From: an uncultured bacterium
Lineage (GTDB): Bacteria > Patescibacteriota > Minisyncoccia > Phycocordibacterales > PALSA-1337
NCBI GenBank assembly: GCA_963851055.1
Contig: CAWKMY010000006.1
Coordinates: 14,663-78,662, forward strand
Direction of reading: 5' to 3'
DNA length: 64,000 bases
Positions 1 through 64,000 of the stretch are shown here, in pieces. The translations under genes and the position numbers were made by a program. Position 1 is the first letter of the stretch, and each line of letters starts with the position of its first letter. The notes under the pieces were generated by a model. That model was not told the origin of the DNA and made no database searches. It worked only from the letters and a program-made list of their open reading frames with translations.

Positions 1-103
1 TTAATATTCAAAGTTCATTGCAGAGACTACCAGAGATAAGCATAAACGTCAAACCCGCACAGTCTTGTACTAGCTGGGCGGGTATAGAGATCAAATGATC
101 TCT

Positions 104-147
104 GGAAAAATCGGCTCCGAACCGCACCACCAGCGCGGTCCGGAGCC
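104..147 (-). terminator. Intrinsic terminator: nested GC hairpin (ggctccg/cggagcc with inner accgc/gcggt) followed by a T-run on the minus strand
   Basis: Stem 113-119/141-147, inner stem 121-125/135-139, then gattttt on the minus strand (106-112). Confidence 0.5.
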
Positions 148-460
148 ATGGGATTAGCTCCCATATCTGTAGGTGAACGAGGTTTATACGCCTTTCACGA
201 AGGCGCTCAGAAGGGCGACGCGGCCATTGGGGGGCGCTGTCCAGCTCGCGTCGCTAAGCAAAACCTCTATGCCAACCCTAAACGGACAGCGAAAGTAAAA
301 TCAGTTAGCGACTATTCTAGGGGAAAATATAGCATATGTGGTTTTTGGGCGCAACAAAGTATCCTATGGCGTCGTGATGATAAATCGGTGGCGTCGCCTA
401 CGCAAAGCTACGGCGACATCCTACAAAAACACAGTCGTTCACTGTGTTCACTCCTTGTCT

Positions 461-823
461 TTGTGGAGATGCGCGGAATTGAACCGCGGTGCAATCGAAG
501 TTAGATCGGCTGATTCTACGACGGTAGTATCATTTGAATTTAATGGCTGTGATAGAAAACGAAACAAAATACACAGCCACGATCTCTAAGATTCGGTCAA
601 AGGAGTGAGAAGCTCCCCTGCCCTACTTCCCGATTATTACGCCTGACTCTAGAGTATGGATCCCCCTAGAGAGACGCGCCCTTATACAAGAGCGAATGCG
701 AAATCGCGTTCCGTAAAATACGGAGAAACGGTTTTAGCAATTAGGATTTCCGGCGGATTTACGAGTCACTGGAGCTCGCGCCGCACGGCCGAAAACTGAC
801 GATTGTCGATGCCTGTCATCCCC
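461..823 (-). ncRNA. ssrA: tmRNA (transfer-messenger RNA, ssrA), standard one-piece form
   Basis: The minus-strand 5' end is GGGGAUGACAGGCAUCGAC (conserved GGGGxUG...GGxUUCGAC acceptor/D-analog). The 3' end has T-arm CGCGG-TTCAATT-CCGCG then acceptor strand CATCTCC plus discriminator A. The acceptor pairs with the 5' end including the G3:U wobble (alanine identity). It lies directly downstream of smpB. A candidate tag ORF on the minus strand (738 to 685, stop 684-682) reads AKTVSPYFTERDFAFALV. Confidence 0.8.
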
Positions 824-870
824 AAGTTGGGAGTAAACCGTAATTAGTAAACGGTAAACAGAGACTGTTC

Positions 871-895
871 TTTCTGTTTACGGTTTACTGATTAC
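871..895 (-). promoter_or_regulatory. Conserved upstream element of ssrA (copy of the rpsL upstream motif), 48-72 nt 5' of the tmRNA 5' end
   Basis: 23/25 identity to 44504-44529; sits inside a larger inverted-repeat region 835-900. Confidence 0.5.
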
Positions 896-929
896 TGATT
901 ACTGCATTTCTCAACGATCCTTCATTGCC

Positions 930-1352
930 CTACTCCATCTCACGGTCGGATTCGCGGCGCATTATAGACGCTCTTTTATCATGTTTCTTCTTGCCGCGGA
1001 CTATAGCCACCTGAACCTTGATGAGATTGCGCTTAGTATATATCGAAATAGGCACTATTGTCAAGCCCTTGGCCGCATTGGCGAAGCCGGCTATCTCCTT
1101 CTTTGAGAGAATCAGGCGTCGCTGGCGGCGTGGTTCATAATCTTTCGGCGTATTTTTCTCCTGATACGGCGATATGAGCATGCCTTGCAGAAATGCCTCG
1201 CCTCCTTTGATCAAAACGTATGACCCTTCGAGCGATCCATGCTTCAACTTGAGCGATTTCACTTCCAAACCGAGCAGCTCTATACCAGCCTCGAATGATT
1301 CGAGGATCTCATAGTCGAAACGGGCTTTGGCGTAGTCGATAAGGTTGGCCAT
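930..1352 (-). CDS. smpB: SsrA-binding protein SmpB
   Basis: 140 aa with RFDYEILESFEAGIELLGLEVKSL and C-terminal basic tail typical of SmpB; immediately upstream of tmRNA. Confidence 0.9.
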   Translation of the reverse strand: MANLIDYAKARFDYEILESFEAGIELLGLEVKSLKLKHGSLEGSYVLIKGGEAFLQGMLISPYQEKNTPKDYEPRRQRRLILSKKEIAGFANAAKGLTIVPISIYTKRNLIKVQVAIVRGKKKHDKRASIMRRESDREME

Positions 1353-1416
1353 GGCTTCATTATCGTAGCATAATTAAAACAGAGGAGTATAATTAACCTG
1401 AAAGGAAATTAGAACC

Positions 1417-1695
1417 ATGAAAAATCAATTGTTCGCAATGAAGATCAGACTCGGAAAACCAGCTGATCCAAAAAATCTATCGCTATGGAAAATTGGCCTC
1501 GTATTATTCATTGGAGGCCTTGTGATGCTAACTGCTTCGGCAATTGCCGGCAGTTTTTACTGGCCATACACTCCACCAGGATATGTTTCTGGCCTTTTGC
1601 TCTCTGGCATGGTCGCTGTTTTTCAGGCATTTCTGTTTCAATTTGTGAGCAACACTGTTTACCGTAAATCGGATGAACCTAGCCAAACCAGTTAA
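1417..1695 (+). CDS. Small hypothetical membrane protein (2 predicted TM helices)
   Basis: 92 aa ORF with two hydrophobic segments; no recognisable family. Confidence 0.35.
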   Translation: MKNQLFAMKIRLGKPADPKNLSLWKIGLVLFIGGLVMLTASAIAGSFYWPYTPPGYVSGLLLSGMVAVFQAFLFQFVSNTVYRKSDEPSQTS

Positions 1696-1823
1696 TCGGG
1701 ACTGAATAATAATCGCGCCGCAAGACTTCACTGTCCTGTGGCTTTTTTATATCTTTTGACATTTAACAGTATTCGATTAAGCTAGAGACAAACAGCAAAG
1801 AACAATCAAAACTAAAGGACACT

Positions 1824-2750
1824 ATGAAAGCTTTAATCGTCGGACAAGGCAATGTTGGGAAGGCCTTCGCTCAATCGTCTTCATCGATAGGATGGAAATG
1901 CACATTTTTCCCGGGAAGGATCGCTGATGAAACATTTATCGGTTACGCAAAAGATGCCGACGTCGTTATTATCGCCATATCCACAAAAGATAAAGGCGAG
2001 ATCGAGCTCGGTTTCATCCTTTGCTCGATCGAACTCGGCAAACCAGTTGTCACTGCGGCAAAAGGCGCCGCCGCTTATCACTGGCATATGATCGAACCGC
2101 ATCAAGACAAGGTCGGATTATCTGCAACTGTAGGGGGCGCGAGCGGCATGCGGTCTTTATTTTATTTCATCCACCACCCGATAGATCCGGTCAAGGAAAT
2201 ATTCGGCATCGTGAATGGGACAATAAACCACCATGCGTGGGCAGTCCAAAGCGGCATGACCCATGAAGAAGCGCTTATCGAAGAACAAAAGCTTGGTCTT
2301 TGTGAGCCTGGGAAATTCGGTCTTGCTTCAATCATCAGAGCCGAATTTGATGACGCCAGAAATAAGGCCTCTATCCTGGCCAATTGGTCAGGCTTAGGAG
2401 AGATCGTTACGCCTGATGACTTTAGTTACTCGGTGCTTTCCGAAGCAGAAATAAAAAAGCTGCTAAGCAAATCCGGTAATCGCTTTGTAATCACGATAAG
2501 CAGGCGGCAAAAATACCGCTTCGATATGGAAGGGTTTGCCCTTTACTTGAAGCCATGGCTGATCCAGGGATCTTTCATGGAAAATGCTGCTCGCAAGTTC
2601 CGTGGAGTCTCGACAGACCGTCAGTATAACGCCCTAATGATCAGGACAAAGATAGCTGGTCGGGTAGCGATAGGTGGCATGGGTGCAGGACCAATTCCCA
2701 CAGCCGCAGCTATGCTTGGGGATGCGCGACATTTACTTGGAATCGTTTGA
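1824..2750 (+). CDS. hom: Homoserine dehydrogenase-like NAD-binding dehydrogenase
   Basis: N-terminal GQGNVGKA Rossmann motif, ATVGGASG and GIVNGTINH motifs resembling HSDH catalytic region. Confidence 0.6.
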   Translation: MKALIVGQGNVGKAFAQSSSSIGWKCTFFPGRIADETFIGYAKDADVVIIAISTKDKGEIELGFILCSIELGKPVVTAAKGAAAYHWHMIEPHQDKVGLSATVGGASGMRSLFYFIHHPIDPVKEIFGIVNGTINHHAWAVQSGMTHEEALIEEQKLGLCEPGKFGLASIIRAEFDDARNKASILANWSGLGEIVTPDDFSYSVLSEAEIKKLLSKSGNRFVITISRRQKYRFDMEGFALYLKPWLIQGSFMENAARKFRGVSTDRQYNALMIRTKIAGRVAIGGMGAGPIPTAAAMLGDARHLLGIV

Positions 2751-2770
2751 AGCCATGACAGCAAATAATA

Positions 2771-2801
2771 CCGCGAAGCCATGAGCTCCGCGGCTTTTTT
2801 A
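2771..2801 (+). terminator. Rho-independent terminator after hom
   Basis: ccgcg/cgcgg stem with 13-nt loop followed by cttttttatt. Confidence 0.5.
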
Positions 2802-2820
2802 TTCTGCTATACTTCTCTTC

Positions 2821-3906
2821 ATGTCCCTCTCCCCCGTATCTTGGACCCTATACACCTCGAATGAAGAAGCCTGGGACTCTATGTTCGCCGATTGTGCCGC
2901 AGCCAAGGAATCGATCGTTCTGGAACAATACATATTCGTCAATGACGAGTTCGGCAAGAAGCTCATAGACGTCTGCGTCGAGCGAGCTTCGAAAGGGGTC
3001 AGGGTCAGATTTCTCTGGGATGCCGAGGGATCATTTACTCTTTGGGGCTCGAATATGGCCGAGGATCTAAAGAAGAAAGGCATCGATCTCGTATTCTGGA
3101 AAACTCTAGTTCCGGACTATTCAAAAGTGCCGAATTGGAGGTCATGGTTCTTGCGCAATCACCGCAGAACATTGGTTATAGATGAAAAAATAGGTTACAC
3201 GGGAAGCATGTGCATATATGAGAAGATGAAGAATTGGCGAGACACCAATGTGCGACTGGAAGGCGGCGTCGTCCGCGAGATGGAAAATGCATTCGACCGC
3301 ATGTGGGCCAGAGCGACGAAGACTCACAACACTATGCCCAAGCGCCTCAAAGTCCGAGACCGAGAATTCCGCTATATCACTAACTATCCAACTCCTGGCC
3401 GACGCCATATATATGCCGAGATGGTCGAGGCCATCCGTTCTGCTAGACATTACATTTACATAACTACTCCATATTTTGTTCCCACGCATAGGCTCATAAG
3501 AGTCATCCGCTTGGCGGCGCGGCGAGGCGTTGACGTCAAAATCATCGTCCCAGAGGCTTCTAACTGGCTGGCGGCCGATCTCGGAGCACGATCTTATTTC
3601 AATACATTACTAGAATCCGGTGTGCGTATCTTTCTTTACTCCGGCAACATGATCCATGCAAAAACGGCCGTCATAGATGGTGATTGGGCCACAGTTGGAA
3701 CCATGAACTTGGACCGCATAAGTCTGCTCTATAACTACGAGGCGAATATCGTCAGCTCAAATACGAAATTTGCCGAAGAAATGGCAGCCCTATTCGTCAG
3801 AGATATGGCTGAATCGAAAGAGGTTGATACCGAGAAATGGCATAATAGATTCTTCGTTGAAAGGATACCGGAAATCCTTATACGATTTGTCAGAAAGTTC
3901 CTATAA
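2821..3906 (+). CDS. Phospholipase D family protein (cardiolipin synthase-like), two HKD-type motifs
   Basis: Canonical HAKTAVIDGDWATVGTMNLD HKD motif plus an N-terminal degenerate HxR motif (NHRRTLVIDEK). Confidence 0.7.
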   Translation: MSLSPVSWTLYTSNEEAWDSMFADCAAAKESIVLEQYIFVNDEFGKKLIDVCVERASKGVRVRFLWDAEGSFTLWGSNMAEDLKKKGIDLVFWKTLVPDYSKVPNWRSWFLRNHRRTLVIDEKIGYTGSMCIYEKMKNWRDTNVRLEGGVVREMENAFDRMWARATKTHNTMPKRLKVRDREFRYITNYPTPGRRHIYAEMVEAIRSARHYIYITTPYFVPTHRLIRVIRLAARRGVDVKIIVPEASNWLAADLGARSYFNTLLESGVRIFLYSGNMIHAKTAVIDGDWATVGTMNLDRISLLYNYEANIVSSNTKFAEEMAALFVRDMAESKEVDTEKWHNRFFVERIPEILIRFVRKFL

Positions 3907-3979
3907 ACCTAGTAAAATGGCCAAATACCTCGGTGTTGCTTAAAATGCCGCCGCATGCTATAAATACAGCCTGTAATCA

Positions 3980-4486
3980 TTGATGAAAGCACGTATCAAC
4001 CACCAGATAAAGGCCGCCGAACTGCGTGTAATAACCGCAGAAGGCGAGAATCTAGGCACTTTGCCTACAGATAAGGCCCTCGCGGAAGCCCGGAATCGGG
4101 GACTCGACCTTATCGAGATATCTCCGAATGCCGTGCCGCCGGTGGCCAAGATCATGGATTACGGCAAGTATCAGTACGATGAAAAGAAGAAGTCCAAAGT
4201 AGCCAAGACCAAGTCAAAGCAGAGCGAGCTCAAGACTGTTCAGGTGAAGATAGGCACAGGCGAGCATGACCTAGAGCTCAAAGCCAAGCGCGTATCTGAA
4301 TGGCTGTCCGGCGGCGACAGGGTCAAGATCGACCTTTACCTTGTAGGTCGCTCCAAATATATGGATTTCAATTTCCTGAAAGAACGCCTAGAGCGCATAT
4401 ACAAGCTCATAACCGTTGAATTCAAGGTCGCCCAAGAAGCGGTCAAAGGTCCAAAAGGTTTGACGGTCTATGTCGAAAAGAAATGA
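3980..4486 (+). CDS. infC: Translation initiation factor IF-3
   Basis: INHQIKAAELRVITAEGENLG...DLIEISPNAVPPVAKIMDYGKYQY, classic IF-3; first gene of infC-rpmI-rplT. Confidence 0.85.
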   Translation: MMKARINHQIKAAELRVITAEGENLGTLPTDKALAEARNRGLDLIEISPNAVPPVAKIMDYGKYQYDEKKKSKVAKTKSKQSELKTVQVKIGTGEHDLELKAKRVSEWLSGGDRVKIDLYLVGRSKYMDFNFLKERLERIYKLITVEFKVAQEAVKGPKGLTVYVEKK

Positions 4487-4542
4487 TCAATTATCAATAA
4501 CACAATGATCATTGGAAATTGCATCATTGAGCATTAACTAAC

Positions 4543-4731
4543 ATGTCAGTAAAAACCACAAAATCATATACAAAGCGCCTAAAGATAACCAAGAATGGCA
4601 AGCTTATCGCCAGGAAGCCTGGTCAGAACCATTTCAATGCAAAGGAGCGCAGCCGCACTAGCTCAAACAAGCACCGCAGCCAAGTCATAGTCATGAGCAA
4701 CAAGGATCGCGGACGTTTCCTGCCGAATTAG
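4543..4731 (+). CDS. rpmI: 50S ribosomal protein L35
   Basis: 62 aa basic protein, KTTKSYTKRLKITKNGK pattern of L35. Confidence 0.85.
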   Translation: MSVKTTKSYTKRLKITKNGKLIARKPGQNHFNAKERSRTSSNKHRSQVIVMSNKDRGRFLPN

Positions 4732-4734
4732 CAT

Positions 4735-4786
4735 TCGTATTATTCGTATCATTTGTATTATTCGCAAATTCGTATATTAAACTACC
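4735..4786 (+). promoter_or_regulatory. Repeated ATTCGTAT(CATT) motif cluster in rpmI-rplT intergenic region
   Basis: attcgtattattcgtatcatttgtattattcgcaaattcgtatatt directly before the rplT start. Similar attcgtatcatt/attcgtatatt words lie just upstream of rplB (30042-30088) and map (12271-12305). Confidence 0.3.
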
Positions 4787-5131
4787 ATGACCAGAGTAAA
4801 GAAAGCCGTTAATGCCCTGAAGAACCGCCGAAATGTCCTTCGCCAGACCAAAGGTTTCCGTTTCCGCCGTTCCAACACTGAGCGCGCCGCCAACGAAGCT
4901 TTGGCCCATGCCGGTGCATATTCATTCGCCCATCGTCGCGACAAGAAAGGTGACATGCGCCGCCTATGGAATGTAAAGATAAACGCCGCTCTCCGCCCTC
5001 TCGGCTTCACCTACTCAAAGTGGATAGGGGCCGCCAAGAAGAAAGGCATCGCCCTCGACCGCAAGGCTTTAGCTCATCTCGCTGAATTCAAGCCTGAAAT
5101 CTTCAAGAGGGTTGCGGAATCGGTTAAATAG
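4787..5131 (+). CDS. rplT: 50S ribosomal protein L20
   Basis: MTRVKKAVNALKNRRNVLRQTKGFRFRRSN... typical L20. Confidence 0.9.
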   Translation: MTRVKKAVNALKNRRNVLRQTKGFRFRRSNTERAANEALAHAGAYSFAHRRDKKGDMRRLWNVKINAALRPLGFTYSKWIGAAKKKGIALDRKALAHLAEFKPEIFKRVAESVK

Positions 5132-6605
5132 AGTACTCCTTCAACCTCTCCGGCACTATCGCCTTTAGTCCCAACTCATCATTTATCCTCTGCGCCAAAT
5201 GCATAGATGCGCCAGGCTCGCCCATGACGACGAATACCTGCTTCAAACGTATTTCTTTTGCACTATTATCTGGATCTCCTGCTGTCGCCACAAATTCAAC
5301 TAGGTGATCGCCGTCCTTATGAGCAGAATAGCCGTAGAGCGTCTCAATCTTTGCATTCACCTTTACTTGTTCGCCATGAATCTTGACCTTCTTTGCTCCA
5401 TCGGCCAATTCCCTGCCGAGTGAACCTGCCGCTTGATATCCGACGAGTAATATAGTGCTCTTGGGATCAGGAAGGAAATATGCTTCATGGCTGATGATGC
5501 GTCCGCCGACTGACATTCCTGAGCCTGCCAATATGATCTTGGCGCCTTTGAAATGTTCTATGCTACGCGACTCGCCTTGGCTTTCAACGAATGTGAGATG
5601 CGGAAATGAGAATATATCATCACCTGAAGCTATCTGCTTTTTTGCTTCATCGTTGAAAAGAGCTTCGCTCTGCTTATATATTTCTGTTACTTTCTGTGCC
5701 AATGGTGAATCGAAATATACCGGAACGGACGGTATGCGCTTTTCTTTCACCAGATTGTTGAGCTCATAGAGAAGTACCTGACTCCTATCTACAGAAAAAG
5801 CCGGAATGACGAGAGTGCCACCGCGGGCCAAGGTATCATTGATGACTTTCTCGAATTGAGGCAATCTTGTCTCACGTGGTTCGTGGTTTCGATCGCCATA
5901 GACGCTTTCCATGACTAGATAATCGACATCGCCTACTGGTTCAGTATCCCTTAGAATCGGCGCCGGCGAATTTCCCAAGTCTCCAGTAAAAAGAATTTTT
6001 GGTTATTGAACTTGATCACCGGATTTTTTTACACTCACCTCAATCATGGATGATCCTAAAATATGCCCAGCATCTTTCAAGAAAATTGATACGCAATCAC
6101 TTATCTTGAAATTCTCGTGATATGGAATAGTCTTCCACAATGGAAAAACCCGAGTAACATCATCGGCACTGTAAATAGGTTCACGACCATCTTCTTTTGC
6201 TTCGCTGGCCAAAATGTTGACAGCATCATTCAAGACCAATTCCGCCAATGCGCGCGTCTCTGACGTTGAATAAATAACTCCTTTGAATCCATCTTTGACC
6301 AATTTAGGAATGCGTCCAACGTGATCGAGGTGAGCATGTGTGACGATGAGTGCTGTTATAGAGCCAGTATCATAAGGAAACGCCTCACTATTTTGCTCAT
6401 TTGCCACGCGCTCACCTTGGACCATACCGCAATCTACGAGGATCTTCGTGCCGGTATTATCTTTGGCTCCATTGGAATCGACACTACCCGCCGTTTCCAA
6501 CAGGAAGTTGGCACCAGTGACTGTGCCGACGCCAGTACAGAAAGTCAGTTTGTTTTTTTGAGGCATATTGATGCTCATTATATGTGAGAAAGCGCCAATA
6601 ACCAA
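5124..6605 (-). CDS. MBL-fold beta-CASP ribonuclease (COG1236/RNase J-like), interrupted by a single in-frame TAA
   Basis: The N-terminal part (6605-6006) has the HAHLDHVG motif. The C-terminal part continues in the same frame after the stop at 6003-6005, with KILFTGDLGNSPAPILRDTEP, DYLVMESVYGDRNHEP and GYSAHKDGDHL beta-CASP motifs. ORFs 6003..6605 and 5124..5978 are both in frame 2 mod 3. Confidence 0.6.
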
Positions 6606-6816
6606 GGAAAATACTTTGGATATTTACTGGATTGAAAAACACCTGAACAGTCAGGCGTCCTTCAAGGATTGCGGGAGTATATAACCTGAATAAATCAGGT
6701 GGGATGTCTATCGCTGACATGCCGAAGCATAAGCGAATGTTTCTTCAAGAGATGATCGACTTCCCGTTTGAAATTGTTATAGGGTTTAACTCCCACAACC
6801 TGACCCAATTGTAGAC

Positions 6817-7434
6817 CTACCCCAATATGCCGTCAAGGTCCAAACCATACAGCATCTGCTCTACGAGTAGATTGTAATCGAAAACTTCCTCTTTTTTGAA
6901 CCAATGAGCAATCTCATCATTGGCCTCTTTGACTGATCCTGATGCGTGGACGATATTGCGCACCGCGCGACTATCATTATCGCTCATCATGTAAGAATCC
7001 AAGGCATAATCACCCCTTATCGTTCCCATATCTGCAGCAGCAAGAGGCTCCGTGCCGCCCGTAACTTTGCGCACTATTTCCACGGCATGAGCGCCTTGCC
7101 AAACCATAACCACGATCGGACCTTTGGTCATATAGTTGATGAGGTTCTTCAATATGAGGCCTGTTATATACACAGGATCCATCGATGGTGGCGTCTGACC
7201 TTTGCTGGTATAGCCTTTTATAGTCTTCAAACCAGTCTTCACGCGCCATTCAGGGTCAATAGTGTAATGCTTTTCGATAAGATCAGCCGTTGGTACCATC
7301 ATCTTCACGCCTACCAATTTCAATCCCACTCTCTCATACCTCTTTATGACTTCGCCGATCAGGCCGCGTTGGATACCGTCCGGCTTGATGATGACTAGAG
7401 TGCGTTCGAATTTGGGATGCTTCACGTTGGACAT
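6817..7434 (-). CDS. ndk: Nucleoside diphosphate kinase (long form with insertion)
   Basis: ERTLVIIKPDGIQRGLIGEVIKRYE, GTIRGDYA and NIVHASGS motifs. Confidence 0.8.
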   Translation of the reverse strand: MSNVKHPKFERTLVIIKPDGIQRGLIGEVIKRYERVGLKLVGVKMMVPTADLIEKHYTIDPEWRVKTGLKTIKGYTSKGQTPPSMDPVYITGLILKNLINYMTKGPIVVMVWQGAHAVEIVRKVTGGTEPLAAADMGTIRGDYALDSYMMSDNDSRAVRNIVHASGSVKEANDEIAHWFKKEEVFDYNLLVEQMLYGLDLDGILG

Positions 7435-7763
7435 TGAGATGTATATGATTTGTAAGTAAAACCATCATAACGCAAAAATCCCCACAAAGCCACGGGCCAA
7501 TACTGGATAGACAAGCCAGGAAATCGTGTTTAGAGGAGAGAGATTTTTATAATCTCTCACACTTTTCCCTGATCTGATTCCGTATTGACCTATAGCTTTA
7601 TGGGGACTTTATAAAACCAAATGCACACAAGCTCTATGAACACACAATTCTTTGAAATTATGTGCTCAATGGAGTGGTGAACGCCGTATCGTTCACCTGT
7701 TAACCATAACCATTACACAGAATTGCGGTCTGTTGCGCGATTCCCTATCGCGCAATGAAAGAA

Positions 7764-8717
7764 CTATTTGAGATGGCGGGAGACCACCTCTATAACCTGT
7801 TCGACTTCGAGCTTCGAGCTGACGCCCTGAGGACTTCCGAAGATGTCCCCACGACCGCCCCAACCAGCTTCTAGGGCTTGAAGTTCCTTCAGCGCAGCCG
7901 GCAGATCGCATGGAACGTGCGAATCATACCGACAAACCGTGAACTTTCTATAGACGCCTTTTGAGGCGTCTTTCGGATCAACGACCATTGCCGGGTTCAC
8001 TGCCACCACCACGAGGGCATTTTCATACCCCAGTCCCGTGGCGAACCGATGCGTGGAAACCACGCAGGCGATCCGGCCATTGGCGTTGAGCGTGAGCTCC
8101 GACGCCTTCCGGGCGGCTTCCAACTCGGCGTCATGCGCCGCGTTCAAAGCGGCGATTTCCGCCGTCTTGTCAGCACTCGCCAACAAGTCGGAGACCCACT
8201 GCACCCGATCAGCCAGCGACAACTTAAAGTCGCAGGCCTTGCGAGCAATGGCCGTAACTACGGCCGACGGCTTCCCAGCCGAAGGTCCGAAACGGTCGAA
8301 ACGGCCGACCTCGTGGACAAGGTTTTCGTCCACAAGTCTACCGATCTGGCGATTTGCCAAAACCGCCATAGCCGTGATGCTATCCGCATCCGGCCGAATC
8401 GTCACCAACGCCTCAAGCGCAAGCGATTCCTGGCCACGTGGCCCAAACTTGGGCTCTGGACCCCAATAGGCCACCGAGGCATCAATGGCCTTCTCGGCCG
8501 CACTCGGCGTTTCCGCCGTATCATCTGGACCATGATGGTCCAGATTGCCCCAGCGGCATTTTGCCGCCAAGCTGGGCACCGTGACCTCGATACCGAGGAC
8601 ATGCCCAGTATGTTTGGCGAATATTTTTTCATTCGCCTCCGCACCCTGCGGACGTGGATCTAACTGATAGAACTTCATAATAAGTTCCTTTCTTGATAGT
8701 TTAATAGGCACCATCAA
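7764..8717 (-). CDS. Hypothetical protein, GC-rich relative to surroundings (possible DHH/DHHA1-like phosphoesterase; weak)
   Basis: 317 aa ORF with protein-like composition; GNLDHHGPDD and C-terminal GWGGRGD motifs; no confident family. Confidence 0.45.
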   Translation of the reverse strand: MMVPIKLSRKELIMKFYQLDPRPQGAEANEKIFAKHTGHVLGIEVTVPSLAAKCRWGNLDHHGPDDTAETPSAAEKAIDASVAYWGPEPKFGPRGQESLALEALVTIRPDADSITAMAVLANRQIGRLVDENLVHEVGRFDRFGPSAGKPSAVVTAIARKACDFKLSLADRVQWVSDLLASADKTAEIAALNAAHDAELEAARKASELTLNANGRIACVVSTHRFATGLGYENALVVVAVNPAMVVDPKDASKGVYRKFTVCRYDSHVPCDLPAALKELQALEAGWGGRGDIFGSPQGVSSKLEVEQVIEVVSRHLK

Positions 8718-9080
8718 GCCTCCTGTTTGACCTCAAGATATCGATTAAGAAATCATTTTGCCTTTCGGCGAATCGATATCGCGAGTTCTCTGTATTCAGC
8801 CAACAGATTGGCTGACTTCACTCGTAAGAGCAAAGATTTCTGTTTTCGTCCTTTTGGACTCATCAGTCCCGACACGCATCGGGAGAACAGAGGAGAATGT
8901 TTTAACCAAAACATCCCCCACATAACCTTGCGACTATTCTTTCTCGGGAAGTCGTCTTTCCCATGGCACTGCATGCCAACTCACCATTTACGGACGGTGA
9001 CAACTTTCCAACTGTTAAAGAACGGTCGGACTTTTACGCACTTCTATTACGAAGGTTGTGCGATCCTTCGTCCTTTCGGA

Positions 9081-9446
9081 TCACCGGTCGTCCCACACGT
9101 CTAGGAAATGTAGGTCAGAGATCTCCTCAAAGCGAACACCGAGCAGTTCGGCAATCGCTTTGAGCTTTTTCTCGCCTTCATCCCCAGCAAGTATGCCAAT
9201 TGGCCGCAGGATGACAACACCAGTGTCTTCCAGCGACTCACCGACAACTTGGCAATCGAAGCCAACTGGGCCATCGCACAATTTCACGATGGACCCCATG
9301 ACTTCCTCTGCCACGCCTCGGATCTTACCGGCCTTGAGAATTTCCATAAAGGAACCCCTTCCACCCACTTTTTTCACTAAAGCGGCAAATCGATGACTAG
9401 TCGACTTCGTCAAACAGCTTATTTTTATGTTAGGCATAAGTGCCAC
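9081..9446 (-). CDS. Hypothetical protein
   Basis: 121 aa ORF, no recognisable family. Confidence 0.35.
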   Translation of the reverse strand: MALMPNIKISCLTKSTSHRFAALVKKVGGRGSFMEILKAGKIRGVAEEVMGSIVKLCDGPVGFDCQVVGESLEDTGVVILRPIGILAGDEGEKKLKAIAELLGVRFEEISDLHFLDVWDDR

Positions 9447-9609
9447 TACACAACCTCCTCAGTTACCAATTATCCAACTGAGGAGAAGAGCCACCGTCGC
9501 GAAGATGACTGGCGCGGCAGCCATACCAATGTATGGCGCCTTGTCATCCAGCATCACCCTCAGCCCATCTAATTTTCCCCAAGGTGCATTTCTCATACTA
9601 TTTCTCCTT

Positions 9610-9648
9610 CCAGCATTTAATTGGTTTCGGCATGCTGGAGCCGTTTTT
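9610..9648 (+). repeat. Direct repeat copy 1 (39 bp) carrying a duplicated start region MPKPIKCW of the downstream membrane-protein gene
   Basis: ccagcatttaattggtttcggcatgctggagccgttt, near identical to 10131-10168. On the minus strand it encodes MPKPIKCWKEK-stop. Confidence 0.6.
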
Positions 9649-9767
9649 GTTAACTATCTAAAGAACAATCTACAAACCCACAATCGTTTCTTAAAAATAA
9701 AACGATAATGAGCTTGATAAATTGCCGATCATTAACCATGGAGATCGGCGGTCCATGAGAGTTTTTG

Positions 9768-10154
9768 TTAAGACTCACAACTTTTTTCAAACTCTGACAC
9801 TGCCACTACTCCGATTGGCCCGGCAACCAGTGCCCCAACTGCAACAATCCCATCGCCAGTCAAGTTCAATGACGGCCAAACCATCATCGCCTTGACCCAA
9901 GCTACTGGACCGTGCCTTAAGTGGCCAATCGTAGACACTGCGCTTACGGCCCATAATGCCGTACCCATCGCTGTCACCAGCGCCCACACCATAGCCGCAA
10001 GAAACAGCGGCAATGATGTGGAGTCGTTGTCTGTAATGGTCAAATACCATAGCAGAAACGGCAGGATGGCCGGGCCAGCGATTACCGACACCATGTAGAA
10101 CTTTTTCAATAATTTCACATTATCCTTTTCCCAGCATTTAATTGGTTTCGGCAT
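9768..10154 (-). CDS. Hypothetical multi-pass membrane protein
   Basis: 128 aa, hydrophobic segments; start codon region lies inside repeat copy 2. Confidence 0.45.
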   Translation of the reverse strand: MPKPIKCWEKDNVKLLKKFYMVSVIAGPAILPFLLWYLTITDNDSTSLPLFLAAMVWALVTAMGTALWAVSAVSTIGHLRHGPVAWVKAMMVWPSLNLTGDGIVAVGALVAGPIGVVAVSEFEKSCES

Positions 10155-10168
10155 GCTGGAGCCGTTTT
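10131..10168 (+). repeat. Direct repeat copy 2 (39 bp), overlaps start of ORF 9768..10154
   Basis: Same 39-mer as 9610-9648; contains a 7-bp hairpin ccagcat/atgctgg followed by a T-run. Confidence 0.6.
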
Positions 10169-10524
10169 CTATTTACAGGATCACTTCACGACATGTACCA
10201 CATGGCACAGCGTGCATGCGACCCCTCTTGTCCTGCCGATCTAGAAGTTTTTTACGCTATCAATCAGCATGACGAAGAGGAATAACATTGCGGTTATCGC
10301 TTGCGCGAAATTTGTTCCGCGTTACCCTTTTCCTCGCTATTTTATTGTCAAAAAGCGGCTAATACATCGCTTCATTCCAATAGAAGAGATGTACCAACCG
10401 CCTTATGCTTATGGCACTACCAGATTTCTCTGGTTTTGATTCTCCTCTAAGAAAATCAATATATCAGCTTATAACGTTCACACTGGTACTAGTATAGCAT
10501 ACCTATTAGATTTGTCAAGGGCTT

Positions 10525-11467
10525 CGTAATGGTTCAATAGCTTGGAATCACCCCAGGTCGTAGGATGATTCCATATGCCATATACATCAAACAAACACAT
10601 GCCTCGCATCAGGAGAGATGCTGCAGAGCTTGTCAGAAGAGGATGGTCAACAAGAAAGGTTGCTCGTCACTTTGGATTCAGTCAAAGCGTCATTGTTAAG
10701 TGGTCGAAGAAAGCGGTGACGTATGGAATCCACCCCATACCAACTCTCTCATCAAGACCAAAGCATCACCCCAGACAATTAAATGATGATTTGATCTGGA
10801 AGATCTTCCACAAGAGACTGCTCATCAGACGAAGTGCTGAAGTGGTTCGTCAAGAGCTCAAGAATGAAGGGACCGGAGTATCTCTTGCTTCAGTAAAGCG
10901 TACGCTTGATCGCATGGGACTCCTGAAGAAGCGCAGTCCGTACAAACGATTCCATCCTCACCAGGATCGTCCAATACCCCTTAAACCAGGCGATTTGGTG
11001 CAGATCGACACCATACACCTCATGGTTGATGGCAAGAGAAGAATATACATATACGTTCTCATCGATGTGTATTCGAGATGGGTGTATGCAAAAGCATATG
11101 AAAAAATCGGAGGTAGGAATAGTTTGAAGTTTGTGAGAGAGGCACAGATACACGCATCATTCCAGTTTCAAATGTTGCAATCAGATCATGGACCAGAATT
11201 CGGTGATTGGTTTGTTGAACAAGTCAAAAAGAATCATCGATATACCCGCATCGGTAAACCAAATGACAATGCGCATATCGAACGATTCAATCGCACAGTG
11301 CAGGAGGAATGTGTGGACAAAGTAGAGAAGACTGTCTATGCACTCAACAAAGCGTTAAAAGTATACATTCCGTATTACAACGAAAAACGCCTTCACTTCG
11401 GCTTAAATTTGAAAACGCCAAGTCAATTTATTGACAAAGTGATTCCAAGCTATTGATTAGAATACGG
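10525..11467 (+). mobile_element. Compact IS element (IS481/IS3-superfamily-like, rve DDE transposase) with 18-bp perfect terminal inverted repeats
   Basis: IRL tcaatagcttggaatcac at 10534-10551. IRR gtgattccaagctattga at 11439-11456, overlapping the transposase stop. Single transposase ORF between them. Confidence 0.7.
10575..11456 (+). CDS. DDE transposase (integrase core domain, IS481-family-like), N-terminal HTH
   Basis: QSDHGPEFGDWF ... GKPNDNAHIERFNRTVQEE integrase-core signature; N-terminal HTH RRGWSTRKVARHFGFSQSVIVKW. Confidence 0.8.
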   Translation: MPYTSNKHMPRIRRDAAELVRRGWSTRKVARHFGFSQSVIVKWSKKAVTYGIHPIPTLSSRPKHHPRQLNDDLIWKIFHKRLLIRRSAEVVRQELKNEGTGVSLASVKRTLDRMGLLKKRSPYKRFHPHQDRPIPLKPGDLVQIDTIHLMVDGKRRIYIYVLIDVYSRWVYAKAYEKIGGRNSLKFVREAQIHASFQFQMLQSDHGPEFGDWFVEQVKKNHRYTRIGKPNDNAHIERFNRTVQEECVDKVEKTVYALNKALKVYIPYYNEKRLHFGLNLKTPSQFIDKVIPSY

Positions 11468-11484
11468 GGCTTTGAAATACCCCC

Positions 11485-12270
11485 TTACGCCGTCAGTATC
11501 TCCGCATCCCCTTTCGTTATGAGTACCGTATGCTCAAAATGTGCACTCGGCTTGCCATCAGCTGTGACATAAGTGTAACCATCCTTGTCTAATTCAACTT
11601 CTCTTCCTCCGAGATTGAACATCGGCTCAATAGCTATGACCATCCCAGGTTTGAGAACTGCTCCTTGCCCAGCTTCACCGTAATTTGGCACATATGGATC
11701 TTCGTGGACGTCATATCCGACTCCGTGGCCAGCCAATTCTTCGACTATGCCATATTTTCCAGCAAGACCAATTCTCTCTATTGCTACGCTTATATCGCCT
11801 ATCTTTTTACCTCCTTTGGCGGCTTTTATACCGGCTAGCATGGCTTTTTTGGTTGTATCGATTAAACGGCTCAACTCTATCGAAATTTTTCCAACCGGTA
11901 CTGTTATAGCCGCATCAGTGATTAAACCTTTATGAGTCAGACCCAAATCAAGTGTTACAATGTCGCCTTCTTTGAGGATTTTCTCACCTTCATTCGGAAT
12001 ACCATGGACAACTTCATCATTTATGGAAACACACAGAGCTGCAGGAAAAGGCCTCTTTGCACCTTGTGGTTTGTAATTGAGAAATGCCGGCTTATCACCA
12101 TTTGCGGCAATAAGTTCGCGTGCACAATTTTCTAGCTCAATAGCGCGGACACCAGGCTTCACCATAGCCGCCAATTCACGCAAAATTTCCGCGTGGCGTC
12201 TACCACCTTCGCGCATGATCGCAATATCTTCCTTTGTCTTCGTTGTTATCATATATATAATCCGAATCAA
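11485..12270 (-). CDS. map: Methionine aminopeptidase type I
   Basis: VVHGIPNEGEKILKEGDIVTLDLG ... metal-binding residues typical of MetAP-I. Confidence 0.9.
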   Translation of the reverse strand: MIRIIYMITTKTKEDIAIMREGGRRHAEILRELAAMVKPGVRAIELENCARELIAANGDKPAFLNYKPQGAKRPFPAALCVSINDEVVHGIPNEGEKILKEGDIVTLDLGLTHKGLITDAAITVPVGKISIELSRLIDTTKKAMLAGIKAAKGGKKIGDISVAIERIGLAGKYGIVEELAGHGVGYDVHEDPYVPNYGEAGQGAVLKPGMVIAIEPMFNLGGREVELDKDGYTYVTADGKPSAHFEHTVLITKGDAEILTA

Positions 12271-12305
12271 CGGATCTTATCCGAATGATGCGAATATAAA
12301 ACAGA

Positions 12306-12911
12306 CTATACCAATCCAACCCTTTTCACAATGTCGGCGTGAATCTCTTCTATGGAGCGTTCTCCATCGATGTCCAGAAAGCGAACATTCGGGTTTGTCT
12401 TGTACCACTCTATAGTAGGGGTAACGTCGGCTTCGAATGCCTTCTGGCGTTCGAGCAATTCCTCCTCTCCGTCGTCAACACGACCACTGGTCTTACCGCG
12501 AAGCTTGAGGCGACCGGCGGATTCTGCATGTTCTACGTCCAGATATATGACCCAGGGCTTTTCCAAGTCATAGAATGGAGCAAGCGATTCCAATATCTTC
12601 GCCTCCAAAAGCTTGCGAGGTGTACCGTCAAAAACTATGTGTAGAGATCCATTATATTCTTCAATAAGACGCTTGCCCCAAACGTATACGCACATAAATT
12701 CCGGCATCAAATCTCCGGCTTCGACGATCTTCTTGCTATGTTTAGCTGTATAACTATCGCCAGCCATGAATTTCCTGAATTCAGCGCCAGTCTCGACATA
12801 AAGGACTCCATGAGATGAGTCCGCTTTCTTCAACGCCTCAATTAGAAGCTTCGCTTGTGTACCCTTACCTGCGCCGTAACGACCGATGAAGATGAATGAT
12901 TGAGGTTTCAT
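12306..12911 (-). CDS. adk: Adenylate kinase
   Basis: GRYGAGKGTQAKLL P-loop, LID region with RxDD. Confidence 0.9.
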   Translation of the reverse strand: MKPQSFIFIGRYGAGKGTQAKLLIEALKKADSSHGVLYVETGAEFRKFMAGDSYTAKHSKKIVEAGDLMPEFMCVYVWGKRLIEEYNGSLHIVFDGTPRKLLEAKILESLAPFYDLEKPWVIYLDVEHAESAGRLKLRGKTSGRVDDGEEELLERQKAFEADVTPTIEWYKTNPNVRFLDIDGERSIEEIHADIVKRVGLV

Positions 12912-12932
12912 GAGCCATAGTATAACAAAATC

Positions 12933-14204
12933 CTAATACTCCCTCATCGCCACCTGTGCATCTATCTTCTTGAGCAAATCTAGAACCACAGAGACGACAA
13001 TCAAAAGCGCCGTACCGCCGATGGCCAGAGTAGTACCACCAGTGAAGTTCTGCAAAGCTAGAGGAAGGACCGCCACAACACCTAGGAATAGAGCGCCAAC
13101 CAGAGTGATACGAGTGACGATATTGGCCAGATAATCACGGGTGTGGTCGCCTGGACGGACGCCTGGGATAAACGCGCCACCCTGCTGGAGATTCTGCGAT
13201 ATCATAGCAGGATCGAAGGTGACAGCTGTATAGAAATAAGTGAAAGCTACAACCAGTAGGAAGTAGAAACCTCCATAGACCCAAGGATTATTGAAGAATA
13301 TAGCGAATGAAGTGGCGTAAGCGGCTACGGTCGCATTCGAAGCGTGTGTGAGGAAATTGGCGATGATTTGAGGGAAGAGCAAGATAGAAAGGGCAAATAT
13401 TATCGGAATAACGCCGGCTTGGTTCAAGCGAAGAGGTAAATATGTAGAAGCGCCGCCGTAGACTTTGTTGCCGCGTACCTGCTTTGCATAAGTGACCGGC
13501 ACCGATCGCTCTGCTTCAGTGACGAAAACAACGCCGGCGATGACGATGAGAGCGATGACCAGTACGGCTAGATACACGGCTATCTGGGATGAATCGAAGG
13601 TGGTCCAGAACTGGATGGCATCTTTCGGTAGACGAGCTACGATACCGGCAAAGATGATGAGCGAAACGCCATTGCCGATGCCAAATTCGGAGATGAGCTC
13701 ACCGATCCACATGAGCAATATAGAGCCGGCAGAGACGACGATAGTCGAGATCACCAAAGTGCCAGTGCCGAGATGTGGTAATACATTCTGATTCTCGAGG
13801 AGGAGTATGAAACCTACAGCTTGAATCAAAGCCAATGGTACAGCCATCAGACGCGAATATTGCGAGAGCTTCATGCGACCGGCTTGGCCTTCCTCATGCA
13901 TCAGAGCTTTCCATTTCGGGAACATCATGGTCAGGAGCTGGATGATGATGGAAGCGGTGATGAATGGGCCTACACCGAGCATAACAATAGAAAGATTGGA
14001 AAGGCCTCCTCCAGAGAAGATATTCAGGAAACCGAAGAATTGGCTAGACGAGAGTAATTTTGCCAGAGCGGCTGCATCGACGCCGGGCATAGGGATGGCC
14101 GCCAAGAGACGGAAAATAACCAGAGCAGCAACAGTAAAGCCGATCCTCTTGCGCAAGATGGGATCTTTCAGTGCTAAAGCTATTTTTTGTCCGAAGTTTT
14201 GCAT
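12933..14204 (-). CDS. secY: Preprotein translocase subunit SecY
   Basis: 423 aa, 10 TM protein with SecY signature; position after rplO in spc operon. Confidence 0.9.
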   Translation of the reverse strand: MQNFGQKIALALKDPILRKRIGFTVAALVIFRLLAAIPMPGVDAAALAKLLSSSQFFGFLNIFSGGGLSNLSIVMLGVGPFITASIIIQLLTMMFPKWKALMHEEGQAGRMKLSQYSRLMAVPLALIQAVGFILLLENQNVLPHLGTGTLVISTIVVSAGSILLMWIGELISEFGIGNGVSLIIFAGIVARLPKDAIQFWTTFDSSQIAVYLAVLVIALIVIAGVVFVTEAERSVPVTYAKQVRGNKVYGGASTYLPLRLNQAGVIPIIFALSILLFPQIIANFLTHASNATVAAYATSFAIFFNNPWVYGGFYFLLVVAFTYFYTAVTFDPAMISQNLQQGGAFIPGVRPGDHTRDYLANIVTRITLVGALFLGVVAVLPLALQNFTGGTTLAIGGTALLIVVSVVLDLLKKIDAQVAMREY

Positions 14205-14349
14205 GATTTAAAGCTCTTTGATGCCGTGCAGGGTGGTTTATATAGTAAGCATTAGCCTATCATATGGCTAGTTTTAATACAAGAAAAGTGGCTTGGATTA
14301 TGGGTGGTTTTGGGGTATGAGGCAGGAGTTAGGTTTAATGGGAACAAGC

Positions 14350-14379
14350 TTGACGAAAAGGTATTGAGTATGCTATAAT
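14350..14379 (+). promoter_or_regulatory. Near-consensus sigma70 promoter (TTGACG-N18-TATAAT with TGc extended -10)
   Basis: ttgacg at 14350-14355, tataat at 14374-14379, about 50 nt upstream of ORF 14430. Confidence 0.5.
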
Positions 14380-14429
14380 ATGATTAAAGAAGTTAGTTCG
14401 TTTCCATCAACAATCAACCCCTTAAGATA

Positions 14430-14738
14430 ATGAACCTTATTATTAACACCGTTATTAGTGTCAGTGATTTCATCTTTGGTATCCTCATCCTCATTGGAGC
14501 CATTTTGTTCATCATGTTCGTCTGCGAAGTTATCGGCGCTCTAATGGCTGGCAAATGCCCTAAATGTGGGAGCCGACGCACTGGCGTGGAACGTAGCAGT
14601 TCTCATGATAACCATCGTCTTGGTGGTGCCTACGAAACAACGCATTGTAGGTGCCGTAAATGTCGTCACACATGGAATGCTGGCGAAACCAAATTCGTTA
14701 GCGATGATGACCAGAAGATTCGTGATGTATTTCACTGA
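14430..14738 (+). CDS. Hypothetical membrane-anchored zinc-ribbon protein (CPKCG...CRCRKC)
   Basis: N-terminal TM helix then CxxC...CxxC; inserted antisense between secY and rplO. Confidence 0.4.
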   Translation: MNLIINTVISVSDFIFGILILIGAILFIMFVCEVIGALMAGKCPKCGSRRTGVERSSSHDNHRLGGAYETTHCRCRKCRHTWNAGETKFVSDDDQKIRDVFH

Positions 14739-14844
14739 TCAATCGGGTTATGGGTGACACCTTAAAACATAACAAGTCACTCAAGATTTCCCCGGCGACC
14801 GACTTAACTGTTGGCCGCCGGTATTCTTTTACCTAATCTAGCTT

Positions 14845-14906
14845 CTTAGGCGTTTCTTTATCAGTTCTTAGGCGTTTTTTGATTTCTTTTTGAGCGTTTC
14901 TTTATC
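14845..14906 (+). repeat. 62-bp modular interspersed repeat, copy 1 (variant), directly upstream of ORF 14928
   Basis: cttaggcgtttctttatcagttcttaggcgttttttgatttctttttgagcgtttctttatc; shares ttaggcg, tttgagcg and tttctttatc modules with copies at 18572, 47861 (rc) and 50555 (rc). Confidence 0.75.
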
Positions 14907-14927
14907 TCGGTCTGATACAGTTTCTTA

Positions 14928-15296
14928 ATGGACAAAATCCATTATGAAAAACTACTTGAAAAGAGACGTCAATGGTACAAAACCGTAAAGAAAGTCTACT
15001 GTCCTTGTTTAGGAGTGGATGTATTTTTTAATTCTAAAGGCTTCAGACACATCTTATATGACGGCGAGGGTAAATTGCGTTCCTTGCAAGATCGCATCCG
15101 TAGATTGAACTTATTGCCTCTGGCCATTTCGATGATCGGAAACTCGACGAAAATCCATGAACATAGAACTCAATGGAATATGAACTCCGTTTCTTTCAGA
15201 AAATATCATTCGAATAGAGGAACTTGGATAACGGTCGTCATCAAGATAAATCCTTTGGGTAAAATGAATTTTGTGAGCGTCATCGACCGCAAATAG
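14928..15296 (+). CDS. Hypothetical protein
   Basis: 122 aa ORF starting 22 nt after repeat copy 1; weak terminator-like hairpin with T-run at 15303-15328. Confidence 0.4.
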   Translation: MDKIHYEKLLEKRRQWYKTVKKVYCPCLGVDVFFNSKGFRHILYDGEGKLRSLQDRIRRLNLLPLAISMIGNSTKIHEHRTQWNMNSVSFRKYHSNRGTWITVVIKINPLGKMNFVSVIDRK

Positions 15297-15434
15297 CAAA
15301 AAGACCGTCGTTAGACAGTCCTTTTGGCATACCCACTGACGGTTTGGAGGATATTATCCCGTGACCGAGCCAAGGCTTGCGCCTCATGGGTATGGGAATA
15401 TTATATTCCTCTCAATAAAACAAAGTCAAGAACC

Positions 15435-16073
15435 TTATGCGGCCTTCTTTACTTTGGCCGATTTATCAGCTTTTGGCACCCCACTTTCCTTGGCCGGCTT
15501 ATCAGCCTTCGGTACCTTATCACCCTTTGGTGCCTTGGCGGCCTTCTTTGCCTTAGCTGGTACAACTACTTTCGGTGTACCTACGATGCCTCCATAACCC
15601 GGATTCTTTACAATAACCTTATCAATGATGATAGTGACTGTACCACCAGCCTTCTCAATCTTTTCATTTGCAGAACCGGAAATGAAACATCCTGAAACTT
15701 TGATAGCTTTGGTGATCTCACCATCGCCGAGGATCTTGACCTCTGGAATGCGTCCAGACTGGCTGTATACAACTCCCTTTTCTACGAGTGTGGCTGGAGT
15801 AACCACATCACCCGCCTTGAAAACCTCTTCTATTTGAACGAGGTTGATCACTTTGCGGGCATCACTAACAGGCTTGTTCTGGCTGACGCCACGACCGCGC
15901 AATTTTGGAAGCTTCTTTATGATGTCACGCCATTCTGGGCGGCGCTTGTTACCGGCACGAGCGGACTGGCCTTTGCCCCCGCGACCGGAAGTCTTACCAC
16001 GCTTGCCGCCACGACCGACGGTCATGCGCTTCATATTCTTATGGACTCTTTTTAGTTGATTGGATTGCATGTT
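15435..16073 (-). CDS. rplO: 50S ribosomal protein L15 with K/A/P-rich C-terminal extension
   Basis: L15 core (RGGKRGKTSGRGGKGQ ... ) from internal Met MQSNQLK; C-terminal PKADKPAK... tail. The longer ORF to 16112 overlaps rpsE. Confidence 0.8.
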   Translation of the reverse strand, partial: NMQSNQLKRVHKNMKRMTVGRGGKRGKTSGRGGKGQSARAGNKRRPEWRDIIKKLPKLRGRGVSQNKPVSDARKVINLVQIEEVFKAGDVVTPATLVEKGVVYSQSGRIPEVKILGDGEITKAIKVSGCFISGSANEKIEKAGGTVTIIIDKVIVKNPGYGGIVGTPKVVVPAKAKKAAKAPKGDKVPKADKPAKESGVPKADKSAKVKKAA

Positions 16074-16851
16074 ATTTGTTTTCCTTAGGAGCTTTTCCTT
16101 GCATGGTGGCACGAGACATTCTGGAAAGCTTGTCGAGGGCTACGATAGCGGCGCGAGCGATATTGATCTTGTTCTTGGAACCAGACATTATCTTGGCTGC
16201 AATATCCTTGATACCGGCAAGCTCTATGACTACGCGAGCTGATGAACCGGCAACTATACCGCTACCGCGAGCTGGGAAAATCATAATGCGTGCGCTGCCG
16301 AATTTACCTTCTGTAGCATGCGGTATGACCATCTGAGCATTTAGAGGAATCTTTATGAGATGCTTCTTGGCTTCACGTGTAGCTTTTTCTATGGCGAGCG
16401 ATGTATCTATACCTTTGCCCAAACCAACACCGACACGGCCTTTCTTGTCTCCGGCCACAACAGCTACACTGAAATTCATGCGTCGGCCACCAGAGGTGAC
16501 GCGTGTGACGCGGCGAATATCTATCATTTTGGCATCGAATTCTGGTTTTATACGCTCTCCCCTCTCACCTCCACGGCCACCGGAACGTCCGCCTGAACGG
16601 CCTCCGCGAGAGTCTCCGCGAGCTCCAGGGGCACCAGAACGTCCTCCAGCACGAGCTGAATCGCGCATCTTCCTGCCAGGAGTAATCTTGTTCGGTGATA
16701 CTGGAGCTCCTACTGGAGCGACAGCATCAGCTATAGGCATGACTGGATCAGTAGCCTCAGAGACGACGGCCTCTTTTGCGATAGCATCCAAAGCCACCTT
16801 GTCATTCAAGGAAATTTCTTCGTTATTGTTCTGTATGTCTTGTTTAGGCAT
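16072..16851 (-). CDS. rpsE: 30S ribosomal protein S5 with about 100-aa N-terminal extension containing RGG/RSGG repeats
   Basis: C-terminal S5 domains (FSVAVVAGDKKGRVGVGLGKG ... IMIFPARGSGIVAG); N-terminal RGDSRGGRSGGRSGGRGGERGER. Confidence 0.85.
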   Translation of the reverse strand: MPKQDIQNNNEEISLNDKVALDAIAKEAVVSEATDPVMPIADAVAPVGAPVSPNKITPGRKMRDSARAGGRSGAPGARGDSRGGRSGGRSGGRGGERGERIKPEFDAKMIDIRRVTRVTSGGRRMNFSVAVVAGDKKGRVGVGLGKGIDTSLAIEKATREAKKHLIKIPLNAQMVIPHATEGKFGSARIMIFPARGSGIVAGSSARVVIELAGIKDIAAKIMSGSKNKINIARAAIVALDKLSRMSRATMQGKAPKENK

Positions 16852-16876
16852 GTGTTTATAAAAATTGCATTAAAAT

Positions 16877-17230
16877 TTAGAATTCTAGACCTCCTTCGCG
16901 GGCACCATCGGCTACTAACTTGATCTTGCCTGCATAGAGGTAACCACCCTTGTCGAAGACGACCTTCTTTATCTTTGCCGCTATGGCTTTCTTTGCAAGG
17001 CCCAAACCAACTTCTTTGGCCTTATCAGCTGGACTCTTGCCTTTTGCATCCTTGGAAGAAAATGCCGCCAAAGTATTACCTTTTGTATCATCGATGATCT
17101 GGGCATACATGTAACGATGTGACTTGAAGACAGAAAGGCGTGGGCGCTCGGCCGTGCCGCTTACTTTGGCGCGGACGCGAGCCGCCCTACGAGCAAATTT
17201 CATATTCTGATTTTTGATGATGGATTTCAT
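16877..17230 (-). CDS. rplR: 50S ribosomal protein L18
   Basis: 117 aa, L18 signature and operon position. Confidence 0.9.
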   Translation of the reverse strand: MKSIIKNQNMKFARRAARVRAKVSGTAERPRLSVFKSHRYMYAQIIDDTKGNTLAAFSSKDAKGKSPADKAKEVGLGLAKKAIAAKIKKVVFDKGGYLYAGKIKLVADGAREGGLEF

Positions 17231-17267
17231 GGTGTTGTTTGCTTGATCATTGCGTCATTGATCATTT

Positions 17268-17816
17268 CTACGCGGCTTTCTTTCCTTGCTTCCTGCGGAT
17301 GACTTCATCTGAATATCTGATGCCTTTACCGAGGTAAGGCTCCGGTTTCTTCATGGCACGAACGACGGCCGCGAACTGACCAACTTTCTCGGAATCTATG
17401 CCGCTTATAGTGACGTTATTCTTCTCTGTAGTCACTTTGAGGTCAGTCGGAACTGGTACGTTGATGAGATGTGAGAATCCTACGGCCAAAACGAGATCTT
17501 TACCCTTTATATCAGCCTTGTAACCGATACCTTCTACTATGAGTTTCTTTTCGTAGGCCTTATTGACGCCAGCTATCATATTGCGGATATGCGAAGCGTA
17601 AGTGCCGATCATGGCCTTGGACTGGAGAGTATTCCTGGTCGTAGCTAGAGCGATCTCTTTTGCGCCAGTCTCATTTGCAGTGATAGTGACTGAAACATCA
17701 TCACGGAAATTTTTAGTCAAAGTGCCGAGAGGACCCTTTACGGTCATGACGCCAGCAGCAAAGCTAGCCTCTGTACGGCTCGGAATAATTATTGGTTTCT
17801 TTGCAATGCGTGACAT
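17268..17816 (-). CDS. rplF: 50S ribosomal protein L6
   Basis: 182 aa, two L6 domains; operon position. Confidence 0.9.
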   Translation of the reverse strand: MSRIAKKPIIIPSRTEASFAAGVMTVKGPLGTLTKNFRDDVSVTITANETGAKEIALATTRNTLQSKAMIGTYASHIRNMIAGVNKAYEKKLIVEGIGYKADIKGKDLVLAVGFSHLINVPVPTDLKVTTEKNNVTISGIDSEKVGQFAAVVRAMKKPEPYLGKGIRYSDEVIRRKQGKKAA

Positions 17817-17854
17817 GGTATTTAAATAAGGAGTTAGAAGTTGGGAGTTAGAAG

Positions 17855-18241
17855 TTACCAGATTTTAAATAAAATTTCGCCGCCCAACTTGTGCTTCTTG
17901 GCTTCCATATCAGTCATGATGCCCTTGGAAGTAGAAAGAATGAGGTTTCCGAAGCCGCTACGGAATGAACGTATGTCGCTGGCCTTCTGATAAAGACGGC
18001 GTGAAGGCTTGGACAGGCGCTCAACACCATGGATGCGGGGCTCACCATCGAAATAGACTAGGCCGAGCTCTATCTCTCTTTTGGTCTTTGACTTCTCAAC
18101 AGTAGAGAGATAACCAGCCTTCTTCAGAGAATGAGCTACATTCTCAGCAAATTTGGATCCGAGGACAACGACTGAAGCCTTCTTGGCGTCTGAGCCATTC
18201 TTGATGCGGATTATGAGGTCTGATATTGGGTCGGTTACCAT
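17855..18241 (-). CDS. rpsH: 30S ribosomal protein S8
   Basis: S8 begins at MVTDPISDLIIRIKNG; upstream part of ORF is a read-through extension overlapping rpsN. Confidence 0.85.
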   Translation of the reverse strand: MVTDPISDLIIRIKNGSDAKKASVVVLGSKFAENVAHSLKKAGYLSTVEKSKTKREIELGLVYFDGEPRIHGVERLSKPSRRLYQKASDIRSFRSGFGNLILSTSKGIMTDMEAKKHKLGGEILFKIW

Positions 18242-18420
18242 GATGATTTCTTTATACCTGGAATAGCTCCTTCGTTGGCGAATTCGCGGAAACAGATACG
18301 GCACATGTCGAAGTCGCGCATATAGCCGTGCTTACGACCACAGCGGAAACAGCGTCGAACAACCCTAGACTTGAACTTGGGCTTCTTTTTCGAGCGGGCT
18401 ATGACTGCTTTTGTGGCCAT
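18235..18420 (-). CDS. rpsN: 30S ribosomal protein S14 type Z (zinc-binding, 61 aa)
   Basis: CFRCGRKHGYMRDFDMCRIC four-Cys motif, 61 aa. Confidence 0.85.
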   Translation of the reverse strand: MATKAVIARSKKKPKFKSRVVRRCFRCGRKHGYMRDFDMCRICFREFANEGAIPGIKKSSW

Positions 18421-18571
18421 GGTTATTTTTGCAAAACAAATGGGATTGGTCAGCTGTTCGGCGCTTTTAAGAGCGGACCCGATGTGCTTCCAATCATTTC
18501 CTCATAAAACTCTTGTTTTCTAAGGTAAGGATGATACTAGCAGATGAAGACTAGAGAGTCAATAACAAAAT

Positions 18572-18633
18572 CTTAGGCGAATTTTGAGCGAAAATTATGC
18601 GTTTTTTGATTTCTTTTTGAGCGTTTCTTTATC
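18572..18633 (+). repeat. 62-bp modular interspersed repeat, copy 2, 11 nt upstream of mazF-like start
   Basis: cttaggcgaattttgagcgaaaattatgcgttttttgatttctttttgagcgtttctttatc. Confidence 0.8.
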
Positions 18634-18644
18634 ACCTCTATGAT

Positions 18645-19085
18645 ATGTTGCTGTGTATGGACGAAATATACATCAAAGACTTCGATAAATGGAATGAATG
18701 CCAAAAGGCTCTTGATAAACAAGAATTCGAGGGATTTTGTCGTGAACGAGAAGTTTGGTGGTGCGCCTTGGGAGTGAATATTGGCTCGGAACAAGACGGT
18801 AAGAATGATTTATTTGAACGACCAGTACTCATTATCAAGAAGATCCGAAAAGATCTATTACGCATCATTCCACTTACAAGTAAAATAGAAAACCACGATG
18901 ACCGTATAACTGCGATCATTGCTGGAGAAAAATCCCAAATACTTCTCTCACAAGCTAAAACTATCAGCAGTAAGAGGTTATTAAGAAAAATAGGTTATGT
19001 ACGAATCCCATTATTCCAAGAGGTAATCATCCGTCTAGTCAAATCCATACTTGATATCCCTTACGAAAGCGAAACCCCGCTATAA
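18645..19085 (+). CDS. MazF/PemK/EndoA-family endoribonuclease toxin homologue (no obvious cognate antitoxin ORF)
   Basis: REVWWCALGVNIGSEQDGKNDLFERPVLIIK and SQILLSQAKTISSKRL closely parallel B. subtilis EndoA/MazF ([41 protein letters not shown]). Confidence 0.7.
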   Translation: MLLCMDEIYIKDFDKWNECQKALDKQEFEGFCREREVWWCALGVNIGSEQDGKNDLFERPVLIIKKIRKDLLRIIPLTSKIENHDDRITAIIAGEKSQILLSQAKTISSKRLLRKIGYVRIPLFQEVIIRLVKSILDIPYESETPL

Positions 19086-19577
19086 AAGCGGGGAATCTCG
19101 GAGCCCGAAGGCCAAGGTGATACAAGTATATAGGATATAATTTCTGTGTCAAGAAAGATGCTTAGGTGGCATTCACAGCAAAAATAATAACCTTCATTTC
19201 TTGAGTGTAATGAATGAAAGACAACACAAGAGGCCTCTATTAAAGGCCTCTTGAAGAATCTCCGCGTTTTTCGCAAAGCAAGACTGTTCCGGAGGGACCC
19301 CTATTTTTCTCCCTCAACGCCTTTTCATGCCGTATATAAATCAAGGCCGTAGACCTGGGGGATTTACTACATCAAAACTAGTCTTATGACTACATTTTAA
19401 CAAAAATAAAGGCGTTGTCAAACAAAAAAAATATTCATAAATATGCAGAAAACCCGTGCGATTCCATCGTACGGGTTTTGAATGTCAGCGGCTCATTCCG
19501 TGCCGGGTGGTTAGACCACCAAATTTTTAGGACAAAGGTCAAAGTGACAAAAGTCATCAGTGACTAAGTCCAGAGTG

Positions 19578-20387
19578 CTAACTTGCGGACACCGCGGCCG
19601 GGCTGCGGCCATTGAAGTCAACGTCGAGCCAGCGGTAGACCCAGACCCACCCATCGCCGCGCCAGTAGAGGAAACGGACACAGAGGCGGCCACCGGCGTC
19701 GCGGTATATGGTGCCCCAGAAGAAGACGGCTTTGCCTTTCCATTCCTCCGGAATCAGATGGAGATTCGCCATATAGAAGTCCCCCAATTGGGCACCATAG
19801 ACCGGAACTTTCTCCAGCTTCTGGCGAAGTTTGTTCCCCTGGATCCATTTGCCGTCCTTCTGTCCGTCGTCCAGATGAAGCGCAACTTTCTTGGAGTCGA
19901 ACTTCATGGTGCCACGCACCCGATTGGGAAGCTGTTTGGCATCCGGCAGGATCGTCCAACCTTTCGGCACAGACGGAGCCTTGTCGAAGTCAATCAGGTG
20001 TTCAATGGGTTTGATTTCGGAGCAGCCGCGGATATACGAGAGGATTCGGCCGAGCTTGTCGGTATCCCCCGCGATCGAAGCAAAGTCTGCCTCGCGGAAC
20101 CCCACCTTCTTGGCGTAATCCTCGATGGCCAACAAGGACATGAGGAACGGCTGGCCTTGAATGACTTCCGCCGTGATGGCCTGTTTCCACGGTAGGGCCT
20201 TACGGAGCGCCTCGAGATGTTCGGATTCGACTCCGAACGAGGCGAGCAACTCCAAGGTTGCGGTGATTTCAGAATACGGTGTTTTGACAAGATTCCCTTT
20301 CATAAAGGTCATCCTTTCTTTGTTTGGCTCCCTCTCGCATAGCGAAAGGTCGCTGGTTTTTGTTTGCTGGACTCTTCGCCACAGCAT
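19578..20387 (-). CDS. Hypothetical protein in a conspicuously GC-rich segment
   Basis: 269 aa ORF with protein-like composition; overlapping plus-strand ORF 19560..20195 judged antisense artefact of GC-rich DNA. Confidence 0.45.
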   Translation of the reverse strand: MLWRRVQQTKTSDLSLCEREPNKERMTFMKGNLVKTPYSEITATLELLASFGVESEHLEALRKALPWKQAITAEVIQGQPFLMSLLAIEDYAKKVGFREADFASIAGDTDKLGRILSYIRGCSEIKPIEHLIDFDKAPSVPKGWTILPDAKQLPNRVRGTMKFDSKKVALHLDDGQKDGKWIQGNKLRQKLEKVPVYGAQLGDFYMANLHLIPEEWKGKAVFFWGTIYRDAGGRLCVRFLYWRGDGWVWVYRWLDVDFNGRSPAAVSAS

Positions 20388-20448
20388 TCAAAGGCCTAAG
20401 ATTCAAGCCGCTAAATTAAGGGCTTTTTTTCTGCAATCTTCTAACTCC

Positions 20449-21012
20449 TTACTTCTTACTTCCTGCTTCTTCTCTTTTGAGTGGCAATCCCAGATATTCG
20501 AGGAAAGTGAGAGTGGTCTTCTTGTCGTTGGAAGTAGTAACGAGAGTGATACCCATACCGAAGACGTCTTTGAGGTCCTCATCCGAGGTCTCGGCGAAAA
20601 TACTGTGCTCTTTGATACCGATAGTGTAATTGCCCATGGCGTCGACGGCTGTGCGAGAAAGTCCGCGGAAGTCCTTGGTGCGAGGCAAAGCGATATTGAT
20701 GAGACGATCCATAAACTCTGTCATTCGAGGGCCGCGAAGAGTGACCTGGTAAGCGAGTGGGTCACCAAGGCGAGTCTTGAATGTGGCGATGGCTTTCTTG
20801 GCAACACGAAGAGCAGGCTTCTGACCGGTAATGCGGGCCATACGGTCAGCGATGAGCTCGATCTTCTTCTTGTCTTTGACCGAGCCAAAACCGGTTCCGA
20901 TAACAACTTTGGAGAGCTTCGGAGCTTGCATAGGATTCTTTAGATGGAGCTTTTCCTTAAGAGCGCTGAATGATTCCTTATTTAGCTGTTGAGTTGTCTT
21001 TACGTGTGTCAT
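20449..21012 (-). CDS. rplE: 50S ribosomal protein L5
   Basis: 187 aa, L5 signature. Confidence 0.9.
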   Translation of the reverse strand: MTHVKTTQQLNKESFSALKEKLHLKNPMQAPKLSKVVIGTGFGSVKDKKKIELIADRMARITGQKPALRVAKKAIATFKTRLGDPLAYQVTLRGPRMTEFMDRLINIALPRTKDFRGLSRTAVDAMGNYTIGIKEHSIFAETSDEDLKDVFGMGITLVTTSNDKKTTLTFLEYLGLPLKREEAGSKK

Positions 21013-21035
21013 GGTAGTTTATTGAAAATCCGGAA

Positions 21036-21254
21036 TTAGCTGACTTTAACGACTTTGCTTGCGTGCATGGGCATTGCCCTCTCGACAACTTGACCTTTTT
21101 GGTCTTGCCTCTTTGAACGTTCGTGCTTCTTTACTGTATTCATGCCTTCAATGACGATCTTGTTTACAGCCGGAAAAGCGTGAGCAACCTTGCCGGTCTT
21201 GCCCTTGTCATCGCCTGAGAGTATTTTGACTGTGTCGCCTTTTTTGATATGCAT
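21036..21254 (-). CDS. rplX: 50S ribosomal protein L24
   Basis: KOW motif MHIKKGDTVKILSGDDKGKTGKV. Confidence 0.85.
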   Translation of the reverse strand: MHIKKGDTVKILSGDDKGKTGKVAHAFPAVNKIVIEGMNTVKKHERSKRQDQKGQVVERAMPMHASKVVKVS

Positions 21255-21285
21255 GGTAGTTAAATGAAATGGGAAATTGTATCGG

Positions 21286-21657
21286 TTAGACGATTTCGGC
21301 GGCCTTAGATGCTATGGTTTTGAAACCAGCTTCGGCTATCTCGCGAGGAATAGGCCCGAATATACGTCCGGCAATAGGCTCTTTCTTGTCCTTCTCTATG
21401 ATGACTACTGCATTCTCGTCGAAACGGATGTATGAACCATCTTTTCTGCGAGTGGCTTTGATCTGGCGGACGACGACAGCATGGAGGACGTCCTTCTTCT
21501 TCACAGCCTTACGAGGTTCAGCTTTCTGAACAGACAGAACCACGATCTCACCGAGCTCCGCATAGCGCTTCTTTGACGAACCGAGCACCTTGAATATGCG
21601 TCCGATCTTTGCGCCGGAATTGTCTGCTATATTCACTATTGAGCGGGGTTGGATCAT
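21286..21657 (-). CDS. rplN: 50S ribosomal protein L14
   Basis: MIQPRSIVNIADNSGAK ... classic L14. Confidence 0.9.
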   Translation of the reverse strand: MIQPRSIVNIADNSGAKIGRIFKVLGSSKKRYAELGEIVVLSVQKAEPRKAVKKKDVLHAVVVRQIKATRRKDGSYIRFDENAVVIIEKDKKEPIAGRIFGPIPREIAEAGFKTIASKAAEIV

Positions 21658-21666
21658 ATCGGTATA

Positions 21667-21954
21667 TTATACGATGACCTTAAATGCTTTATTCTTGGAG
21701 ATGGGCTTGCAAGCCTCGATGGTGGCTGTATCCCCCACTTTCTTGGTATTTCCGACATCATGAGCCATGAGCTTGGTCTTACGGGTCTGGAACTTGTGAT
21801 ACTTGGCATGCTTGATGAAACGCTCTATGACTACGACTGTCGTATCTTTCATGCTGGCCGAAGAAACAACGCCTGTATAAGTTTGGCGGTTCACCTTCTT
21901 TGTTGAATCTTTGGAAGAAGCTTCGTCTTTAGTTGTTATCTTGGTTGCGGTCAT
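21667..21954 (-). CDS. rpsQ: 30S ribosomal protein S17
   Basis: 95 aa, S17 OB-fold sequence. Confidence 0.85.
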   Translation of the reverse strand: MTATKITTKDEASSKDSTKKVNRQTYTGVVSSASMKDTTVVVIERFIKHAKYHKFQTRKTKLMAHDVGNTKKVGDTATIEACKPISKNKAFKVIV

Positions 21955-21997
21955 TGGGTTGTTGATACTACTTGAATTTGATTGAAATGTCTATAGT

Positions 21998-22207
21998 CTA
22001 GGCCCTCTTTCCATTATCAATAACAGACATGGCTGTCATGATGCGAGCAATGTCCTTACGGATGGTCCTGCCCTCTTTTACATTCTTGGTCTTGGCACCG
22101 GAAGCACCAAACCTGAATACACGCAAAGCTTCGCGCTTGTCGGAGACCAGTTTGGCTAGGTCTGCTTGAGTCTTATTGGTTATATCCTTCATTTTGGTGG
22201 ATTTCAT
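21998..22207 (-). CDS. rpmC: 50S ribosomal protein L29
   Basis: L29-like 69 aa from internal Met MKSTKMKDITNKTQADLAKLVSDKREALRVFRF; upstream 61 codons of the ORF are non-L29 read-through. Confidence 0.7.
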   Translation of the reverse strand: MKSTKMKDITNKTQADLAKLVSDKREALRVFRFGASGAKTKNVKEGRTIRKDIARIMTAMSVIDNGKRA

Positions 22208-22400
22208 GGGGGACTGAATATAAAAAGCTCCACAGAGCCGTGGGAATAGACTACCAAAGCCGCTTGACAAAGTCAATGAAACGGCTATGATTGATTCCAA
22301 CGAGCAGGCAGGGACAAATTCCTGTAGGAAAAGCCATAAAAAGCTACTTGCCGAGCTGGCCTCCCCCGAAAGGGGGCGGTTTCGTCTCAACCTATGTTAG

Positions 22401-22428
22401 TTGTCCTAATATTCCTTCGTAGTATACT
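22401..22428 (+). promoter_or_regulatory. Sigma70-like promoter (TTGTCC-N16-TATACT) for the antisense cargo genes
   Basis: ttgtcc at 22401-22406, tatact at 22423-22428, ATG at 22431. Confidence 0.45.
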
Positions 22429-22430
22429 TA

Positions 22431-22943
22431 ATGTTAAATATGCTTAAAACAAGGTCACAACAACTGAACGAGCGTTTATACGAGAATGCAATCTTGTATT
22501 TTATCAAGTATTGCAACAATCAATACCTCGGCAAGACTAAGCTGAATAAGCTTTTGTACTACTTGGATTTCATCTCTTTCAGGGATACGACGAAGACCGT
22601 GAGCGGTGATTCGTATGTACATCAGGAATATGGTCCAGTACCCACTCACATGGATCAAGTATTAACCGAACTCAAAACAAAAGGAATTATTGAAACCGAG
22701 GCTATGCCATACAAAGACGGAGAAATGATCCGTTTTCAGATAAAGAAGACTGACTCCTTGAACGAGAATCTCTTCTCTAAGGATCAAAAAATCCTTTTGA
22801 AAGAAATCTGCGATGAATTCGGTAGTTGGTCAACTGACAAGATCGTGACGCAAACACACCTTGAAGCTCCATGGTTCTTCTCCAAGCCATTTGAAATAGT
22901 CGACTACAAATACGCTGAGGATATAGACTTTTTCCGAAAGTAA
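22431..22943 (+). CDS. Panacea-domain (DUF4065, SocA-like) putative antitoxin
   Basis: KLNKLLYYLDFISFRDTTKTVSGDSYVHQEYGPVP matches the DUF4065/Panacea core (KLxKLLYY...GxPxx...EYGPV). Confidence 0.55.
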   Translation: MLNMLKTRSQQLNERLYENAILYFIKYCNNQYLGKTKLNKLLYYLDFISFRDTTKTVSGDSYVHQEYGPVPTHMDQVLTELKTKGIIETEAMPYKDGEMIRFQIKKTDSLNENLFSKDQKILLKEICDEFGSWSTDKIVTQTHLEAPWFFSKPFEIVDYKYAEDIDFFRK

Positions 22944-22957
22944 TCTCTACTAACGCG

Positions 22958-23347
22958 ATGATCTGGATATATGTCGAACGCGAACAGTATGTCCGGATGT
23001 GCGAGAGGCTAAGGATTTCCACTGAATTGCGTGGAGCAATCAAAAGTTGGGCGCAGACGGTATCGAATAAAAGTGAAGCCCCTCGTTTGAAGCTAGTGTA
23101 TCGCTCACCGAATAATCGCTATGAAGCATGGAATGCTGGAATACCTAACCCAGAGAGCAATCGCGGCAAAAGAGGCGGATATCGCATTGTCTATTTCCTT
23201 GATCTTTTCGAAGGATCAATAAACTTGGATTTCATCGAGGAACGGAAGAACCTCGGATTTGGCAATGAACACCCCAGAGATAAAGAGAGATACAATGATT
23301 ATGTACGCGTGCTGAAAGGATATATCTTGAGATTATGCGCGGAGTAG
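22958..23347 (+). CDS. RelE/HigB/Gp49-like putative toxin
   Basis: NRGKRGGYRIVYFLD resembles the G(K/R)xGGYR(V/I)(I/V)Y signature of RelE/ParE-superfamily Gp49/HigB toxins. The gene starts 15 nt downstream of the Panacea gene. Confidence 0.45.
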   Translation: MIWIYVEREQYVRMCERLRISTELRGAIKSWAQTVSNKSEAPRLKLVYRSPNNRYEAWNAGIPNPESNRGKRGGYRIVYFLDLFEGSINLDFIEERKNLGFGNEHPRDKERYNDYVRVLKGYILRLCAE

Positions 23348-23371
23348 GGAAAAAGCTGTTATACTTCCGAT

Positions 23372-24139
23372 ATGAAAGAGTTTGAGCAAATAATAAAAGA
23401 GGCAGAAAAGCAAGAAGAAATCGTAGGCTTGATCTTGCTCGGTTCACGTGGCAAAGGATTTGAGAATGAATACTCCGATTATGATGCAGTGATGATCGTG
23501 AAGGATGAGTTTGCTGGTGCTTTTAGAGAAAGATATGGAAAACGAGATTTTAACAATGTTGAACTCGTGATAATGTCCATTTCTGACTTCAAGAAATATG
23601 CAGAATGGGGCAGTCCCGAATCGTGGGACAAATACGATTATGCCCATACAAAAATACTTGTAGACAAGACTAACGATTTACCTGCTCTTGTCAAAGAAAA
23701 AGGATTTGTGCCAGCAGAAAAATTGGAAGAGTTTATTGGTGGCTGTATAGATGGATATGTGAATGGGGCATATCGTTCGATAAAATGTATCCGTAATAAC
23801 AATCTATTCGGTGCACGCTTGGAAGCGTCTAACTCGATGCTTGACTTACTAACCTGTGTTTTCGCCTTCAATGGCAGATGCAGGCCTTTTCTTGGGTATG
23901 TCGAGAAGGAACTCGAGAAGTATCCGCTGGAATATCTCCCGTGGCATTCCATCGAACTTCTGGCAAAAATAGAAAAAGTGCTGGCAACTGCAGACCTTAA
24001 AACTCAACAGGAACTACTTATGGGAATTGAAAAGATGAGCCGTGAGACTGGGCATGGCAAAGTGTTCGATGGCTGGAAGGGCAAGGATAAGTGGGCGATG
24101 GAATATAAGCCCGCAGTAAAATCAAAAACCAAGCAGTAA
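23372..24139 (+). CDS. ANT(6)/AadK-family nucleotidyltransferase (streptomycin adenylyltransferase-like)
   Basis: EIVGLILLGSRGKGFENEYSDYDAVMIVKDEF matches the ANT(6) N-terminal GSR...SDYD(I/V)...V.D nucleotidyltransferase motif; about 255 aa as in AadE/AadK. Confidence 0.6.
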   Translation: MKEFEQIIKEAEKQEEIVGLILLGSRGKGFENEYSDYDAVMIVKDEFAGAFRERYGKRDFNNVELVIMSISDFKKYAEWGSPESWDKYDYAHTKILVDKTNDLPALVKEKGFVPAEKLEEFIGGCIDGYVNGAYRSIKCIRNNNLFGARLEASNSMLDLLTCVFAFNGRCRPFLGYVEKELEKYPLEYLPWHSIELLAKIEKVLATADLKTQQELLMGIEKMSRETGHGKVFDGWKGKDKWAMEYKPAVKSKTKQ

Positions 24140-24140
24140 G

Positions 24141-24566
24141 TTAACCCCTCGCCACTATCTTTGTCTTCATCGGAAGTTTGGTACCAGCCTTGCGAAGGGC
24201 TTCATGAGCTACAGCCGGTTCTACACCGTCTATCTCGAACATGACGCGACCTGGCTTGACCACGGCTACGAATCCGACAGGTTCTCCCTTGCCCTTTCCC
24301 ATTTTCACTTCGGCAGGCTTCTGGGTGAAAGGATGATCAGGGAAAATGCGGATCCAAACTTTACCGGTCTTTCCTGCATTGTGCATGGCGGCCTTGCGTG
24401 CTGACTCGATCTGGTTGGAAGTGACGCGGCCATACTTCATGGCTTTCAAACCAAAAGAACCAAAAGAAACTTCGAGACCACGAGTCTCTGTCTTCATCGA
24501 TTCCTTGGCAGCGTTCTTGCGCTTTGTGAACCACTTGCGATGCTTTACTTTCTTTGGGAATAACAT
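24141..24566 (-). CDS. rplP: 50S ribosomal protein L16
   Basis: [13 protein letters not shown] ... classic L16. Its stop codon lies 1 nt from the convergent ANT(6)-like stop. Confidence 0.9.
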
Positions 24567-24615
24567 TGTAGTTAATTATTCAATGATCAATTTTCAATGA
24601 TCATTGTGTTATTGA

Positions 24616-25287
24616 TTATTTCTTCATATCCGCCTTAAATATCTCACCCTTGTATATCCAAACCTTTATGCCTATGTCTCCATAAGTCATATGCGCCTTC
24701 TCGCGAGCAAAATCAATGTCGGCGCGCAAAGTCTGGAGAGGGACTTGGCCTTTCTTGAGCTCTTCTGAGCGGGCGATTTCAGCACCACCGAGACGACCGC
24801 CGAGACGGACGCGGATGCCTTTGACTTCTTTGTGAGCCATGACCTTTTCTATAGTCTGCTTGAGAACACGGCGGAATGGCAGACGCTTCTCGAGAGCTTC
24901 AGCTATCATCATTCCGGTAATGGCGGCATTTGATTCTGGGCCGCGGATCTCTTCGACATCGAGCTTGAGCTCCTGACCCTTGAGATCAATCTTGGCTTTG
25001 CGGATGAGAGTCATTACCTTCTCGCGCAGCTTGACGATACCGTCGCCGGCCTTGCCTATGAGCATACCTGGACGAGAAGTTTTGACGATAACGCGTATAC
25101 CCTTCTGGGTGCGCTCTATATCTATACCTCCGAGGTAGAATGAGCGCAATTCTTTCTGCAAGAATTCGCGGATAATAATGTCGGTCTTCAGTGCTGTGCG
25201 ATATTCCTGATCCACGCGGAACCAGCGGCTCTTCCAGTCGCGAATGATTCCTAGTCTATGAGAATATGGGTGTACGGTGTGTGACAT
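24616..25287 (-). CDS. rpsC: 30S ribosomal protein S3
   Basis: 223 aa with KH domain and S3 C-terminal domain. Confidence 0.9.
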   Translation of the reverse strand: MSHTVHPYSHRLGIIRDWKSRWFRVDQEYRTALKTDIIIREFLQKELRSFYLGGIDIERTQKGIRVIVKTSRPGMLIGKAGDGIVKLREKVMTLIRKAKIDLKGQELKLDVEEIRGPESNAAITGMMIAEALEKRLPFRRVLKQTIEKVMAHKEVKGIRVRLGGRLGGAEIARSEELKKGQVPLQTLRADIDFAREKAHMTYGDIGIKVWIYKGEIFKADMKK

Positions 25288-25288
25288 G

Positions 25289-25618
25289 TTATTTGGAAGC
25301 TAATGTTATGGAAACGTGGCTGGTGCGCTTCTTTATAGGATGGGCGGAGCCACGCGATACTGGCATATGGCGCTTCAGGACATATCCCTGATTTACCTGG
25401 ATCTCTTTTACAAAAAGGGTTGCCTTGTCTAACTTGTGATTGTGAGAGGCGTTGGCAACAGCAGAATCTATGAGGTCAGCCAATGGATGACGAGCCTTCT
25501 TGTCTACGTTAGCAAGAATGGTCAAAGCCTGTGCTATCCCCTTTCCGCGTATCATATCAGCCACAACGCGAACTTTGCGTGGAGAAATTCTATAGTTCTG
25601 TAGGGATGCGGTGACCAT
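25289..25618 (-). CDS. rplV: 50S ribosomal protein L22
   Basis: 109 aa, L22 signature. Confidence 0.9.
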   Translation of the reverse strand: MVTASLQNYRISPRKVRVVADMIRGKGIAQALTILANVDKKARHPLADLIDSAVANASHNHKLDKATLFVKEIQVNQGYVLKRHMPVSRGSAHPIKKRTSHVSITLASK

Positions 25619-25638
25619 GTTAGTTAGGAGTTAGGAGA

Positions 25639-25989
25639 TTATTTTTTGGTACTGCCCTCGGAGGCGGCGGCCTTGGCGGCGGATGCGGCTGCGACTTCAG
25701 CCTCCTTGGCCTTGAGCTCAATCTCCTTCTGCATCTTACCTCCATGGCGTACGAACTTCTTCGTAGGCGAGAATTCACCGAGGCGGTGTCCAACCATATC
25801 CTCGGTGACTAGTACTTCATTATGAACTCTTCCATTGTGAACGCCGAAAGTGAATCCAACCATCTCTGGAGAAATCTGTGAGCGGCGAGCCCAAGTTTTT
25901 ATGATGCCTGCTGTCGCAGGTTTCTTGCCGGCTATTTTGTGAAGCAGGCGTTCATCCACGTATGGACCTTTAGATAGTGATCTGGACAT
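25639..25989 (-). CDS. rpsS: 30S ribosomal protein S19 with A/K-rich C-terminal tail
   Basis: S19 core from [12 protein letters not shown]; C-terminal [29 protein letters not shown] extension. Confidence 0.85.
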
Positions 25990-26063
25990 AAAAAAGCTCG
26001 TAGCGAGCGTAAGAGGCATGGTAGCATAGCCAGTTTAGGCCGTCAAATTGGCGTGAGACAGGT

Positions 26064-26411
26064 CTATTTTGTGTATTTTATAGGCGCTTCCTGAACAGAT
26101 AATACTAGAGTATCTTCAGCCACCTCGTAACCATGTGGAACACCTTTAGGAAGATCAATGACCTGCCCTGATTTATAATCAATATTTTTGTCTCCGAGAA
26201 TAGCTATGCCTTTACCTTTTAGTATATACAACTTAGAAGAGGCCTCATTGTGTGAATGAACCGGGTCTATAACGCCTTTGGCGAGAAAGGCAAATACAAT
26301 TTGCTGACCATCTTCAAATACAGGAAAGATAAAAACATCTCGTTCCTCCTTACCTTTCCCAAGGTGTTTATGAGTGAGTAGATTCTTTAATATAATAAAT
26401 AAATTATCCAT
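26064..26411 (-). CDS. Cupin-domain protein
   Basis: 115 aa, two-His cupin motifs (HSHNEASSKLYILKG ... GVPHGYEV). Confidence 0.5.
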   Translation of the reverse strand: MDNLFIILKNLLTHKHLGKGKEERDVFIFPVFEDGQQIVFAFLAKGVIDPVHSHNEASSKLYILKGKGIAILGDKNIDYKSGQVIDLPKGVPHGYEVAEDTLVLSVQEAPIKYTK

Positions 26412-26418
26412 ATTAATA

Positions 26419-27093
26419 TTATTTTCTACCCCAAACTAATACGCGTTTTCTGATTCCATAACCTGGACGGAAATACCTTAAGTACTTAGAACCAACTGAT
26501 TTATAACCAGATCTTTTAAGAGAATCTCTAAGATATTTTGCAGAGAACCAATATATATTTTTAAAACCATCGTGTATCTGTACTGGCACTTTCTTTGTCG
26601 GTGAATCATTTGCAATAAATAATACCCCGTCTTCCTTTAAAGCCTTTTTTGCCTCTGCCAGAAATTTTCCCACAGATGCATTTTTATCTGCTAAATGACC
26701 AATCACCCCATCGCTTAAGATCAGATCAAAATGATTATTGAGGTCGAATTTTCCTGTTGCATCTAAATACTTAACCTTGAGTCCTTTGGCCATAGCAAAC
26801 TTCAAAGCTTGTATCGACACATCGGTCGCCAACACATTGCAACCACTATCGGCTAGTCTCTTCTCTATAAAAGCATTGCCGCAACCAATACTTAATATAT
26901 TTGGCTTTTTTACCCTCTTTAGAAGAGATAGTATATCTGAGCAAATTGCTTCTAGATAATCTTTGTCAAAAGTTGATGGAGTAATCGAGCTCCCAACATT
27001 TTTTCCCTTTTCCCAAAGCTCAAATCTAGACCGACCATCTTGTACTGGTTCTTCATACATCCTCACTGTTTCTTTTATCTCCGACAATCTCAT
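26419..27093 (-). CDS. Class I SAM-dependent methyltransferase
   Basis: Motif I ILSIGCGNAFIEKRLADSGCNVLATDVS and downstream acidic motif LILSDGV. Confidence 0.6.
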   Translation of the reverse strand: MRLSEIKETVRMYEEPVQDGRSRFELWEKGKNVGSSITPSTFDKDYLEAICSDILSLLKRVKKPNILSIGCGNAFIEKRLADSGCNVLATDVSIQALKFAMAKGLKVKYLDATGKFDLNNHFDLILSDGVIGHLADKNASVGKFLAEAKKALKEDGVLFIANDSPTKKVPVQIHDGFKNIYWFSAKYLRDSLKRSGYKSVGSKYLRYFRPGYGIRKRVLVWGRK

Positions 27094-27169
27094 CGCAAAA
27101 ATATATCATAATCGTAGGCAAAAAACCCGTAGCGCAATGCCACGGGCTGACTACTTTATGAAAAACAGG

Positions 27170-28090
27170 CTAATTGTGAACCGCCTTCGAAGAGCTGGCG
27201 CACAAGTCGTGAGCAAACTTCTCGACTGGCGTAAGGTCATATGCGGCAACGAGCCACAATAAACCGTGCGCCACACCAATAACAAGCGGATCTTGGCGCG
27301 GAATCTCCTTGACCTTCCAAGACTCATCCGGTGCTTCGGCGACGATAAACATGTCATCGAAGCGAGGACAACCTGGTTTTGGATCAAGCCAACCACGGAC
27401 TTGTTCACGAACATCTGACGGCATCACACCGCCATACTTGGCCGTAAGCTCAATCCGCTCAAGGTTTTTGGAGTCACACCAAGCGCCGAGGCTTTGGCGA
27501 AGATTCGCGTCCAAATAATGCGTGGCCATAATTTCCGGAATTTTTGGAGAAATACTGAATCCGGAAGTCGTGGTCCGTGCTAGGCCTCGCCTCTCGATCA
27601 ACTCGACAAGGGGAATGGCCGCTTGTCTTTCTTGAAAGAGATCATTCATCCAAGATGAACGGCCATCGTGAGTGAAGACCACCGTCATCGTATCACTGTC
27701 TAGACGGAAGATTGAAAAGGCGGGAAAGCCCTCTTGGGTCTTCCAAGACAGGAATGAAGGATCAATCGTCGGTAATTCGAACTCCGGAGTATGTTCAAAC
27801 CTGGCAATTTCCCGACCAACCACACCTAGCCGAAAATCAAGGGTGGTCTTCAGTTCAGTCTCGAGAAGCAAAGCGCGGTGCAAAGTATTTTGCATCAGGC
27901 GCCTGGAACTGTAGAGCCTTTCGAGCTTGACTGGGTCCTCCAATTCTTGGAGTGAGAGATGCCGAGCCGTCAATGCGGCGACTGGCACAAATTCACCGAT
28001 TTTTAGGAGCCGATTTCCTATTCTGGCTCCCATGAGCGGGGGTTGGGTAACATTAGTTTTCATAGGACTATGTGGTTGTTTGTTTTGCAT
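27170..28090 (-). CDS. Hypothetical protein (GC-richer than flanks)
   Basis: 306 aa ORF; no recognisable family. Confidence 0.4.
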   Translation of the reverse strand: MQNKQPHSPMKTNVTQPPLMGARIGNRLLKIGEFVPVAALTARHLSLQELEDPVKLERLYSSRRLMQNTLHRALLLETELKTTLDFRLGVVGREIARFEHTPEFELPTIDPSFLSWKTQEGFPAFSIFRLDSDTMTVVFTHDGRSSWMNDLFQERQAAIPLVELIERRGLARTTTSGFSISPKIPEIMATHYLDANLRQSLGAWCDSKNLERIELTAKYGGVMPSDVREQVRGWLDPKPGCPRFDDMFIVAEAPDESWKVKEIPRQDPLVIGVAHGLLWLVAAYDLTPVEKFAHDLCASSSKAVHN

Positions 28091-28263
28091 GGCTATCCTG
28101 TCGTCACTTTCAGACAGGACTCATGTATTTCCTCTATAAGTATAGCTCCGTATAAGATTGCAACAACGTAAAAGTTGATAAAAGGTGCATAACTTTTAGG
28201 CAAAAACGGGCTTACGATCAGGCCTTGTATACCATGCTATAATTCCCCCACAACTCCTCTTCC

Positions 28264-29082
28264 ATGGCATCCTCATATATCCCCGACACCATAGACTTCC
28301 TTGGGCAAAACCCGGTCTGGCTACTCGCCCTAGCGACGGCCATCATCCTGACTATCACCCTCATCAATCACATCCTTTGGCGCAAACTGAAGGAAGGTGA
28401 GAAATTGAAATATGAATTCATCACCATCATGGCCCACAAGTTCCGCACGCCACTCACCCATATCAAGTGGATATCGGACGAGTTGGTAGGAACGGTTCAA
28501 GACCAGCGGATAAAAGAGGGCCTGGAGCAGATACGGCGAGCCGGTACAAATCTAGTGGGACTGACCACCACTCTACTAGAACTGACCGATTCGAGAAAAG
28601 AAAAGACCTTATACGCTTTCGAACGGACAAACTTGTGCGACTTTGTCCGTACCATAGGCGAAGCAGCCAGAAGGACATTTCAAGAGAAGAACATTTCCTT
28701 CTCCGTAGTCTGTGACGATGGACCCGTTTTCGCCAAAATAGATAAGCCGCGCATGGAATTTGCCGTGCAAGTGCTCATGGATAACGCCTTTGCTTACACT
28801 CCCACCGGCAAAGTTGTGGCGATAACGGTCTCGAGGTCCGGACGCAAAGCGAACATATCCGTCAAAGATAACGGTATAGGTATCAGGCCGGAGGATATGA
28901 AGAAGATTTTCGGCAAATTCTTCCGGGCAGGCAATGCCCAGGCTATGGACACGGAAGGGTTCGGCGTCGGTTTATATCTAGCCAGATCAGTGGTAGAAAG
29001 GCACCATGGAAAGTTGGAAGCCTTCTCGGATGGAGAGGGCTTCGGCTCTACGTTCAAGATAGTTTTGAGAGCGATCAAATAG
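28264..29082 (+). CDS. Orphan sensor histidine kinase (1 TM, HisKA + HATPase_c)
   Basis: H-box MAHKFRTPLTHIKWISDEL; N, G1 (DNGIGI) and G2 (GFGVGL) boxes; no response regulator adjacent. Confidence 0.7.
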   Translation: MASSYIPDTIDFLGQNPVWLLALATAIILTITLINHILWRKLKEGEKLKYEFITIMAHKFRTPLTHIKWISDELVGTVQDQRIKEGLEQIRRAGTNLVGLTTTLLELTDSRKEKTLYAFERTNLCDFVRTIGEAARRTFQEKNISFSVVCDDGPVFAKIDKPRMEFAVQVLMDNAFAYTPTGKVVAITVSRSGRKANISVKDNGIGIRPEDMKKIFGKFFRAGNAQAMDTEGFGVGLYLARSVVERHHGKLEAFSDGEGFGSTFKIVLRAIK

Positions 29083-29189
29083 AACCCCGACGGGTACTAT
29101 TCCACAATTTCACCGGTGACTATGATCTTGGCGATTTTGTGAATGACAGCTTTGGTGGTCTTGATGAAAAAATCTACTATTGCCATTGA

Positions 29190-30041
29190 TTAGAGTTTGG
29201 TTTTCTTCTTGCCAACCTGACGGCGAGAGACGATGAAAATATTCGAGTATTTCTTTGGAGTCCTGGTCTTCTGACCCTTACCTGCTGGCTTACCCCAGCG
29301 AGTCTTGAGTCGGCGTAGACCGCGACCAGAGCGCTGTTCACCTCCGCCATATGGGTGATCTACTGGGTTCTGGGCGGAGCCACGAACTGTAGGACGTATA
29401 CCCATCCAACGGGTACGACCTGCTTTGCCGATATTAACCAGACGACTCTCTTCATTGGAAACGGCGCCGATAGTGGCCCAAGCATCTTCGTGGACTTTGC
29501 GTACTTCGCTGGAAGGCATCTTTATGTGCGTATAGCTCTGGTCATTAGCGACTACTTGACCGAATGAACCGGCGGAACGAACTAGTTTAGCTCCTGAACC
29601 TGGCTTGATCTCTATATTGAAAATGAATGTGCCGACAGGGATCTTCTTCAAAGGCAGGCGATTGCCCGTCTCTATAGGAGCGTGCTCGGATACCATAAAT
29701 GAGTTACCGACTTTCATCGTCTTTGGCAAAAGCACATAGCGCTTTGTGCCGTCCTTGTATGCCACGAGGCCGATGTAGCCAGTACGGAAAGGATCGTACT
29801 CTATGGTTTTGACCGTAGCTATGATGTCTTTCTTGTCATAATTGAAATCTATCTCACGGTAGAGCTTGGCATGACCTCCTCCCTTGTGGCGAACAGTGAT
29901 ACGACCAAAGGCATTGCGTCCCATGTCGCGCTTCCAACCATGAGTCAGAGGCTTGTAAGGCTCTGAAGCGGTCAGATATTGCTTGAACGGCAATACTGTC
30001 ATGTGGCGGCGAGATTTGGATGTTGGGCGGAATGATTTCAT
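29190..30041 (-). CDS. rplB: 50S ribosomal protein L2
   Basis: 283 aa, L2 signature incl. GGGEQR-like region. Confidence 0.9.
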   Translation of the reverse strand: MKSFRPTSKSRRHMTVLPFKQYLTASEPYKPLTHGWKRDMGRNAFGRITVRHKGGGHAKLYREIDFNYDKKDIIATVKTIEYDPFRTGYIGLVAYKDGTKRYVLLPKTMKVGNSFMVSEHAPIETGNRLPLKKIPVGTFIFNIEIKPGSGAKLVRSAGSFGQVVANDQSYTHIKMPSSEVRKVHEDAWATIGAVSNEESRLVNIGKAGRTRWMGIRPTVRGSAQNPVDHPYGGGEQRSGRGLRRLKTRWGKPAGKGQKTRTPKKYSNIFIVSRRQVGKKKTKL

Positions 30042-30084
30042 GGAAGTAAATATGCAAATATACGAATGATGCTAATGATACGAA

Positions 30085-30585
30085 TTATACAAAGTCGATT
30101 TTGTCGCCCGCTTTCAGCGTGACCAACGCTTTGCGGAAACCAGCCACTCTACCCTTCTTGCCGCGGAGGAAGACCTTCTTTGCCGGAGCATTCATGACTG
30201 CGACTTTGACCGGGGTGACTTTGTATAGAGCCTTCACGGCCTTGGCGATAGAATGCTTGTTGGCTGAACGTCCGACTTCGAAAGTATAGACGCCAGTTTG
30301 GCTCAAAAGGCCTGATTTCTCTGTGATGCGAGGGCGGATGATAGAATCTGTGACACTAGAGAAAACACCGGCCGGCAATGCTGCACCTGACTTTGCGGCG
30401 GCGGCATCTTTGGTGACTAAAGCACGAGCGACCTTCTCCGGCTTAACTGATGAAGACCTTCTCGCGCCTTTCTGAGGAGTGCCACCTTTCTTTCCGGCTA
30501 CAGATGAGGCCTTAGCCAGATTGGCTTCCGCCTGAACATGGCTCTGTGCGTGCTTCTTATCTGTTCTAAATCCGAATAAAGGCAT
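30085..30585 (-). CDS. rplW: 50S ribosomal protein L23 with about 70-aa A/K-rich N-terminal extension
   Basis: C-terminal L23 domain (YTFEVGRSANKHSIAKAVKALYKVTPVKVAVMN); N-terminal low-complexity region. Confidence 0.8.
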   Translation of the reverse strand: MPLFGFRTDKKHAQSHVQAEANLAKASSVAGKKGGTPQKGARRSSSVKPEKVARALVTKDAAAAKSGAALPAGVFSSVTDSIIRPRITEKSGLLSQTGVYTFEVGRSANKHSIAKAVKALYKVTPVKVAVMNAPAKKVFLRGKKGRVAGFRKALVTLKAGDKIDFV

Positions 30586-30596
30586 GGTAGTTAAGG

Positions 30597-31280
30597 TTAT
30601 TTGGTGGTTTTAGCTGCACTCGGAGTCTTAGCTGAAAAAGCTTTCAACGATTGTTCTGGATTGGCGATGATCAGATACTTGTGATTCATGACCGAGACCG
30701 GATTTATATTGCGGAATTCCTCAACTGAAACATTACCAAGGTTACGGAAGCTCTTTTCGATGATGGTTGACTTGGAATCTGTAGCAATGATAGCGGTATT
30801 GACCTTTTTTGTGGCGAGTTTTTCATAGCCCTTAATTGTGGCCAATGAGGAAAGAATCGTCTTTGCGTCTTTTGCCTTTGGGGCGGACATATTCAAAGTA
30901 TCGACAAAGAGAATGTCGCCATCTTTGAACTTGCGTGACAATACAATGAAAAGCGCCTTGGAACGAACCTTCTTGTTGATCTTACGGGAATAATTCTGAT
31001 CATTCCTAGGACCATGAGCTATACCACCACCTACCCAGATAGGAGAACGTGTGGAACCGTGACGAGCGCGGCCAGTACCCTTCTGCTGCCAAGGCTTCTT
31101 ACCACCACCACGGACTTCTCCACGGGTCTTGGTATGAGCGACGTTATCGCGAGAGTTATTATTCATGAGACGAACGACTTCGTGGACCAAGTCAGCATTC
31201 CATGGCAGGCCGAATACTCCTTCAGGGAGTTTCATCTTCCCTGTTTCTTTGCCTGATTGATTGTAGATTTTTGTTTCCAT
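30597..31280 (-). CDS. rplD: 50S ribosomal protein L4
   Basis: 227 aa, L4 signature. Confidence 0.9.
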   Translation of the reverse strand: METKIYNQSGKETGKMKLPEGVFGLPWNADLVHEVVRLMNNNSRDNVAHTKTRGEVRGGGKKPWQQKGTGRARHGSTRSPIWVGGGIAHGPRNDQNYSRKINKKVRSKALFIVLSRKFKDGDILFVDTLNMSAPKAKDAKTILSSLATIKGYEKLATKKVNTAIIATDSKSTIIEKSFRNLGNVSVEEFRNINPVSVMNHKYLIIANPEQSLKAFSAKTPSAAKTTK

Positions 31281-31304
31281 TTTATTGAATCAAATTTCGC
31301 CCTA

Positions 31305-31929
31305 TTAGCCGACGATCTCGACAAGCGTTCCGCGGCGTCCCGGGATAGCTCCGGCAACATACAGGATATTCTCTTCTGGGTCAACGTGAGCGATCTTCAG
31401 ATTCTTTACGGTGATGCGATCCGATCCCATGCGTCCAGCCATGCGCATACCTGTCGGTACGCGGTTACGCAAACCTCCGCCGATGGAACCTGGCTCGCGC
31501 TCGCTGTGCTTCTGGCCGTGAGAACGAGGACCTCCGTGGAAACCATGGCGCTTGACCACACCCTGAAAGCCTTTACCTTTTGAAACAGCCGAGACAACGA
31601 CAACGTCACCAGCTTTGAATTGTGAGAGCTCTACTTTGTCGCCGATCTTTAAGAGCAGGGGCTATCTGACCCGGAGTCTGGTCCGTTCGAAATTCAGATA
31701 AAGCGGCAAAATTACCAAGATCTTTGAAATGGCCTTTTTGAGCCTTATTTATCTTATTGGCATTGCGCTCACCTTCTCCTACCTGAACAGCTTCATAGCC
31801 GTCATTTTCCTTTGTCCTCAATTGGGTGACAATATTACCACGGGCGACAACCAGAGTAACTGGAATAGCCGCGCCTGAGGCATCGTAGATTTGGGACATG
31901 TTTAACTTTCTTCCAAGAATAAATTTCAT
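31305..31929 (-). CDS. rplC: 50S ribosomal protein L3, split into two ORFs by an apparent +1 frameshift near 31647-31652
   Basis: N-terminal ORF 31606-31929 (MKFILGRKLNMSQIYD...) and C-terminal ORF 31305-31559 (VKRHGFHGGPRSHGQKHSER...). The conserved GDKVELSQFKAGDVVVVSAVSKGKGFQGVVKRHGF is readable in the second frame upstream of the annotated Met. The frames meet at cttaaagatcgg. Confidence 0.8.
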
Positions 31930-31951
31930 GGCGGTAAGCGGTCGTATTGGG

Positions 31952-32350
31952 CTACATCATCTTTACGTCTATATTGACGCCAGATGGCAGACTCATATTG
32001 GTAAGGGCTTCTATAACTTTCGGATTTGGATTGATGATATCGATCAAACGCTTGTGCACTCTCATCTCGAACTGCTCACGGCTATTCTTGTCGATGAAAG
32101 AAGAACGATTGACTGTGTACTTCTTTATCTCCGTCGGCAACGGCACCGGACCGAGGATCTCTACGTCGTACCTAGACGCAGTATCCATGATCTGACGAAG
32201 GCTAGCGTCGAGAATCTTGTGCTCATAAGCACGGACGCGAATGCGGAGGTGTGGCAGGGCGCCCTCAACCTTGGCCTTCTTTGCGCGAGCAACCTTGGCG
32301 GCCGGCTTTGCGTGAGTCTCTTTTTTAACTGTTTCTTTGTGAGGAGCCAT
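31952..32350 (-). CDS. rpsJ: 30S ribosomal protein S10 with about 30-aa K/A-rich N-terminal extension
   Basis: S10 core LRIRVRAYEHKILDAS...; N-terminal MAPHKETVKKETHAKPAAKVARAKKAK. Confidence 0.85.
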   Translation of the reverse strand: MAPHKETVKKETHAKPAAKVARAKKAKVEGALPHLRIRVRAYEHKILDASLRQIMDTASRYDVEILGPVPLPTEIKKYTVNRSSFIDKNSREQFEMRVHKRLIDIINPNPKVIEALTNMSLPSGVNIDVKMM

Positions 32351-32383
32351 TTTAATATTGCGTGCTTTATTCGTCGATTCGCA

Positions 32384-33571
32384 TTAAGCAATGATCTTGG
32401 TAACAACTCCGGCACCGACGGTCTTGCCACCCTCGCGGACGGCGAAACGCATCTTCTCTTCGAGAGCTACTGGGGCTACGAGCTTGACCTTGAAGGTCAC
32501 GGTGTCACCTGGCATGACCATCTCCACCTTCTCGGCGAGGGTCACTTCTCCAGTAACGTCAGTAGTACGGATATAGAATTGAGGCTTGTAACCTGTGAAG
32601 AATGGAGTGTGGCGACCGCCTTCTTCCTTCTTCAAAACGTAAACCTCTGACTCGAATTCTGTGTGAGGCTTGACGGAACCCGGCTTGGCCAAAACCTGAC
32701 CGCGGGAAACGTCATCCTTGGCTGTACCACGGAGCAATACTCCGGCATTGTCTCCAGCCATACCTTCCTTGAGAGACTTGTTGAACATTTCGATACCTGT
32801 CACAACTGTCTTCACCGTGTCGCGGAAACCGACGATCTCGACTTCCTCACCAACTTTGATGATGCCGCGATCGATCTTGCCTGTGACGACTGTGCCACGA
32901 CCTTCGATCGAGAAGATGTCTTCTATAGGCATGAGGAAAGGCTTGGCTGTATCGCGTACAGGCTCAGGAATATAGGTATCCAAGGCTGTCATGAGAGCAT
33001 CGATAGACTTTGACCATTCTGCGTCTCCGGCGAGAGCGAGAGAAGCTGAACCGCGGATAACCGGGACATTCTTGCCATCGAACTGGTTCTTGGTCAGAAG
33101 TTCGCGAACTTCCTCTTCAACGAGGTCGATAAGGTCTTTCTCAGGAACGAGGTCACACTTGTTGAGGAAAACAACGATCTTCGGCACACCGACTTGGCGG
33201 GCGAGAAGAACGTGCTCACGAGTCTGAGGCATGACGCCGTCAGTGGCGGATACGACGAGGATAGCTCCGTCCATCTGGGCGGCGCCTGTGATCATATTCT
33301 TGATGAAGTCAGCGTGGCCTGGACAGTCGATGTGAGCGTAGTGACGAGTAGGTGTCTCGTACTCTACGTGCGAGAGAGAGATGGTGACGGTCTTTGTTGC
33401 ATCGCGGACTGTACCACCCTTGGTGATATCTGCGTAAGCCTTTATATTGGCCAATCCTTTCTTGGACTGAACCGCGAGGATAGCGGCGGTCAAAGTAGAC
33501 TTGCCGTGGTCGATGTGACCGATGGTGCCGACGTTAACGTGCGGCTTTGTGCGATTGAATTCTGCTGCCAT
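32384..33571 (-). CDS. tuf: Elongation factor Tu
   Basis: [29 protein letters not shown]-motifs; 395 aa. Confidence 0.95.
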
Positions 33572-33744
33572 ATTATTTGTTTAGTGCTTTGGCTTGTGGC
33601 GCGTGGTCCGCAGGTAAGCGGGCGAAGCGTCAAGAGCCAAAGATAATGTTGTTAATAGTTATTAAAACGCCTCCAATAGGAAAACAGAGGCGGATAGCGA
33701 AGAGCATAGCATATCTGGAAATACTGTCAAATTTCCGCCCGGTA

Positions 33745-33780
33745 AATAGAAAAACCGTCCGGGATTTCTCCGAACGGTTT
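33745..33780 (-). terminator. Rho-independent terminator downstream of the surface-protein gene
   Basis: aaaccgt/acggttt stem with inner pairing, followed on minus strand by tttttcta. Confidence 0.5.
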
Positions 33781-33804
33781 CTCCTCAAGACTGACTTGAA
33801 ATAT

Positions 33805-35325
33805 CTAGTGAGAATTTAGGTACTGCTGTACTGCGTTCCAGACGGAAGCCGAGAGCGAAGTCTGAAAGTTATACGAGGTCGTCCCTACGCATGCCGAACC
33901 ATTCCATGTCTGACCGGCTACAGGACAAGTGTACTGAGCAGAGTTGAACAGAGACGAATCCCATATCCAGTTGGCTCCGGAAATGCGAGCCCAGCTTCTA
34001 TAGAGGTTATTTGACGGTATAACTAAGGTGGATCCTCCGGATGATTGTTCCGTACCATCGCTCGAGGCTATGATGCTCCCTCCCGAAGATATGGTGTAAT
34101 CAACTCCGGCTGGATTTCCCCACCATCCCCATTCTATGGACGGATTCGGAATGTTTGTAACCGTTATAGCTATAGTATTGCTACCTTGATTGACGGCAGA
34201 AGTGATGTCGTAAGTCTTAGGTGATGTGAAGTTAGTCGCATTCACATCTCCTGAAGCAACAGGGATACCATTCACAGACACGGAATATCCGTTATCAGCC
34301 GCTATAGACAGAGACACTGGGCTGGTTGTCGAAGTCAAATTGAATGTCTTGGTGAAGGTTATGACTTGCGGAGGAACGTTGGCGTAAGAGACTGGAGCCG
34401 ATGGAGGAGTCTGCGTCTGCGTTGAGCACGTGTAGCTAGGCGGACAATTCGAGGTGACACCGGTGCAAGTGTATCCTGAAGGACAAGTGGTCGTCTGACC
34501 AGGAGGAGTACAGACATAACCTGCAGGACAAGCAACAGGGGTAGCAGTCACATTCACCGTCGTTGTCGTCTGTGCGGACAAGCCTGCGCTGTCGGTCACC
34601 GAGAATGTAATCGTGTAATTCCCCGCTGAAGCGTATGAATGGGTGAACGTAGAATTCTGTACAACAAGGCTAGCGCTGTTCGCACATACATAACCGACAG
34701 GGCAGGCTGAACCATTATCTCCCCAATTGACCGAGTAACTCAACGAACCATTCTGCGGATCACTTGCATTGACCGCCCAAGTACCTGTCTGACCGACCGT
34801 GAGTGTCGTCGGGAACGTCCCGCCGGAGATGACCGGGGGTTGGGAAGTCGGCTGCTGTGTCGTGGTACAAACGTAACCATTGCAAGACGCCTGTGAGATA
34901 GAACTATTGTATAGAGCGGAATCCCATATCCAGCTAGCGCCAGGAATAGAAGTCCATGAATAGAGAATCTTGCTTTGCGGAATAACTATAGTCGATCCGC
35001 CGGAAGATTGTTCTGTGCCATCGCTCGAGGCCAGAGTCGCCCAGTTCTGAGTTACCTTGTAGTCCAGTCCGGCCGGATTGCTGGCCCAGATAGTGCCGGT
35101 AGTCGCTGGATTGACGATATTGTCCACCGTTATAGCCAAAGTGTTGCTTCCCTGATGGATAGCCGAAGTTATATCCACATTCTGCGGTGAATAGAAGTTC
35201 GTCTCTGAATTGTTCGTCGAGACATTCGTGCCATTCACGGAAACGGAGAATCTGTTATCAGCCGCGATGGCGAGAGTCACCGGACTGCCGGTCTGGTTCA
35301 CATTGAAGGTCTTGGTGAAGGTCAC
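33805..35325 (-). CDS. Extracellular Cys-rich repeat protein (PKD-like domain, two about 170-aa internal repeats); probably the C-terminal part of one giant gene with 35333..37678
   Basis: CP(A/V/S)GY(V/T)CT repeats; PKD-like WGDNGS...AGNYTITFSVTDSAG; duplicated ITFTKTFN...SSDGTEQSSGGST...WIWDS modules. GTG start with no signal peptide. The frame stays open upstream (…NDQVVTFTKTFN), matching the internal repeat. Confidence 0.55.
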   Translation of the reverse strand: MTFTKTFNVNQTGSPVTLAIAADNRFSVSVNGTNVSTNNSETNFYSPQNVDITSAIHQGSNTLAITVDNIVNPATTGTIWASNPAGLDYKVTQNWATLASSDGTEQSSGGSTIVIPQSKILYSWTSIPGASWIWDSALYNSSISQASCNGYVCTTTQQPTSQPPVISGGTFPTTLTVGQTGTWAVNASDPQNGSLSYSVNWGDNGSACPVGYVCANSASLVVQNSTFTHSYASAGNYTITFSVTDSAGLSAQTTTTVNVTATPVACPAGYVCTPPGQTTTCPSGYTCTGVTSNCPPSYTCSTQTQTPPSAPVSYANVPPQVITFTKTFNLTSTTSPVSLSIAADNGYSVSVNGIPVASGDVNATNFTSPKTYDITSAVNQGSNTIAITVTNIPNPSIEWGWWGNPAGVDYTISSGGSIIASSDGTEQSSGGSTLVIPSNNLYRSWARISGANWIWDSSLFNSAQYTCPVAGQTWNGSACVGTTSYNFQTSLSASVWNAVQQYLNSH

Positions 35326-35332
35326 GACTTGA

Positions 35333-37678
35333 TCATTCGGACCAACATTGAGAGCTGTTGAGACCGGGGTCGGAGTACGTGGTAGGCGTTTCGCTGTAAC
35401 ATGTATAACCAGTCGGGCAATTGCTTATACTGACTGGAGTGCAGACATAACCAGCAGGACAGCCTGATGAACCACCACCTGGAACTGAACATATGTAACC
35501 AGCAGGACAGACAGCTGAAGCGCCTCCATTAAACATCACCACAGCTTTCAAATTATCTAGACCAGAAGTGATGGAGTACGCATGAAGGTTAGTCGCACTG
35601 GTACCATAATCTATCGCCGTCATTTGAGCTATGTTGGCGCCATTTACGGTAGCCGCCGAACTACTAAGGGTACCGCTTAGATTTATCTGACGAGAAGAAC
35701 CTGGCGGAAGATACCAATAATTTTCATTATCTCCTGGCACTAGGGATGGAACCGCTCCGCTAGCGACAATGTTCGGTATGATATTTCCATTTCCTGAAGC
35801 AAAGTGTAGAGAGGAGTAGGTATTCTGCGCGACAGAAGTGCTTACGAATATCGGATTATTCCCCGCTATCAGAGTGAAAGAGAAAGTGACAGGCTGGACA
35901 CAAGAGACCATTGCATTATCACAAGTCTGAGAGCCAAGCGTCGACGAAGTATTACTGATTTGGACGCCGCTAGAGGCGGAAGAGAAGGTGATGGTGTTAC
36001 CGACTATAAGACTTTGCCCAGCAGATACATTATTATAGTTAGAATCGAGTGCCACAAGTGCGCTCGTAGGCAACTCAACTAATGCATTCGAGCTATTGAG
36101 ATTATGATTCGTATCTTGAGCCACGCTACCTAGGATCGTGATCGGCACAGAGACATCCGCGGGCAGGGGGATGTTGAAATTAGTGAACGATACGCTCTTG
36201 TTATCGCTAGCAATCGAAGTTTCAGCATACGTTCGACCGCCTGCTTTTATAAATAGATTAGTGAAGAAACTGGATATATTCGTATTTCCTCCGTTTACGA
36301 TCACGCCGATAGTAAGCGCTTGAAGCGTAGAAGGACTGCCTTGTGACTTCACATCAAACACCGCGAGTGGCACATTTTGAGTCACTGCTGAAGTCGAGAT
36401 CTGCACTGTGCTCGCAAGTGGCGAAGACGGATCGAGAGAAGCGGTTATTCCTGCGCCACCAATCGGTTGTGGATTGATTGGCTGAGGCTGGGCACAACTC
36501 TTATTCAAGGCCGCACGAGTCGCCGGACCAAAGAAGCCTGTAGCAGGTATGCCTACGCTAGCCTGATATTTTGCCACAGCGGCGGCTGTTTGATAACTAT
36601 ATACGCCCTTTTGCTGGCGACCGGAAGAGACGGCCGGAATGTCATAACCGTTGCCCATGAGCCATGTCTGTAGGGCAACGACGTCAGCACCTGTAGATCC
36701 AATAGTTAAGTTGTTACTGAATACATAGCAAGACGTCGAACCGGCTGATTGAACTTGGAAGCTGACCTGATTGCTGGCACCGGTATTTTCATTTTTGACT
36801 TGAATACTATGATAGCCATTTGTCAGAGACGGCGCGACAAATGTCATAGATGTACCGTCAGTCGATATACCAGTAGTCACATTGTACAAAACACTGTTAT
36901 CTATAAATATGACGGAATTCGTAAGCCGCTGACCCGATATCGTGAGTGTCTGTCCCGGGCTGACGATACTCGGCGTGACGGAAGTTATATAAGGAGAAAC
37001 TTCGCCGACGATGGTGACCGCATTGCTCTGATTCGTTGGAACACTGGCAAATACCGATGATCCATCAGTGCTTGGAGGCATTGAATCACCGTAAACACTC
37101 TGAAGGCTTGCCGTGTAGCTTCCAGCGAACATTTGCTTTGGATTGACACTAGCGGAAACACCAAAACTAGTAGTCTGTCCCGGTGCTACAACGAACACAT
37201 TCCTGCCATATGAATCGACACTGCTGCTTGCAAGGGAAGAATTAGACGGAGTAATGACTACTTGACCAGAGCCTTGGCTATGAGCCGATGAAATGAACTG
37301 TACGGCGGCTCCATTCTGATATATTTCAATACCTTGAGTATTACCATGAACTGTAAATGATCCCGTAAGGGTAAGAGCAGCTTCGCCATGTTGGGAATCA
37401 TAAGTAAGCGCCAAAGAAGGTGTTCCGTTTATCGTAACCGTGGCATCTGTAGTCGGAGCTACAACACCCCCGCCGCCACCTGAAGAACCTCCGCCTGAAT
37501 TATTAGGCGTACAAACATATCCTACTGGACAATTAGTGACCGGAGTTATTGGCGTACATGTATATCCAGCCGGACAAGCTACCGTCTGCGCCTCTGCCGC
37601 AGGAGCTGGCATAAAAGCGACTAAGGCGAGAGAGAATGCTACAACCGGAACGATAACCGAAAACATGGCTCTTTTCAT
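35333..37678 (-). CDS. Secreted giant surface protein with signal peptide, CPxGYxCT Cys-rich repeats and a PG_binding_1-like peptidoglycan-binding domain
   Basis: Signal peptide MKRAMFSVIVPVVAFSLALVAFMPAPAAEA; LTIGSTGADVVALQTWLMGNGYD...GFFGPATRAALNK PGBD; many CPAGYVCT units. Confidence 0.6.
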   Translation of the reverse strand: MKRAMFSVIVPVVAFSLALVAFMPAPAAEAQTVACPAGYTCTPITPVTNCPVGYVCTPNNSGGGSSGGGGGVVAPTTDATVTINGTPSLALTYDSQHGEAALTLTGSFTVHGNTQGIEIYQNGAAVQFISSAHSQGSGQVVITPSNSSLASSSVDSYGRNVFVVAPGQTTSFGVSASVNPKQMFAGSYTASLQSVYGDSMPPSTDGSSVFASVPTNQSNAVTIVGEVSPYITSVTPSIVSPGQTLTISGQRLTNSVIFIDNSVLYNVTTGISTDGTSMTFVAPSLTNGYHSIQVKNENTGASNQVSFQVQSAGSTSCYVFSNNLTIGSTGADVVALQTWLMGNGYDIPAVSSGRQQKGVYSYQTAAAVAKYQASVGIPATGFFGPATRAALNKSCAQPQPINPQPIGGAGITASLDPSSPLASTVQISTSAVTQNVPLAVFDVKSQGSPSTLQALTIGVIVNGGNTNISSFFTNLFIKAGGRTYAETSIASDNKSVSFTNFNIPLPADVSVPITILGSVAQDTNHNLNSSNALVELPTSALVALDSNYNNVSAGQSLIVGNTITFSSASSGVQISNTSSTLGSQTCDNAMVSCVQPVTFSFTLIAGNNPIFVSTSVAQNTYSSLHFASGNGNIIPNIVASGAVPSLVPGDNENYWYLPPGSSRQINLSGTLSSSAATVNGANIAQMTAIDYGTSATNLHAYSITSGLDNLKAVVMFNGGASAVCPAGYICSVPGGGSSGCPAGYVCTPVSISNCPTGYTCYSETPTTYSDPGLNSSQCWSE

Positions 37679-37924
37679 GGTTTTATGTGATTACGAACTA
37701 ATTAATAGATAATGGACGACATCCAAATACTTGCTCAAGTATACCCCCCCCCGACGAATTTGCACAATATAAGTTGTGAACAGTCGAGATGCAAGGAGAA
37801 AGCGACGCTCGCCGTCTGGCAAGCATCGCTTGGGTAGTGGAAACATTATAGCGCGTCACAAATTGCATGCAAAGAGGTTATCCACATGTTAAAGTGAAAC
37901 CGTGCACGCAGACATTTACCTAAA

Positions 37925-38779
37925 ATGAGGAAAGTTTTTAAAGTTCTAATATACATATTTGCCGTAATCGGCTTTGTACTGGTCATCGTCTATGCGGCTC
38001 TAGAGCTTGGCCTAACCAAAACAGCCGGTATCATCGATGCTCAACATGATTATTTCAAAAACCAATTGAGCAACGCCACAAATACAGATTCTTCCGGTAT
38101 CAATTCATTTAATAGCGATGCCTGGGCTCAAGGTGAAGAGTGGACCGTGCTCAAAGAAGCTATCGCAACTGATACAAAAAGCATAAATATGGCAGCTCAA
38201 CTCTCCGGCGTGCCAGCTAGAATGATCACTTCCCTACTCATCGTCGAACAGCTACGACTTTTCCATTCGGATCGTGAATTATTCAAAGAAGTTTTCGCCC
38301 CACTCAAGATATTGGCTGTTCAAAGCCAATTTTCTTGGGGTGTCATGGGTGTGAAGCAAGATACTGCGCGGCAAATAGAAAACAACCTAAAGGATCCGAG
38401 CTCGCCATGGTATTTGGGACCTGAATATAGCCATTTATTGGACTTTGCTACTTCAACGGCTACTTCGACTCTGCCGAATCAGGATACCCAGCGTTTCAAT
38501 CGTCTGACGGATGAGCATAACCGATATTATTCTTACTTATATGCTGGATTATTCGTCAAAGAGATCGAGGCTCAATGGCAGAAAGCCGGCTTTCCTATAG
38601 CTGATAGGCCGGACATCATCGCCACCCTCTATGACATCGGTTTTGGTAATTCCCACCCCAATGCCAATCCTCTTTCTGGTGGCGCGGAGATAGATGTTGG
38701 CACGACTACTTATAGTTTTGGCACTCTGGCAAATAGCTTTTACCAGTCAAATGAGATGACTGACATATTCCTGAAATAA
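37925..38779 (+). CDS. Membrane-anchored putative lytic transglycosylase-like protein
   Basis: N-terminal TM; MAAQLSGVPARMITSLLIVEQLRLF ... SQFSWGVMGVKQDTARQI reminiscent of SLT-domain E...S...GxMQ..TA pattern (weak). Confidence 0.4.
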   Translation: MRKVFKVLIYIFAVIGFVLVIVYAALELGLTKTAGIIDAQHDYFKNQLSNATNTDSSGINSFNSDAWAQGEEWTVLKEAIATDTKSINMAAQLSGVPARMITSLLIVEQLRLFHSDRELFKEVFAPLKILAVQSQFSWGVMGVKQDTARQIENNLKDPSSPWYLGPEYSHLLDFATSTATSTLPNQDTQRFNRLTDEHNRYYSYLYAGLFVKEIEAQWQKAGFPIADRPDIIATLYDIGFGNSHPNANPLSGGAEIDVGTTTYSFGTLANSFYQSNEMTDIFLK

Positions 38780-38854
38780 GGTGGATTACGGAGTTTGACT
38801 TCCCAACGGCAAGGTGTAGATTTATCTTGGCGGTAAAACAAAATATCCATAGTT

Positions 38855-39364
38855 ATGAGCGTAACATCATTGAAAAGTGAGGATGCCACCCAGACGGGTG
38901 TCATGAGAACAAACATCATCCGCGTCGAAGCCGAGGAAATTCTCCGGTTGCGGCATCAAGGATTGAGAACGAACCGGCCCATAGATGTGGCGAGATTCGA
39001 AGGCGACCACGCCAAATCATCGTGGCACTTGGCGGCCGTCCCCGTTGATGAAAACGGTTGGAAAATACTCGGCAGCGACGTCATAGGCTGCGCCAGTTTC
39101 ATTGCGGGCAAACTGGAAGATCATAGCACCTGGCAGCTCCAAGGCTTGGTAGTCACCACCAGTTTCAGAAAAATGGGGTTGGGACGGAATTTGCTGGCCT
39201 ATGCCGAAAGCCATATCCCAACGGATACCGGTATCCACTTGTTCTTGTGCGACGCCCCATTGGAGACGGTCAGATTCTTCGAGAAGTGTGGCTGGATGGT
39301 CATTTCCGACCAAATAGACGTGCAGGACTTCGGCGCCTGTCGGAAAATGGTCAGGCAGTTGTGA
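38855..39364 (+). CDS. GNAT family N-acetyltransferase
   Basis: Motif A QLQGLVVTTSFRKMGLGRNLLAYAE. Confidence 0.65.
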   Translation: MSVTSLKSEDATQTGVMRTNIIRVEAEEILRLRHQGLRTNRPIDVARFEGDHAKSSWHLAAVPVDENGWKILGSDVIGCASFIAGKLEDHSTWQLQGLVVTTSFRKMGLGRNLLAYAESHIPTDTGIHLFLCDAPLETVRFFEKCGWMVISDQIDVQDFGACRKMVRQL

Positions 39365-39476
39365 TACCATGTGAATCTATCGAGCCGCGGGAATGATCCT
39401 GCGGCTTTTTTAATTAAAACATTTAGAGCTAATAAAAAGCCGGACGTGAGTCCAGCTATTACGGCAATCCGGGGCA

Positions 39477-39761
39477 TCAATCTTCTTCGACCTTGGTTTT
39501 GGGCGCAAATCTTTGCGGCACCCACGCCTCATCCCTCGACGATGTGGGCTCTCCTCGAGGAAATAAGGCCCTAAGGACTCGTTTTTGGTCCCGACGATCA
39601 AGGGTTTCTTCGATCACTCTTTTCGCCTTCATTGCATCCGTCTGGACTACCGGGCCCTTTTTGAGAGCCTCAGCGTCAGACTTCTTGTTTATGACATTCA
39701 AGGTAACCTCTGGTGTTAATTTGTTCATGACAAGCGTAATACTCAATCTAGAAAAAATCAA
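39477..39761 (-). CDS. Hypothetical small protein
   Basis: 94 aa ORF, basic; no family assignment. Confidence 0.25.
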   Translation of the reverse strand: MIFSRLSITLVMNKLTPEVTLNVINKKSDAEALKKGPVVQTDAMKAKRVIEETLDRRDQKRVLRALFPRGEPTSSRDEAWVPQRFAPKTKVEED

Positions 39762-39838
39762 GATGGAACTATTTCATTGCCTCACTTTCAATTGACACAA
39801 TTCCAACATAGAAGTAGTCTGACCACGGATGGTAAACA

Positions 39839-40585
39839 ATGAAACTAAAGAAACTTATGAAAAAACCAAATGAAATCGCTGAGCAGAACTTTGCCAAATT
39901 ACGCAGTAACATCTATCCCGGCCGCGGCATCATCGTCGGCGTTGATGAGACGGGACAAAACATGGTCCAAGTCTATTTCCTCATGGGCAGGAGCGAAAAT
40001 AGCCGGAACCGCATTCTGAGTTCCGAAGGGGGACGCCTATTCACCGAAGCAGCTGACCCAGCCAAGGTGAAGGACCCGAGCCTGATCATCTATAATGCCA
40101 TGCGCGACGATGGAAAAAACTTCGTCGTGAGCAATGGCCATCAGACCAATGCCGTCATGACGAGTCTCCAGTGTGGAGGATCTCTTGCCCTGGGATTGGA
40201 AGCATACGAATATGAGCCCGATGCTCCAAACTACACACCGCGCATCACAGCCGTTTGCTGGCCGCGTGGTTCCATGATTGCTGAGGTGTCCATATTGAAG
40301 AAGTCGTCTGACACCCCTCCCTGCAATCGTTTCTATTACGGGTATGCAACGATTTCTCCTGGGTTCGGCTACTGCGTCACCACATACGATGGAGACGGCG
40401 ACCCATTACCATCGTTCACCGGAGGGCCATTCACAATGCCGCTCAATGGCGATGCCAAAATGGTAGCGGAAACTTATTGGGCTGCCCTAAACACGGATAA
40501 CCGGATCTCATTAGCAGTCAAATGGATTCCGAGGGGAAACGTGGAGTCAACGGTCCACGTCATCAACCGGTTCAGCAAGGCCTAA
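39839..40585 (+). CDS. PurO-like (archaeal-type IMP cyclohydrolase family) protein, tentative
   Basis: IYPGRGIIVG...VYFLMGRSENSRNR resembles N-terminus of PurO family; assignment from memory only. Confidence 0.35.
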   Translation: MKLKKLMKKPNEIAEQNFAKLRSNIYPGRGIIVGVDETGQNMVQVYFLMGRSENSRNRILSSEGGRLFTEAADPAKVKDPSLIIYNAMRDDGKNFVVSNGHQTNAVMTSLQCGGSLALGLEAYEYEPDAPNYTPRITAVCWPRGSMIAEVSILKKSSDTPPCNRFYYGYATISPGFGYCVTTYDGDGDPLPSFTGGPFTMPLNGDAKMVAETYWAALNTDNRISLAVKWIPRGNVESTVHVINRFSKA

Positions 40586-40601
40586 ACCTCATCAATCACT
40601 C

Positions 40602-40637
40602 AAAACGCGCCAGCTTTCGCCGGCGCGCTTTTTTTAT
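40602..40637. terminator. Bidirectional intrinsic terminator between convergent PurO-like gene and fusA
   Basis: cgcgcc/ggcgcg GC stem flanked by aaaa on the left and ttttttt on the right. Confidence 0.55.
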
Positions 40638-40656
40638 TCCCCAAAAATTATTTCTT

Positions 40657-42802
40657 TTACTTCCTCTTCTCCTTTATACCCTCTGCAACGTTAGCCGGAA
40701 CGACTTCATAGTGATCGAATTCCATCTGAGCAGAACCTTGGCCGGAAGTCATGGAACGAAGAGCCGTGGTATAGCCGAACATCTCTGACAATGGAACCTT
40801 GGCGATGATAGAGATGACTTGGCCCTTTGGATTGGAGCCCTCGATGGTACCGCGCTTGGAAGCAATGGAACCATTGACGTCACCCATGTACTTCTCCGGA
40901 CAGACGACTTCGAGCTTCATGATAGGTTCGAGAATGACAGGCTTGGCGCGCTTGGCTGCATCTTGGAAAGCCTGGGAAGCGGCTATCTTGTAAGCGATCT
41001 CTGATGAGTCAACGTCGTGGTAAGAACCGAAAGTGAGCTCGCAGGAAATGTTAACAAGTTTGAAACCGGCGACGATACCGCGATCGAGTGCCTCACGAAC
41101 ACCTTTCTCGACGGCTGGAATAAATTCATTCGGAATGACGCCGCCTTTGATGGAGTTGATGAATTCAAAATCATCATAGCGGTGAACTGTCTTGGGTATC
41201 TTCTCCCCTTCCGGCCATGGTTCCATAGGTTTCGAGAGTCAGACGGACGTGACCGTATTGACCCTTGCCTCCGGTCTGCTTGATATATTTGTGTTCAGCT
41301 TCAGCGGTGCCGAGGATGGTCTCACGATATGCTACCTGTGGCTCACCGACATTGGCTTCAACGCCAAATTCGCGCTTCATACGATCCACCATGATCTCGA
41401 GGTGAAGTTCTCCCATGCCTGAAATAATAGTCTCGCCTGTTTCCTGGTTGCTGGAGATACGGAATGTTGGGTCTTCATTGCCGAGCTTGCGCAGAGCCAA
41501 GCCCATTTTCTCCTGATCAGCCTTGGTCTTCGGCTCGATGCGTAGAGACACAACCGGTTCCATGAATTTGATAACTTCGAGGACTATCGGGTGTTCCTCA
41601 TCGCAGAAAGTATTGGAAGTGAGGGCGTCTTTCAGTCCTACGGCGGCAGCGATCTCTCCGGCAAAGACTTTCTTGACCTCTTCACGCTTGTCGGCTTGGA
41701 GGCGGACGATACGACCGAGGCGTTCCTTCTTGCCAGTGGTGGAATTGTAAATATATGAACCAGCTTCTATGGTTCCGGAATAGACACGGAAGAATGTCAG
41801 AGCTCCGACGAATGGATCATTCTGAAGTTTGAATGCCAAGGCGGAAAAAGGTTCTTTGTCATCTGCGTGGCGGAGTATCTCTTCGCCTGTATTCGGGTCA
41901 ATACCCTTTATTGGAGGCATATCTAGAGGCGAAGGCAGGTAGTCGACGACGGCATCGAGAACGAGTTGAACGCCTATATTCTTCAAGGCGGAACCAGTGA
42001 AGACTGGGAACATCTTGTTGTCTATGACGGCACGGCGGACGATTTTCTTGAGCTCATCAACCGAAGGAGTTTTACCATCGAGATAAGAGGCCATGGCCAC
42101 ATCATCATGCTCGACGATCTTTTCTATGAGCTCGGCATGATATTTCTTTGCATCGGCGGCGAGTTCATCAGGAATCTCTTTTTCAACTATTTTATTTCCC
42201 ATTTCTCCCTCGAAATAGTATGCCTTCATCTTTAGAAGATCGACTACCCCAATGTGATTGCCCTCTGTGCCTATAGGGAGCTGGAAACGAACGGCCTTCG
42301 GACTCAACCTTTCGAGAATTGATTTGAATGAAAATTCGAAAGAAGCTCCCATGCGGTCCATTTTATTGATGAAACAAAGACGTGGCACATTGCCTTCGTC
42401 GGCATAGCGCCAGTTGGTCTCTGACTGTGGTTCAACGCCGGCAACGCCGTCGAAAACCACAACTGCTCCGTCGAGTACGCGTAGAGACCTTTTCACTTCT
42501 ACAGTGAAGTCGATGTGTCCAGGAGTGTCGATGATGTTGAAGCGAACCATCTTCGACTTATCGGTCGGAGGCATGTATGACGGATTCCAGAAACAAGTGA
42601 TAGCGGCAGCCGTGATGGTGATACCGCGCTCGCGCTCCTGTTCCATCCAGTCTGTGACAGTGTCACCTTCGTGCACTTCACCGATCTTGTGCGTCATTCC
42701 TGTATAGAAAAGAATACGCTCTGATGTAGTCGTCTTGCCCGCATCGATGTGGGCAATGACTCCGAAGTTACGTACTTGAGAGAGTGGGTAGTCGCGGTTC
42801 AT
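40657..42802 (-). CDS. fusA: Elongation factor G, split into two ORFs by an apparent +1 frameshift at about 41224-41236
   Basis: N-terminal ORF 41174-42802 (AHIDAGKTTTSERILFYTG...GQYGHVRLTLET) and C-terminal ORF 40657-41226 (MEPWPEGEK...). The frames switch inside aacctatggaaccatgg, a near-tandem aaccatgg duplicate with one extra t. Confidence 0.85.
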
Positions 42803-42945
42803 GGTGGTTTTGGCTTATAAAGCTAGTAAATTATTGGGTTAAATTAAAAAAGCTGAGAGGCTTTAATGAATAGTACGATACAGGAAAACCGAAGAATAAT
42901 CAAATAATATCGCCATGGCTCATTTCCACCACTTGAGCCACAAGG

Positions 42946-43197
42946 TTATTTCTTGTAATGATTGGTGATACTGAACACTTCAATCACTTCCTTCTTAGCA
43001 AAAAAGAATAATGCGCGGTATTTACGATCAATCCTGAATGAATAGATGCCGTGCCACTTCGGCTCCAAAAGCTCCACATTGAGAGAGGGGTGTCTAGTAT
43101 TTGATTGGAGTAGCGCCGACGCTTTCTTATATTTGGAAATTAGCTTGCGCGCGACAAGATACTCTACCAAATCCTGACGAAGAGGCTTGACCTTCAT
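42946..43197 (-). CDS. RelE/ParE-family type II toxin
   Basis: 83 aa; WHGIYSFRIDRKYRALFFFAKKEVIEVFSITNHY resembles RelE/ParE core (yelRi..dyRiiy...i.il.i.hR). Confidence 0.6.
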   Translation of the reverse strand: MKVKPLRQDLVEYLVARKLISKYKKASALLQSNTRHPSLNVELLEPKWHGIYSFRIDRKYRALFFFAKKEVIEVFSITNHYKK

Positions 43198-43208
43198 ACG
43201 CTAAATGA

Positions 43209-43418
43209 TTATTTGGCATATGAAGACTTACGCAGGCCGGATTCAAGGTCGGAAATAAATTCTCTTGAATAAAGTCCTGATGCGCGGAAATCTTCGACCA
43301 CGGTCTTGATCGGATCTTTTATAAGCAATTCAAAAAGGCGAGCCGCTACGGCATGGTAGGCTTTAGCTTCTTTCTTTAGCTTGGTATATTCGGTTTTCTG
43401 GATGGTTATTCTGCTCAT
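43209..43418 (-). CDS. Putative cognate antitoxin (small, upstream of RelE-like gene)
   Basis: 69 aa ORF 11 nt upstream of the toxin on the same strand; family not recognised. Confidence 0.4.
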   Translation of the reverse strand: MSRITIQKTEYTKLKKEAKAYHAVAARLFELLIKDPIKTVVEDFRASGLYSREFISDLESGLRKSSYAK

Positions 43419-43524
43419 AATTCAATATTATCACTTGGAACAAATCACGACAAGCCATGGCCTATGTTTGATATCACAAATTGTGACTTCAAACAGATGG
43501 CCCAGTTGAGCGACCTCTCGAAAT

Positions 43525-43995
43525 CTACCAAGCAAAGTGAGCAAAAGCCTTGTTGGCTTCGGCCATCTTGTGAACGTTCTCGCGCTTCTTGACGGCTTCG
43601 CCTTCATTCTTTGAGGCGGCGATGATCTCATCGGCGAGTTTGAGGTGCATAGGCTTGCCCTTCTTTCCGCGAGCTGCTTCTACGATCCATTTCATTGAGA
43701 GTGAATTCTTGCGCTCCGGACGGACTTCGCGAGGAACCTGATAGTTGGCGCCACCGACACGGCGTGAGCGGACTTCCATAGCTGGAGTTGTGTTCTTGAG
43801 AGCCAATTCGAAGACTTCTATAGGATTCTCTACTTTGGCTTGGACCTTGATAGCATCCATGCAGCTGTAGACGATATCGCGAGCAGTATTCTTCTTGCCC
43901 TCTTGCATGACATAGTTGATGAGCTTGGCTACTTTCAGAGAATCGAATGTCGAATCGGGCTTGAGATCTCTTTTTATGTTTGTTTTTCTGCGCAT
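43525..43995 (-). CDS. rpsG: 30S ribosomal protein S7
   Basis: S7 from internal Met [11 protein letters not shown]...; the upstream 15 codons of the ORF overlap rpsL. Confidence 0.9.
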
Positions 43996-44032
43996 GATAG
44001 TTAAATGAAAATGGAAAAAGCAAAATGGAAAA

Positions 44033-44455
44033 TTAAGCAACCTTAGCGGCCTTTGGCTTCTTGTTTCCGTATTGGCTGCGACCTTTGCGACGCTTCTCTA
44101 CTCCGGCGCAGTCCAGGACTCCGCGGACGATGGAATAGCGCAAACCTACGTCCTTGACGCGACCTCCACGAAGGAGGACGACGGCGTGTTCCTGTAGATT
44201 ATGACCTTCACCCGGGACATATGCTGTGACTTCGACGCCGTTAGAAAGGCGTACGCGAGCAATCTTGCGGATAGCGGAGTTAGGCTTCTTTGGAGTCTTT
44301 GTCGTGACTTTCACGCATACACCACGCTTGAAAGGCGCAGGGAAAAAGCTCGGACGATTCTCGATCGAGTTGAAGGTGCGGGTGAGAGCGATAGACTTTG
44401 ACTTCCTCTTGAAAGTCTTGCGGCTTCTCTTTGTGAGCTGATTAATTGTTGGCAT
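44033..44455 (-). CDS. rpsL: 30S ribosomal protein S12
   Basis: [13 protein letters not shown] ... [10 protein letters not shown] classic S12. Confidence 0.9.
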
Positions 44456-44503
44456 AGTTTGTTAGTAATTCGTAAACAGTAAACTGTAAACGGAAAGTGT
44501 TGT

Positions 44504-44529
44504 TCTCTGTTTACGGTCTACTGATTACC
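44504..44529 (-). promoter_or_regulatory. Conserved upstream element (25-nt core) of the rpsL-operon promoter region, shared with ssrA
   Basis: ttctctgtttacggtctactgattac vs tttctgtttacggtttactgattac at 871-895, with further flanking similarity (taaacgg, tgttct, ccgtttact). Confidence 0.5.
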
Positions 44530-44739
44530 GTTTACTGCGATTTTTCCGTTTGAATTTTTTCATCATTTTCAGCTCGAGCGAGCTTGAATGATTACTCATA
44601 CGGAACTAGTAATTAAATTGTAGCCCCCTTGGGCAGTGGGGAGACTTTAGCATAGAAGAGATTCTCTGGCAAATCTGAATTGAATCCTCCAGCGCATTCA
44701 AAATTTGCCGATAACTGCGGATAGTTTCCAAACAGCTAT

Positions 44740-45402
44740 TTAATTTGGTAATCTTGGAATAACTACTTTTGCAATATTTTCAGCCTTAGACAGATTCTGA
44801 TCTACTATACCGGGTTCATAAACATATATGATACCTATTGTCTTTCCAATGGCAAAATATAGCACCACCTTATTATTTAGAGACCTCCATGCAGCTTGAT
44901 CACCGATTCCTGATATCTGAGTCAGATATAAGGGGCTCGACTTAGCGTAAGTATTCAAAATAATATTAAAATCCTGGGAATTAGCATTCGCAGAAAGTAT
45001 CTCGAGGCTTGCCGCTAGGGTTTTATCTTGAACTGGCGTTGAACTATTGACAGATCCGTATCCATAAACACATACTTGATCGGTATTCTGATATAAATAC
45101 AAGGATTTTTCACTAAGAATCGACTTTGCATCTGCAAGAGTAAAGTAATCGCAAGTATTGTTACTCCAAGTCTTAGGCGCGTTAGTTGTCGGTGAATTGA
45201 CAGCTTCTGTTGGTGGTTGTGACTGGGAGTTAGTATTTATTTGAACTGGAGAATTAACTGGCACCTGTTCTTTTTGTGCAGAGTTATTTCTTAGATAAAA
45301 ATAACCTCCGATACTTAGAATAATAATAGTAAGAACTACTATAGCCCATATCGCAGCTGAGCCTTTTTGTGAGTTTTTCATGATAAATACATTATACAGC
45401 AA
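44740..45402 (-). CDS. Hypothetical membrane-anchored protein
   Basis: 220 aa, N-terminal TM then Ser/Thr/Asn-rich region. Confidence 0.4.
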   Translation of the reverse strand: MLYNVFIMKNSQKGSAAIWAIVVLTIIILSIGGYFYLRNNSAQKEQVPVNSPVQINTNSQSQPPTEAVNSPTTNAPKTWSNNTCDYFTLADAKSILSEKSLYLYQNTDQVCVYGYGSVNSSTPVQDKTLAASLEILSANANSQDFNIILNTYAKSSPLYLTQISGIGDQAAWRSLNNKVVLYFAIGKTIGIIYVYEPGIVDQNLSKAENIAKVVIPRLPN

Positions 45403-46045
45403 CGAATATATAAAAGTAAATATTCACATCGCCACCCCAGTAAACAATTGAAACACCCACGGAATTATCGGCGCCACTACTTGCCAGAGAAAAAAAATGA
45501 CAATTAGAGCAAAAATCGGTGAATTCCTTTCCATCGTCATTCTTACTCGGCCATATTGATTGGGTAAAACGAAAAGAGCAATTTGGAACCATCAAGCGGC
45601 GGCAGATGGAATGAAATTAAAGACAGCTAAGATAATATTGATAATAACTATATAAGAAATGATCGTAATAAAAGGCGCCAACGAAGTGGCAGAAGCAGCA
45701 TCAGTTATTCCGCCAGCGACAAAGCGCAAATAGTCCCAAAAACCAAAGCAATCAGAAGATTCGAAGCTGGCCCAGCAGCCGCGATGAGGAATTCACCTTG
45801 GCGTTTATTCTTGAGATTATATGGATTGTAAGGAACAGGCTTGGCCCAACCAAACGTGGAGCCTGAGTAAGCGAGGTGATAAGAGGCACTATTATAGAAC
45901 CGAGCGGATCTATATGTTTGAGCGGATTCAAAGTCAGCCTGCCAGCCAATCGCGCCGTAGGATCACCCAGCGGTCAGCCATATAGCCATGGGAAAGCTCG
46001 TGAAGGATGACGGATATTATGAGAATGACTATAGATAATATAGTA
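45400..46045 (-). pseudogene. Site-2 protease / peptidase M50 family gene disrupted by multiple frameshifts
   Basis: Minus-strand reading gives MLTILSIVILIISVILHELSHGYMADRWV (HExxH) then stop. After shifts come ...[16 protein letters not shown]... and [35 protein letters not shown]. Confidence 0.5.
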
Positions 46046-46099
46046 AGCATGATTGTTGACCTCCAAACCAATCAATGATAGCATACGATTCTCACTCTT

Positions 46100-46345
46100 A
46101 TGGCAAAAGTATGCGACATAACAAAGGTAGGCTCGGTCGTCGGCGGCCGCTACTCCAATAGGACTCGCGCAACGCAGTTCAATCCCTGCGGCAATATTCG
46201 TCGTTACCCAAATCTCCAGAAGAAAAAGATCTATGTGCCAGAACTGAAGAAGTCATTCTCCTTGACCGTCTCCGCTCGCGGCCTCCGCACCATCCAGAAG
46301 AAAGGACCATTCCGAGCTCTCAAGGATGCGGGGATAATAAAATAA
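46100..46345 (+). CDS. rpmB: 50S ribosomal protein L28
   Basis: MAKVCDITKVGSVVGGRYSNRTRATQFNPCGNIRR pattern of L28. Confidence 0.75.
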   Translation: MAKVCDITKVGSVVGGRYSNRTRATQFNPCGNIRRYPNLQKKKIYVPELKKSFSLTVSARGLRTIQKKGPFRALKDAGIIK

Positions 46346-46466
46346 GTTTGGTTTGACTTTAATCATAAAACTGCTTACACTTATAGCAGTTAACTCTGAC
46401 GCCAGGAAATCGGCTTAGCTGGATATCTCCCGAATAAATGAGGGAGTAGCAAATGAGGGGATACCA

Positions 46467-46934
46467 TTATGGTGCCGTCCCTCCAGAGATATCATACATT
46501 TTCTCATAGGTTCTCGGATCTATGATAAATGCGGAAACGACCTGATTCTCTGAACCAGGCGTTTTTGTTATCTCAAGAACTACTCCATAATTTCTACTAA
46601 TTTTCCGTGTTAGGATAAAACTATTATCTCGTTTTAGAAAATTGTTGACTATCTTTTCGGGCATATTTAGAACCACTGGAATTATACTTATAACTTCATC
46701 GGCCTTATTTCCTCTACTGTCGATGATATGCTTGAGAGCTCTTCTGGAAATATATACCCCACGGGATTTAGACCCGATAACTTGTGCCGTGCAGTATGAG
46801 ATGAATGCCACACTAAATATTCGGAGTGGATCGGGAATGGCCTCACCAACACTGATGTTCTTAAGCTCCTCAATTATTTCATCCGGTATACTCATGTATT
46901 TATGTTCATTGAGAAATACCGATGTCAATTCCAT
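46467..46934 (-). CDS. Hypothetical protein, paralogue A of a two-member family with RR(A/T)LKH motif
   Basis: Aligns with ORF 48733..49176: YISRRALKHIIDSRG...IIPVVLNMPEKIV...VVLEI vs FFTRRTLKHLAEKG...IIPNILEYPDVIF...IIVIEF. Confidence 0.4.
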   Translation of the reverse strand: MELTSVFLNEHKYMSIPDEIIEELKNISVGEAIPDPLRIFSVAFISYCTAQVIGSKSRGVYISRRALKHIIDSRGNKADEVISIIPVVLNMPEKIVNNFLKRDNSFILTRKISRNYGVVLEITKTPGSENQVVSAFIIDPRTYEKMYDISGGTAP

Positions 46935-47838
46935 CTGACTCTATTTTCACAGTCCCTTTCTCTTTTACATTGAAACGTTTGTCGTCGAGTATGAAATAAA
47001 GTGGATCAACTTTTTTGGCCACAGACTTTTTGGTCCCGCTAGTTATAGATTGCGAATAAACCAAATATTCAGGACGCATTTTATTCATTAGCTCAGCTGA
47101 TAAAGAGCCGGCCAATGCGCTATTCGGCATAACCAAAACATTTGCGCGCAATGAATTTGAACCAAATTGATCAGATGAAGATGCCGCCGAAACCAAAAAC
47201 TTTTGCACTTTGGTCGTTGCATTTCCGAGTAACATAACTGAAGTCTGGCCGTATGAAATTTTCATTATAATCTCCGGCGCGCTTGCATTTGAATACGCAA
47301 ATAAAGATGGCGGTGCTGGAAAAAGAACACCCGCTTTTACCGGCTCTCCCCCGATTCTCTGTCCAAAATCGAGCACATCCCCAGCCGAAACCTCCTCCAT
47401 AGGCACCTTTAATTGCTTAACCGTATCGAGAAAAGTCTGATATATCTGACCTGTCGAACTAGCTAGACCCAAAGCCTGTAATGAAACGCCCGGCACAACG
47501 ACTTTATCGACAGAGTATCGTTCCAAAACATCGATAAGCCCCGAGACATCCTTGTCGTCAGCGTCAGTGGCAATAACTACGTCGATCCGACGCGAATAGA
47601 AAGGCAGAATGTCCGTCAATTCACGGATGACTTCGGAATTCGCTCCGCCATTTATCAAAATCCTTTTATCATCGGGTGTGCGGACGAAGACTGATGAACC
47701 GCTTTTCAGGTTGAAGACGTATACCTCAAGGATGGGCAGACGATGTTCTTCTCGCCACGCATAACCGGCAATGCCGCAGGCTAGAGTCGCGGCTGTGGCA
47801 CCGATCAAGAACGGTTTGGACATGATTTTGACTGTCAT
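46906..47838 (-). CDS. Membrane-anchored MBL-fold protein resembling the ComEC C-terminal metallo-beta-lactamase domain
   Basis: Start at MTVKIMSK; the listed ORF start at 47877 lies inside the repeat. TM anchor, then LEVYVFNLKSGSSVFVRTPDDKRILINGG typical of the ComEC MBL domain. Confidence 0.5.
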   Translation of the reverse strand: MTVKIMSKPFLIGATAATLACGIAGYAWREEHRLPILEVYVFNLKSGSSVFVRTPDDKRILINGGANSEVIRELTDILPFYSRRIDVVIATDADDKDVSGLIDVLERYSVDKVVVPGVSLQALGLASSTGQIYQTFLDTVKQLKVPMEEVSAGDVLDFGQRIGGEPVKAGVLFPAPPSLFAYSNASAPEIIMKISYGQTSVMLLGNATTKVQKFLVSAASSSDQFGSNSLRANVLVMPNSALAGSLSAELMNKMRPEYLVYSQSITSGTKKSVAKKVDPLYFILDDKRFNVKEKGTVKIESDGIDIGISQ

Positions 47839-47860
47839 GCACCCCAGTCTACAGACCCGA

Positions 47861-47922
47861 GATAAAGAAACGCTCAAAAAGAAATCAAAAAACGCCTAAT
47901 TTTCGCTCAAAATTCGCCTAAG
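47861..47922 (-). repeat. 62-bp modular interspersed repeat, copy 3, 22 nt upstream of the MBL gene start
   Basis: rc reads cttaggcgaattttgagcgaaaattaggcgttttttgatttctttttgagcgtttctttatc; shares the extra tcgg(g)tctg tail with copy 1. Confidence 0.8.
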
Positions 47923-47997
47923 AAAGGCCAAAAATGTTAAAATTACTTGGTAAAATCTAAATACTGACACATTAATACCAATAACGAGAATTATTTT

Positions 47998-48582
47998 ATG
48001 AAAACATTTACCGCAAAATCTTTTAATATTCCGGTTCTAAAGGGCATTTCGGCGAAGACCATAGCTGAACACATAAAGCTGTACGAAGGATACGTCAAGC
48101 ATTTGAATCTCGTACATGAGATCGTGGAAAACCAGGATAATCCTGAATACGCACGTAGAGAAACATACCGCAGACAAGCATTTGAATTCGACGGCATGCG
48201 TAACCATGAATATTACTTTGGAAGCCTTGAAGGTGGTCCGCATGAGATTTCCAAAGATTCAGCCCTATACAAGAAAATAATCGAGTGGACCGGCTCTTTC
48301 GAACTATTCATGAAAATATTTAGCAACCTCGCTACTACAAGAGGTGTTGGATGGGCAATGCTAGGCTACGATAAACAAGATGATACGTTGATCCAATATT
48401 GGGTTGACGAACAGCACCTAGGACATTTGGTAGGAGTCAGCCCAATAATTGCCCTCGACATGTGGGAACACTCGTATGTCGCCGACTATCAGCCGTCAGG
48501 CAAGAAGCAATATGTCGAAGACTTTTTCGCTAATCTAAATTGGGAAGTGGTGGAGGAGAATTTTAAGGCGGCGAGGAAGTAA
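47998..48582 (+). CDS. sodA: Fe/Mn superoxide dismutase family protein
   Basis: C-terminal LDMWEHSYVADYQ...NLNWEVVEENF matches the Fe/Mn-SOD D.WEHAYY signature; N-terminal region divergent. Confidence 0.75.
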   Translation: MKTFTAKSFNIPVLKGISAKTIAEHIKLYEGYVKHLNLVHEIVENQDNPEYARRETYRRQAFEFDGMRNHEYYFGSLEGGPHEISKDSALYKKIIEWTGSFELFMKIFSNLATTRGVGWAMLGYDKQDDTLIQYWVDEQHLGHLVGVSPIIALDMWEHSYVADYQPSGKKQYVEDFFANLNWEVVEENFKAARK

Positions 48583-48732
48583 AGACTACTACTCATTGAC
48601 ATCACCCCTTTATTTGTCCTACACTTATGCCAGTGAAATACCTTGAGAGTTTCGAGATTCTCTAAGAGCGGAAAATTCGGGTCGGCCGCCAGCGTTCGCT
48701 TTACCGCGAATATGCAGTATGGAGGGATCGCC

Positions 48733-49176
48733 TCACGAAAGTGAGCCGCCCGTCCTCCAGAGAATCTCAAAGTTCTTGAGGTATTTTTCGTCCGTGACAA
48801 AAGATGTGACCAGAATCACGCCTCTCTCAAGAAATTCAATTACGATTATATGCGGCTCTCTTTTCTTGCCCTGATTGAAAAATTTTGCAGAAAGTAACCG
48901 AGTCTTCTTTCCCCGGAAAATAACATCTGGATATTCGAGGATATTTGGAATAATTCCGAGCAATCTTTTACCCTCTACTCCCTTTTCGGCAAGATGTTTT
49001 AGTGTACGTCGAGTAAAAAATGCCTGTAACTTTCCTCTAGAAAAAATCTGCATAATTACAGGGTGTACAGAAAAACCAGTCTGGATTAATTCATCAGGCC
49101 TATCAATCAAAATCCCTTTCGGAATTTTTTGGAATTCGTAAAAAATTGACCGTAAAGGTGTGGTGTGCTTATTCAT
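48733..49176 (-). CDS. Hypothetical protein, paralogue B (RRTLKH motif)
   Basis: See paralogue A; overlaps stop of comEC N-terminal gene by 4 nt. Confidence 0.4.
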   Translation of the reverse strand: MNKHTTPLRSIFYEFQKIPKGILIDRPDELIQTGFSVHPVIMQIFSRGKLQAFFTRRTLKHLAEKGVEGKRLLGIIPNILEYPDVIFRGKKTRLLSAKFFNQGKKREPHIIVIEFLERGVILVTSFVTDEKYLKNFEILWRTGGSLS

Positions 49177-50540
49177 ATCATTTTTTCAAGATTCTTTGGC
49201 CGACTTCTCCTCCTCTTCACCAGCATAAACCCGACGAGAAATACCCCATAAAACCCCACCACCCACCAGCCGGAAAATTGCGGCAGGTAGACGGCGGCGA
49301 ATGGCAATCTGGCGAAATGCTCGACTATAAAGAGCTCGTAGGCCAGAAGTAGATGCGCTCCCCAGCCGAATATGTGCGAGACCGGCGACGAAATGAAACC
49401 TGAGGCACCCGTTAGGAAGACGGCCAACATCGTCAGCGGAATAAAAGGCAAAACCAAAATATTCACTACTACGCCGACTATAGAAAGCTGGCCCATCATA
49501 TATAGGATGAATGGCGAGACGAATATCTGGGTCGAGGTCGTGGCAGCAACTATGCCGCGCATGCCGAATGTCTCCGGTATGAAGGTTAGGCGCTTTTCGA
49601 TAGGGCTGGCTAGAAGGATCAACCCGAGTGTGGCCAAAAATGAAAGTTGAAATGATGGGTCATGCAGGAGAATCATCGGATTTTCTATGAGCATCAGACA
49701 TGCGGCGAAAGACAGGGCACGGACGACATTGTAGTCACGACGGGTAAGGTCGGCAGACAGGGCAACTCCCGCCATGAAGCACGAGCGCACAACCGTCGCT
49801 CCTCCGCCGACCAAAATGCCGAAAAGAGCGATACCTATTCCGCCGACCACTATTCCCCAAACTCGAGGAAGCCTCGATAGCAATTTACGTAATGCATAGG
49901 CTACGATGGTTATATTGAAACCGGACAAAACGACTATATGTATAAGACCGACGATACGAAAATCATTGAGTAAATCTTTACCCAGAGCCGCTTTCTCCCC
50001 TACCACCAGCCCTGCCGCCAATGCAGAGTGGGGCTCGCCTAGAGAGCTATTCAGGTTATTGACAAAGCCGCGTTTGAGCTTGAGCAAGAGCGAAGTTATC
50101 GACCATCCATTATCAGGATTGGTCAAGACGACCGCCGAGCTTTTCATTTCATAGAAAATATCGTCCTTGGCTAGATAATCTCTGTAATCGAAAGACCTGC
50201 CCGTATCGCTTTGAAAATTAAATGGTGCAGACAATTTTCCCGTAAATGAAACCGTGTCTCCATAATGGAATCGGGGATACAATTTAGTTTTCATTTGGAT
50301 TAGAAGGCCGTCCGGGCATTTATTTTCGCCAGCTGACAATCGACTGGTCGAAACAACCAGAACCTGACCCGTATTAGTGAATGACGGATCTTCGGTGATC
50401 GTCCCAACTCCTTCTATCTGTTGTTTGAGACATGGACCAATGTCTGGCGACACTATGAAAAATGATTGGCCGACGCGAAAAATCGCGGCCGTTATGAATA
50501 TGCTCCAGAAAATGAAAACCCCCCTGTTCATGGAGAGCAT
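49173..50540 (-). CDS. comEC: ComEC/Rec2-like competence membrane channel, N-terminal (DUF4131 + competence) portion only
   Basis: 455 aa polytopic membrane protein with typical ComEC channel region; lacks C-terminal MBL domain, which is encoded separately at 46906..47838. Confidence 0.65.
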   Translation of the reverse strand: MLSMNRGVFIFWSIFITAAIFRVGQSFFIVSPDIGPCLKQQIEGVGTITEDPSFTNTGQVLVVSTSRLSAGENKCPDGLLIQMKTKLYPRFHYGDTVSFTGKLSAPFNFQSDTGRSFDYRDYLAKDDIFYEMKSSAVVLTNPDNGWSITSLLLKLKRGFVNNLNSSLGEPHSALAAGLVVGEKAALGKDLLNDFRIVGLIHIVVLSGFNITIVAYALRKLLSRLPRVWGIVVGGIGIALFGILVGGGATVVRSCFMAGVALSADLTRRDYNVVRALSFAACLMLIENPMILLHDPSFQLSFLATLGLILLASPIEKRLTFIPETFGMRGIVAATTSTQIFVSPFILYMMGQLSIVGVVVNILVLPFIPLTMLAVFLTGASGFISSPVSHIFGWGAHLLLAYELFIVEHFARLPFAAVYLPQFSGWWVVGFYGVFLVGFMLVKRRRSRPKNLEKMI

Positions 50541-50554
50541 TTTACTGGGACAGC

Positions 50555-50616
50555 GATAAAGAAACGCTCAAAAAGTAATCAAAAAACGCCTAATTTTCGC
50601 TCAAAATTCGCCTAAG
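50555..50616 (-). repeat. 62-bp modular interspersed repeat, copy 4, 14 nt upstream of comEC start
   Basis: rc reads cttaggcgaattttgagcgaaaattaggcgttttttgattactttttgagcgtttctttatc. Confidence 0.8.
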
Positions 50617-50638
50617 AAACTCAAGGTTAAACCTTGAG
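50612..50638 (-). terminator. Intrinsic terminator after rnhA (palindrome ctcaagg..ccttgag then tttctt on minus strand)
   Basis: Perfect 7-bp stem 50620-50626/50632-50638 immediately after rnhA stop. Confidence 0.45.
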
Positions 50639-50641
50639 GCG

Positions 50642-51397
50642 CTAAAAAGCTCCGAATTCGTCTACTATTTCCTGCTCATTCTCGATGCTTATCGATTTTT
50701 TGTATTTTGCGCCTTTTGTGCCTTTTACCCGCTTCTCACATTCGGCCCATGAATGATGGGTTTCGATAATTCCGCCAACCATGCTCACATAAGAATATGC
50801 TTTGGCATTCGAGTGCGAGGAACTAGACTTCTTTTTGGCCGCACTCATCTCATCATGTGAAATATCCAGAATATCCGGCAAGTCATAAGCACCAAGCGGA
50901 CCTTTATAAAGATTTATTTTTCTTCCATCAGCGAAAGCTGTGGCTATATGGTCGCAACGCTCATTGCCGAGAATACCTACGTGACCACCGATGTATTTCC
51001 ACTCGATCTTGCCGCCTGACAATTCTATGAGACCGGCGGCCTCGTCGAGCCTCTCCCAAAGATCGGCATTCAAGACGTCTTTTTTAGCCTTTGTTTTCCA
51101 GCCATTCTTCTTCCAAGCATGGATCCACTTGGTGATCCCATTTATGACGTAGCGGGAATCCGTGTGGACAATGATCCCTCCACCAACATTGGAATGCAAA
51201 TGATCGATGGCTTTTAAACCTTCTAAAGCGGCTTTAAGCTCCATACGATTATTCGTAGTCTCTCTTTCTCCGCCGCCGAGTTCGATAACTTCTGTTTTTA
51301 TTCCTGGTACAACAATGACCGCGCCCCAACCTCCCGGGCCTGGGTTATTGCGGGATGAGCCGTCGGTGAAAATGGTGATTTTGGAATTATCTTTCAT
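50642..51397 (-). CDS. rnhA: Ribonuclease HI with C-terminal extension
   Basis: ITIFTDGSSRNNPGPGGWGAV ... HTDSRYVINGITKWIHAWKKNGW RNase H fold motifs. Confidence 0.8.
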   Translation of the reverse strand: MKDNSKITIFTDGSSRNNPGPGGWGAVIVVPGIKTEVIELGGGERETTNNRMELKAALEGLKAIDHLHSNVGGGIIVHTDSRYVINGITKWIHAWKKNGWKTKAKKDVLNADLWERLDEAAGLIELSGGKIEWKYIGGHVGILGNERCDHIATAFADGRKINLYKGPLGAYDLPDILDISHDEMSAAKKKSSSSHSNAKAYSYVSMVGGIIETHHSWAECEKRVKGTKGAKYKKSISIENEQEIVDEFGAF

Positions 51398-51417
51398 TGG
51401 GTTTTTATTTTAGCGTC

Positions 51418-53169
51418 TTAAGATATTACCACATCCACCACTCGGAGTCGCAATTCCGCCCTTCCGCGGAACATAGATTTTTCAATAGAAGCGATCAGAT
51501 CTAATGGCTTATTCGCCTCGACCTTTTTGGCCCATTCATTCTCGACACCGAAGAATGAGATGGCCGGAATTTTAACACCGTTTGATTTTTTGAAAGTTAA
51601 TTCTATGTGTTCGCCCCCCTTCCCAAATAGCTTGACCAGGATCGGGGAGACTTTCCTGAAAAGGAATACCGGCTTTGGATTGCCGAAGCCGAATGGTGCA
51701 AGTTGGCCGATATCTTTTTGTAAATTCCAATCGACATCATCCATCGACAGTTCGGCATCTATGAAATCTTCATCGGCCTGTGGAACATTCTTCAAATTTC
51801 CTGCTGCGGTGTTCAAATGTCCTTCCAAAAAATGTACTGACTCGCTGGCCACTGCAAACCCACCAGAATATCTATGGCCGCCGAACTGGGTGAGCACGCC
51901 TGCTGGAACGGCGCGCATTAACTCTACGACATTAGATAAGCCTTCGGACCTACACGAGCCCTTGAGAAGATTATCTCCATCGCGGCCCCATAGGAAAACT
52001 GGGCGACTGAATTCACCTGCACAAGTATTGGCCACTAGACCTAGAAGAGATGGTCGCCATTCCGGATTGCCGAGCACAATTACCGACGGAAATGTGGCGA
52101 CATCGTGGCCATGGCGACCATGCAGAGTCTTTTTCACTTCTTTGACCAATGAAGCGACGACTCCTTTGCGCTCATTGTTGATACTATCTAGATGATCGGC
52201 AAATTTGCACGCGTCTTCATCAGTTGTCGCCGCCAAAAGGCTGAAGGCGTCCATGGGCAGACCCATCCTCGAAGCGGCATTGATGCGCGGCGTGACCATA
52301 AAGGCGATATCGTCCTCTGTTAAATGTTGCTTGGCGATCTTTAATTTCTCAAGGAGCCTGACCAGGCCTTTGCGCTGGCTTTTGCGCAAGACTTCCATGC
52401 CGTAATATGCAAAGACTCGATTTTCGCCGATGAGCGGAACCATATCAGACAGTGTGGCTATGCCGACCATGTCCAGTAACCATTTCTCATGGCCTTCCTT
52501 GAATTCATTTTCACCTTTGAATATTGAAGTGTCTTTTGTCTCTTTAATTTTCTTCAAAATTGCTTGGATCAATTTGAAAGCTACACCCGAGCCGCAGATA
52601 TTTTTGTCAGGATAATGACAATCGGCCTGTTTGTGGTCGACAATAGCGAATGCCGGCGGCAATTTTGCCGGCGGCTCATGGTGATCGGTTATGATAACGT
52701 CCATTTTCAATTCATTGGCGCGCTCAACCGGCTTTACATCCGATATGCCACAGTCGACAGTGACGATGAATTTTACTTTTTCGCTCGCCAATTGCTCGAT
52801 AGCATCAATGTTCAAGCCAAATCCTTCATCGTGACGATGTGGAATGTATACGGAAAAATTCTTGAAGCCGATCCTGCCGAAAAAATCATTCCATATAACC
52901 GCTCCTGGTATACCGTCAGCATCATAGTCGGAGTATATGGCGATGCGTTCATCTCTTTTAATGGCTTGGATGATTCTCTCCGCTGATTTTTCCGCGTCTT
53001 TCAATAAAAATGGATCGTGAGTGTCGCGGATATAGTCAGGTGAGAGGAATCTTTTAGCGGCCATCGCGTCTTTGAGCCCTCTATGATGCATGAGATGCGA
53101 AAGCGGTGACGAAAAGCCGGCAAGATTGGATTGCTCTTCATTTGAAAGAGGTTTACGGAGAGAATACAT
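51418..53169 (-). CDS. recJ: Single-stranded-DNA-specific exonuclease RecJ
   Basis: DHH family motifs (YSDYDADGIPGAVIW, ITDHHEPP), DHHA1 GGGH-like region, 583 aa. Confidence 0.85.
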   Translation of the reverse strand: MYSLRKPLSNEEQSNLAGFSSPLSHLMHHRGLKDAMAAKRFLSPDYIRDTHDPFLLKDAEKSAERIIQAIKRDERIAIYSDYDADGIPGAVIWNDFFGRIGFKNFSVYIPHRHDEGFGLNIDAIEQLASEKVKFIVTVDCGISDVKPVERANELKMDVIITDHHEPPAKLPPAFAIVDHKQADCHYPDKNICGSGVAFKLIQAILKKIKETKDTSIFKGENEFKEGHEKWLLDMVGIATLSDMVPLIGENRVFAYYGMEVLRKSQRKGLVRLLEKLKIAKQHLTEDDIAFMVTPRINAASRMGLPMDAFSLLAATTDEDACKFADHLDSINNERKGVVASLVKEVKKTLHGRHGHDVATFPSVIVLGNPEWRPSLLGLVANTCAGEFSRPVFLWGRDGDNLLKGSCRSEGLSNVVELMRAVPAGVLTQFGGHRYSGGFAVASESVHFLEGHLNTAAGNLKNVPQADEDFIDAELSMDDVDWNLQKDIGQLAPFGFGNPKPVFLFRKVSPILVKLFGKGGEHIELTFKKSNGVKIPAISFFGVENEWAKKVEANKPLDLIASIEKSMFRGRAELRLRVVDVVIS

Positions 53170-53284
53170 GTGAGGAAGTATAGCACGCGACCTCGATTGA
53201 CTTATGAAGTGATTTGTTGTATGGTCAATTTAAATAAATGTAAAAAGGTCGGCACAGGCCGATGTAATTTGAAAGGAGTTTGCT

Positions 53285-53761
53285 TTGAAAATAATTGACC
53301 CGAACACTTTGACCGTCAAACAACGAATCGCCCAAATCGAGGAACTGCTCGGCATATCTATTCCGGCTGGCTCAGAAACAAGGATTGCAGAGAAAAACGA
53401 CAAGATCGCCATAATACAGAGAGTTGTCTGCTTCGTCTGCGTGGTGAGCTTCGCGGATCTTGTGAGCCGAAAGAGAACGGATCCTGTGAAAAACACCAGG
53501 AAACTCGGTTTCCTTTTGTGCAAGGAATATGGAGCTGTTAGAAATCTCACTTATCTCGCCAAACGCTTCGGATGCGACAACCATGCGACAGTAATTCATG
53601 CGAATAATACCGCGAAGGATATGGTCGGCGATGGTCCTGGATCTGACCCAAACTTCCAAGAGCAATACCGGAAATGTAAAAATCTTTTGGGTGACAAACT
53701 CGACGAGGCCAGCCTTAGCGTCTTGAATGCTTGGTTGAAAACCGTCGAAAATCCGATCTAA
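53285..53761 (+). CDS. Stand-alone DnaA domain IV (DnaA C-terminal HTH) protein
   Basis: SRKRTDPVKNTRKLGFLLCKEYGAVRNLTYLAKRFGCDNHATVIHANNTAKDMV parallels the DnaA box-binding domain (R.ARQiAMYL...IG..FGgRDHTTVlHA..ki). Confidence 0.5.
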   Translation: MKIIDPNTLTVKQRIAQIEELLGISIPAGSETRIAEKNDKIAIIQRVVCFVCVVSFADLVSRKRTDPVKNTRKLGFLLCKEYGAVRNLTYLAKRFGCDNHATVIHANNTAKDMVGDGPGSDPNFQEQYRKCKNLLGDKLDEASLSVLNAWLKTVENPI

Positions 53762-53794
53762 CTGCCCCCCGCCTGAAAACCGGTCGGGGCATTT

Positions 53795-54211
53795 TTGTCG
53801 CCGCTGAATTTGAATGGACTATCCAATCAGATGTATAATGTCGGCATGAAAGACTGCATCTTCTGCAAGATAACCAAAAAAGAGATACCGGCACATATTA
53901 TCTATGAAGATGATGATTTTGTGGCATTCCTGGATATACATCCGCAATCACCAGGCCACGCGCAAGTCATTTCCAAGAATCATTATCGTTGGGTCTGGGA
54001 TGTGCCGCAGTTAGGAAAATATTTCGAGGTCGTGGGCAAGATCGCAAAAGCGCAACAAAAAGCTTTCAACAATGAATGGATTTTGAGTCGAATCATCGGC
54101 GACGAAGTGCCTCACGCGCATATATGGGTCTTCCCTAGCAATGAGACCAAAGGCGACAAAATGGATTTTGAGGGAAACAAGAAGAAAATCGTCGCGGCTT
54201 TGAAAGAATAA
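53795..54211 (+). CDS. HIT (histidine triad) family protein
   Basis: [41 protein letters not shown] and HAHIWVFP histidine triad; true start probably the internal MKDCIF. Confidence 0.7.
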
Positions 54212-54224
54212 CCGGTAACAACAG

Positions 54225-55442
54225 TCAATCTTCTTTTGCTGACTCCTCCAGCGCCTCTATCCCCGGCAAAGTGCCGGTAGCCAGGAAATCCAACATGGCT
54301 CCGCCGCCGGTAGAAACAAAAGTGAACTTATCTTCAACCCCGAGCTTTGAAATAGAAGACAAAGTATCGCCGCCGCCAACAATCGAGTGGACACTTGGCC
54401 CATTGCCGCCTTCAATCTTTCCGTTCTCTGTCCTCTCCGCGATTATCTTGGCCAAAGCTTCCGTGCCTTCAGTGAATCCCTTCTCAAATACGCCGAGCGG
54501 GCCATTCCAGAGGATAAATTTCGCCGCATCAATCTTTACTTTTAGCGCTTCGAGAGTCTTTGGCCCTGAATCAAAGATGACATCGCTAGTACTGACGGCG
54601 TCTATCCCCTTTTCCACATGATCTTGGATAATCACATCAACTGGAATCATTATATTCGGCTGATTGATGACATTAGAAATATCATCGGTGCCGCTGGAGA
54701 CCTTGGAAATACCGACTTCATATCCTTTTGCTTTCAAAGCATCGTTAGCCAAAGCTCCGCCGATGAAAACTGTGTCGGCTGTTTTGGAGAATTTCTGGAT
54801 GAGCGGCAACTTGGTATCGAACTTCGCTCCGCCGAGGATGAAAATGAACGGGTGAGACGGGTTAAAAGCCGCGCTCAATTGCTTTACTTCTTCTTCGAAT
54901 TGAAGTCCTGCGTAACTAGGTAAAAATTCAGTGACTGCACATACGGAAGCATGCTCTCGATGCGAAACAGAGAAGGCATCGTTAACGTATATGTCCGCAA
55001 GGGAGGCCAATTGTTTAGCAAATTTTTTATCATTCTCTTTTTCGCCAGAATTTTCGCGTATATTCTCGAGCAATATCATTTCGCCGTCTTTCAATCCTTC
55101 CGCCGATTCGAATGCGGAAGCCAAATTCTTCACAAAAGTCACCGGCAATCCTTTTTTCTTCAAATAATCAGCGACCGGCACCAAAGTCGGCATTTTTTCT
55201 AATGGATTCTTCACGCCAACCCCTAACTTCAAACTCCCAACTTCCACCAATCCATCGGCCGTCTCGATATGGCTAATCAGAATTAGTCGCGCGCCTTTAT
55301 TCCGCAAAAAATCTATCGTCGGCAACGCCTTGCGGATGCGAAAATCATCCCCTACGACCCCATTTTTGATCGGCACATTGAAATCCACACGCAAAAGGAC
55401 TTTTACGCCTTCTAAATGTGGAATATCGGCAAGTGTCTTCAT
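54225..55442 (-). CDS. pgk: Phosphoglycerate kinase
   Basis: LRVDFNVPIKNGVV...RIRKALPTI N-terminal signature, 405 aa. Confidence 0.9.
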   Translation of the reverse strand: MKTLADIPHLEGVKVLLRVDFNVPIKNGVVGDDFRIRKALPTIDFLRNKGARLILISHIETADGLVEVGSLKLGVGVKNPLEKMPTLVPVADYLKKKGLPVTFVKNLASAFESAEGLKDGEMILLENIRENSGEKENDKKFAKQLASLADIYVNDAFSVSHREHASVCAVTEFLPSYAGLQFEEEVKQLSAAFNPSHPFIFILGGAKFDTKLPLIQKFSKTADTVFIGGALANDALKAKGYEVGISKVSSGTDDISNVINQPNIMIPVDVIIQDHVEKGIDAVSTSDVIFDSGPKTLEALKVKIDAAKFILWNGPLGVFEKGFTEGTEALAKIIAERTENGKIEGGNGPSVHSIVGGGDTLSSISKLGVEDKFTFVSTGGGAMLDFLATGTLPGIEALEESAKED

Positions 55443-55443
55443 C

Positions 55444-56205
55444 CTATTTTATGGCATCCACCGCCTTGAGCAGTGCGATAAAACCCGGCGTATTGACGCT
55501 CTCGCGACCGACGAGGAGACCATCTACTGCGCCTATGGTCATGATATCCGGAGCATTCAGATAATTGACCGAGCCACCATATAGTACGCTCACTCTGAGG
55601 CCGGCTTCAGAACCAAAAAGGTCGGCGAATATCTTCTTTACGAAGATAGACATCTCATGTATGTCTTCCGGCTTCATTGCTTCCTTTGCCCCGATGGCCC
55701 AGACGGGCTCATAAGCTATGACGATACGGCCGGCCGACTTTGCGGGCACATCGGCAAAAGTATTTTTGATCTGGCTTTTTAGAGTCTCGAGATAAGCGCC
55801 ATTCTCATCGCGGACGGCTTCACCTACGCAAACAATCGGAATAAGTCTGGATTCTAGGACTGCTTTTAATCTCTTTGAGACTATTCCGTCGCTATCGCCG
55901 GCTTTACGCTCTTCAGAATGACCGACGATGACGTATTCAACGCCTATATCACGGAGCATAGCCGCTCCCACTTCCCCGGTATGCGGGCCGCCTTCTTCAT
56001 AAGAGACGGATTGCGCGCCCATACGAAAATTCTTCACCGGCTTTCGCGGCGAGCACGAGGCTATAAATGGAAAAGGCGGCGCTATGACCGTCTCGCTATT
56101 CGTGAGATCCGGGGCCATGTGTTTTATCTTGGCGGCGATCTTCTTTGCTTCAGCCAGAGTACCGGGATTCATCTTCCAATTGCCGACTATGAGTTTTTTT
56201 GACAT
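55444..56205 (-). CDS. tpiA: Triosephosphate isomerase
   Basis: LIVGNWKMN, AYEPVWAIG, GGSVN motifs. Confidence 0.9.
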   Translation of the reverse strand: MSKKLIVGNWKMNPGTLAEAKKIAAKIKHMAPDLTNSETVIAPPFPFIASCSPRKPVKNFRMGAQSVSYEEGGPHTGEVGAAMLRDIGVEYVIVGHSEERKAGDSDGIVSKRLKAVLESRLIPIVCVGEAVRDENGAYLETLKSQIKNTFADVPAKSAGRIVIAYEPVWAIGAKEAMKPEDIHEMSIFVKKIFADLFGSEAGLRVSVLYGGSVNYLNAPDIMTIGAVDGLLVGRESVNTPGFIALLKAVDAIK

Positions 56206-56259
56206 GCGTACATTATAGCAAGCCGAGAAATCCTAGGATACTGGGCTAACGAAATGACG

Positions 56260-57831
56260 TCATTGCAGCTGTTGCCAGGAAATAACCTGATACTGCGTCG
56301 TAGCTTGCGGGAATGAAGGCGGCGGCCCATAGAGGAGGTTGTTATCGTAATTGATATTGCGTATGGCATAACCTGTGTTATCCGTGTAGGCAAAACCATA
56401 TCGGAGAGCAGTGCCTATCATGCCGAGGAGCGTGAGCGAGCTTCGCGTAGAATAATTGGTACTACTGACGGAACAATTGCTATTGTAATAGAATCTGCCG
56501 ACGCGGCCGTTCTCGGCGACCAATGCTCCATCTATCTCGTAGCTGTTGTCGCTGACCATTCCGGAGTTTATATTTCCCTGGGCTATTAGGCCGATGACAT
56601 CATTGCCGTTTGTATTCGTATATTTCAGATTGGTGTTTATATTTATATTGGTATAGCTATTGGCGCTGGAGGCTCCGACATTCGCGGAGGCTATAGTCAC
56701 GCGGGCATTGCTCACTGTACCGTCGACCCACAGGTCGTCATCGACGAAAATAATATCGTTGGTAGGGATCGGCCATGAATGGTCTAGATTCGGCCCAGTA
56801 TTGACTAGAATCTCGCTGGCGCCGGACTGACTTCCACCGACTAGGTTGTTGATGGTCCATGTGCCCCAGTTCGTGCCGGTATTCTGTTGGCCGTTCTGAT
56901 TCATCTGACTCTGAGCCGTGACGTCATTGCCGCAATTGCTCGGAGTAGGCTGAAGGGACGTGACTTTGTACATGTTGTATTCGGTCACTCCGCCCACGAC
57001 TTGAAAGACTATGTGATACCCGTAATATCCAGAACCCAAAGCGGTCCATTCCTTGCCGCTCTGCTGTGCCAGCGTCTGCAGTTGCGTCAAGTTCGCCGTC
57101 AAGCTATTGAAAGAGAATGCGGGAACCGGAGATTGCCTGCCGGCCATGAAGATGTCAGGCCGATTTATGACGGGAGTGTTCGGTTGGGGATCAGGATTCG
57201 GATATGTGGGCGGATTGGTCACATCCGTGTACACAGCCCATTCATTGAGGCCAGTGTCGGGATCGGTATAAGTAGTAAGAGCGCTCGCCACCAAGTTGTG
57301 AGCCACGCCGTCGAAATGGATGCCTTTATTGGACTGGATCGGACCGTATATGGTTGTGCCTGGACCGAAATACATATTGTCGTTGGCCACCACGGCAAAT
57401 TTCGCCAGTGAAGGTATGGCCATAGACTCCTGGACTTTGCGGGTGATCGTAGACGAAGCCAATGTGCCAACGGAAAGTATTTTTACTATAGTCGATCCGG
57501 TCGGCGGCGGAGTTATGGTCAAAGAATATGTTCCCAAAAGATTGTCGTTGCGATCGTAAAAATTGTGGACATATGGTCCGGAGTTGTTAGTTCCGTCTTT
57601 ATAATCCGTCGGGAATTGAGCCAAGTGCCATTGATAGTAGTCCACGCCTGCTTCGGCGATCTGCAAAGCCTGTTCCCTAGATGCCACGCTCCTTATGTTG
57701 GATAGCATGGACACGCCCCAGTTGGTAAGTCCCGTGATTATGGTCACCGCTATGGCTGCAAAAATAATGACTGACAGGAGAATGTCGCCACTTTCCATTT
57801 TCATCTTTGCTTTTTCCATTTTCATATTCAT
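56260..57831 (-). CDS. Large pilus-associated protein (pilin-like N-terminal hydrophobic segment, non-canonical leader)
   Basis: 523 aa, N-terminal TM-like helix, Thr/Asn/Gly-rich; clustered with pilins. Confidence 0.45.
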   Translation of the reverse strand: MNMKMEKAKMKMESGDILLSVIIFAAIAVTIITGLTNWGVSMLSNIRSVASREQALQIAEAGVDYYQWHLAQFPTDYKDGTNNSGPYVHNFYDRNDNLLGTYSLTITPPPTGSTIVKILSVGTLASSTITRKVQESMAIPSLAKFAVVANDNMYFGPGTTIYGPIQSNKGIHFDGVAHNLVASALTTYTDPDTGLNEWAVYTDVTNPPTYPNPDPQPNTPVINRPDIFMAGRQSPVPAFSFNSLTANLTQLQTLAQQSGKEWTALGSGYYGYHIVFQVVGGVTEYNMYKVTSLQPTPSNCGNDVTAQSQMNQNGQQNTGTNWGTWTINNLVGGSQSGASEILVNTGPNLDHSWPIPTNDIIFVDDDLWVDGTVSNARVTIASANVGASSANSYTNININTNLKYTNTNGNDVIGLIAQGNINSGMVSDNSYEIDGALVAENGRVGRFYYNSNCSVSSTNYSTRSSLTLLGMIGTALRYGFAYTDNTGYAIRNINYDNNLLYGPPPSFPQATTQYQVISWQQLQ

Positions 57832-58436
57832 AGGTTGCTCTTTAGATTACGCAGGTTCGCCTGAACCGTGTAAGTTATCGGCGCTGGTGAACGGTTCGGA
57901 TCAAGATCAAGGGTGATATTTATCTTTACCAGACGAACTGCCGTGGTCGTGACCGGTTGGGTAAGTGGCGAGCTTGTACCGTTGTAATTCGTATCGAAAT
58001 ACTGGAAAACGGGAGTGTTTGAACCGTTGCGAACACTCGTCAGTAAAGTCGAAGTCGATTGGTTGGCGATCAGGTACGTTGGTGGGTTGCCCGAAGGTTG
58101 TATGACAGCGCGGTATAGAGTTGTGGTAGAAAGTGAATAGGTGACTTCTTCCTCTGTGCCGTCATTATCCGGATCAGAGAAAAAAGATATGGTCGTACTG
58201 CCGGCATTTACCAGTGGATATGAGCCGTCAGCCCCGGGGGCCATCTCGCGCAATTCCGTGAGCATGGTCTTCAGAATGACTTGGGCATTCTGGGCCGTCT
58301 GAAAAGATCCGGAGACATTGCCCTGGTATATGAATACATTTGCTTCAAACATGCCCACGGATACTATGACCGTCGCGAATATGGCGAGAGTTATGAGCAC
58401 TTCGACCAATGTCATTCCCCTATTGAAAGCCTTCAT
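57828..58436 (-). CDS. Type IV pilin-like protein (prepilin leader MKAFNRG / MTLVEVLI)
   Basis: G-1, M+1, E+5 prepilin peptidase motif and hydrophobic alpha1 helix. Confidence 0.6.
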   Translation of the reverse strand: MKAFNRGMTLVEVLITLAIFATVIVSVGMFEANVFIYQGNVSGSFQTAQNAQVILKTMLTELREMAPGADGSYPLVNAGSTTISFFSDPDNDGTEEEVTYSLSTTTLYRAVIQPSGNPPTYLIANQSTSTLLTSVRNGSNTPVFQYFDTNYNGTSSPLTQPVTTTAVRLVKINITLDLDPNRSPAPITYTVQANLRNLKSNL

Positions 58437-58454
58437 TGATTTAATTGTACCACG

Positions 58455-60290
58455 CTACAAATGGCTTAATGAGATCGTCTTCTGTTGCCAGCCGCTCCCT
58501 ACGGTCACGCTACCAGAATATGGAGAATAACCGCTCGCGGATATCGAGACCGTGTAGGTGCCGGTCGAGAGTCCTTGGAACAGGACTTGTCCCGGCGGTA
58601 TACATCCGGAAGTATAAGCGAAGGAAACATTCGAGACCGCAGGAGTGACGGTGGCAGTGTTAGTGGTCAGATAGGCCTTATAGCGGGCAAACTCATTACT
58701 GTTATTTATGCTATTGATGGAGCCTCCCGGAACAGTGAAAAAGGTATTGGACGTTCCATCCGGACCGCTATAGCTCCAAGGACCGTTCGGACTGGAGCTG
58801 GGGGCCGTGGCGAACTGGAATTTCACCGGCGTAGTCCCGGCTTTGAGCGGCTGATTTATGGGAGCCCAATTGAAGATATAGAAATTACTGGTCGTACCGG
58901 TATCGAAAGTAGAAGATTCCAAAGTTCCCGTGGCGTTGGTTAGATACGGAGTCGAGCCACCGAGCCAATGCAAGACGATGTTGCCCGAAGAAGTGCCGGC
59001 GACAGTGGTGTCCACTCCACCGTTATTCGTGGCGTAAGCTTTTGGATCGATAAATGCGCCGTTCTGGGTCGGACCATCTGACCAATTTGATTGAGAGAGG
59101 TATCCTTGTCCGGTTATGAACGTGCTGTTATAGCTGCTTGGGCCCGTCAATTGGACAGTTGCGTTCGATATGGGCAACTTGCTGGAACCGTCCATTACGG
59201 AGATCATCAGACTGTTCGGGTTGTGAGGCACCACGGTCAGTTGGATATTCTGGACATTATTCGGATTGAGAACCACCGGACTGAATGGATTTATACCCGC
59301 AATATCGTATGTAGTGACGGTAGGCGTGATGTTATAAGTATCCCATTCCATATTATTCATATTCAGTAGGCCGCCGGAATTTGTGGAAAGGCTTGTCGCC
59401 GGATATTTCAACACTCCTACACCTATCAGCTTCGAGCCCGCCATGGAAAAACTGATATTCCCTGTCGGCACGCAAGTCGGCGAAACGCTGGTGAAATTGA
59501 GCGTGCTCAAGGCGTCTATGGATAAGCTCAGGCTAGTAACTTGTTGATTTAGCACGGTCGCATCAGGGTTGGTAGGGTTGGGATTGCCGGAACCGCCTAC
59601 GGGATAAGTCCTGTCAGTAGAGTAACCTTGTTTTGTCACGGTGATCCTATACATGCTAGCTCCGGGCGGTACGCCGATGACATTCAAAACGCCATTATCG
59701 TTGGTAACATCGGTATCCTGAACAGAAGAAGTTGCCAGACTCTGGATATTGACCGTGGCGCCTTGGACCGGTTGGCCGTTCGCGTTGAAGACGCTGACGA
59801 CGATGGCGCCACCGGTTGATGCAGATTGGAGATTGGCCGGGGAAACTTGGCCGGACAAAGCTATAGGCTGGAAATCCTTGCATGTCGGACAGGTGACATC
59901 TACCTCGACAATCTTGTCGCTAGCTTGAACGCTCGAGGTCGAAAGATTTATGTTGCGAATGGTCAGGCCTACGTTAAATGTATACCCGCCGCGTACCAAA
60001 GTAGTTGTCGCCGGCAAAATGCCCTGAGGTATGCCATTGGTGAGACCAACTGATACATATGGCATATTTCTGACGATCTCGAATTGCTCATCCGCCAATT
60101 CGACCGCCAATGTCCGAGACTGGCTACCACTCGACAATTGGATCAAACTTGTAAAAGCACTGTAAGAGGCAAGGCCAACCATTAGAAATATGGCCGTGCC
60201 AATCAGAACCTCGATCAATGAGAAACCTCGGGCTTTTTTCCCTCCTTTCCTCTTCCTTCTTTCTCCCTGCTTCATATTAATTAATGGCAT
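58455..60290 (-). CDS. Giant type IV pilin-like protein (611 aa) with long basic leader
   Basis: Leader MPLINMKQGERRKRKGGKKARG then FSLIEVLIG (G-1, F+1, E+5). Confidence 0.6.
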   Translation of the reverse strand: MPLINMKQGERRKRKGGKKARGFSLIEVLIGTAIFLMVGLASYSAFTSLIQLSSGSQSRTLAVELADEQFEIVRNMPYVSVGLTNGIPQGILPATTTLVRGGYTFNVGLTIRNINLSTSSVQASDKIVEVDVTCPTCKDFQPIALSGQVSPANLQSASTGGAIVVSVFNANGQPVQGATVNIQSLATSSVQDTDVTNDNGVLNVIGVPPGASMYRITVTKQGYSTDRTYPVGGSGNPNPTNPDATVLNQQVTSLSLSIDALSTLNFTSVSPTCVPTGNISFSMAGSKLIGVGVLKYPATSLSTNSGGLLNMNNMEWDTYNITPTVTTYDIAGINPFSPVVLNPNNVQNIQLTVVPHNPNSLMISVMDGSSKLPISNATVQLTGPSSYNSTFITGQGYLSQSNWSDGPTQNGAFIDPKAYATNNGGVDTTVAGTSSGNIVLHWLGGSTPYLTNATGTLESSTFDTGTTSNFYIFNWAPINQPLKAGTTPVKFQFATAPSSSPNGPWSYSGPDGTSNTFFTVPGGSINSINNSNEFARYKAYLTTNTATVTPAVSNVSFAYTSGCIPPGQVLFQGLSTGTYTVSISASGYSPYSGSVTVGSGWQQKTISLSHL

Positions 60291-61497
60291 TGACCAAAGA
60301 ATACATCGGACTGATTATGGAAACGGCGAAGAAACCTACGGCCGCGCCGATGACTATCATCAGGAACGGCTCAATGACCGTGGACATATCCTTGGTCTTC
60401 TGATCGACGTCTTCTTCATAATATTTGGCCACACCGGAGAGCATTTCCCCTATTTTTCCAGTCTCCTCACCGACGGAAAGCATCTCCGCGAAGAATACCG
60501 GGTATAGCTTTTCATGTTGGCTGAAGACCTTCGACATCAGGTCGCCCTTCTTTATGGCTTCACCGGCTTGCTGCAACACGACCCGGAAATAAACGTTCTG
60601 GACGACGCCAGAAGTTATGTTCATGGACTCGACCACATCGACACCGGAGCTCAAAAGAGACGACAGGGTACGAGCCGTACGAGCGGTATTGACCTCCTGC
60701 ACCAAAGTGCCGATGATGGGGATCTTCAGGAGAACGGCGTGAATGATCTTCTTTCCCGAGGGCTTGCGAGACCACCATACATAAGCGGCAACAATTATTG
60801 TCACGCCGAGAAGCACGAACATGCCCTGATGTTGAACTACGTTGCTAATATCCAGGATGACCTGCGTAGCGAAAGGCAGCTGCACATTGAGGCTGGTGAA
60901 AGTGGAAAGAAGCGTCGGTATGACGAATATGAACATCAATATCGCTATGATGATCATAGCCGACAATATCACAGCCGGATACATGAGAGCGCCGCGGATG
61001 CGACGCTCCAGAGCGAATGTGCTCTCCATCTGTAAAGCCACTGCTTTTAGCGACTGGGCCAATGTGCCGCTCTGTTCGCCGGCGTGGACCATTGAGACCA
61101 GGAGAGAGGAAAAGACTTTCGGATGATGCGAGAGAGCTTCGGCGAATGTGGTGCCGCGATCTATATCGGCCATGACAGCGATGAGAACTTCCGTAAGGGC
61201 TTTGCTGTGAGACTGCTTCTGTAGCACGGACAGGCCCCGAGACAGTGCCAGACCCGCTTCTAACATCGAACCAAGGTTGCGGGCAAAGTTTATCTTGTCT
61301 ATCGTCTTGACTCTTTTCAGAAAACCCAAGTTTATATTTATTTTCAGGCCTTTATGAACTGACTTTTCCTCAACCGAGACCAGCTCATCTCCGCTCTCGC
61401 GGATGAGTCTGTAGAGCTCGTAGCGGTCGGCGGCATCGCGCTCGCTCTCGTAAACCTCTCCGCCTGGTTTTTTTGCTTTGAAAATGAAATGTGACAT
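60277..61497 (-). CDS. pilC: Type IV pilus assembly platform protein PilC (T2SS F family)
   Basis: 406 aa, two T2SSF repeats, three TM segments. Confidence 0.85.
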   Translation of the reverse strand: MSHFIFKAKKPGGEVYESERDAADRYELYRLIRESGDELVSVEEKSVHKGLKININLGFLKRVKTIDKINFARNLGSMLEAGLALSRGLSVLQKQSHSKALTEVLIAVMADIDRGTTFAEALSHHPKVFSSLLVSMVHAGEQSGTLAQSLKAVALQMESTFALERRIRGALMYPAVILSAMIIIAILMFIFVIPTLLSTFTSLNVQLPFATQVILDISNVVQHQGMFVLLGVTIIVAAYVWWSRKPSGKKIIHAVLLKIPIIGTLVQEVNTARTARTLSSLLSSGVDVVESMNITSGVVQNVYFRVVLQQAGEAIKKGDLMSKVFSQHEKLYPVFFAEMLSVGEETGKIGEMLSGVAKYYEEDVDQKTKDMSTVIEPFLMIVIGAAVGFFAVSIISPMYSLVNAIN

Positions 61498-61498
61498 A

Positions 61499-63247
61499 TT
61501 ATTCTGATACTACTCTTAATACTTCCTCTATAGTCGTCAATCCTGAGACGCACTTGAATATACCATCCTCCAACATGGTAAGCATGCCTTCGGACTTGGC
61601 CTGTTTCTCTATTTCCGATGAAGCGGCCCCTTTCATTATGAGGTCTTTGATGGTCTGACTCATCTTCAGGACTTCATGTATGCCTACGCGACCCTTGAAA
61701 CCGTCATCATCGCTTCCCGCCACAGGTTTATAAAATGTTATATCTTTCCAATCATCCTCGGGTTTGACTATTTTTTCCGCCTTGAGGACATCCAGAACGC
61801 GCTTCATATCCACGAGCTTCTCCAGTTGGGCAAATTCGGCTTTGGAAAGATAATACCTCTCTTTCCCGTCCGTCAGGCGCCGGACCAAACGCTGGCCGAT
61901 GACTATGTCCAGGGTCGAAACGAGAAGAAACGACTCTACTTTCATATCCAAGAGGCGTGGTATGGCTCCGGCGGCGCTATTGGTATGCAAGGTCGAAAGG
62001 ACCAAGTGGCCGGTCAGGGCGGCATTCACGGCCAAAGCCGCCGTCTCATTGTCGCGAATTTCACCCACCATGATGATGTCAGGATCTTGACGGACTAGAG
62101 TGCGTATTCCCTGGGCAAATGAAAATCCGATATCCGGCCGCACCTGGGTCTGATTGATGCGGGCCATCTGATATTCTATCGGATCCTCGATGGTGGAGAT
62201 ATTCACATCCGGCGTGTTCAATATATCCAGCATGGTGTAGAGAGTCGTAGTTTTACCGGAACCGGTCGGTCCGGTAGTCAGGATCATTCCCGTCGTCTGC
62301 TGTAATGCCTGATGTATTCTTTCCAAACTCTCGCCGTGGAATTGCAGAAATTCCAATGTGAAGCCGGATATGCTGTCGCGCAAGAGGCGCATAACTATCT
62401 TCTCGCCATAATAAGTCGGTAGTATAGACACGCGGAAAGAGACTTTTTCATTCGTCAGGTCCACTTTGAAGCGGCCGTCCTGCGGCAGACGCTTCTCATC
62501 GAGCTTCAGGTTCGAGAGCACCTTGATGCGGGCGGACACGGAAGGTCCGGCCTGCCTCGGGAGCACCATGGCGTCATGGAGAAGGCCGTCAATGCGATAA
62601 CGAACGAGCACCTGTTCTTCCATAGGCTCTATATGTATGTCAGAAGCATTCTGGAGGATAGCGTGCTTTATGAGGGTATCCACGATACGAACGACCGGCA
62701 GATCGTCGGCCAATTTTTTCAGGTCTTCTTCGGATGCCAGCTCGCCCTTCTCTTCCGATATCATCTTCAGAGTGTCTGTCTCCTTTTGGATGATATCTCC
62801 AAATTCCGCTTTAAGGGACTTCTGATATTGCACCAGAGCCTCTTTTATGGAATCGCTGTCCGTGAGCCTTGGCACGATCTTCAAGTTCACTTTCTTCTTT
62901 ATAAAATCGATAGCCGAAAGGTCGTTCACGTCCAACATGGCTACCTCGAGAGAGACATCGTTCTTCTTGAAAGCGACGATATTGTGAGTGCGAGCGATAG
63001 GCTCCGGTATGAGCGAGAGAGTCTCGAATGGCACTTTCTTGCCTTTGAGGTCGACAAATGGAATGCCCAGCACGTATGCCTGCATGCGCCGCAAGTTGTC
63101 GGCGGTTATCTTTCCTTGGGTCACGAGAATGTCGCCGAGGCGCTTATTCTGCTTGTCCGCATCCGTTTTGGCTTTCTCCAAGTCGTCCTTGGTGACGAGC
63201 CCCGAGTCGAGGATGAATTTATAGAGCTGGGTGTCTTCGATGAGCAT
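61499..63247 (-). CDS. pilB: Type IV pilus assembly ATPase PilB (GspE family)
   Basis: Walker A GPTGSGKTTTLY, Asp box, His box; N-terminal GSPII domain. Confidence 0.9.
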   Translation of the reverse strand: MLIEDTQLYKFILDSGLVTKDDLEKAKTDADKQNKRLGDILVTQGKITADNLRRMQAYVLGIPFVDLKGKKVPFETLSLIPEPIARTHNIVAFKKNDVSLEVAMLDVNDLSAIDFIKKKVNLKIVPRLTDSDSIKEALVQYQKSLKAEFGDIIQKETDTLKMISEEKGELASEEDLKKLADDLPVVRIVDTLIKHAILQNASDIHIEPMEEQVLVRYRIDGLLHDAMVLPRQAGPSVSARIKVLSNLKLDEKRLPQDGRFKVDLTNEKVSFRVSILPTYYGEKIVMRLLRDSISGFTLEFLQFHGESLERIHQALQQTTGMILTTGPTGSGKTTTLYTMLDILNTPDVNISTIEDPIEYQMARINQTQVRPDIGFSFAQGIRTLVRQDPDIIMVGEIRDNETAALAVNAALTGHLVLSTLHTNSAAGAIPRLLDMKVESFLLVSTLDIVIGQRLVRRLTDGKERYYLSKAEFAQLEKLVDMKRVLDVLKAEKIVKPEDDWKDITFYKPVAGSDDDGFKGRVGIHEVLKMSQTIKDLIMKGAASSEIEKQAKSEGMLTMLEDGIFKCVSGLTTIEEVLRVVSE

Positions 63248-63286
63248 GTTGGGTTAATTGTACCAGATTACTATTGTATGGCCTAC

Positions 63287-63547
63287 TCAAGTAATTTCAA
63301 TTGTGATAGTAAGCTCTTTAGACATATCTGGTACTGGGTTTTCACCCAAATAATCATTTTTGGGACGGAATTTGTGCATGAATTTGATCATTTCAAGATC
63401 TTCATCCTCCATTTCCTTAGAAAATATAATCTCCATAGCTAGACCAGCCTCTTCTTTGTCCATACGACCGTCCTCTAGCATCTTAAATACACAATTGATC
63501 GCTTCTGTGACTTTATCTGGCTTCATTTTTGTTTTATTTTTTCTCAT
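63287..63547 (-). CDS. Hypothetical acidic small protein
   Basis: 86 aa ORF; no family. Confidence 0.25.
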   Translation of the reverse strand: MRKNKTKMKPDKVTEAINCVFKMLEDGRMDKEEAGLAMEIIFSKEMEDEDLEMIKFMHKFRPKNDYLGENPVPDMSKELTITIEIT

Positions 63548-63559
63548 ATCTTCAAAAGA

Positions 63560-63997
63560 TTATTTTCTTTTAATCATTCCAAGTGCTTTCACCTCCTTCT
63601 TCAACTGCCGAATATGTTTTTCTGGTTTTAGATTCTCCGGCATTTCACTACCAAGATCTTTCATGGCTTTACGGACTCTTTTTCCCACATCAAAATGCGT
63701 TCGCCTTGAATCCAGGTCACCTTTGATGTTTTCACGTCTAAGTTTTGCTTCAGTTTGTGTTATACGGAACATGTTCGCACCCAATTCCTCCGAGCCGGCT
63801 CGGTCTAGCAATTGTCCTTTCGGTATCTGTTTCTTTGTTTCGATTTCTGTAAGAGACATACTGTATAGACCTTTGTATCCAGCATCATTAAATAGACCAA
63901 AATGCGAAACTCCCGCCAAACGGGCTGTGCTGAATAATAGTTTATTCTTGTCGCTGACTTCTTCGCGTTTCTGTATTCTCTTTTCGGCTTCTGACAT
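63560..63997 (-). CDS. Hypothetical protein
   Basis: 145 aa, Lys/Glu-rich; start codon at 63995-63997. Confidence 0.35.
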   Translation of the reverse strand: MSEAEKRIQKREEVSDKNKLLFSTARLAGVSHFGLFNDAGYKGLYSMSLTEIETKKQIPKGQLLDRAGSEELGANMFRITQTEAKLRRENIKGDLDSRRTHFDVGKRVRKAMKDLGSEMPENLKPEKHIRQLKKEVKALGMIKRK

Positions 63998-64000
63998 CCC

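Follow-up and report, generated by a model that had tools for sequence, protein, structure and literature searches.

The window analysed here, a stretch of 64,000 nucleotides, carries comEC as two separate genes, one for the channel part (ComEC-N) and one for a stand-alone MBL protein, each behind a near-identical predicted promoter array and each followed by a small gene of the PBECR family (Table 1). Taken as a whole, the explanation that we regard as probable is that a Paceibacteria/Taylorbacteria-like Patescibacterium normally carries its comEC locus in this form, with a stable split. The reading frames and repeat copies described in the original prediction were located at or near the positions given there.

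Table 1. Features of the split comEC locus and of the other array-headed genes in the window
Feature	Position	Strand	Remarks
Promoter array copy 1	50555-50619	-	65 nt; precedes ComEC-N
-10-like hexamer TAAAAT	50539-50544	-	10 nt past array copy 1, 7 nt ahead of ATG 50531
Terminator-like hairpin	50620-50638	-	CTCAAGG-TTTAA-CCTTGAG, then T-run
ComEC-N gene	49173-50531 (mechanical ORF 49173-50540)	-	OB-fold (DUF4131) and Competence channel domain; Pfam and NCBIfam
PBECR-B	48733-49176	-	147 aa; predicted cytoplasmic BECR-fold RNase-like protein; start overlaps ComEC-N stop by 4 nt (ATGA)
Fe/Mn superoxide dismutase-like gene (SOD)	47998-48582	+	Sod_Fe_C 1.5e-20
Promoter array copy 2	47861-47925	-	65 nt; precedes MBL gene
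-10-like hexamer TAGACT	47846-47851	-	9 nt past array copy 2, 7 nt ahead of ATG 47838
Stand-alone ComEC C-terminal-like protein (MBL gene)	46906-47838	-	N-terminal TM helix, then extracytoplasmic MBL-fold domain (pseudo-MBL)
PBECR-A	46467-46895	-	142 aa; predicted BECR-fold RNase-like protein; starts 10 nt past MBL stop
Promoter array copy 3	14844-14906	+	then TACAGT, 6 nt, ATG 14928 of LPD3-like ORF
LPD3-like ORF	14928-15296	+	122 aa; behind array copy 3
Promoter array copy 4	18571-18633	+	then TATGTT, 7 nt, ATG 18657 of MazF/PemK-like ORF
MazF/PemK-like ORF	18657-19085	+	behind array copy 4

The mechanical reading frame of ComEC-N encodes 455 aa and matched the Pfam families DUF4131 (1.3e-11) and Competence (1.1e-48); its C-terminal end is a cytoplasmic basic tail. 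Since orthologues begin with MNRRVF or MRKGVF, ATG 50531 (MNRGVF...) is the probable start of the gene, and it is predicted to be leaderless. RecJ and RNase H genes lie upstream, and the hairpin, which follows the stop of RNase H and precedes the promoter array, sets ComEC-N apart from them. The second gene, separated from ComEC-N by 1335 nt, encodes a single-pass protein of 310 aa from ATG 47838, with an N-terminal transmembrane helix at residues 7-31 and, by predicted topology, the MBL domain outside the membrane. Its top PDB sequence matches were the ComEC entries 30bt (residues 535-746) and 9ic4, with an E value of 2e-7 to PDB ComEC. In agreement, its AlphaFold model (pLDDT 90) matched the ComEC MBL domain 9ic4 with an E value of 1.8e-17; the runner-up was weaker by seven orders of magnitude. 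The resemblance to the ComEC C-terminus suggested by the original prediction is thus borne out, and by sequence and modelled fold the gene encodes the ComEC C-terminal MBL domain.

Canonical ComEC (DUF4131-Competence-Lactamase_B; B. subtilis, Moorella, PDB 30bt and 9ic4) contains the same three modules in the same N-to-C order, and the OB and channel domains were detected here by both Pfam and TIGRFAM. Unlike in the canonical protein, the C-terminal domain is here a separate gene with its own TM anchor and promoter, and an antisense SOD gene separates its two parts. In motifs I, II, IV and V, most metal ligands are also replaced, family-wide, and a Pfam search gave no Lactamase_B match to the MBL protein. 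Motif II reads TDADDKD in the window, the family consensus being T-N-T-D/E-G-K-N, and its second Asp is Lys in 94 of 121 sequences; stand-alone homologues of about 300 aa numbered 204. Apparently, then, the MBL nuclease domain is inactive, as far as can be predicted from its ligands. In S. pneumoniae, the ComEC C-terminal domain likewise has substituted metal ligands (Asn/Glu-type motif II and Asn motif IV), and may persist as a non-catalytic guide, with the nuclease EndA as a protein of its own (Silale et al. 2021, PMC8579336). In contrast, the degeneration seen here is more extreme, with the Lys substitution in motif II, and the locus contains no gene for an exported nuclease of the EndA kind. 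The window's ComEC-N is a protein of the 'DC' profile, and ComEC of CPR bacteria has been reported without an MBL fusion (Pimentel & Zhang 2018, PMC6299819; Meheust et al. 2019, PMC6744442), whereas here the C-terminal domain is separately encoded, in conserved synteny and with predicted co-regulation. On our reading, PMC6299819 and PMC6744442 do not describe a separately encoded ComEC C-terminal domain.

The order ComEC-N, SOD, MBL was shared by every one of the roughly 15 related Patescibacteria loci, with the SOD gene antisense between the two halves in every relative compared. The longer arrangement RecJ, RNase H, ComEC-N, SOD (opposite strand), MBL, L28 (opposite strand) and M50 was found in L001, L003, L006, L008, L010, L012, L018, L019, L146 and L147, and the short contigs L075 and L148 also showed the core order. 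An intact single comEC, which the original prediction had proposed to look for in relatives, was found in none of those compared. This conserved order indicates that the split is ancestral and fixed in the clade, and that it does not reflect a local event.

The 62-bp repeat of the original prediction was indeed present ahead of each half, but its length is 65 nt and, as read from its layout, it is a promoter cassette and not a duplication scar. Array copy 1 consists of six phased 11-nt units (or three of 22 nt), TTTCTTAGGCG AATTTTGAGCG AAAATTAGGCG TTTTTTGATTA CTTTTTGAGCG TTTCTTTATC, and is identical to copy 2 at 64 of 65 positions. Two further copies (3 and 4 in Table 1), which had not been linked to the comEC locus before, share the layout in which six 11-nt units stand 9-10 nt ahead of a -10 hexamer and the hexamer 6-8 nt ahead of an ATG, and all four copies are co-oriented with the downstream ATG. 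The 39-nt array core (at most 3 mismatches) occurred four times in the window and not once in 100 shuffles; the strict pattern array-N8-11-TAnnnT-N5-9-ATG occurred four times in 64 kb, compared with 0.22 in shuffles. Direct reading revealed no -35 hexamer at the ComEC-N promoter. The geometry of array and -10 was the same in all relatives examined, the analogous arrays having a period of 11/22 by Tandem Repeats Finder, and near-identical twin arrays stood ahead of both ComEC halves in every one of them, also in those without PBECR genes. Arrays likewise preceded homologous LPD3-like ORFs in L047, L090 and L069 and MazF-like homologues in L052 and L033, and in related DNA one also heads recA and another a histidine kinase gene. 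The 6-8 nt between the -10 and the ATG imply that the transcripts would be leaderless. OmpR/PhoB-type promoters such as the Pho box are built of tandem direct repeats with an 11-bp half-site and a 22-bp box, abut the -10 at about 10 bp and stand in for the -35. The window's arrays share this periodicity, the spacing to the -10 and the replaced -35, and an OmpR-type response-regulator gene adjoins one array in related DNA, where a histidine kinase gene lies downstream of the array. In contrast to the Pho box CTGTCAT, the array half-site TYTTNANC is unrelated, up to six or seven half-sites occur, the transcripts are predicted to be leaderless, and the regulator is a candidate only. We infer that the array promoter depends on an OmpR/PhoB-type activator.

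The two small genes had been described as paralogues immediately following each half with overlapping stops. This holds for PBECR-B, but strictly not for PBECR-A: from the first ATG (46934) the latter would be 155 aa long (46467-46934) and overlap the MBL gene by 29 nt, whereas its orthologues begin at the equivalent of ATG 46895 (MSIPDEII...). The homology of A and B was confirmed by BLASTP (24% identity, E 1e-6) and by profile-profile comparison of the orthologue families (probability 96.9%, E 1.5e-10). The RR(A/T)LKH motif also proved real, with its K and H, and in addition an E, invariant in 29 family members. [quoted passage not shown] T124/S134 are conserved, and A and B have retained K-H, E and T/S residues of the colicin-D-like type. 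PBECR-A scored 32.7 bits against Pfam PBECR3 (gathering score 30) and PBECR-B gave a weak PBECR2 match of 20.7 bits, under the gathering score of 27.1, in line with the earlier guess of a small nuclease or toxin fold. The AlphaFold model (pLDDT 86) showed a pre-alpha, alpha and four-strand topology; BFVD structural matches were phage MuF-like and polyvalent proteins, and Foldseek returned no significant PDB match for the PBECR-B model. Judged by these matches, A and B are members of the PBECR family and colicin-D-like, BECR RNase-like proteins. No signal peptide or transmembrane segment was detected in either, and PADLOC gave no match. An immunity or antitoxin gene, as would be expected beside an active RNase, was not apparent.

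PBECR-B was the next gene after ComEC-N in eight genomes, with in-frame fusion in at least three (L015, L017 and L018, with differing linkers), and PBECR-A was the next gene after the MBL gene in five. This agrees with the suggestion of a two-component ComEC whose halves each have a small partner. The overlap of the genes allows fusion through a one-base indel, and a fusion is in itself no proof that the two parts work together. Genomes with this strict pairing had a ComEC-N 59-75% identical to that of the window. Five relatives (L001, L003, L146, L147 and L148) came from an unbiased sampling by way of the MBL protein, and none of them had an intact PBECR gene; ComEC can therefore function without these genes.

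Such a distribution bears on the most serious competing explanation, namely that the PBECR genes are selfish or mobile-element toxin cargo at the 3' ends of two strongly and inducibly promoted genes, without a ComEC role and with accidental fusions. We judge it unlikely, though it deserves weight. Presence is patchy and accompanied by decay, with truncated A in L001/L002, B remnants in L023 and L024/25, and both genes missing in L003, L146, L147 and L148. Moreover, A and B have their nearest relatives among domains within polyvalent-type proteins of giant size, the module of about 140 aa also occurring inside PBECR2 proteins of 700-2400 aa, and solitary toxin-like genes (MazF-like, LPD3-like) stand under the same promoter. 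Against cargo speak the pairing itself, B turning up exclusively behind ComEC-N and A exclusively behind the MBL gene in the genomes compared, without a single exchange, and the identity of A and B orthologues to those of the window (42-58%), which resembles that of MBL (42-75%) and is consistent with vertical descent. Catalytic residues were kept in all members, fused ones included, and at least three in-frame fusions with distinct linkers have been maintained.

It is very improbable that the PBECR proteins replace the lost MBL nuclease activity and cut or trim incoming DNA at the channel. The family-wide loss of MBL ligands, the recourse of S. pneumoniae to EndA, the fusion of B to the channel protein and the open question of the fate of the non-transforming strand without an active C-terminal domain (PMC8579336) would all suit such a role. 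However, BECR enzymes are metal-independent RNases that require a 2'-OH (PMC5512222), A and B have no export or membrane signal, and in its fused form B comes after the basic tail in the cytoplasm, across the membrane from where the outer strand would have to be degraded. PBECR genes are also missing altogether from the majority of relatives whose MBL is degenerate in the same way.

Less probable still, and already contradicted, is the duplicated unit of repeat, gene and small paralogue proposed originally from the two nearly identical repeats and the two homologous small ORFs in equivalent positions. ComEC-N and MBL are unrelated folds, and in canonical ComEC their counterparts follow one another as the N-terminal and the C-terminal part. 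A and B do not group as sisters in the tree built for the wider PBECR family, and a polyvalent-protein domain in L020 is closer to A (33.6%) and to B (35%) than A is to B. The repeat heads unrelated genes and precedes both halves also in genomes without A or B. Finally, a frameshift in the window's adjoining M50 protease gene makes assembly quality or gene decay a general concern for the window, but misassembly, or a comEC that has lately broken into a pseudogene, is scarcely credible as the origin of the split: about 15 independent assemblies, drawn from different studies, share the identical split and opposite-strand SOD, and both halves are intact ORFs, each with its own promoter.

PBECR domains are known from polyvalent proteins of phages and conjugative elements and from MuF/portal fusions (Iyer et al. 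2017, PMC5512222; Pfam PF18810, PF18812). A and B share with them sequence membership, the first-helix His preceded by Lys, the C-terminal Thr/Ser and the module length, and the MuF/portal fusions, too, join the domain to a machine that translocates DNA. Here, in contrast, the genes are chromosomal, host-encoded, inherited with a core housekeeping-type locus and coupled or fused to ComEC, and they belong to neither a virion nor a type IV secretion system (T4SS). Coupling to an upstream gene, and a MazF-like gene under the same promoter type, also recall toxin-antitoxin systems. In type II systems of the MazEF and RelBE type, small RNase-fold toxins are translationally coupled to the gene upstream, whereas no small antitoxin gene is present here and the upstream genes are ComEC-N and MBL.

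In the stable-split explanation that we favour, activator-dependent twin promoters would co-express the two ComEC halves, the first gene providing the OB-fold and membrane channel and the second a single-pass anchored MBL ectodomain that may act as a non-catalytic guide or docking module. PBECR-B would be a metal-independent endoribonuclease, a cytoplasmic accessory module beside the channel's inner mouth, and PBECR-A another RNase of this kind, translated from the mRNA that carries the other half. A direct complex of A with the MBL protein is unlikely, because A is predicted to be cytoplasmic and the MBL domain to lie outside the membrane. Together with the MazF-like and LPD3-like proteins, A and B may form a competence-like, regulator-controlled programme, with RNA cleavage serving as a checkpoint on incoming material or as growth arrest. 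If true, DNA uptake would be coupled to RNA cleavage in an ultra-small Patescibacteria bacterium.

Direct reading of the window bore out the locus anatomy of the original prediction, and the coordinates are collected in the table. In the product of the channel gene, ComEC-N, Pfam found a Competence domain (PF03772, residues 178-443, E 1.1e-48) and an N-terminal OB-fold (PF13567, DUF4131; 44.9 bits against a gathering score of 31.6), and TIGR00360 matched with 69.4 bits, the cut-off being 36.5. The full-length equivalog TIGR00361 reached 93 bits, below its cut-off of 190, and aligned over model positions 45-414 only. The polypeptide stops after the channel with a basic tail, KRRRSRPKNLEKMI, and contains no MBL domain, i.e., it does not have the DCL architecture. 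ComEC-N is the N-terminal two-thirds of ComEC.

Features of the split comEC locus and of the other array-preceded genes (window coordinates)
Feature	Position	Strand	Remarks
ComEC-N ORF, 455 aa	50540-49173	-	Pfam DUF4131 and Competence
B ORF, 147 aa	49176-48733	-	ATG overlaps ComEC-N stop (ATGA)
Fe/Mn-SOD-like gene	47998-48582	+	between ComEC-N and MBL gene
MBL ORF, 310 aa	ATG 47838 to 46906	-	ComEC C-terminal domain by sequence and fold
A ORF, 142/155 aa	46895 or 46934 down to 46467	-	after MBL gene
Terminator-like hairpin	50638-50620	-	directly after RNase H gene
Array copy 1, 65 nt	50619-50555	-	ahead of ComEC-N
Array copy 2, 65 nt	47925-47861	-	ahead of MBL gene
Array copy 3	14844-14906	+	ahead of LPD3-like ORF
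LPD3-like ORF, 122 aa	14928-15296	+	LPD3 E 2e-4, below gathering score
Array copy 4	18571-18633	+	ahead of MazF/PemK-like ORF
MazF/PemK-like ORF	18657-19085	+	PemK_toxin 42 bits; PHROG 'MazF-like growth inhibitor'

The separately encoded MBL protein was analyzed by sequence and by fold. No domain was recognised in it by Pfam or NCBIfam; a Pfam match to 'MazE_antitoxin' (E 0.099) and partial PADLOC MBL matches were set aside as weak or generic. Among PDB sequences, ComEC was the sole phmmer match, with E 2.1e-7 for residues 535-746 of 801 in entry 30bt and E 1.6e-6 for 9ic4, the isolated ComEC MBL domain. The AlphaFold model, built with 45 homologues (pLDDT 90, pTM 0.87), showed an N-terminal helix at residues 7-31, a predicted transmembrane anchor, followed by an MBL sandwich, and its top Foldseek match in the PDB was again 9ic4 (E 1.8e-17, TM 0.66/0.76), with Pce/CbpE as the runner-up (E 7e-10). 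Both approaches established that this alpha-beta/beta-alpha fold is nearest to the ComEC C-terminal domain. The metal-ligand motifs I-V of that domain (GQGD; HxDxDH; bridging D; HHGS) are degenerate. In the residue-level alignment, motif I reads KSGS where ComEC has GQGD, the Asp being replaced by Ser; motif II reads TDADDKD versus THPDADH; the bridging Asp of motif IV is an Asn; and motif V is NSAL for HHGS, with Asn in place of His. Across 121 homologues, the motif II consensus was T-N-T-(D/E)-G-K-N, the position of the second motif II Asp was occupied by Lys in 94, and the motif V His was retained in 71. Silale et al. (PMC8579336) showed that ComEC depends on both motif II aspartates to bind Mn2+, to act as a nuclease and to support transformation. 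The MBL protein is predicted to be a pseudo-enzyme or a strongly altered enzyme, whose Mn2+-dependent nuclease activity may have been lost. A substituted S. pneumoniae ComEC domain has been discussed in the same study as a possible non-catalytic guide.

The search for relatives returned 204 homologues of the MBL protein, all of about 300 aa and stand-alone, with source names of Patescibacteria, Paceibacterota or Minisyncoccia. The split was compared in loci of relatives or metagenome contigs (L001, L003/4, L006/7, L008/9/16, L010/11, L012/13, L015, L018, L019, L075, L146, L147 and L148, slashes joining grouped loci). The order ComEC-N, opposite-strand SOD, MBL gene was kept in every related locus spanning all three, and the longer ones read RecJ, RNase H, ComEC-N, SOD (opposite strand), MBL, L28 (opposite strand), M50. 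It had been suggested that relatives be checked for an intact single comEC; none of those examined has a contiguous gene, and the split is common to all loci that span it. The same arrangement across related loci led us to reject an assembly artefact, and the split is ancestral. From the sequences and the predicted helix of the MBL protein, we infer that the break point falls in a cytoplasmic loop; the basic tail on ComEC-N and the membrane helix on the MBL protein would keep the canonical topology, with the C-terminal domain outside. Published surveys describe the CPR ComEC as being without an MBL nuclease domain or fusion (PMC6299819, PMC6744442), and the handling of the strand by ComECs without the C-terminal domain was called an open question by Silale et al. 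(PMC8579336). In this clade, the domain is not absent; it is a separate gene, undetectable by Pfam.

Two neighbouring genes showed peculiarities of their own. The M50 gene (site-2 protease-like, HELSHG; window 45427-46002, minus strand) is intact in all relatives and is broken here over three reading frames, the tblastn pieces lying in frames -2, -1, -3 and -2, which points to a pseudogene or to indel errors in the assembly. In RNase HI (window 50642-51397, minus strand), the hybrid-binding 'Cauli_VI' motif, usually N-terminal, is C-terminal (residues 215-234), and the L001 counterpart was called as two ORFs of 226 and 46 aa.

For the two small genes, A after the MBL gene and B after ComEC-N, a small nuclease or toxin fold had been guessed, and this agrees with the PBECR families found here (models PF18812 and PF18810). 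A passes PBECR3 with 32.7 bits (gathering score 30), and B reaches 20.7 bits on PBECR2, below the gathering score of 27.1. B is tied to PBECR by its homology to A, the profile-profile probability between the two families being 96.9% (10 orthologues of A and 20 of B), and by the joint profile, which finds PBECR2-bearing proteins at E 1e-25 to 1e-34. In the 29 sequences of the aligned families, K60 and H61 (B numbering) are invariant, as is a Glu; the residue conserved in the last core strand is Thr in the B family (T124, invariant) and Ser in the A family (S134, at least 90%). Both families therefore have the Lys-preceded His in the pre-alpha helix and the C-terminal Thr/Ser, which correspond to the published PBECR active site (PMC5512222), where, as in colicin D, a first-helix His is combined with a C-terminal Thr/Ser, and to the Lys-His pair described in colicin D, PBECR3 and CdiA-CT EC869 (bioRxiv 10.64898/2026.08.28.747851). 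In the literature searched, no experimental endoribonuclease activity was found for any PBECR member, the function being predicted only (PMC5512222; bioRxiv 10.64898/2026.08.28.747851).

In the AlphaFold model of B (pLDDT 86, pTM 0.80), a strand is followed by a putative pre-alpha helix with K60 and H61, an alpha helix, four strands and a helix, an order that may correspond to the BECR core. Foldseek gave nothing significant against the PDB; in BFVD, the top matches (E 2.6e-4 to 1e-3) were a phage minor capsid (MuF-like) protein, PolyVal ADP-ribosyltransferase proteins, 'Nuclease' giants and LPD/LPD3 proteins. The LPD3-named phage proteins are among the weak fold matches, and LPD3 and PBECR3 models overlap on the representative protein P0171. 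The joint profile retrieved 316 relatives from the whole library, many of them inside PBECR2-carrying proteins of 700-2400 aa, and in the six-frame ORFs of the window it matched A and B only. The LPD3-like ORF at 14928 was discarded as a third paralogue, the profile comparison giving a non-significant probability of 0.2%. Direct reading found no signal peptide or membrane segment in A or B, and neither matched PHROGs. Unlike a type II toxin, which is co-transcribed with an adjacent small antitoxin, they have the 310-aa MBL protein and the 455-aa ComEC-N upstream and nothing conserved downstream, and PADLOC gave no match.

The placement of both genes was then mapped by tblastn over all loci. 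B-type genes were found only directly after ComEC-N (window, L006/7, L008/9/16, L010/11, L015, L017, L018, L019), with decayed remnants in L023 and L024/25, and A-type genes only directly after the MBL gene (window, L006/7, L012/13, L014, L015), besides a truncated remnant in L001/2, which visual inspection showed too. Both are present in the window, L006/7 and L015, and both are absent from L003/4, L146, L147 and L148. The original prediction had each small gene overlapping the gene upstream, which is true of B only. In L017 and L018, moreover, one ORF (615 and 641 aa, respectively) encodes ComEC-N and B together, joined by different linkers; DUF4131, Competence and PBECR2 were all found by Pfam in the L017 fusion protein, and the reading frame of L015 is likewise open across the junction. 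In the representative proteins P0143 and P0153, the last ComEC helix is joined to B. The large representative proteins carrying the module had no Competence domain, and the ComEC fusions came from reading the loci. Because of these fusions, we argue that B may act at the cytoplasmic end of the channel protein, with the caveat that a single indel suffices to fuse genes overlapping by 4 nt. A is more likely linked to the MBL protein by co-expression than by contact, since A and the MBL ectodomain lie on opposite sides of the membrane. In two close relatives, L012 (2052-2492) and L075 (3297-3737), the slot after ComEC-N holds a 146-aa ORF unrelated to PBECR-B and with no Pfam match, the one in L075 beginning MAILKDENLK; this position seems prone to acquiring accessory genes.

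The original prediction had offered a duplicated unit as an explanation of the repeated architecture. Such a local duplication was rejected: A and B are 24% identical to each other, and each is closer to a domain encoded in L020 (33.6% and 35%, respectively). In agreement, a neighbour-joining tree of 150 family domains, crude and without support values, placed them in different parts, each amid solo and giant proteins. The more likely alternatives are that polyvalent proteins of mobile elements were captured twice or that A and B diverged very long ago. The L020 protein (3340-7080, 1246 aa), from a Patescibacteria MAG, has a DnaJ-like domain besides the PBECR module, which shares the N-terminal F-x-E-L-K-x-IP and C-terminal LLWRTG motifs with B. 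This is probably a CPR phage or mobile-element protein of the polyvalent type, and it is a plausible source of the domesticated genes.

The repeat ahead of each comEC half was confirmed at both places, its length being 65 nt rather than 62, and the two copies are identical at 64 of 65 positions. In gene direction it is an array of six 11-nt units, TTTCTTAGGCG, AATTTTGAGCG, AAAATTAGGCG, TTTTTTGATT(A/T), CTTTTTGAGCG and TTTCTTTATC, also readable as three 22-nt units. The last unit is separated by 9-10 nt from a -10-like hexamer, TAAAAT or TAGACT, and this in turn by 7 nt from an ATG (50531 or 47838). Exactly four occurrences of the composite pattern were counted in 64 kb versus 0.22 expected, each in the same orientation as an ATG at the correct spacing. 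Tandem repeats of about 11 bp in the place of the -35, ending about 10 bp before the -10, were found in the window and in at least 12 relatives; equivalent arrays precede both ComEC-N and the MBL gene in every relative, with unchanged geometry, and are kept in L146-L148, which have neither small gene. In L008, both sites were called by TRF with periods of 11 (6.7 copies) and 22; at its score threshold, it did not call the array in the window. Direct reading found no -35 hexamer at the arrays, no sigma-70 -35/-10 pair was called there, and Rfam covariance models had no match at E up to 1 in window 44000-52000. This layout indicates that the 65-nt repeat is a promoter. The short distance to the ATG, together with ComEC-N orthologues that start at the residue of the second ATG (MNRRVF...), is consistent with leaderless mRNAs.

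Promoters activated by OmpR/PhoB-type regulators are characterised by direct repeats phased at 11/22 bp, which adjoin the -10 and stand in for the -35, and on this basis we propose that such a regulator may control the arrays. Within one genome, the twin copies are alike over 40-85 nt in several genomes, with local-alignment scores of 64 in the window, 73 in L008 and 53 in L018, the between-genome mean being 22. This suggests concerted evolution, for which the evidence is only partial because orthologous promoters of close relatives score equally high (up to 71). In L148, the same GC-rich palindrome, ACTGAGGCGCAGCCTCAGTA, stands ahead of both twin promoters, upstream of ComEC-N (90) and of the MBL gene (2281), so the duplicated segment would be longer there than the array.

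Other repeats were observed in the window. A perfect 38-nt direct repeat, CCAGCATTTAATTGGTTTCGGCATGCTGGAGCCGTTTT, occupies 9610-9647 and 10131-10168 with a spacing of 521 nt, in the most GC-rich part. Between 33944 and 35527, several repeat families of 50-101 nt, 74-85% identical, have a spacing of exactly 963 nt, which indicates that about 1 kb has been duplicated in tandem, probably as part of a large protein with a repeated domain.

Besides the two copies already reported at the locus, the window contains two more, ahead of the LPD3-like and MazF/PemK-like ORFs. Both genes are inserted amid ribosomal-protein genes (secY/L15/S5/L18/L6/S8...L5), and the MazF/PemK-like ORF is extended at its N-terminus by about 30 aa and lacks a visible antitoxin. 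A metagenome scan with the proximal 17-mer of the array gave mostly chance matches inside unrelated genes and about 12 loci with true arrays. Behind these were ComEC-N (L075, L089), homologues of the LPD3-like ORF (L047, L090, L069), MazF-like genes (L052, L033) and recA (L108). In L108 (3590-4873), a CPR-like contig, recA is preceded, at about 100 nt, by an array of four units with a -10 hexamer, which suggests that the gene may belong to the regulon in some lineages. In L127 (216-2769), an array is flanked by the end of an OmpR-family response-regulator gene just upstream and by the gene of a multi-pass histidine kinase downstream. This circumstantial evidence makes the two proteins candidates for controlling the array regulon, in which the kinase gene would itself lie under an array, and binding of the response regulator to the arrays is putative. 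No orthologue of either protein was found within the 64-kb window. We propose that the regulon couples the ComEC halves to recA and several small RNase-type genes.

From these data, a working model can be drawn. Transcription from the arrays would be activator-dependent and leaderless, keeping the two ComEC halves co-expressed; the MBL ectodomain may serve as a non-catalytic guide; A and B would be RNases, as predicted, with B sitting at the inner mouth of ComEC; and the regulon would tie DNA uptake and recA to RNA cleavage. The main rival holds that the PBECR genes are selfish toxin cargo riding an inducible promoter. B is dispensable in many lineages, and the position-specific linkage and fusion established here stand beside this; we regard cargo as possible, if on the unlikely side. 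Considerably more doubtful, and put forward as a long shot, is an extension of the model in which ComEC is a regulator-switched port, with a phage-derived endoribonuclease (PBECR-B) at its cytoplasmic exit and a disabled MBL domain, that cleaves incoming RNA. PBECR-B would then cut single-stranded RNA entering through, or together with, the pilus/ComEC route, either for RNA scavenging in organisms unable to make nucleotides or as a first-line checkpoint against RNA or DNA phages exploiting type IV pili, and a two-component regulator would switch on the whole module with recA and the MazF- and LPD3-type RNases.

ComEC modules, PBECR, MazF and the OmpR-type promoter layout are all known kinds. 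The combination of ComEC with a PBECR domain was not found in the ComEC or PBECR literature searched; Pimentel & Zhang (PMC6299819) list Lactamase_B_2, Lactamase_B_3, Abhydrolase_5, Abhydrolase_6 and SLBB as co-occurring with Competence, and PBECR is absent from that list. To judge from the searchable literature, three things are new: in a CPR clade, a pseudo-MBL half of ComEC that is co-regulated and has a gene of its own; the recurrent coupling and fusion of PBECR to the channel; and the proposed twin-promoter regulon.

ComEC is the universal DNA-uptake channel and is among the few proteins by which uncultivated Patescibacteria are thought to acquire nucleic acids, and published surveys leave open how the second strand is handled in the CPR ComEC. 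In at least one large clade, the MBL domain persists as a protein of its own, co-regulated and apparently without catalytic activity, and the channel has repeatedly gained a phage-type, predicted RNase module, in some cases fused to it at the gene level. The twin promoters, whose distribution and geometry were established here, offer a rare opportunity for direct tests of how CPR bacteria regulate transcription. Through them, a candidate regulon can be defined by its recognisable operator, putatively leaderless transcripts and candidate regulator family.
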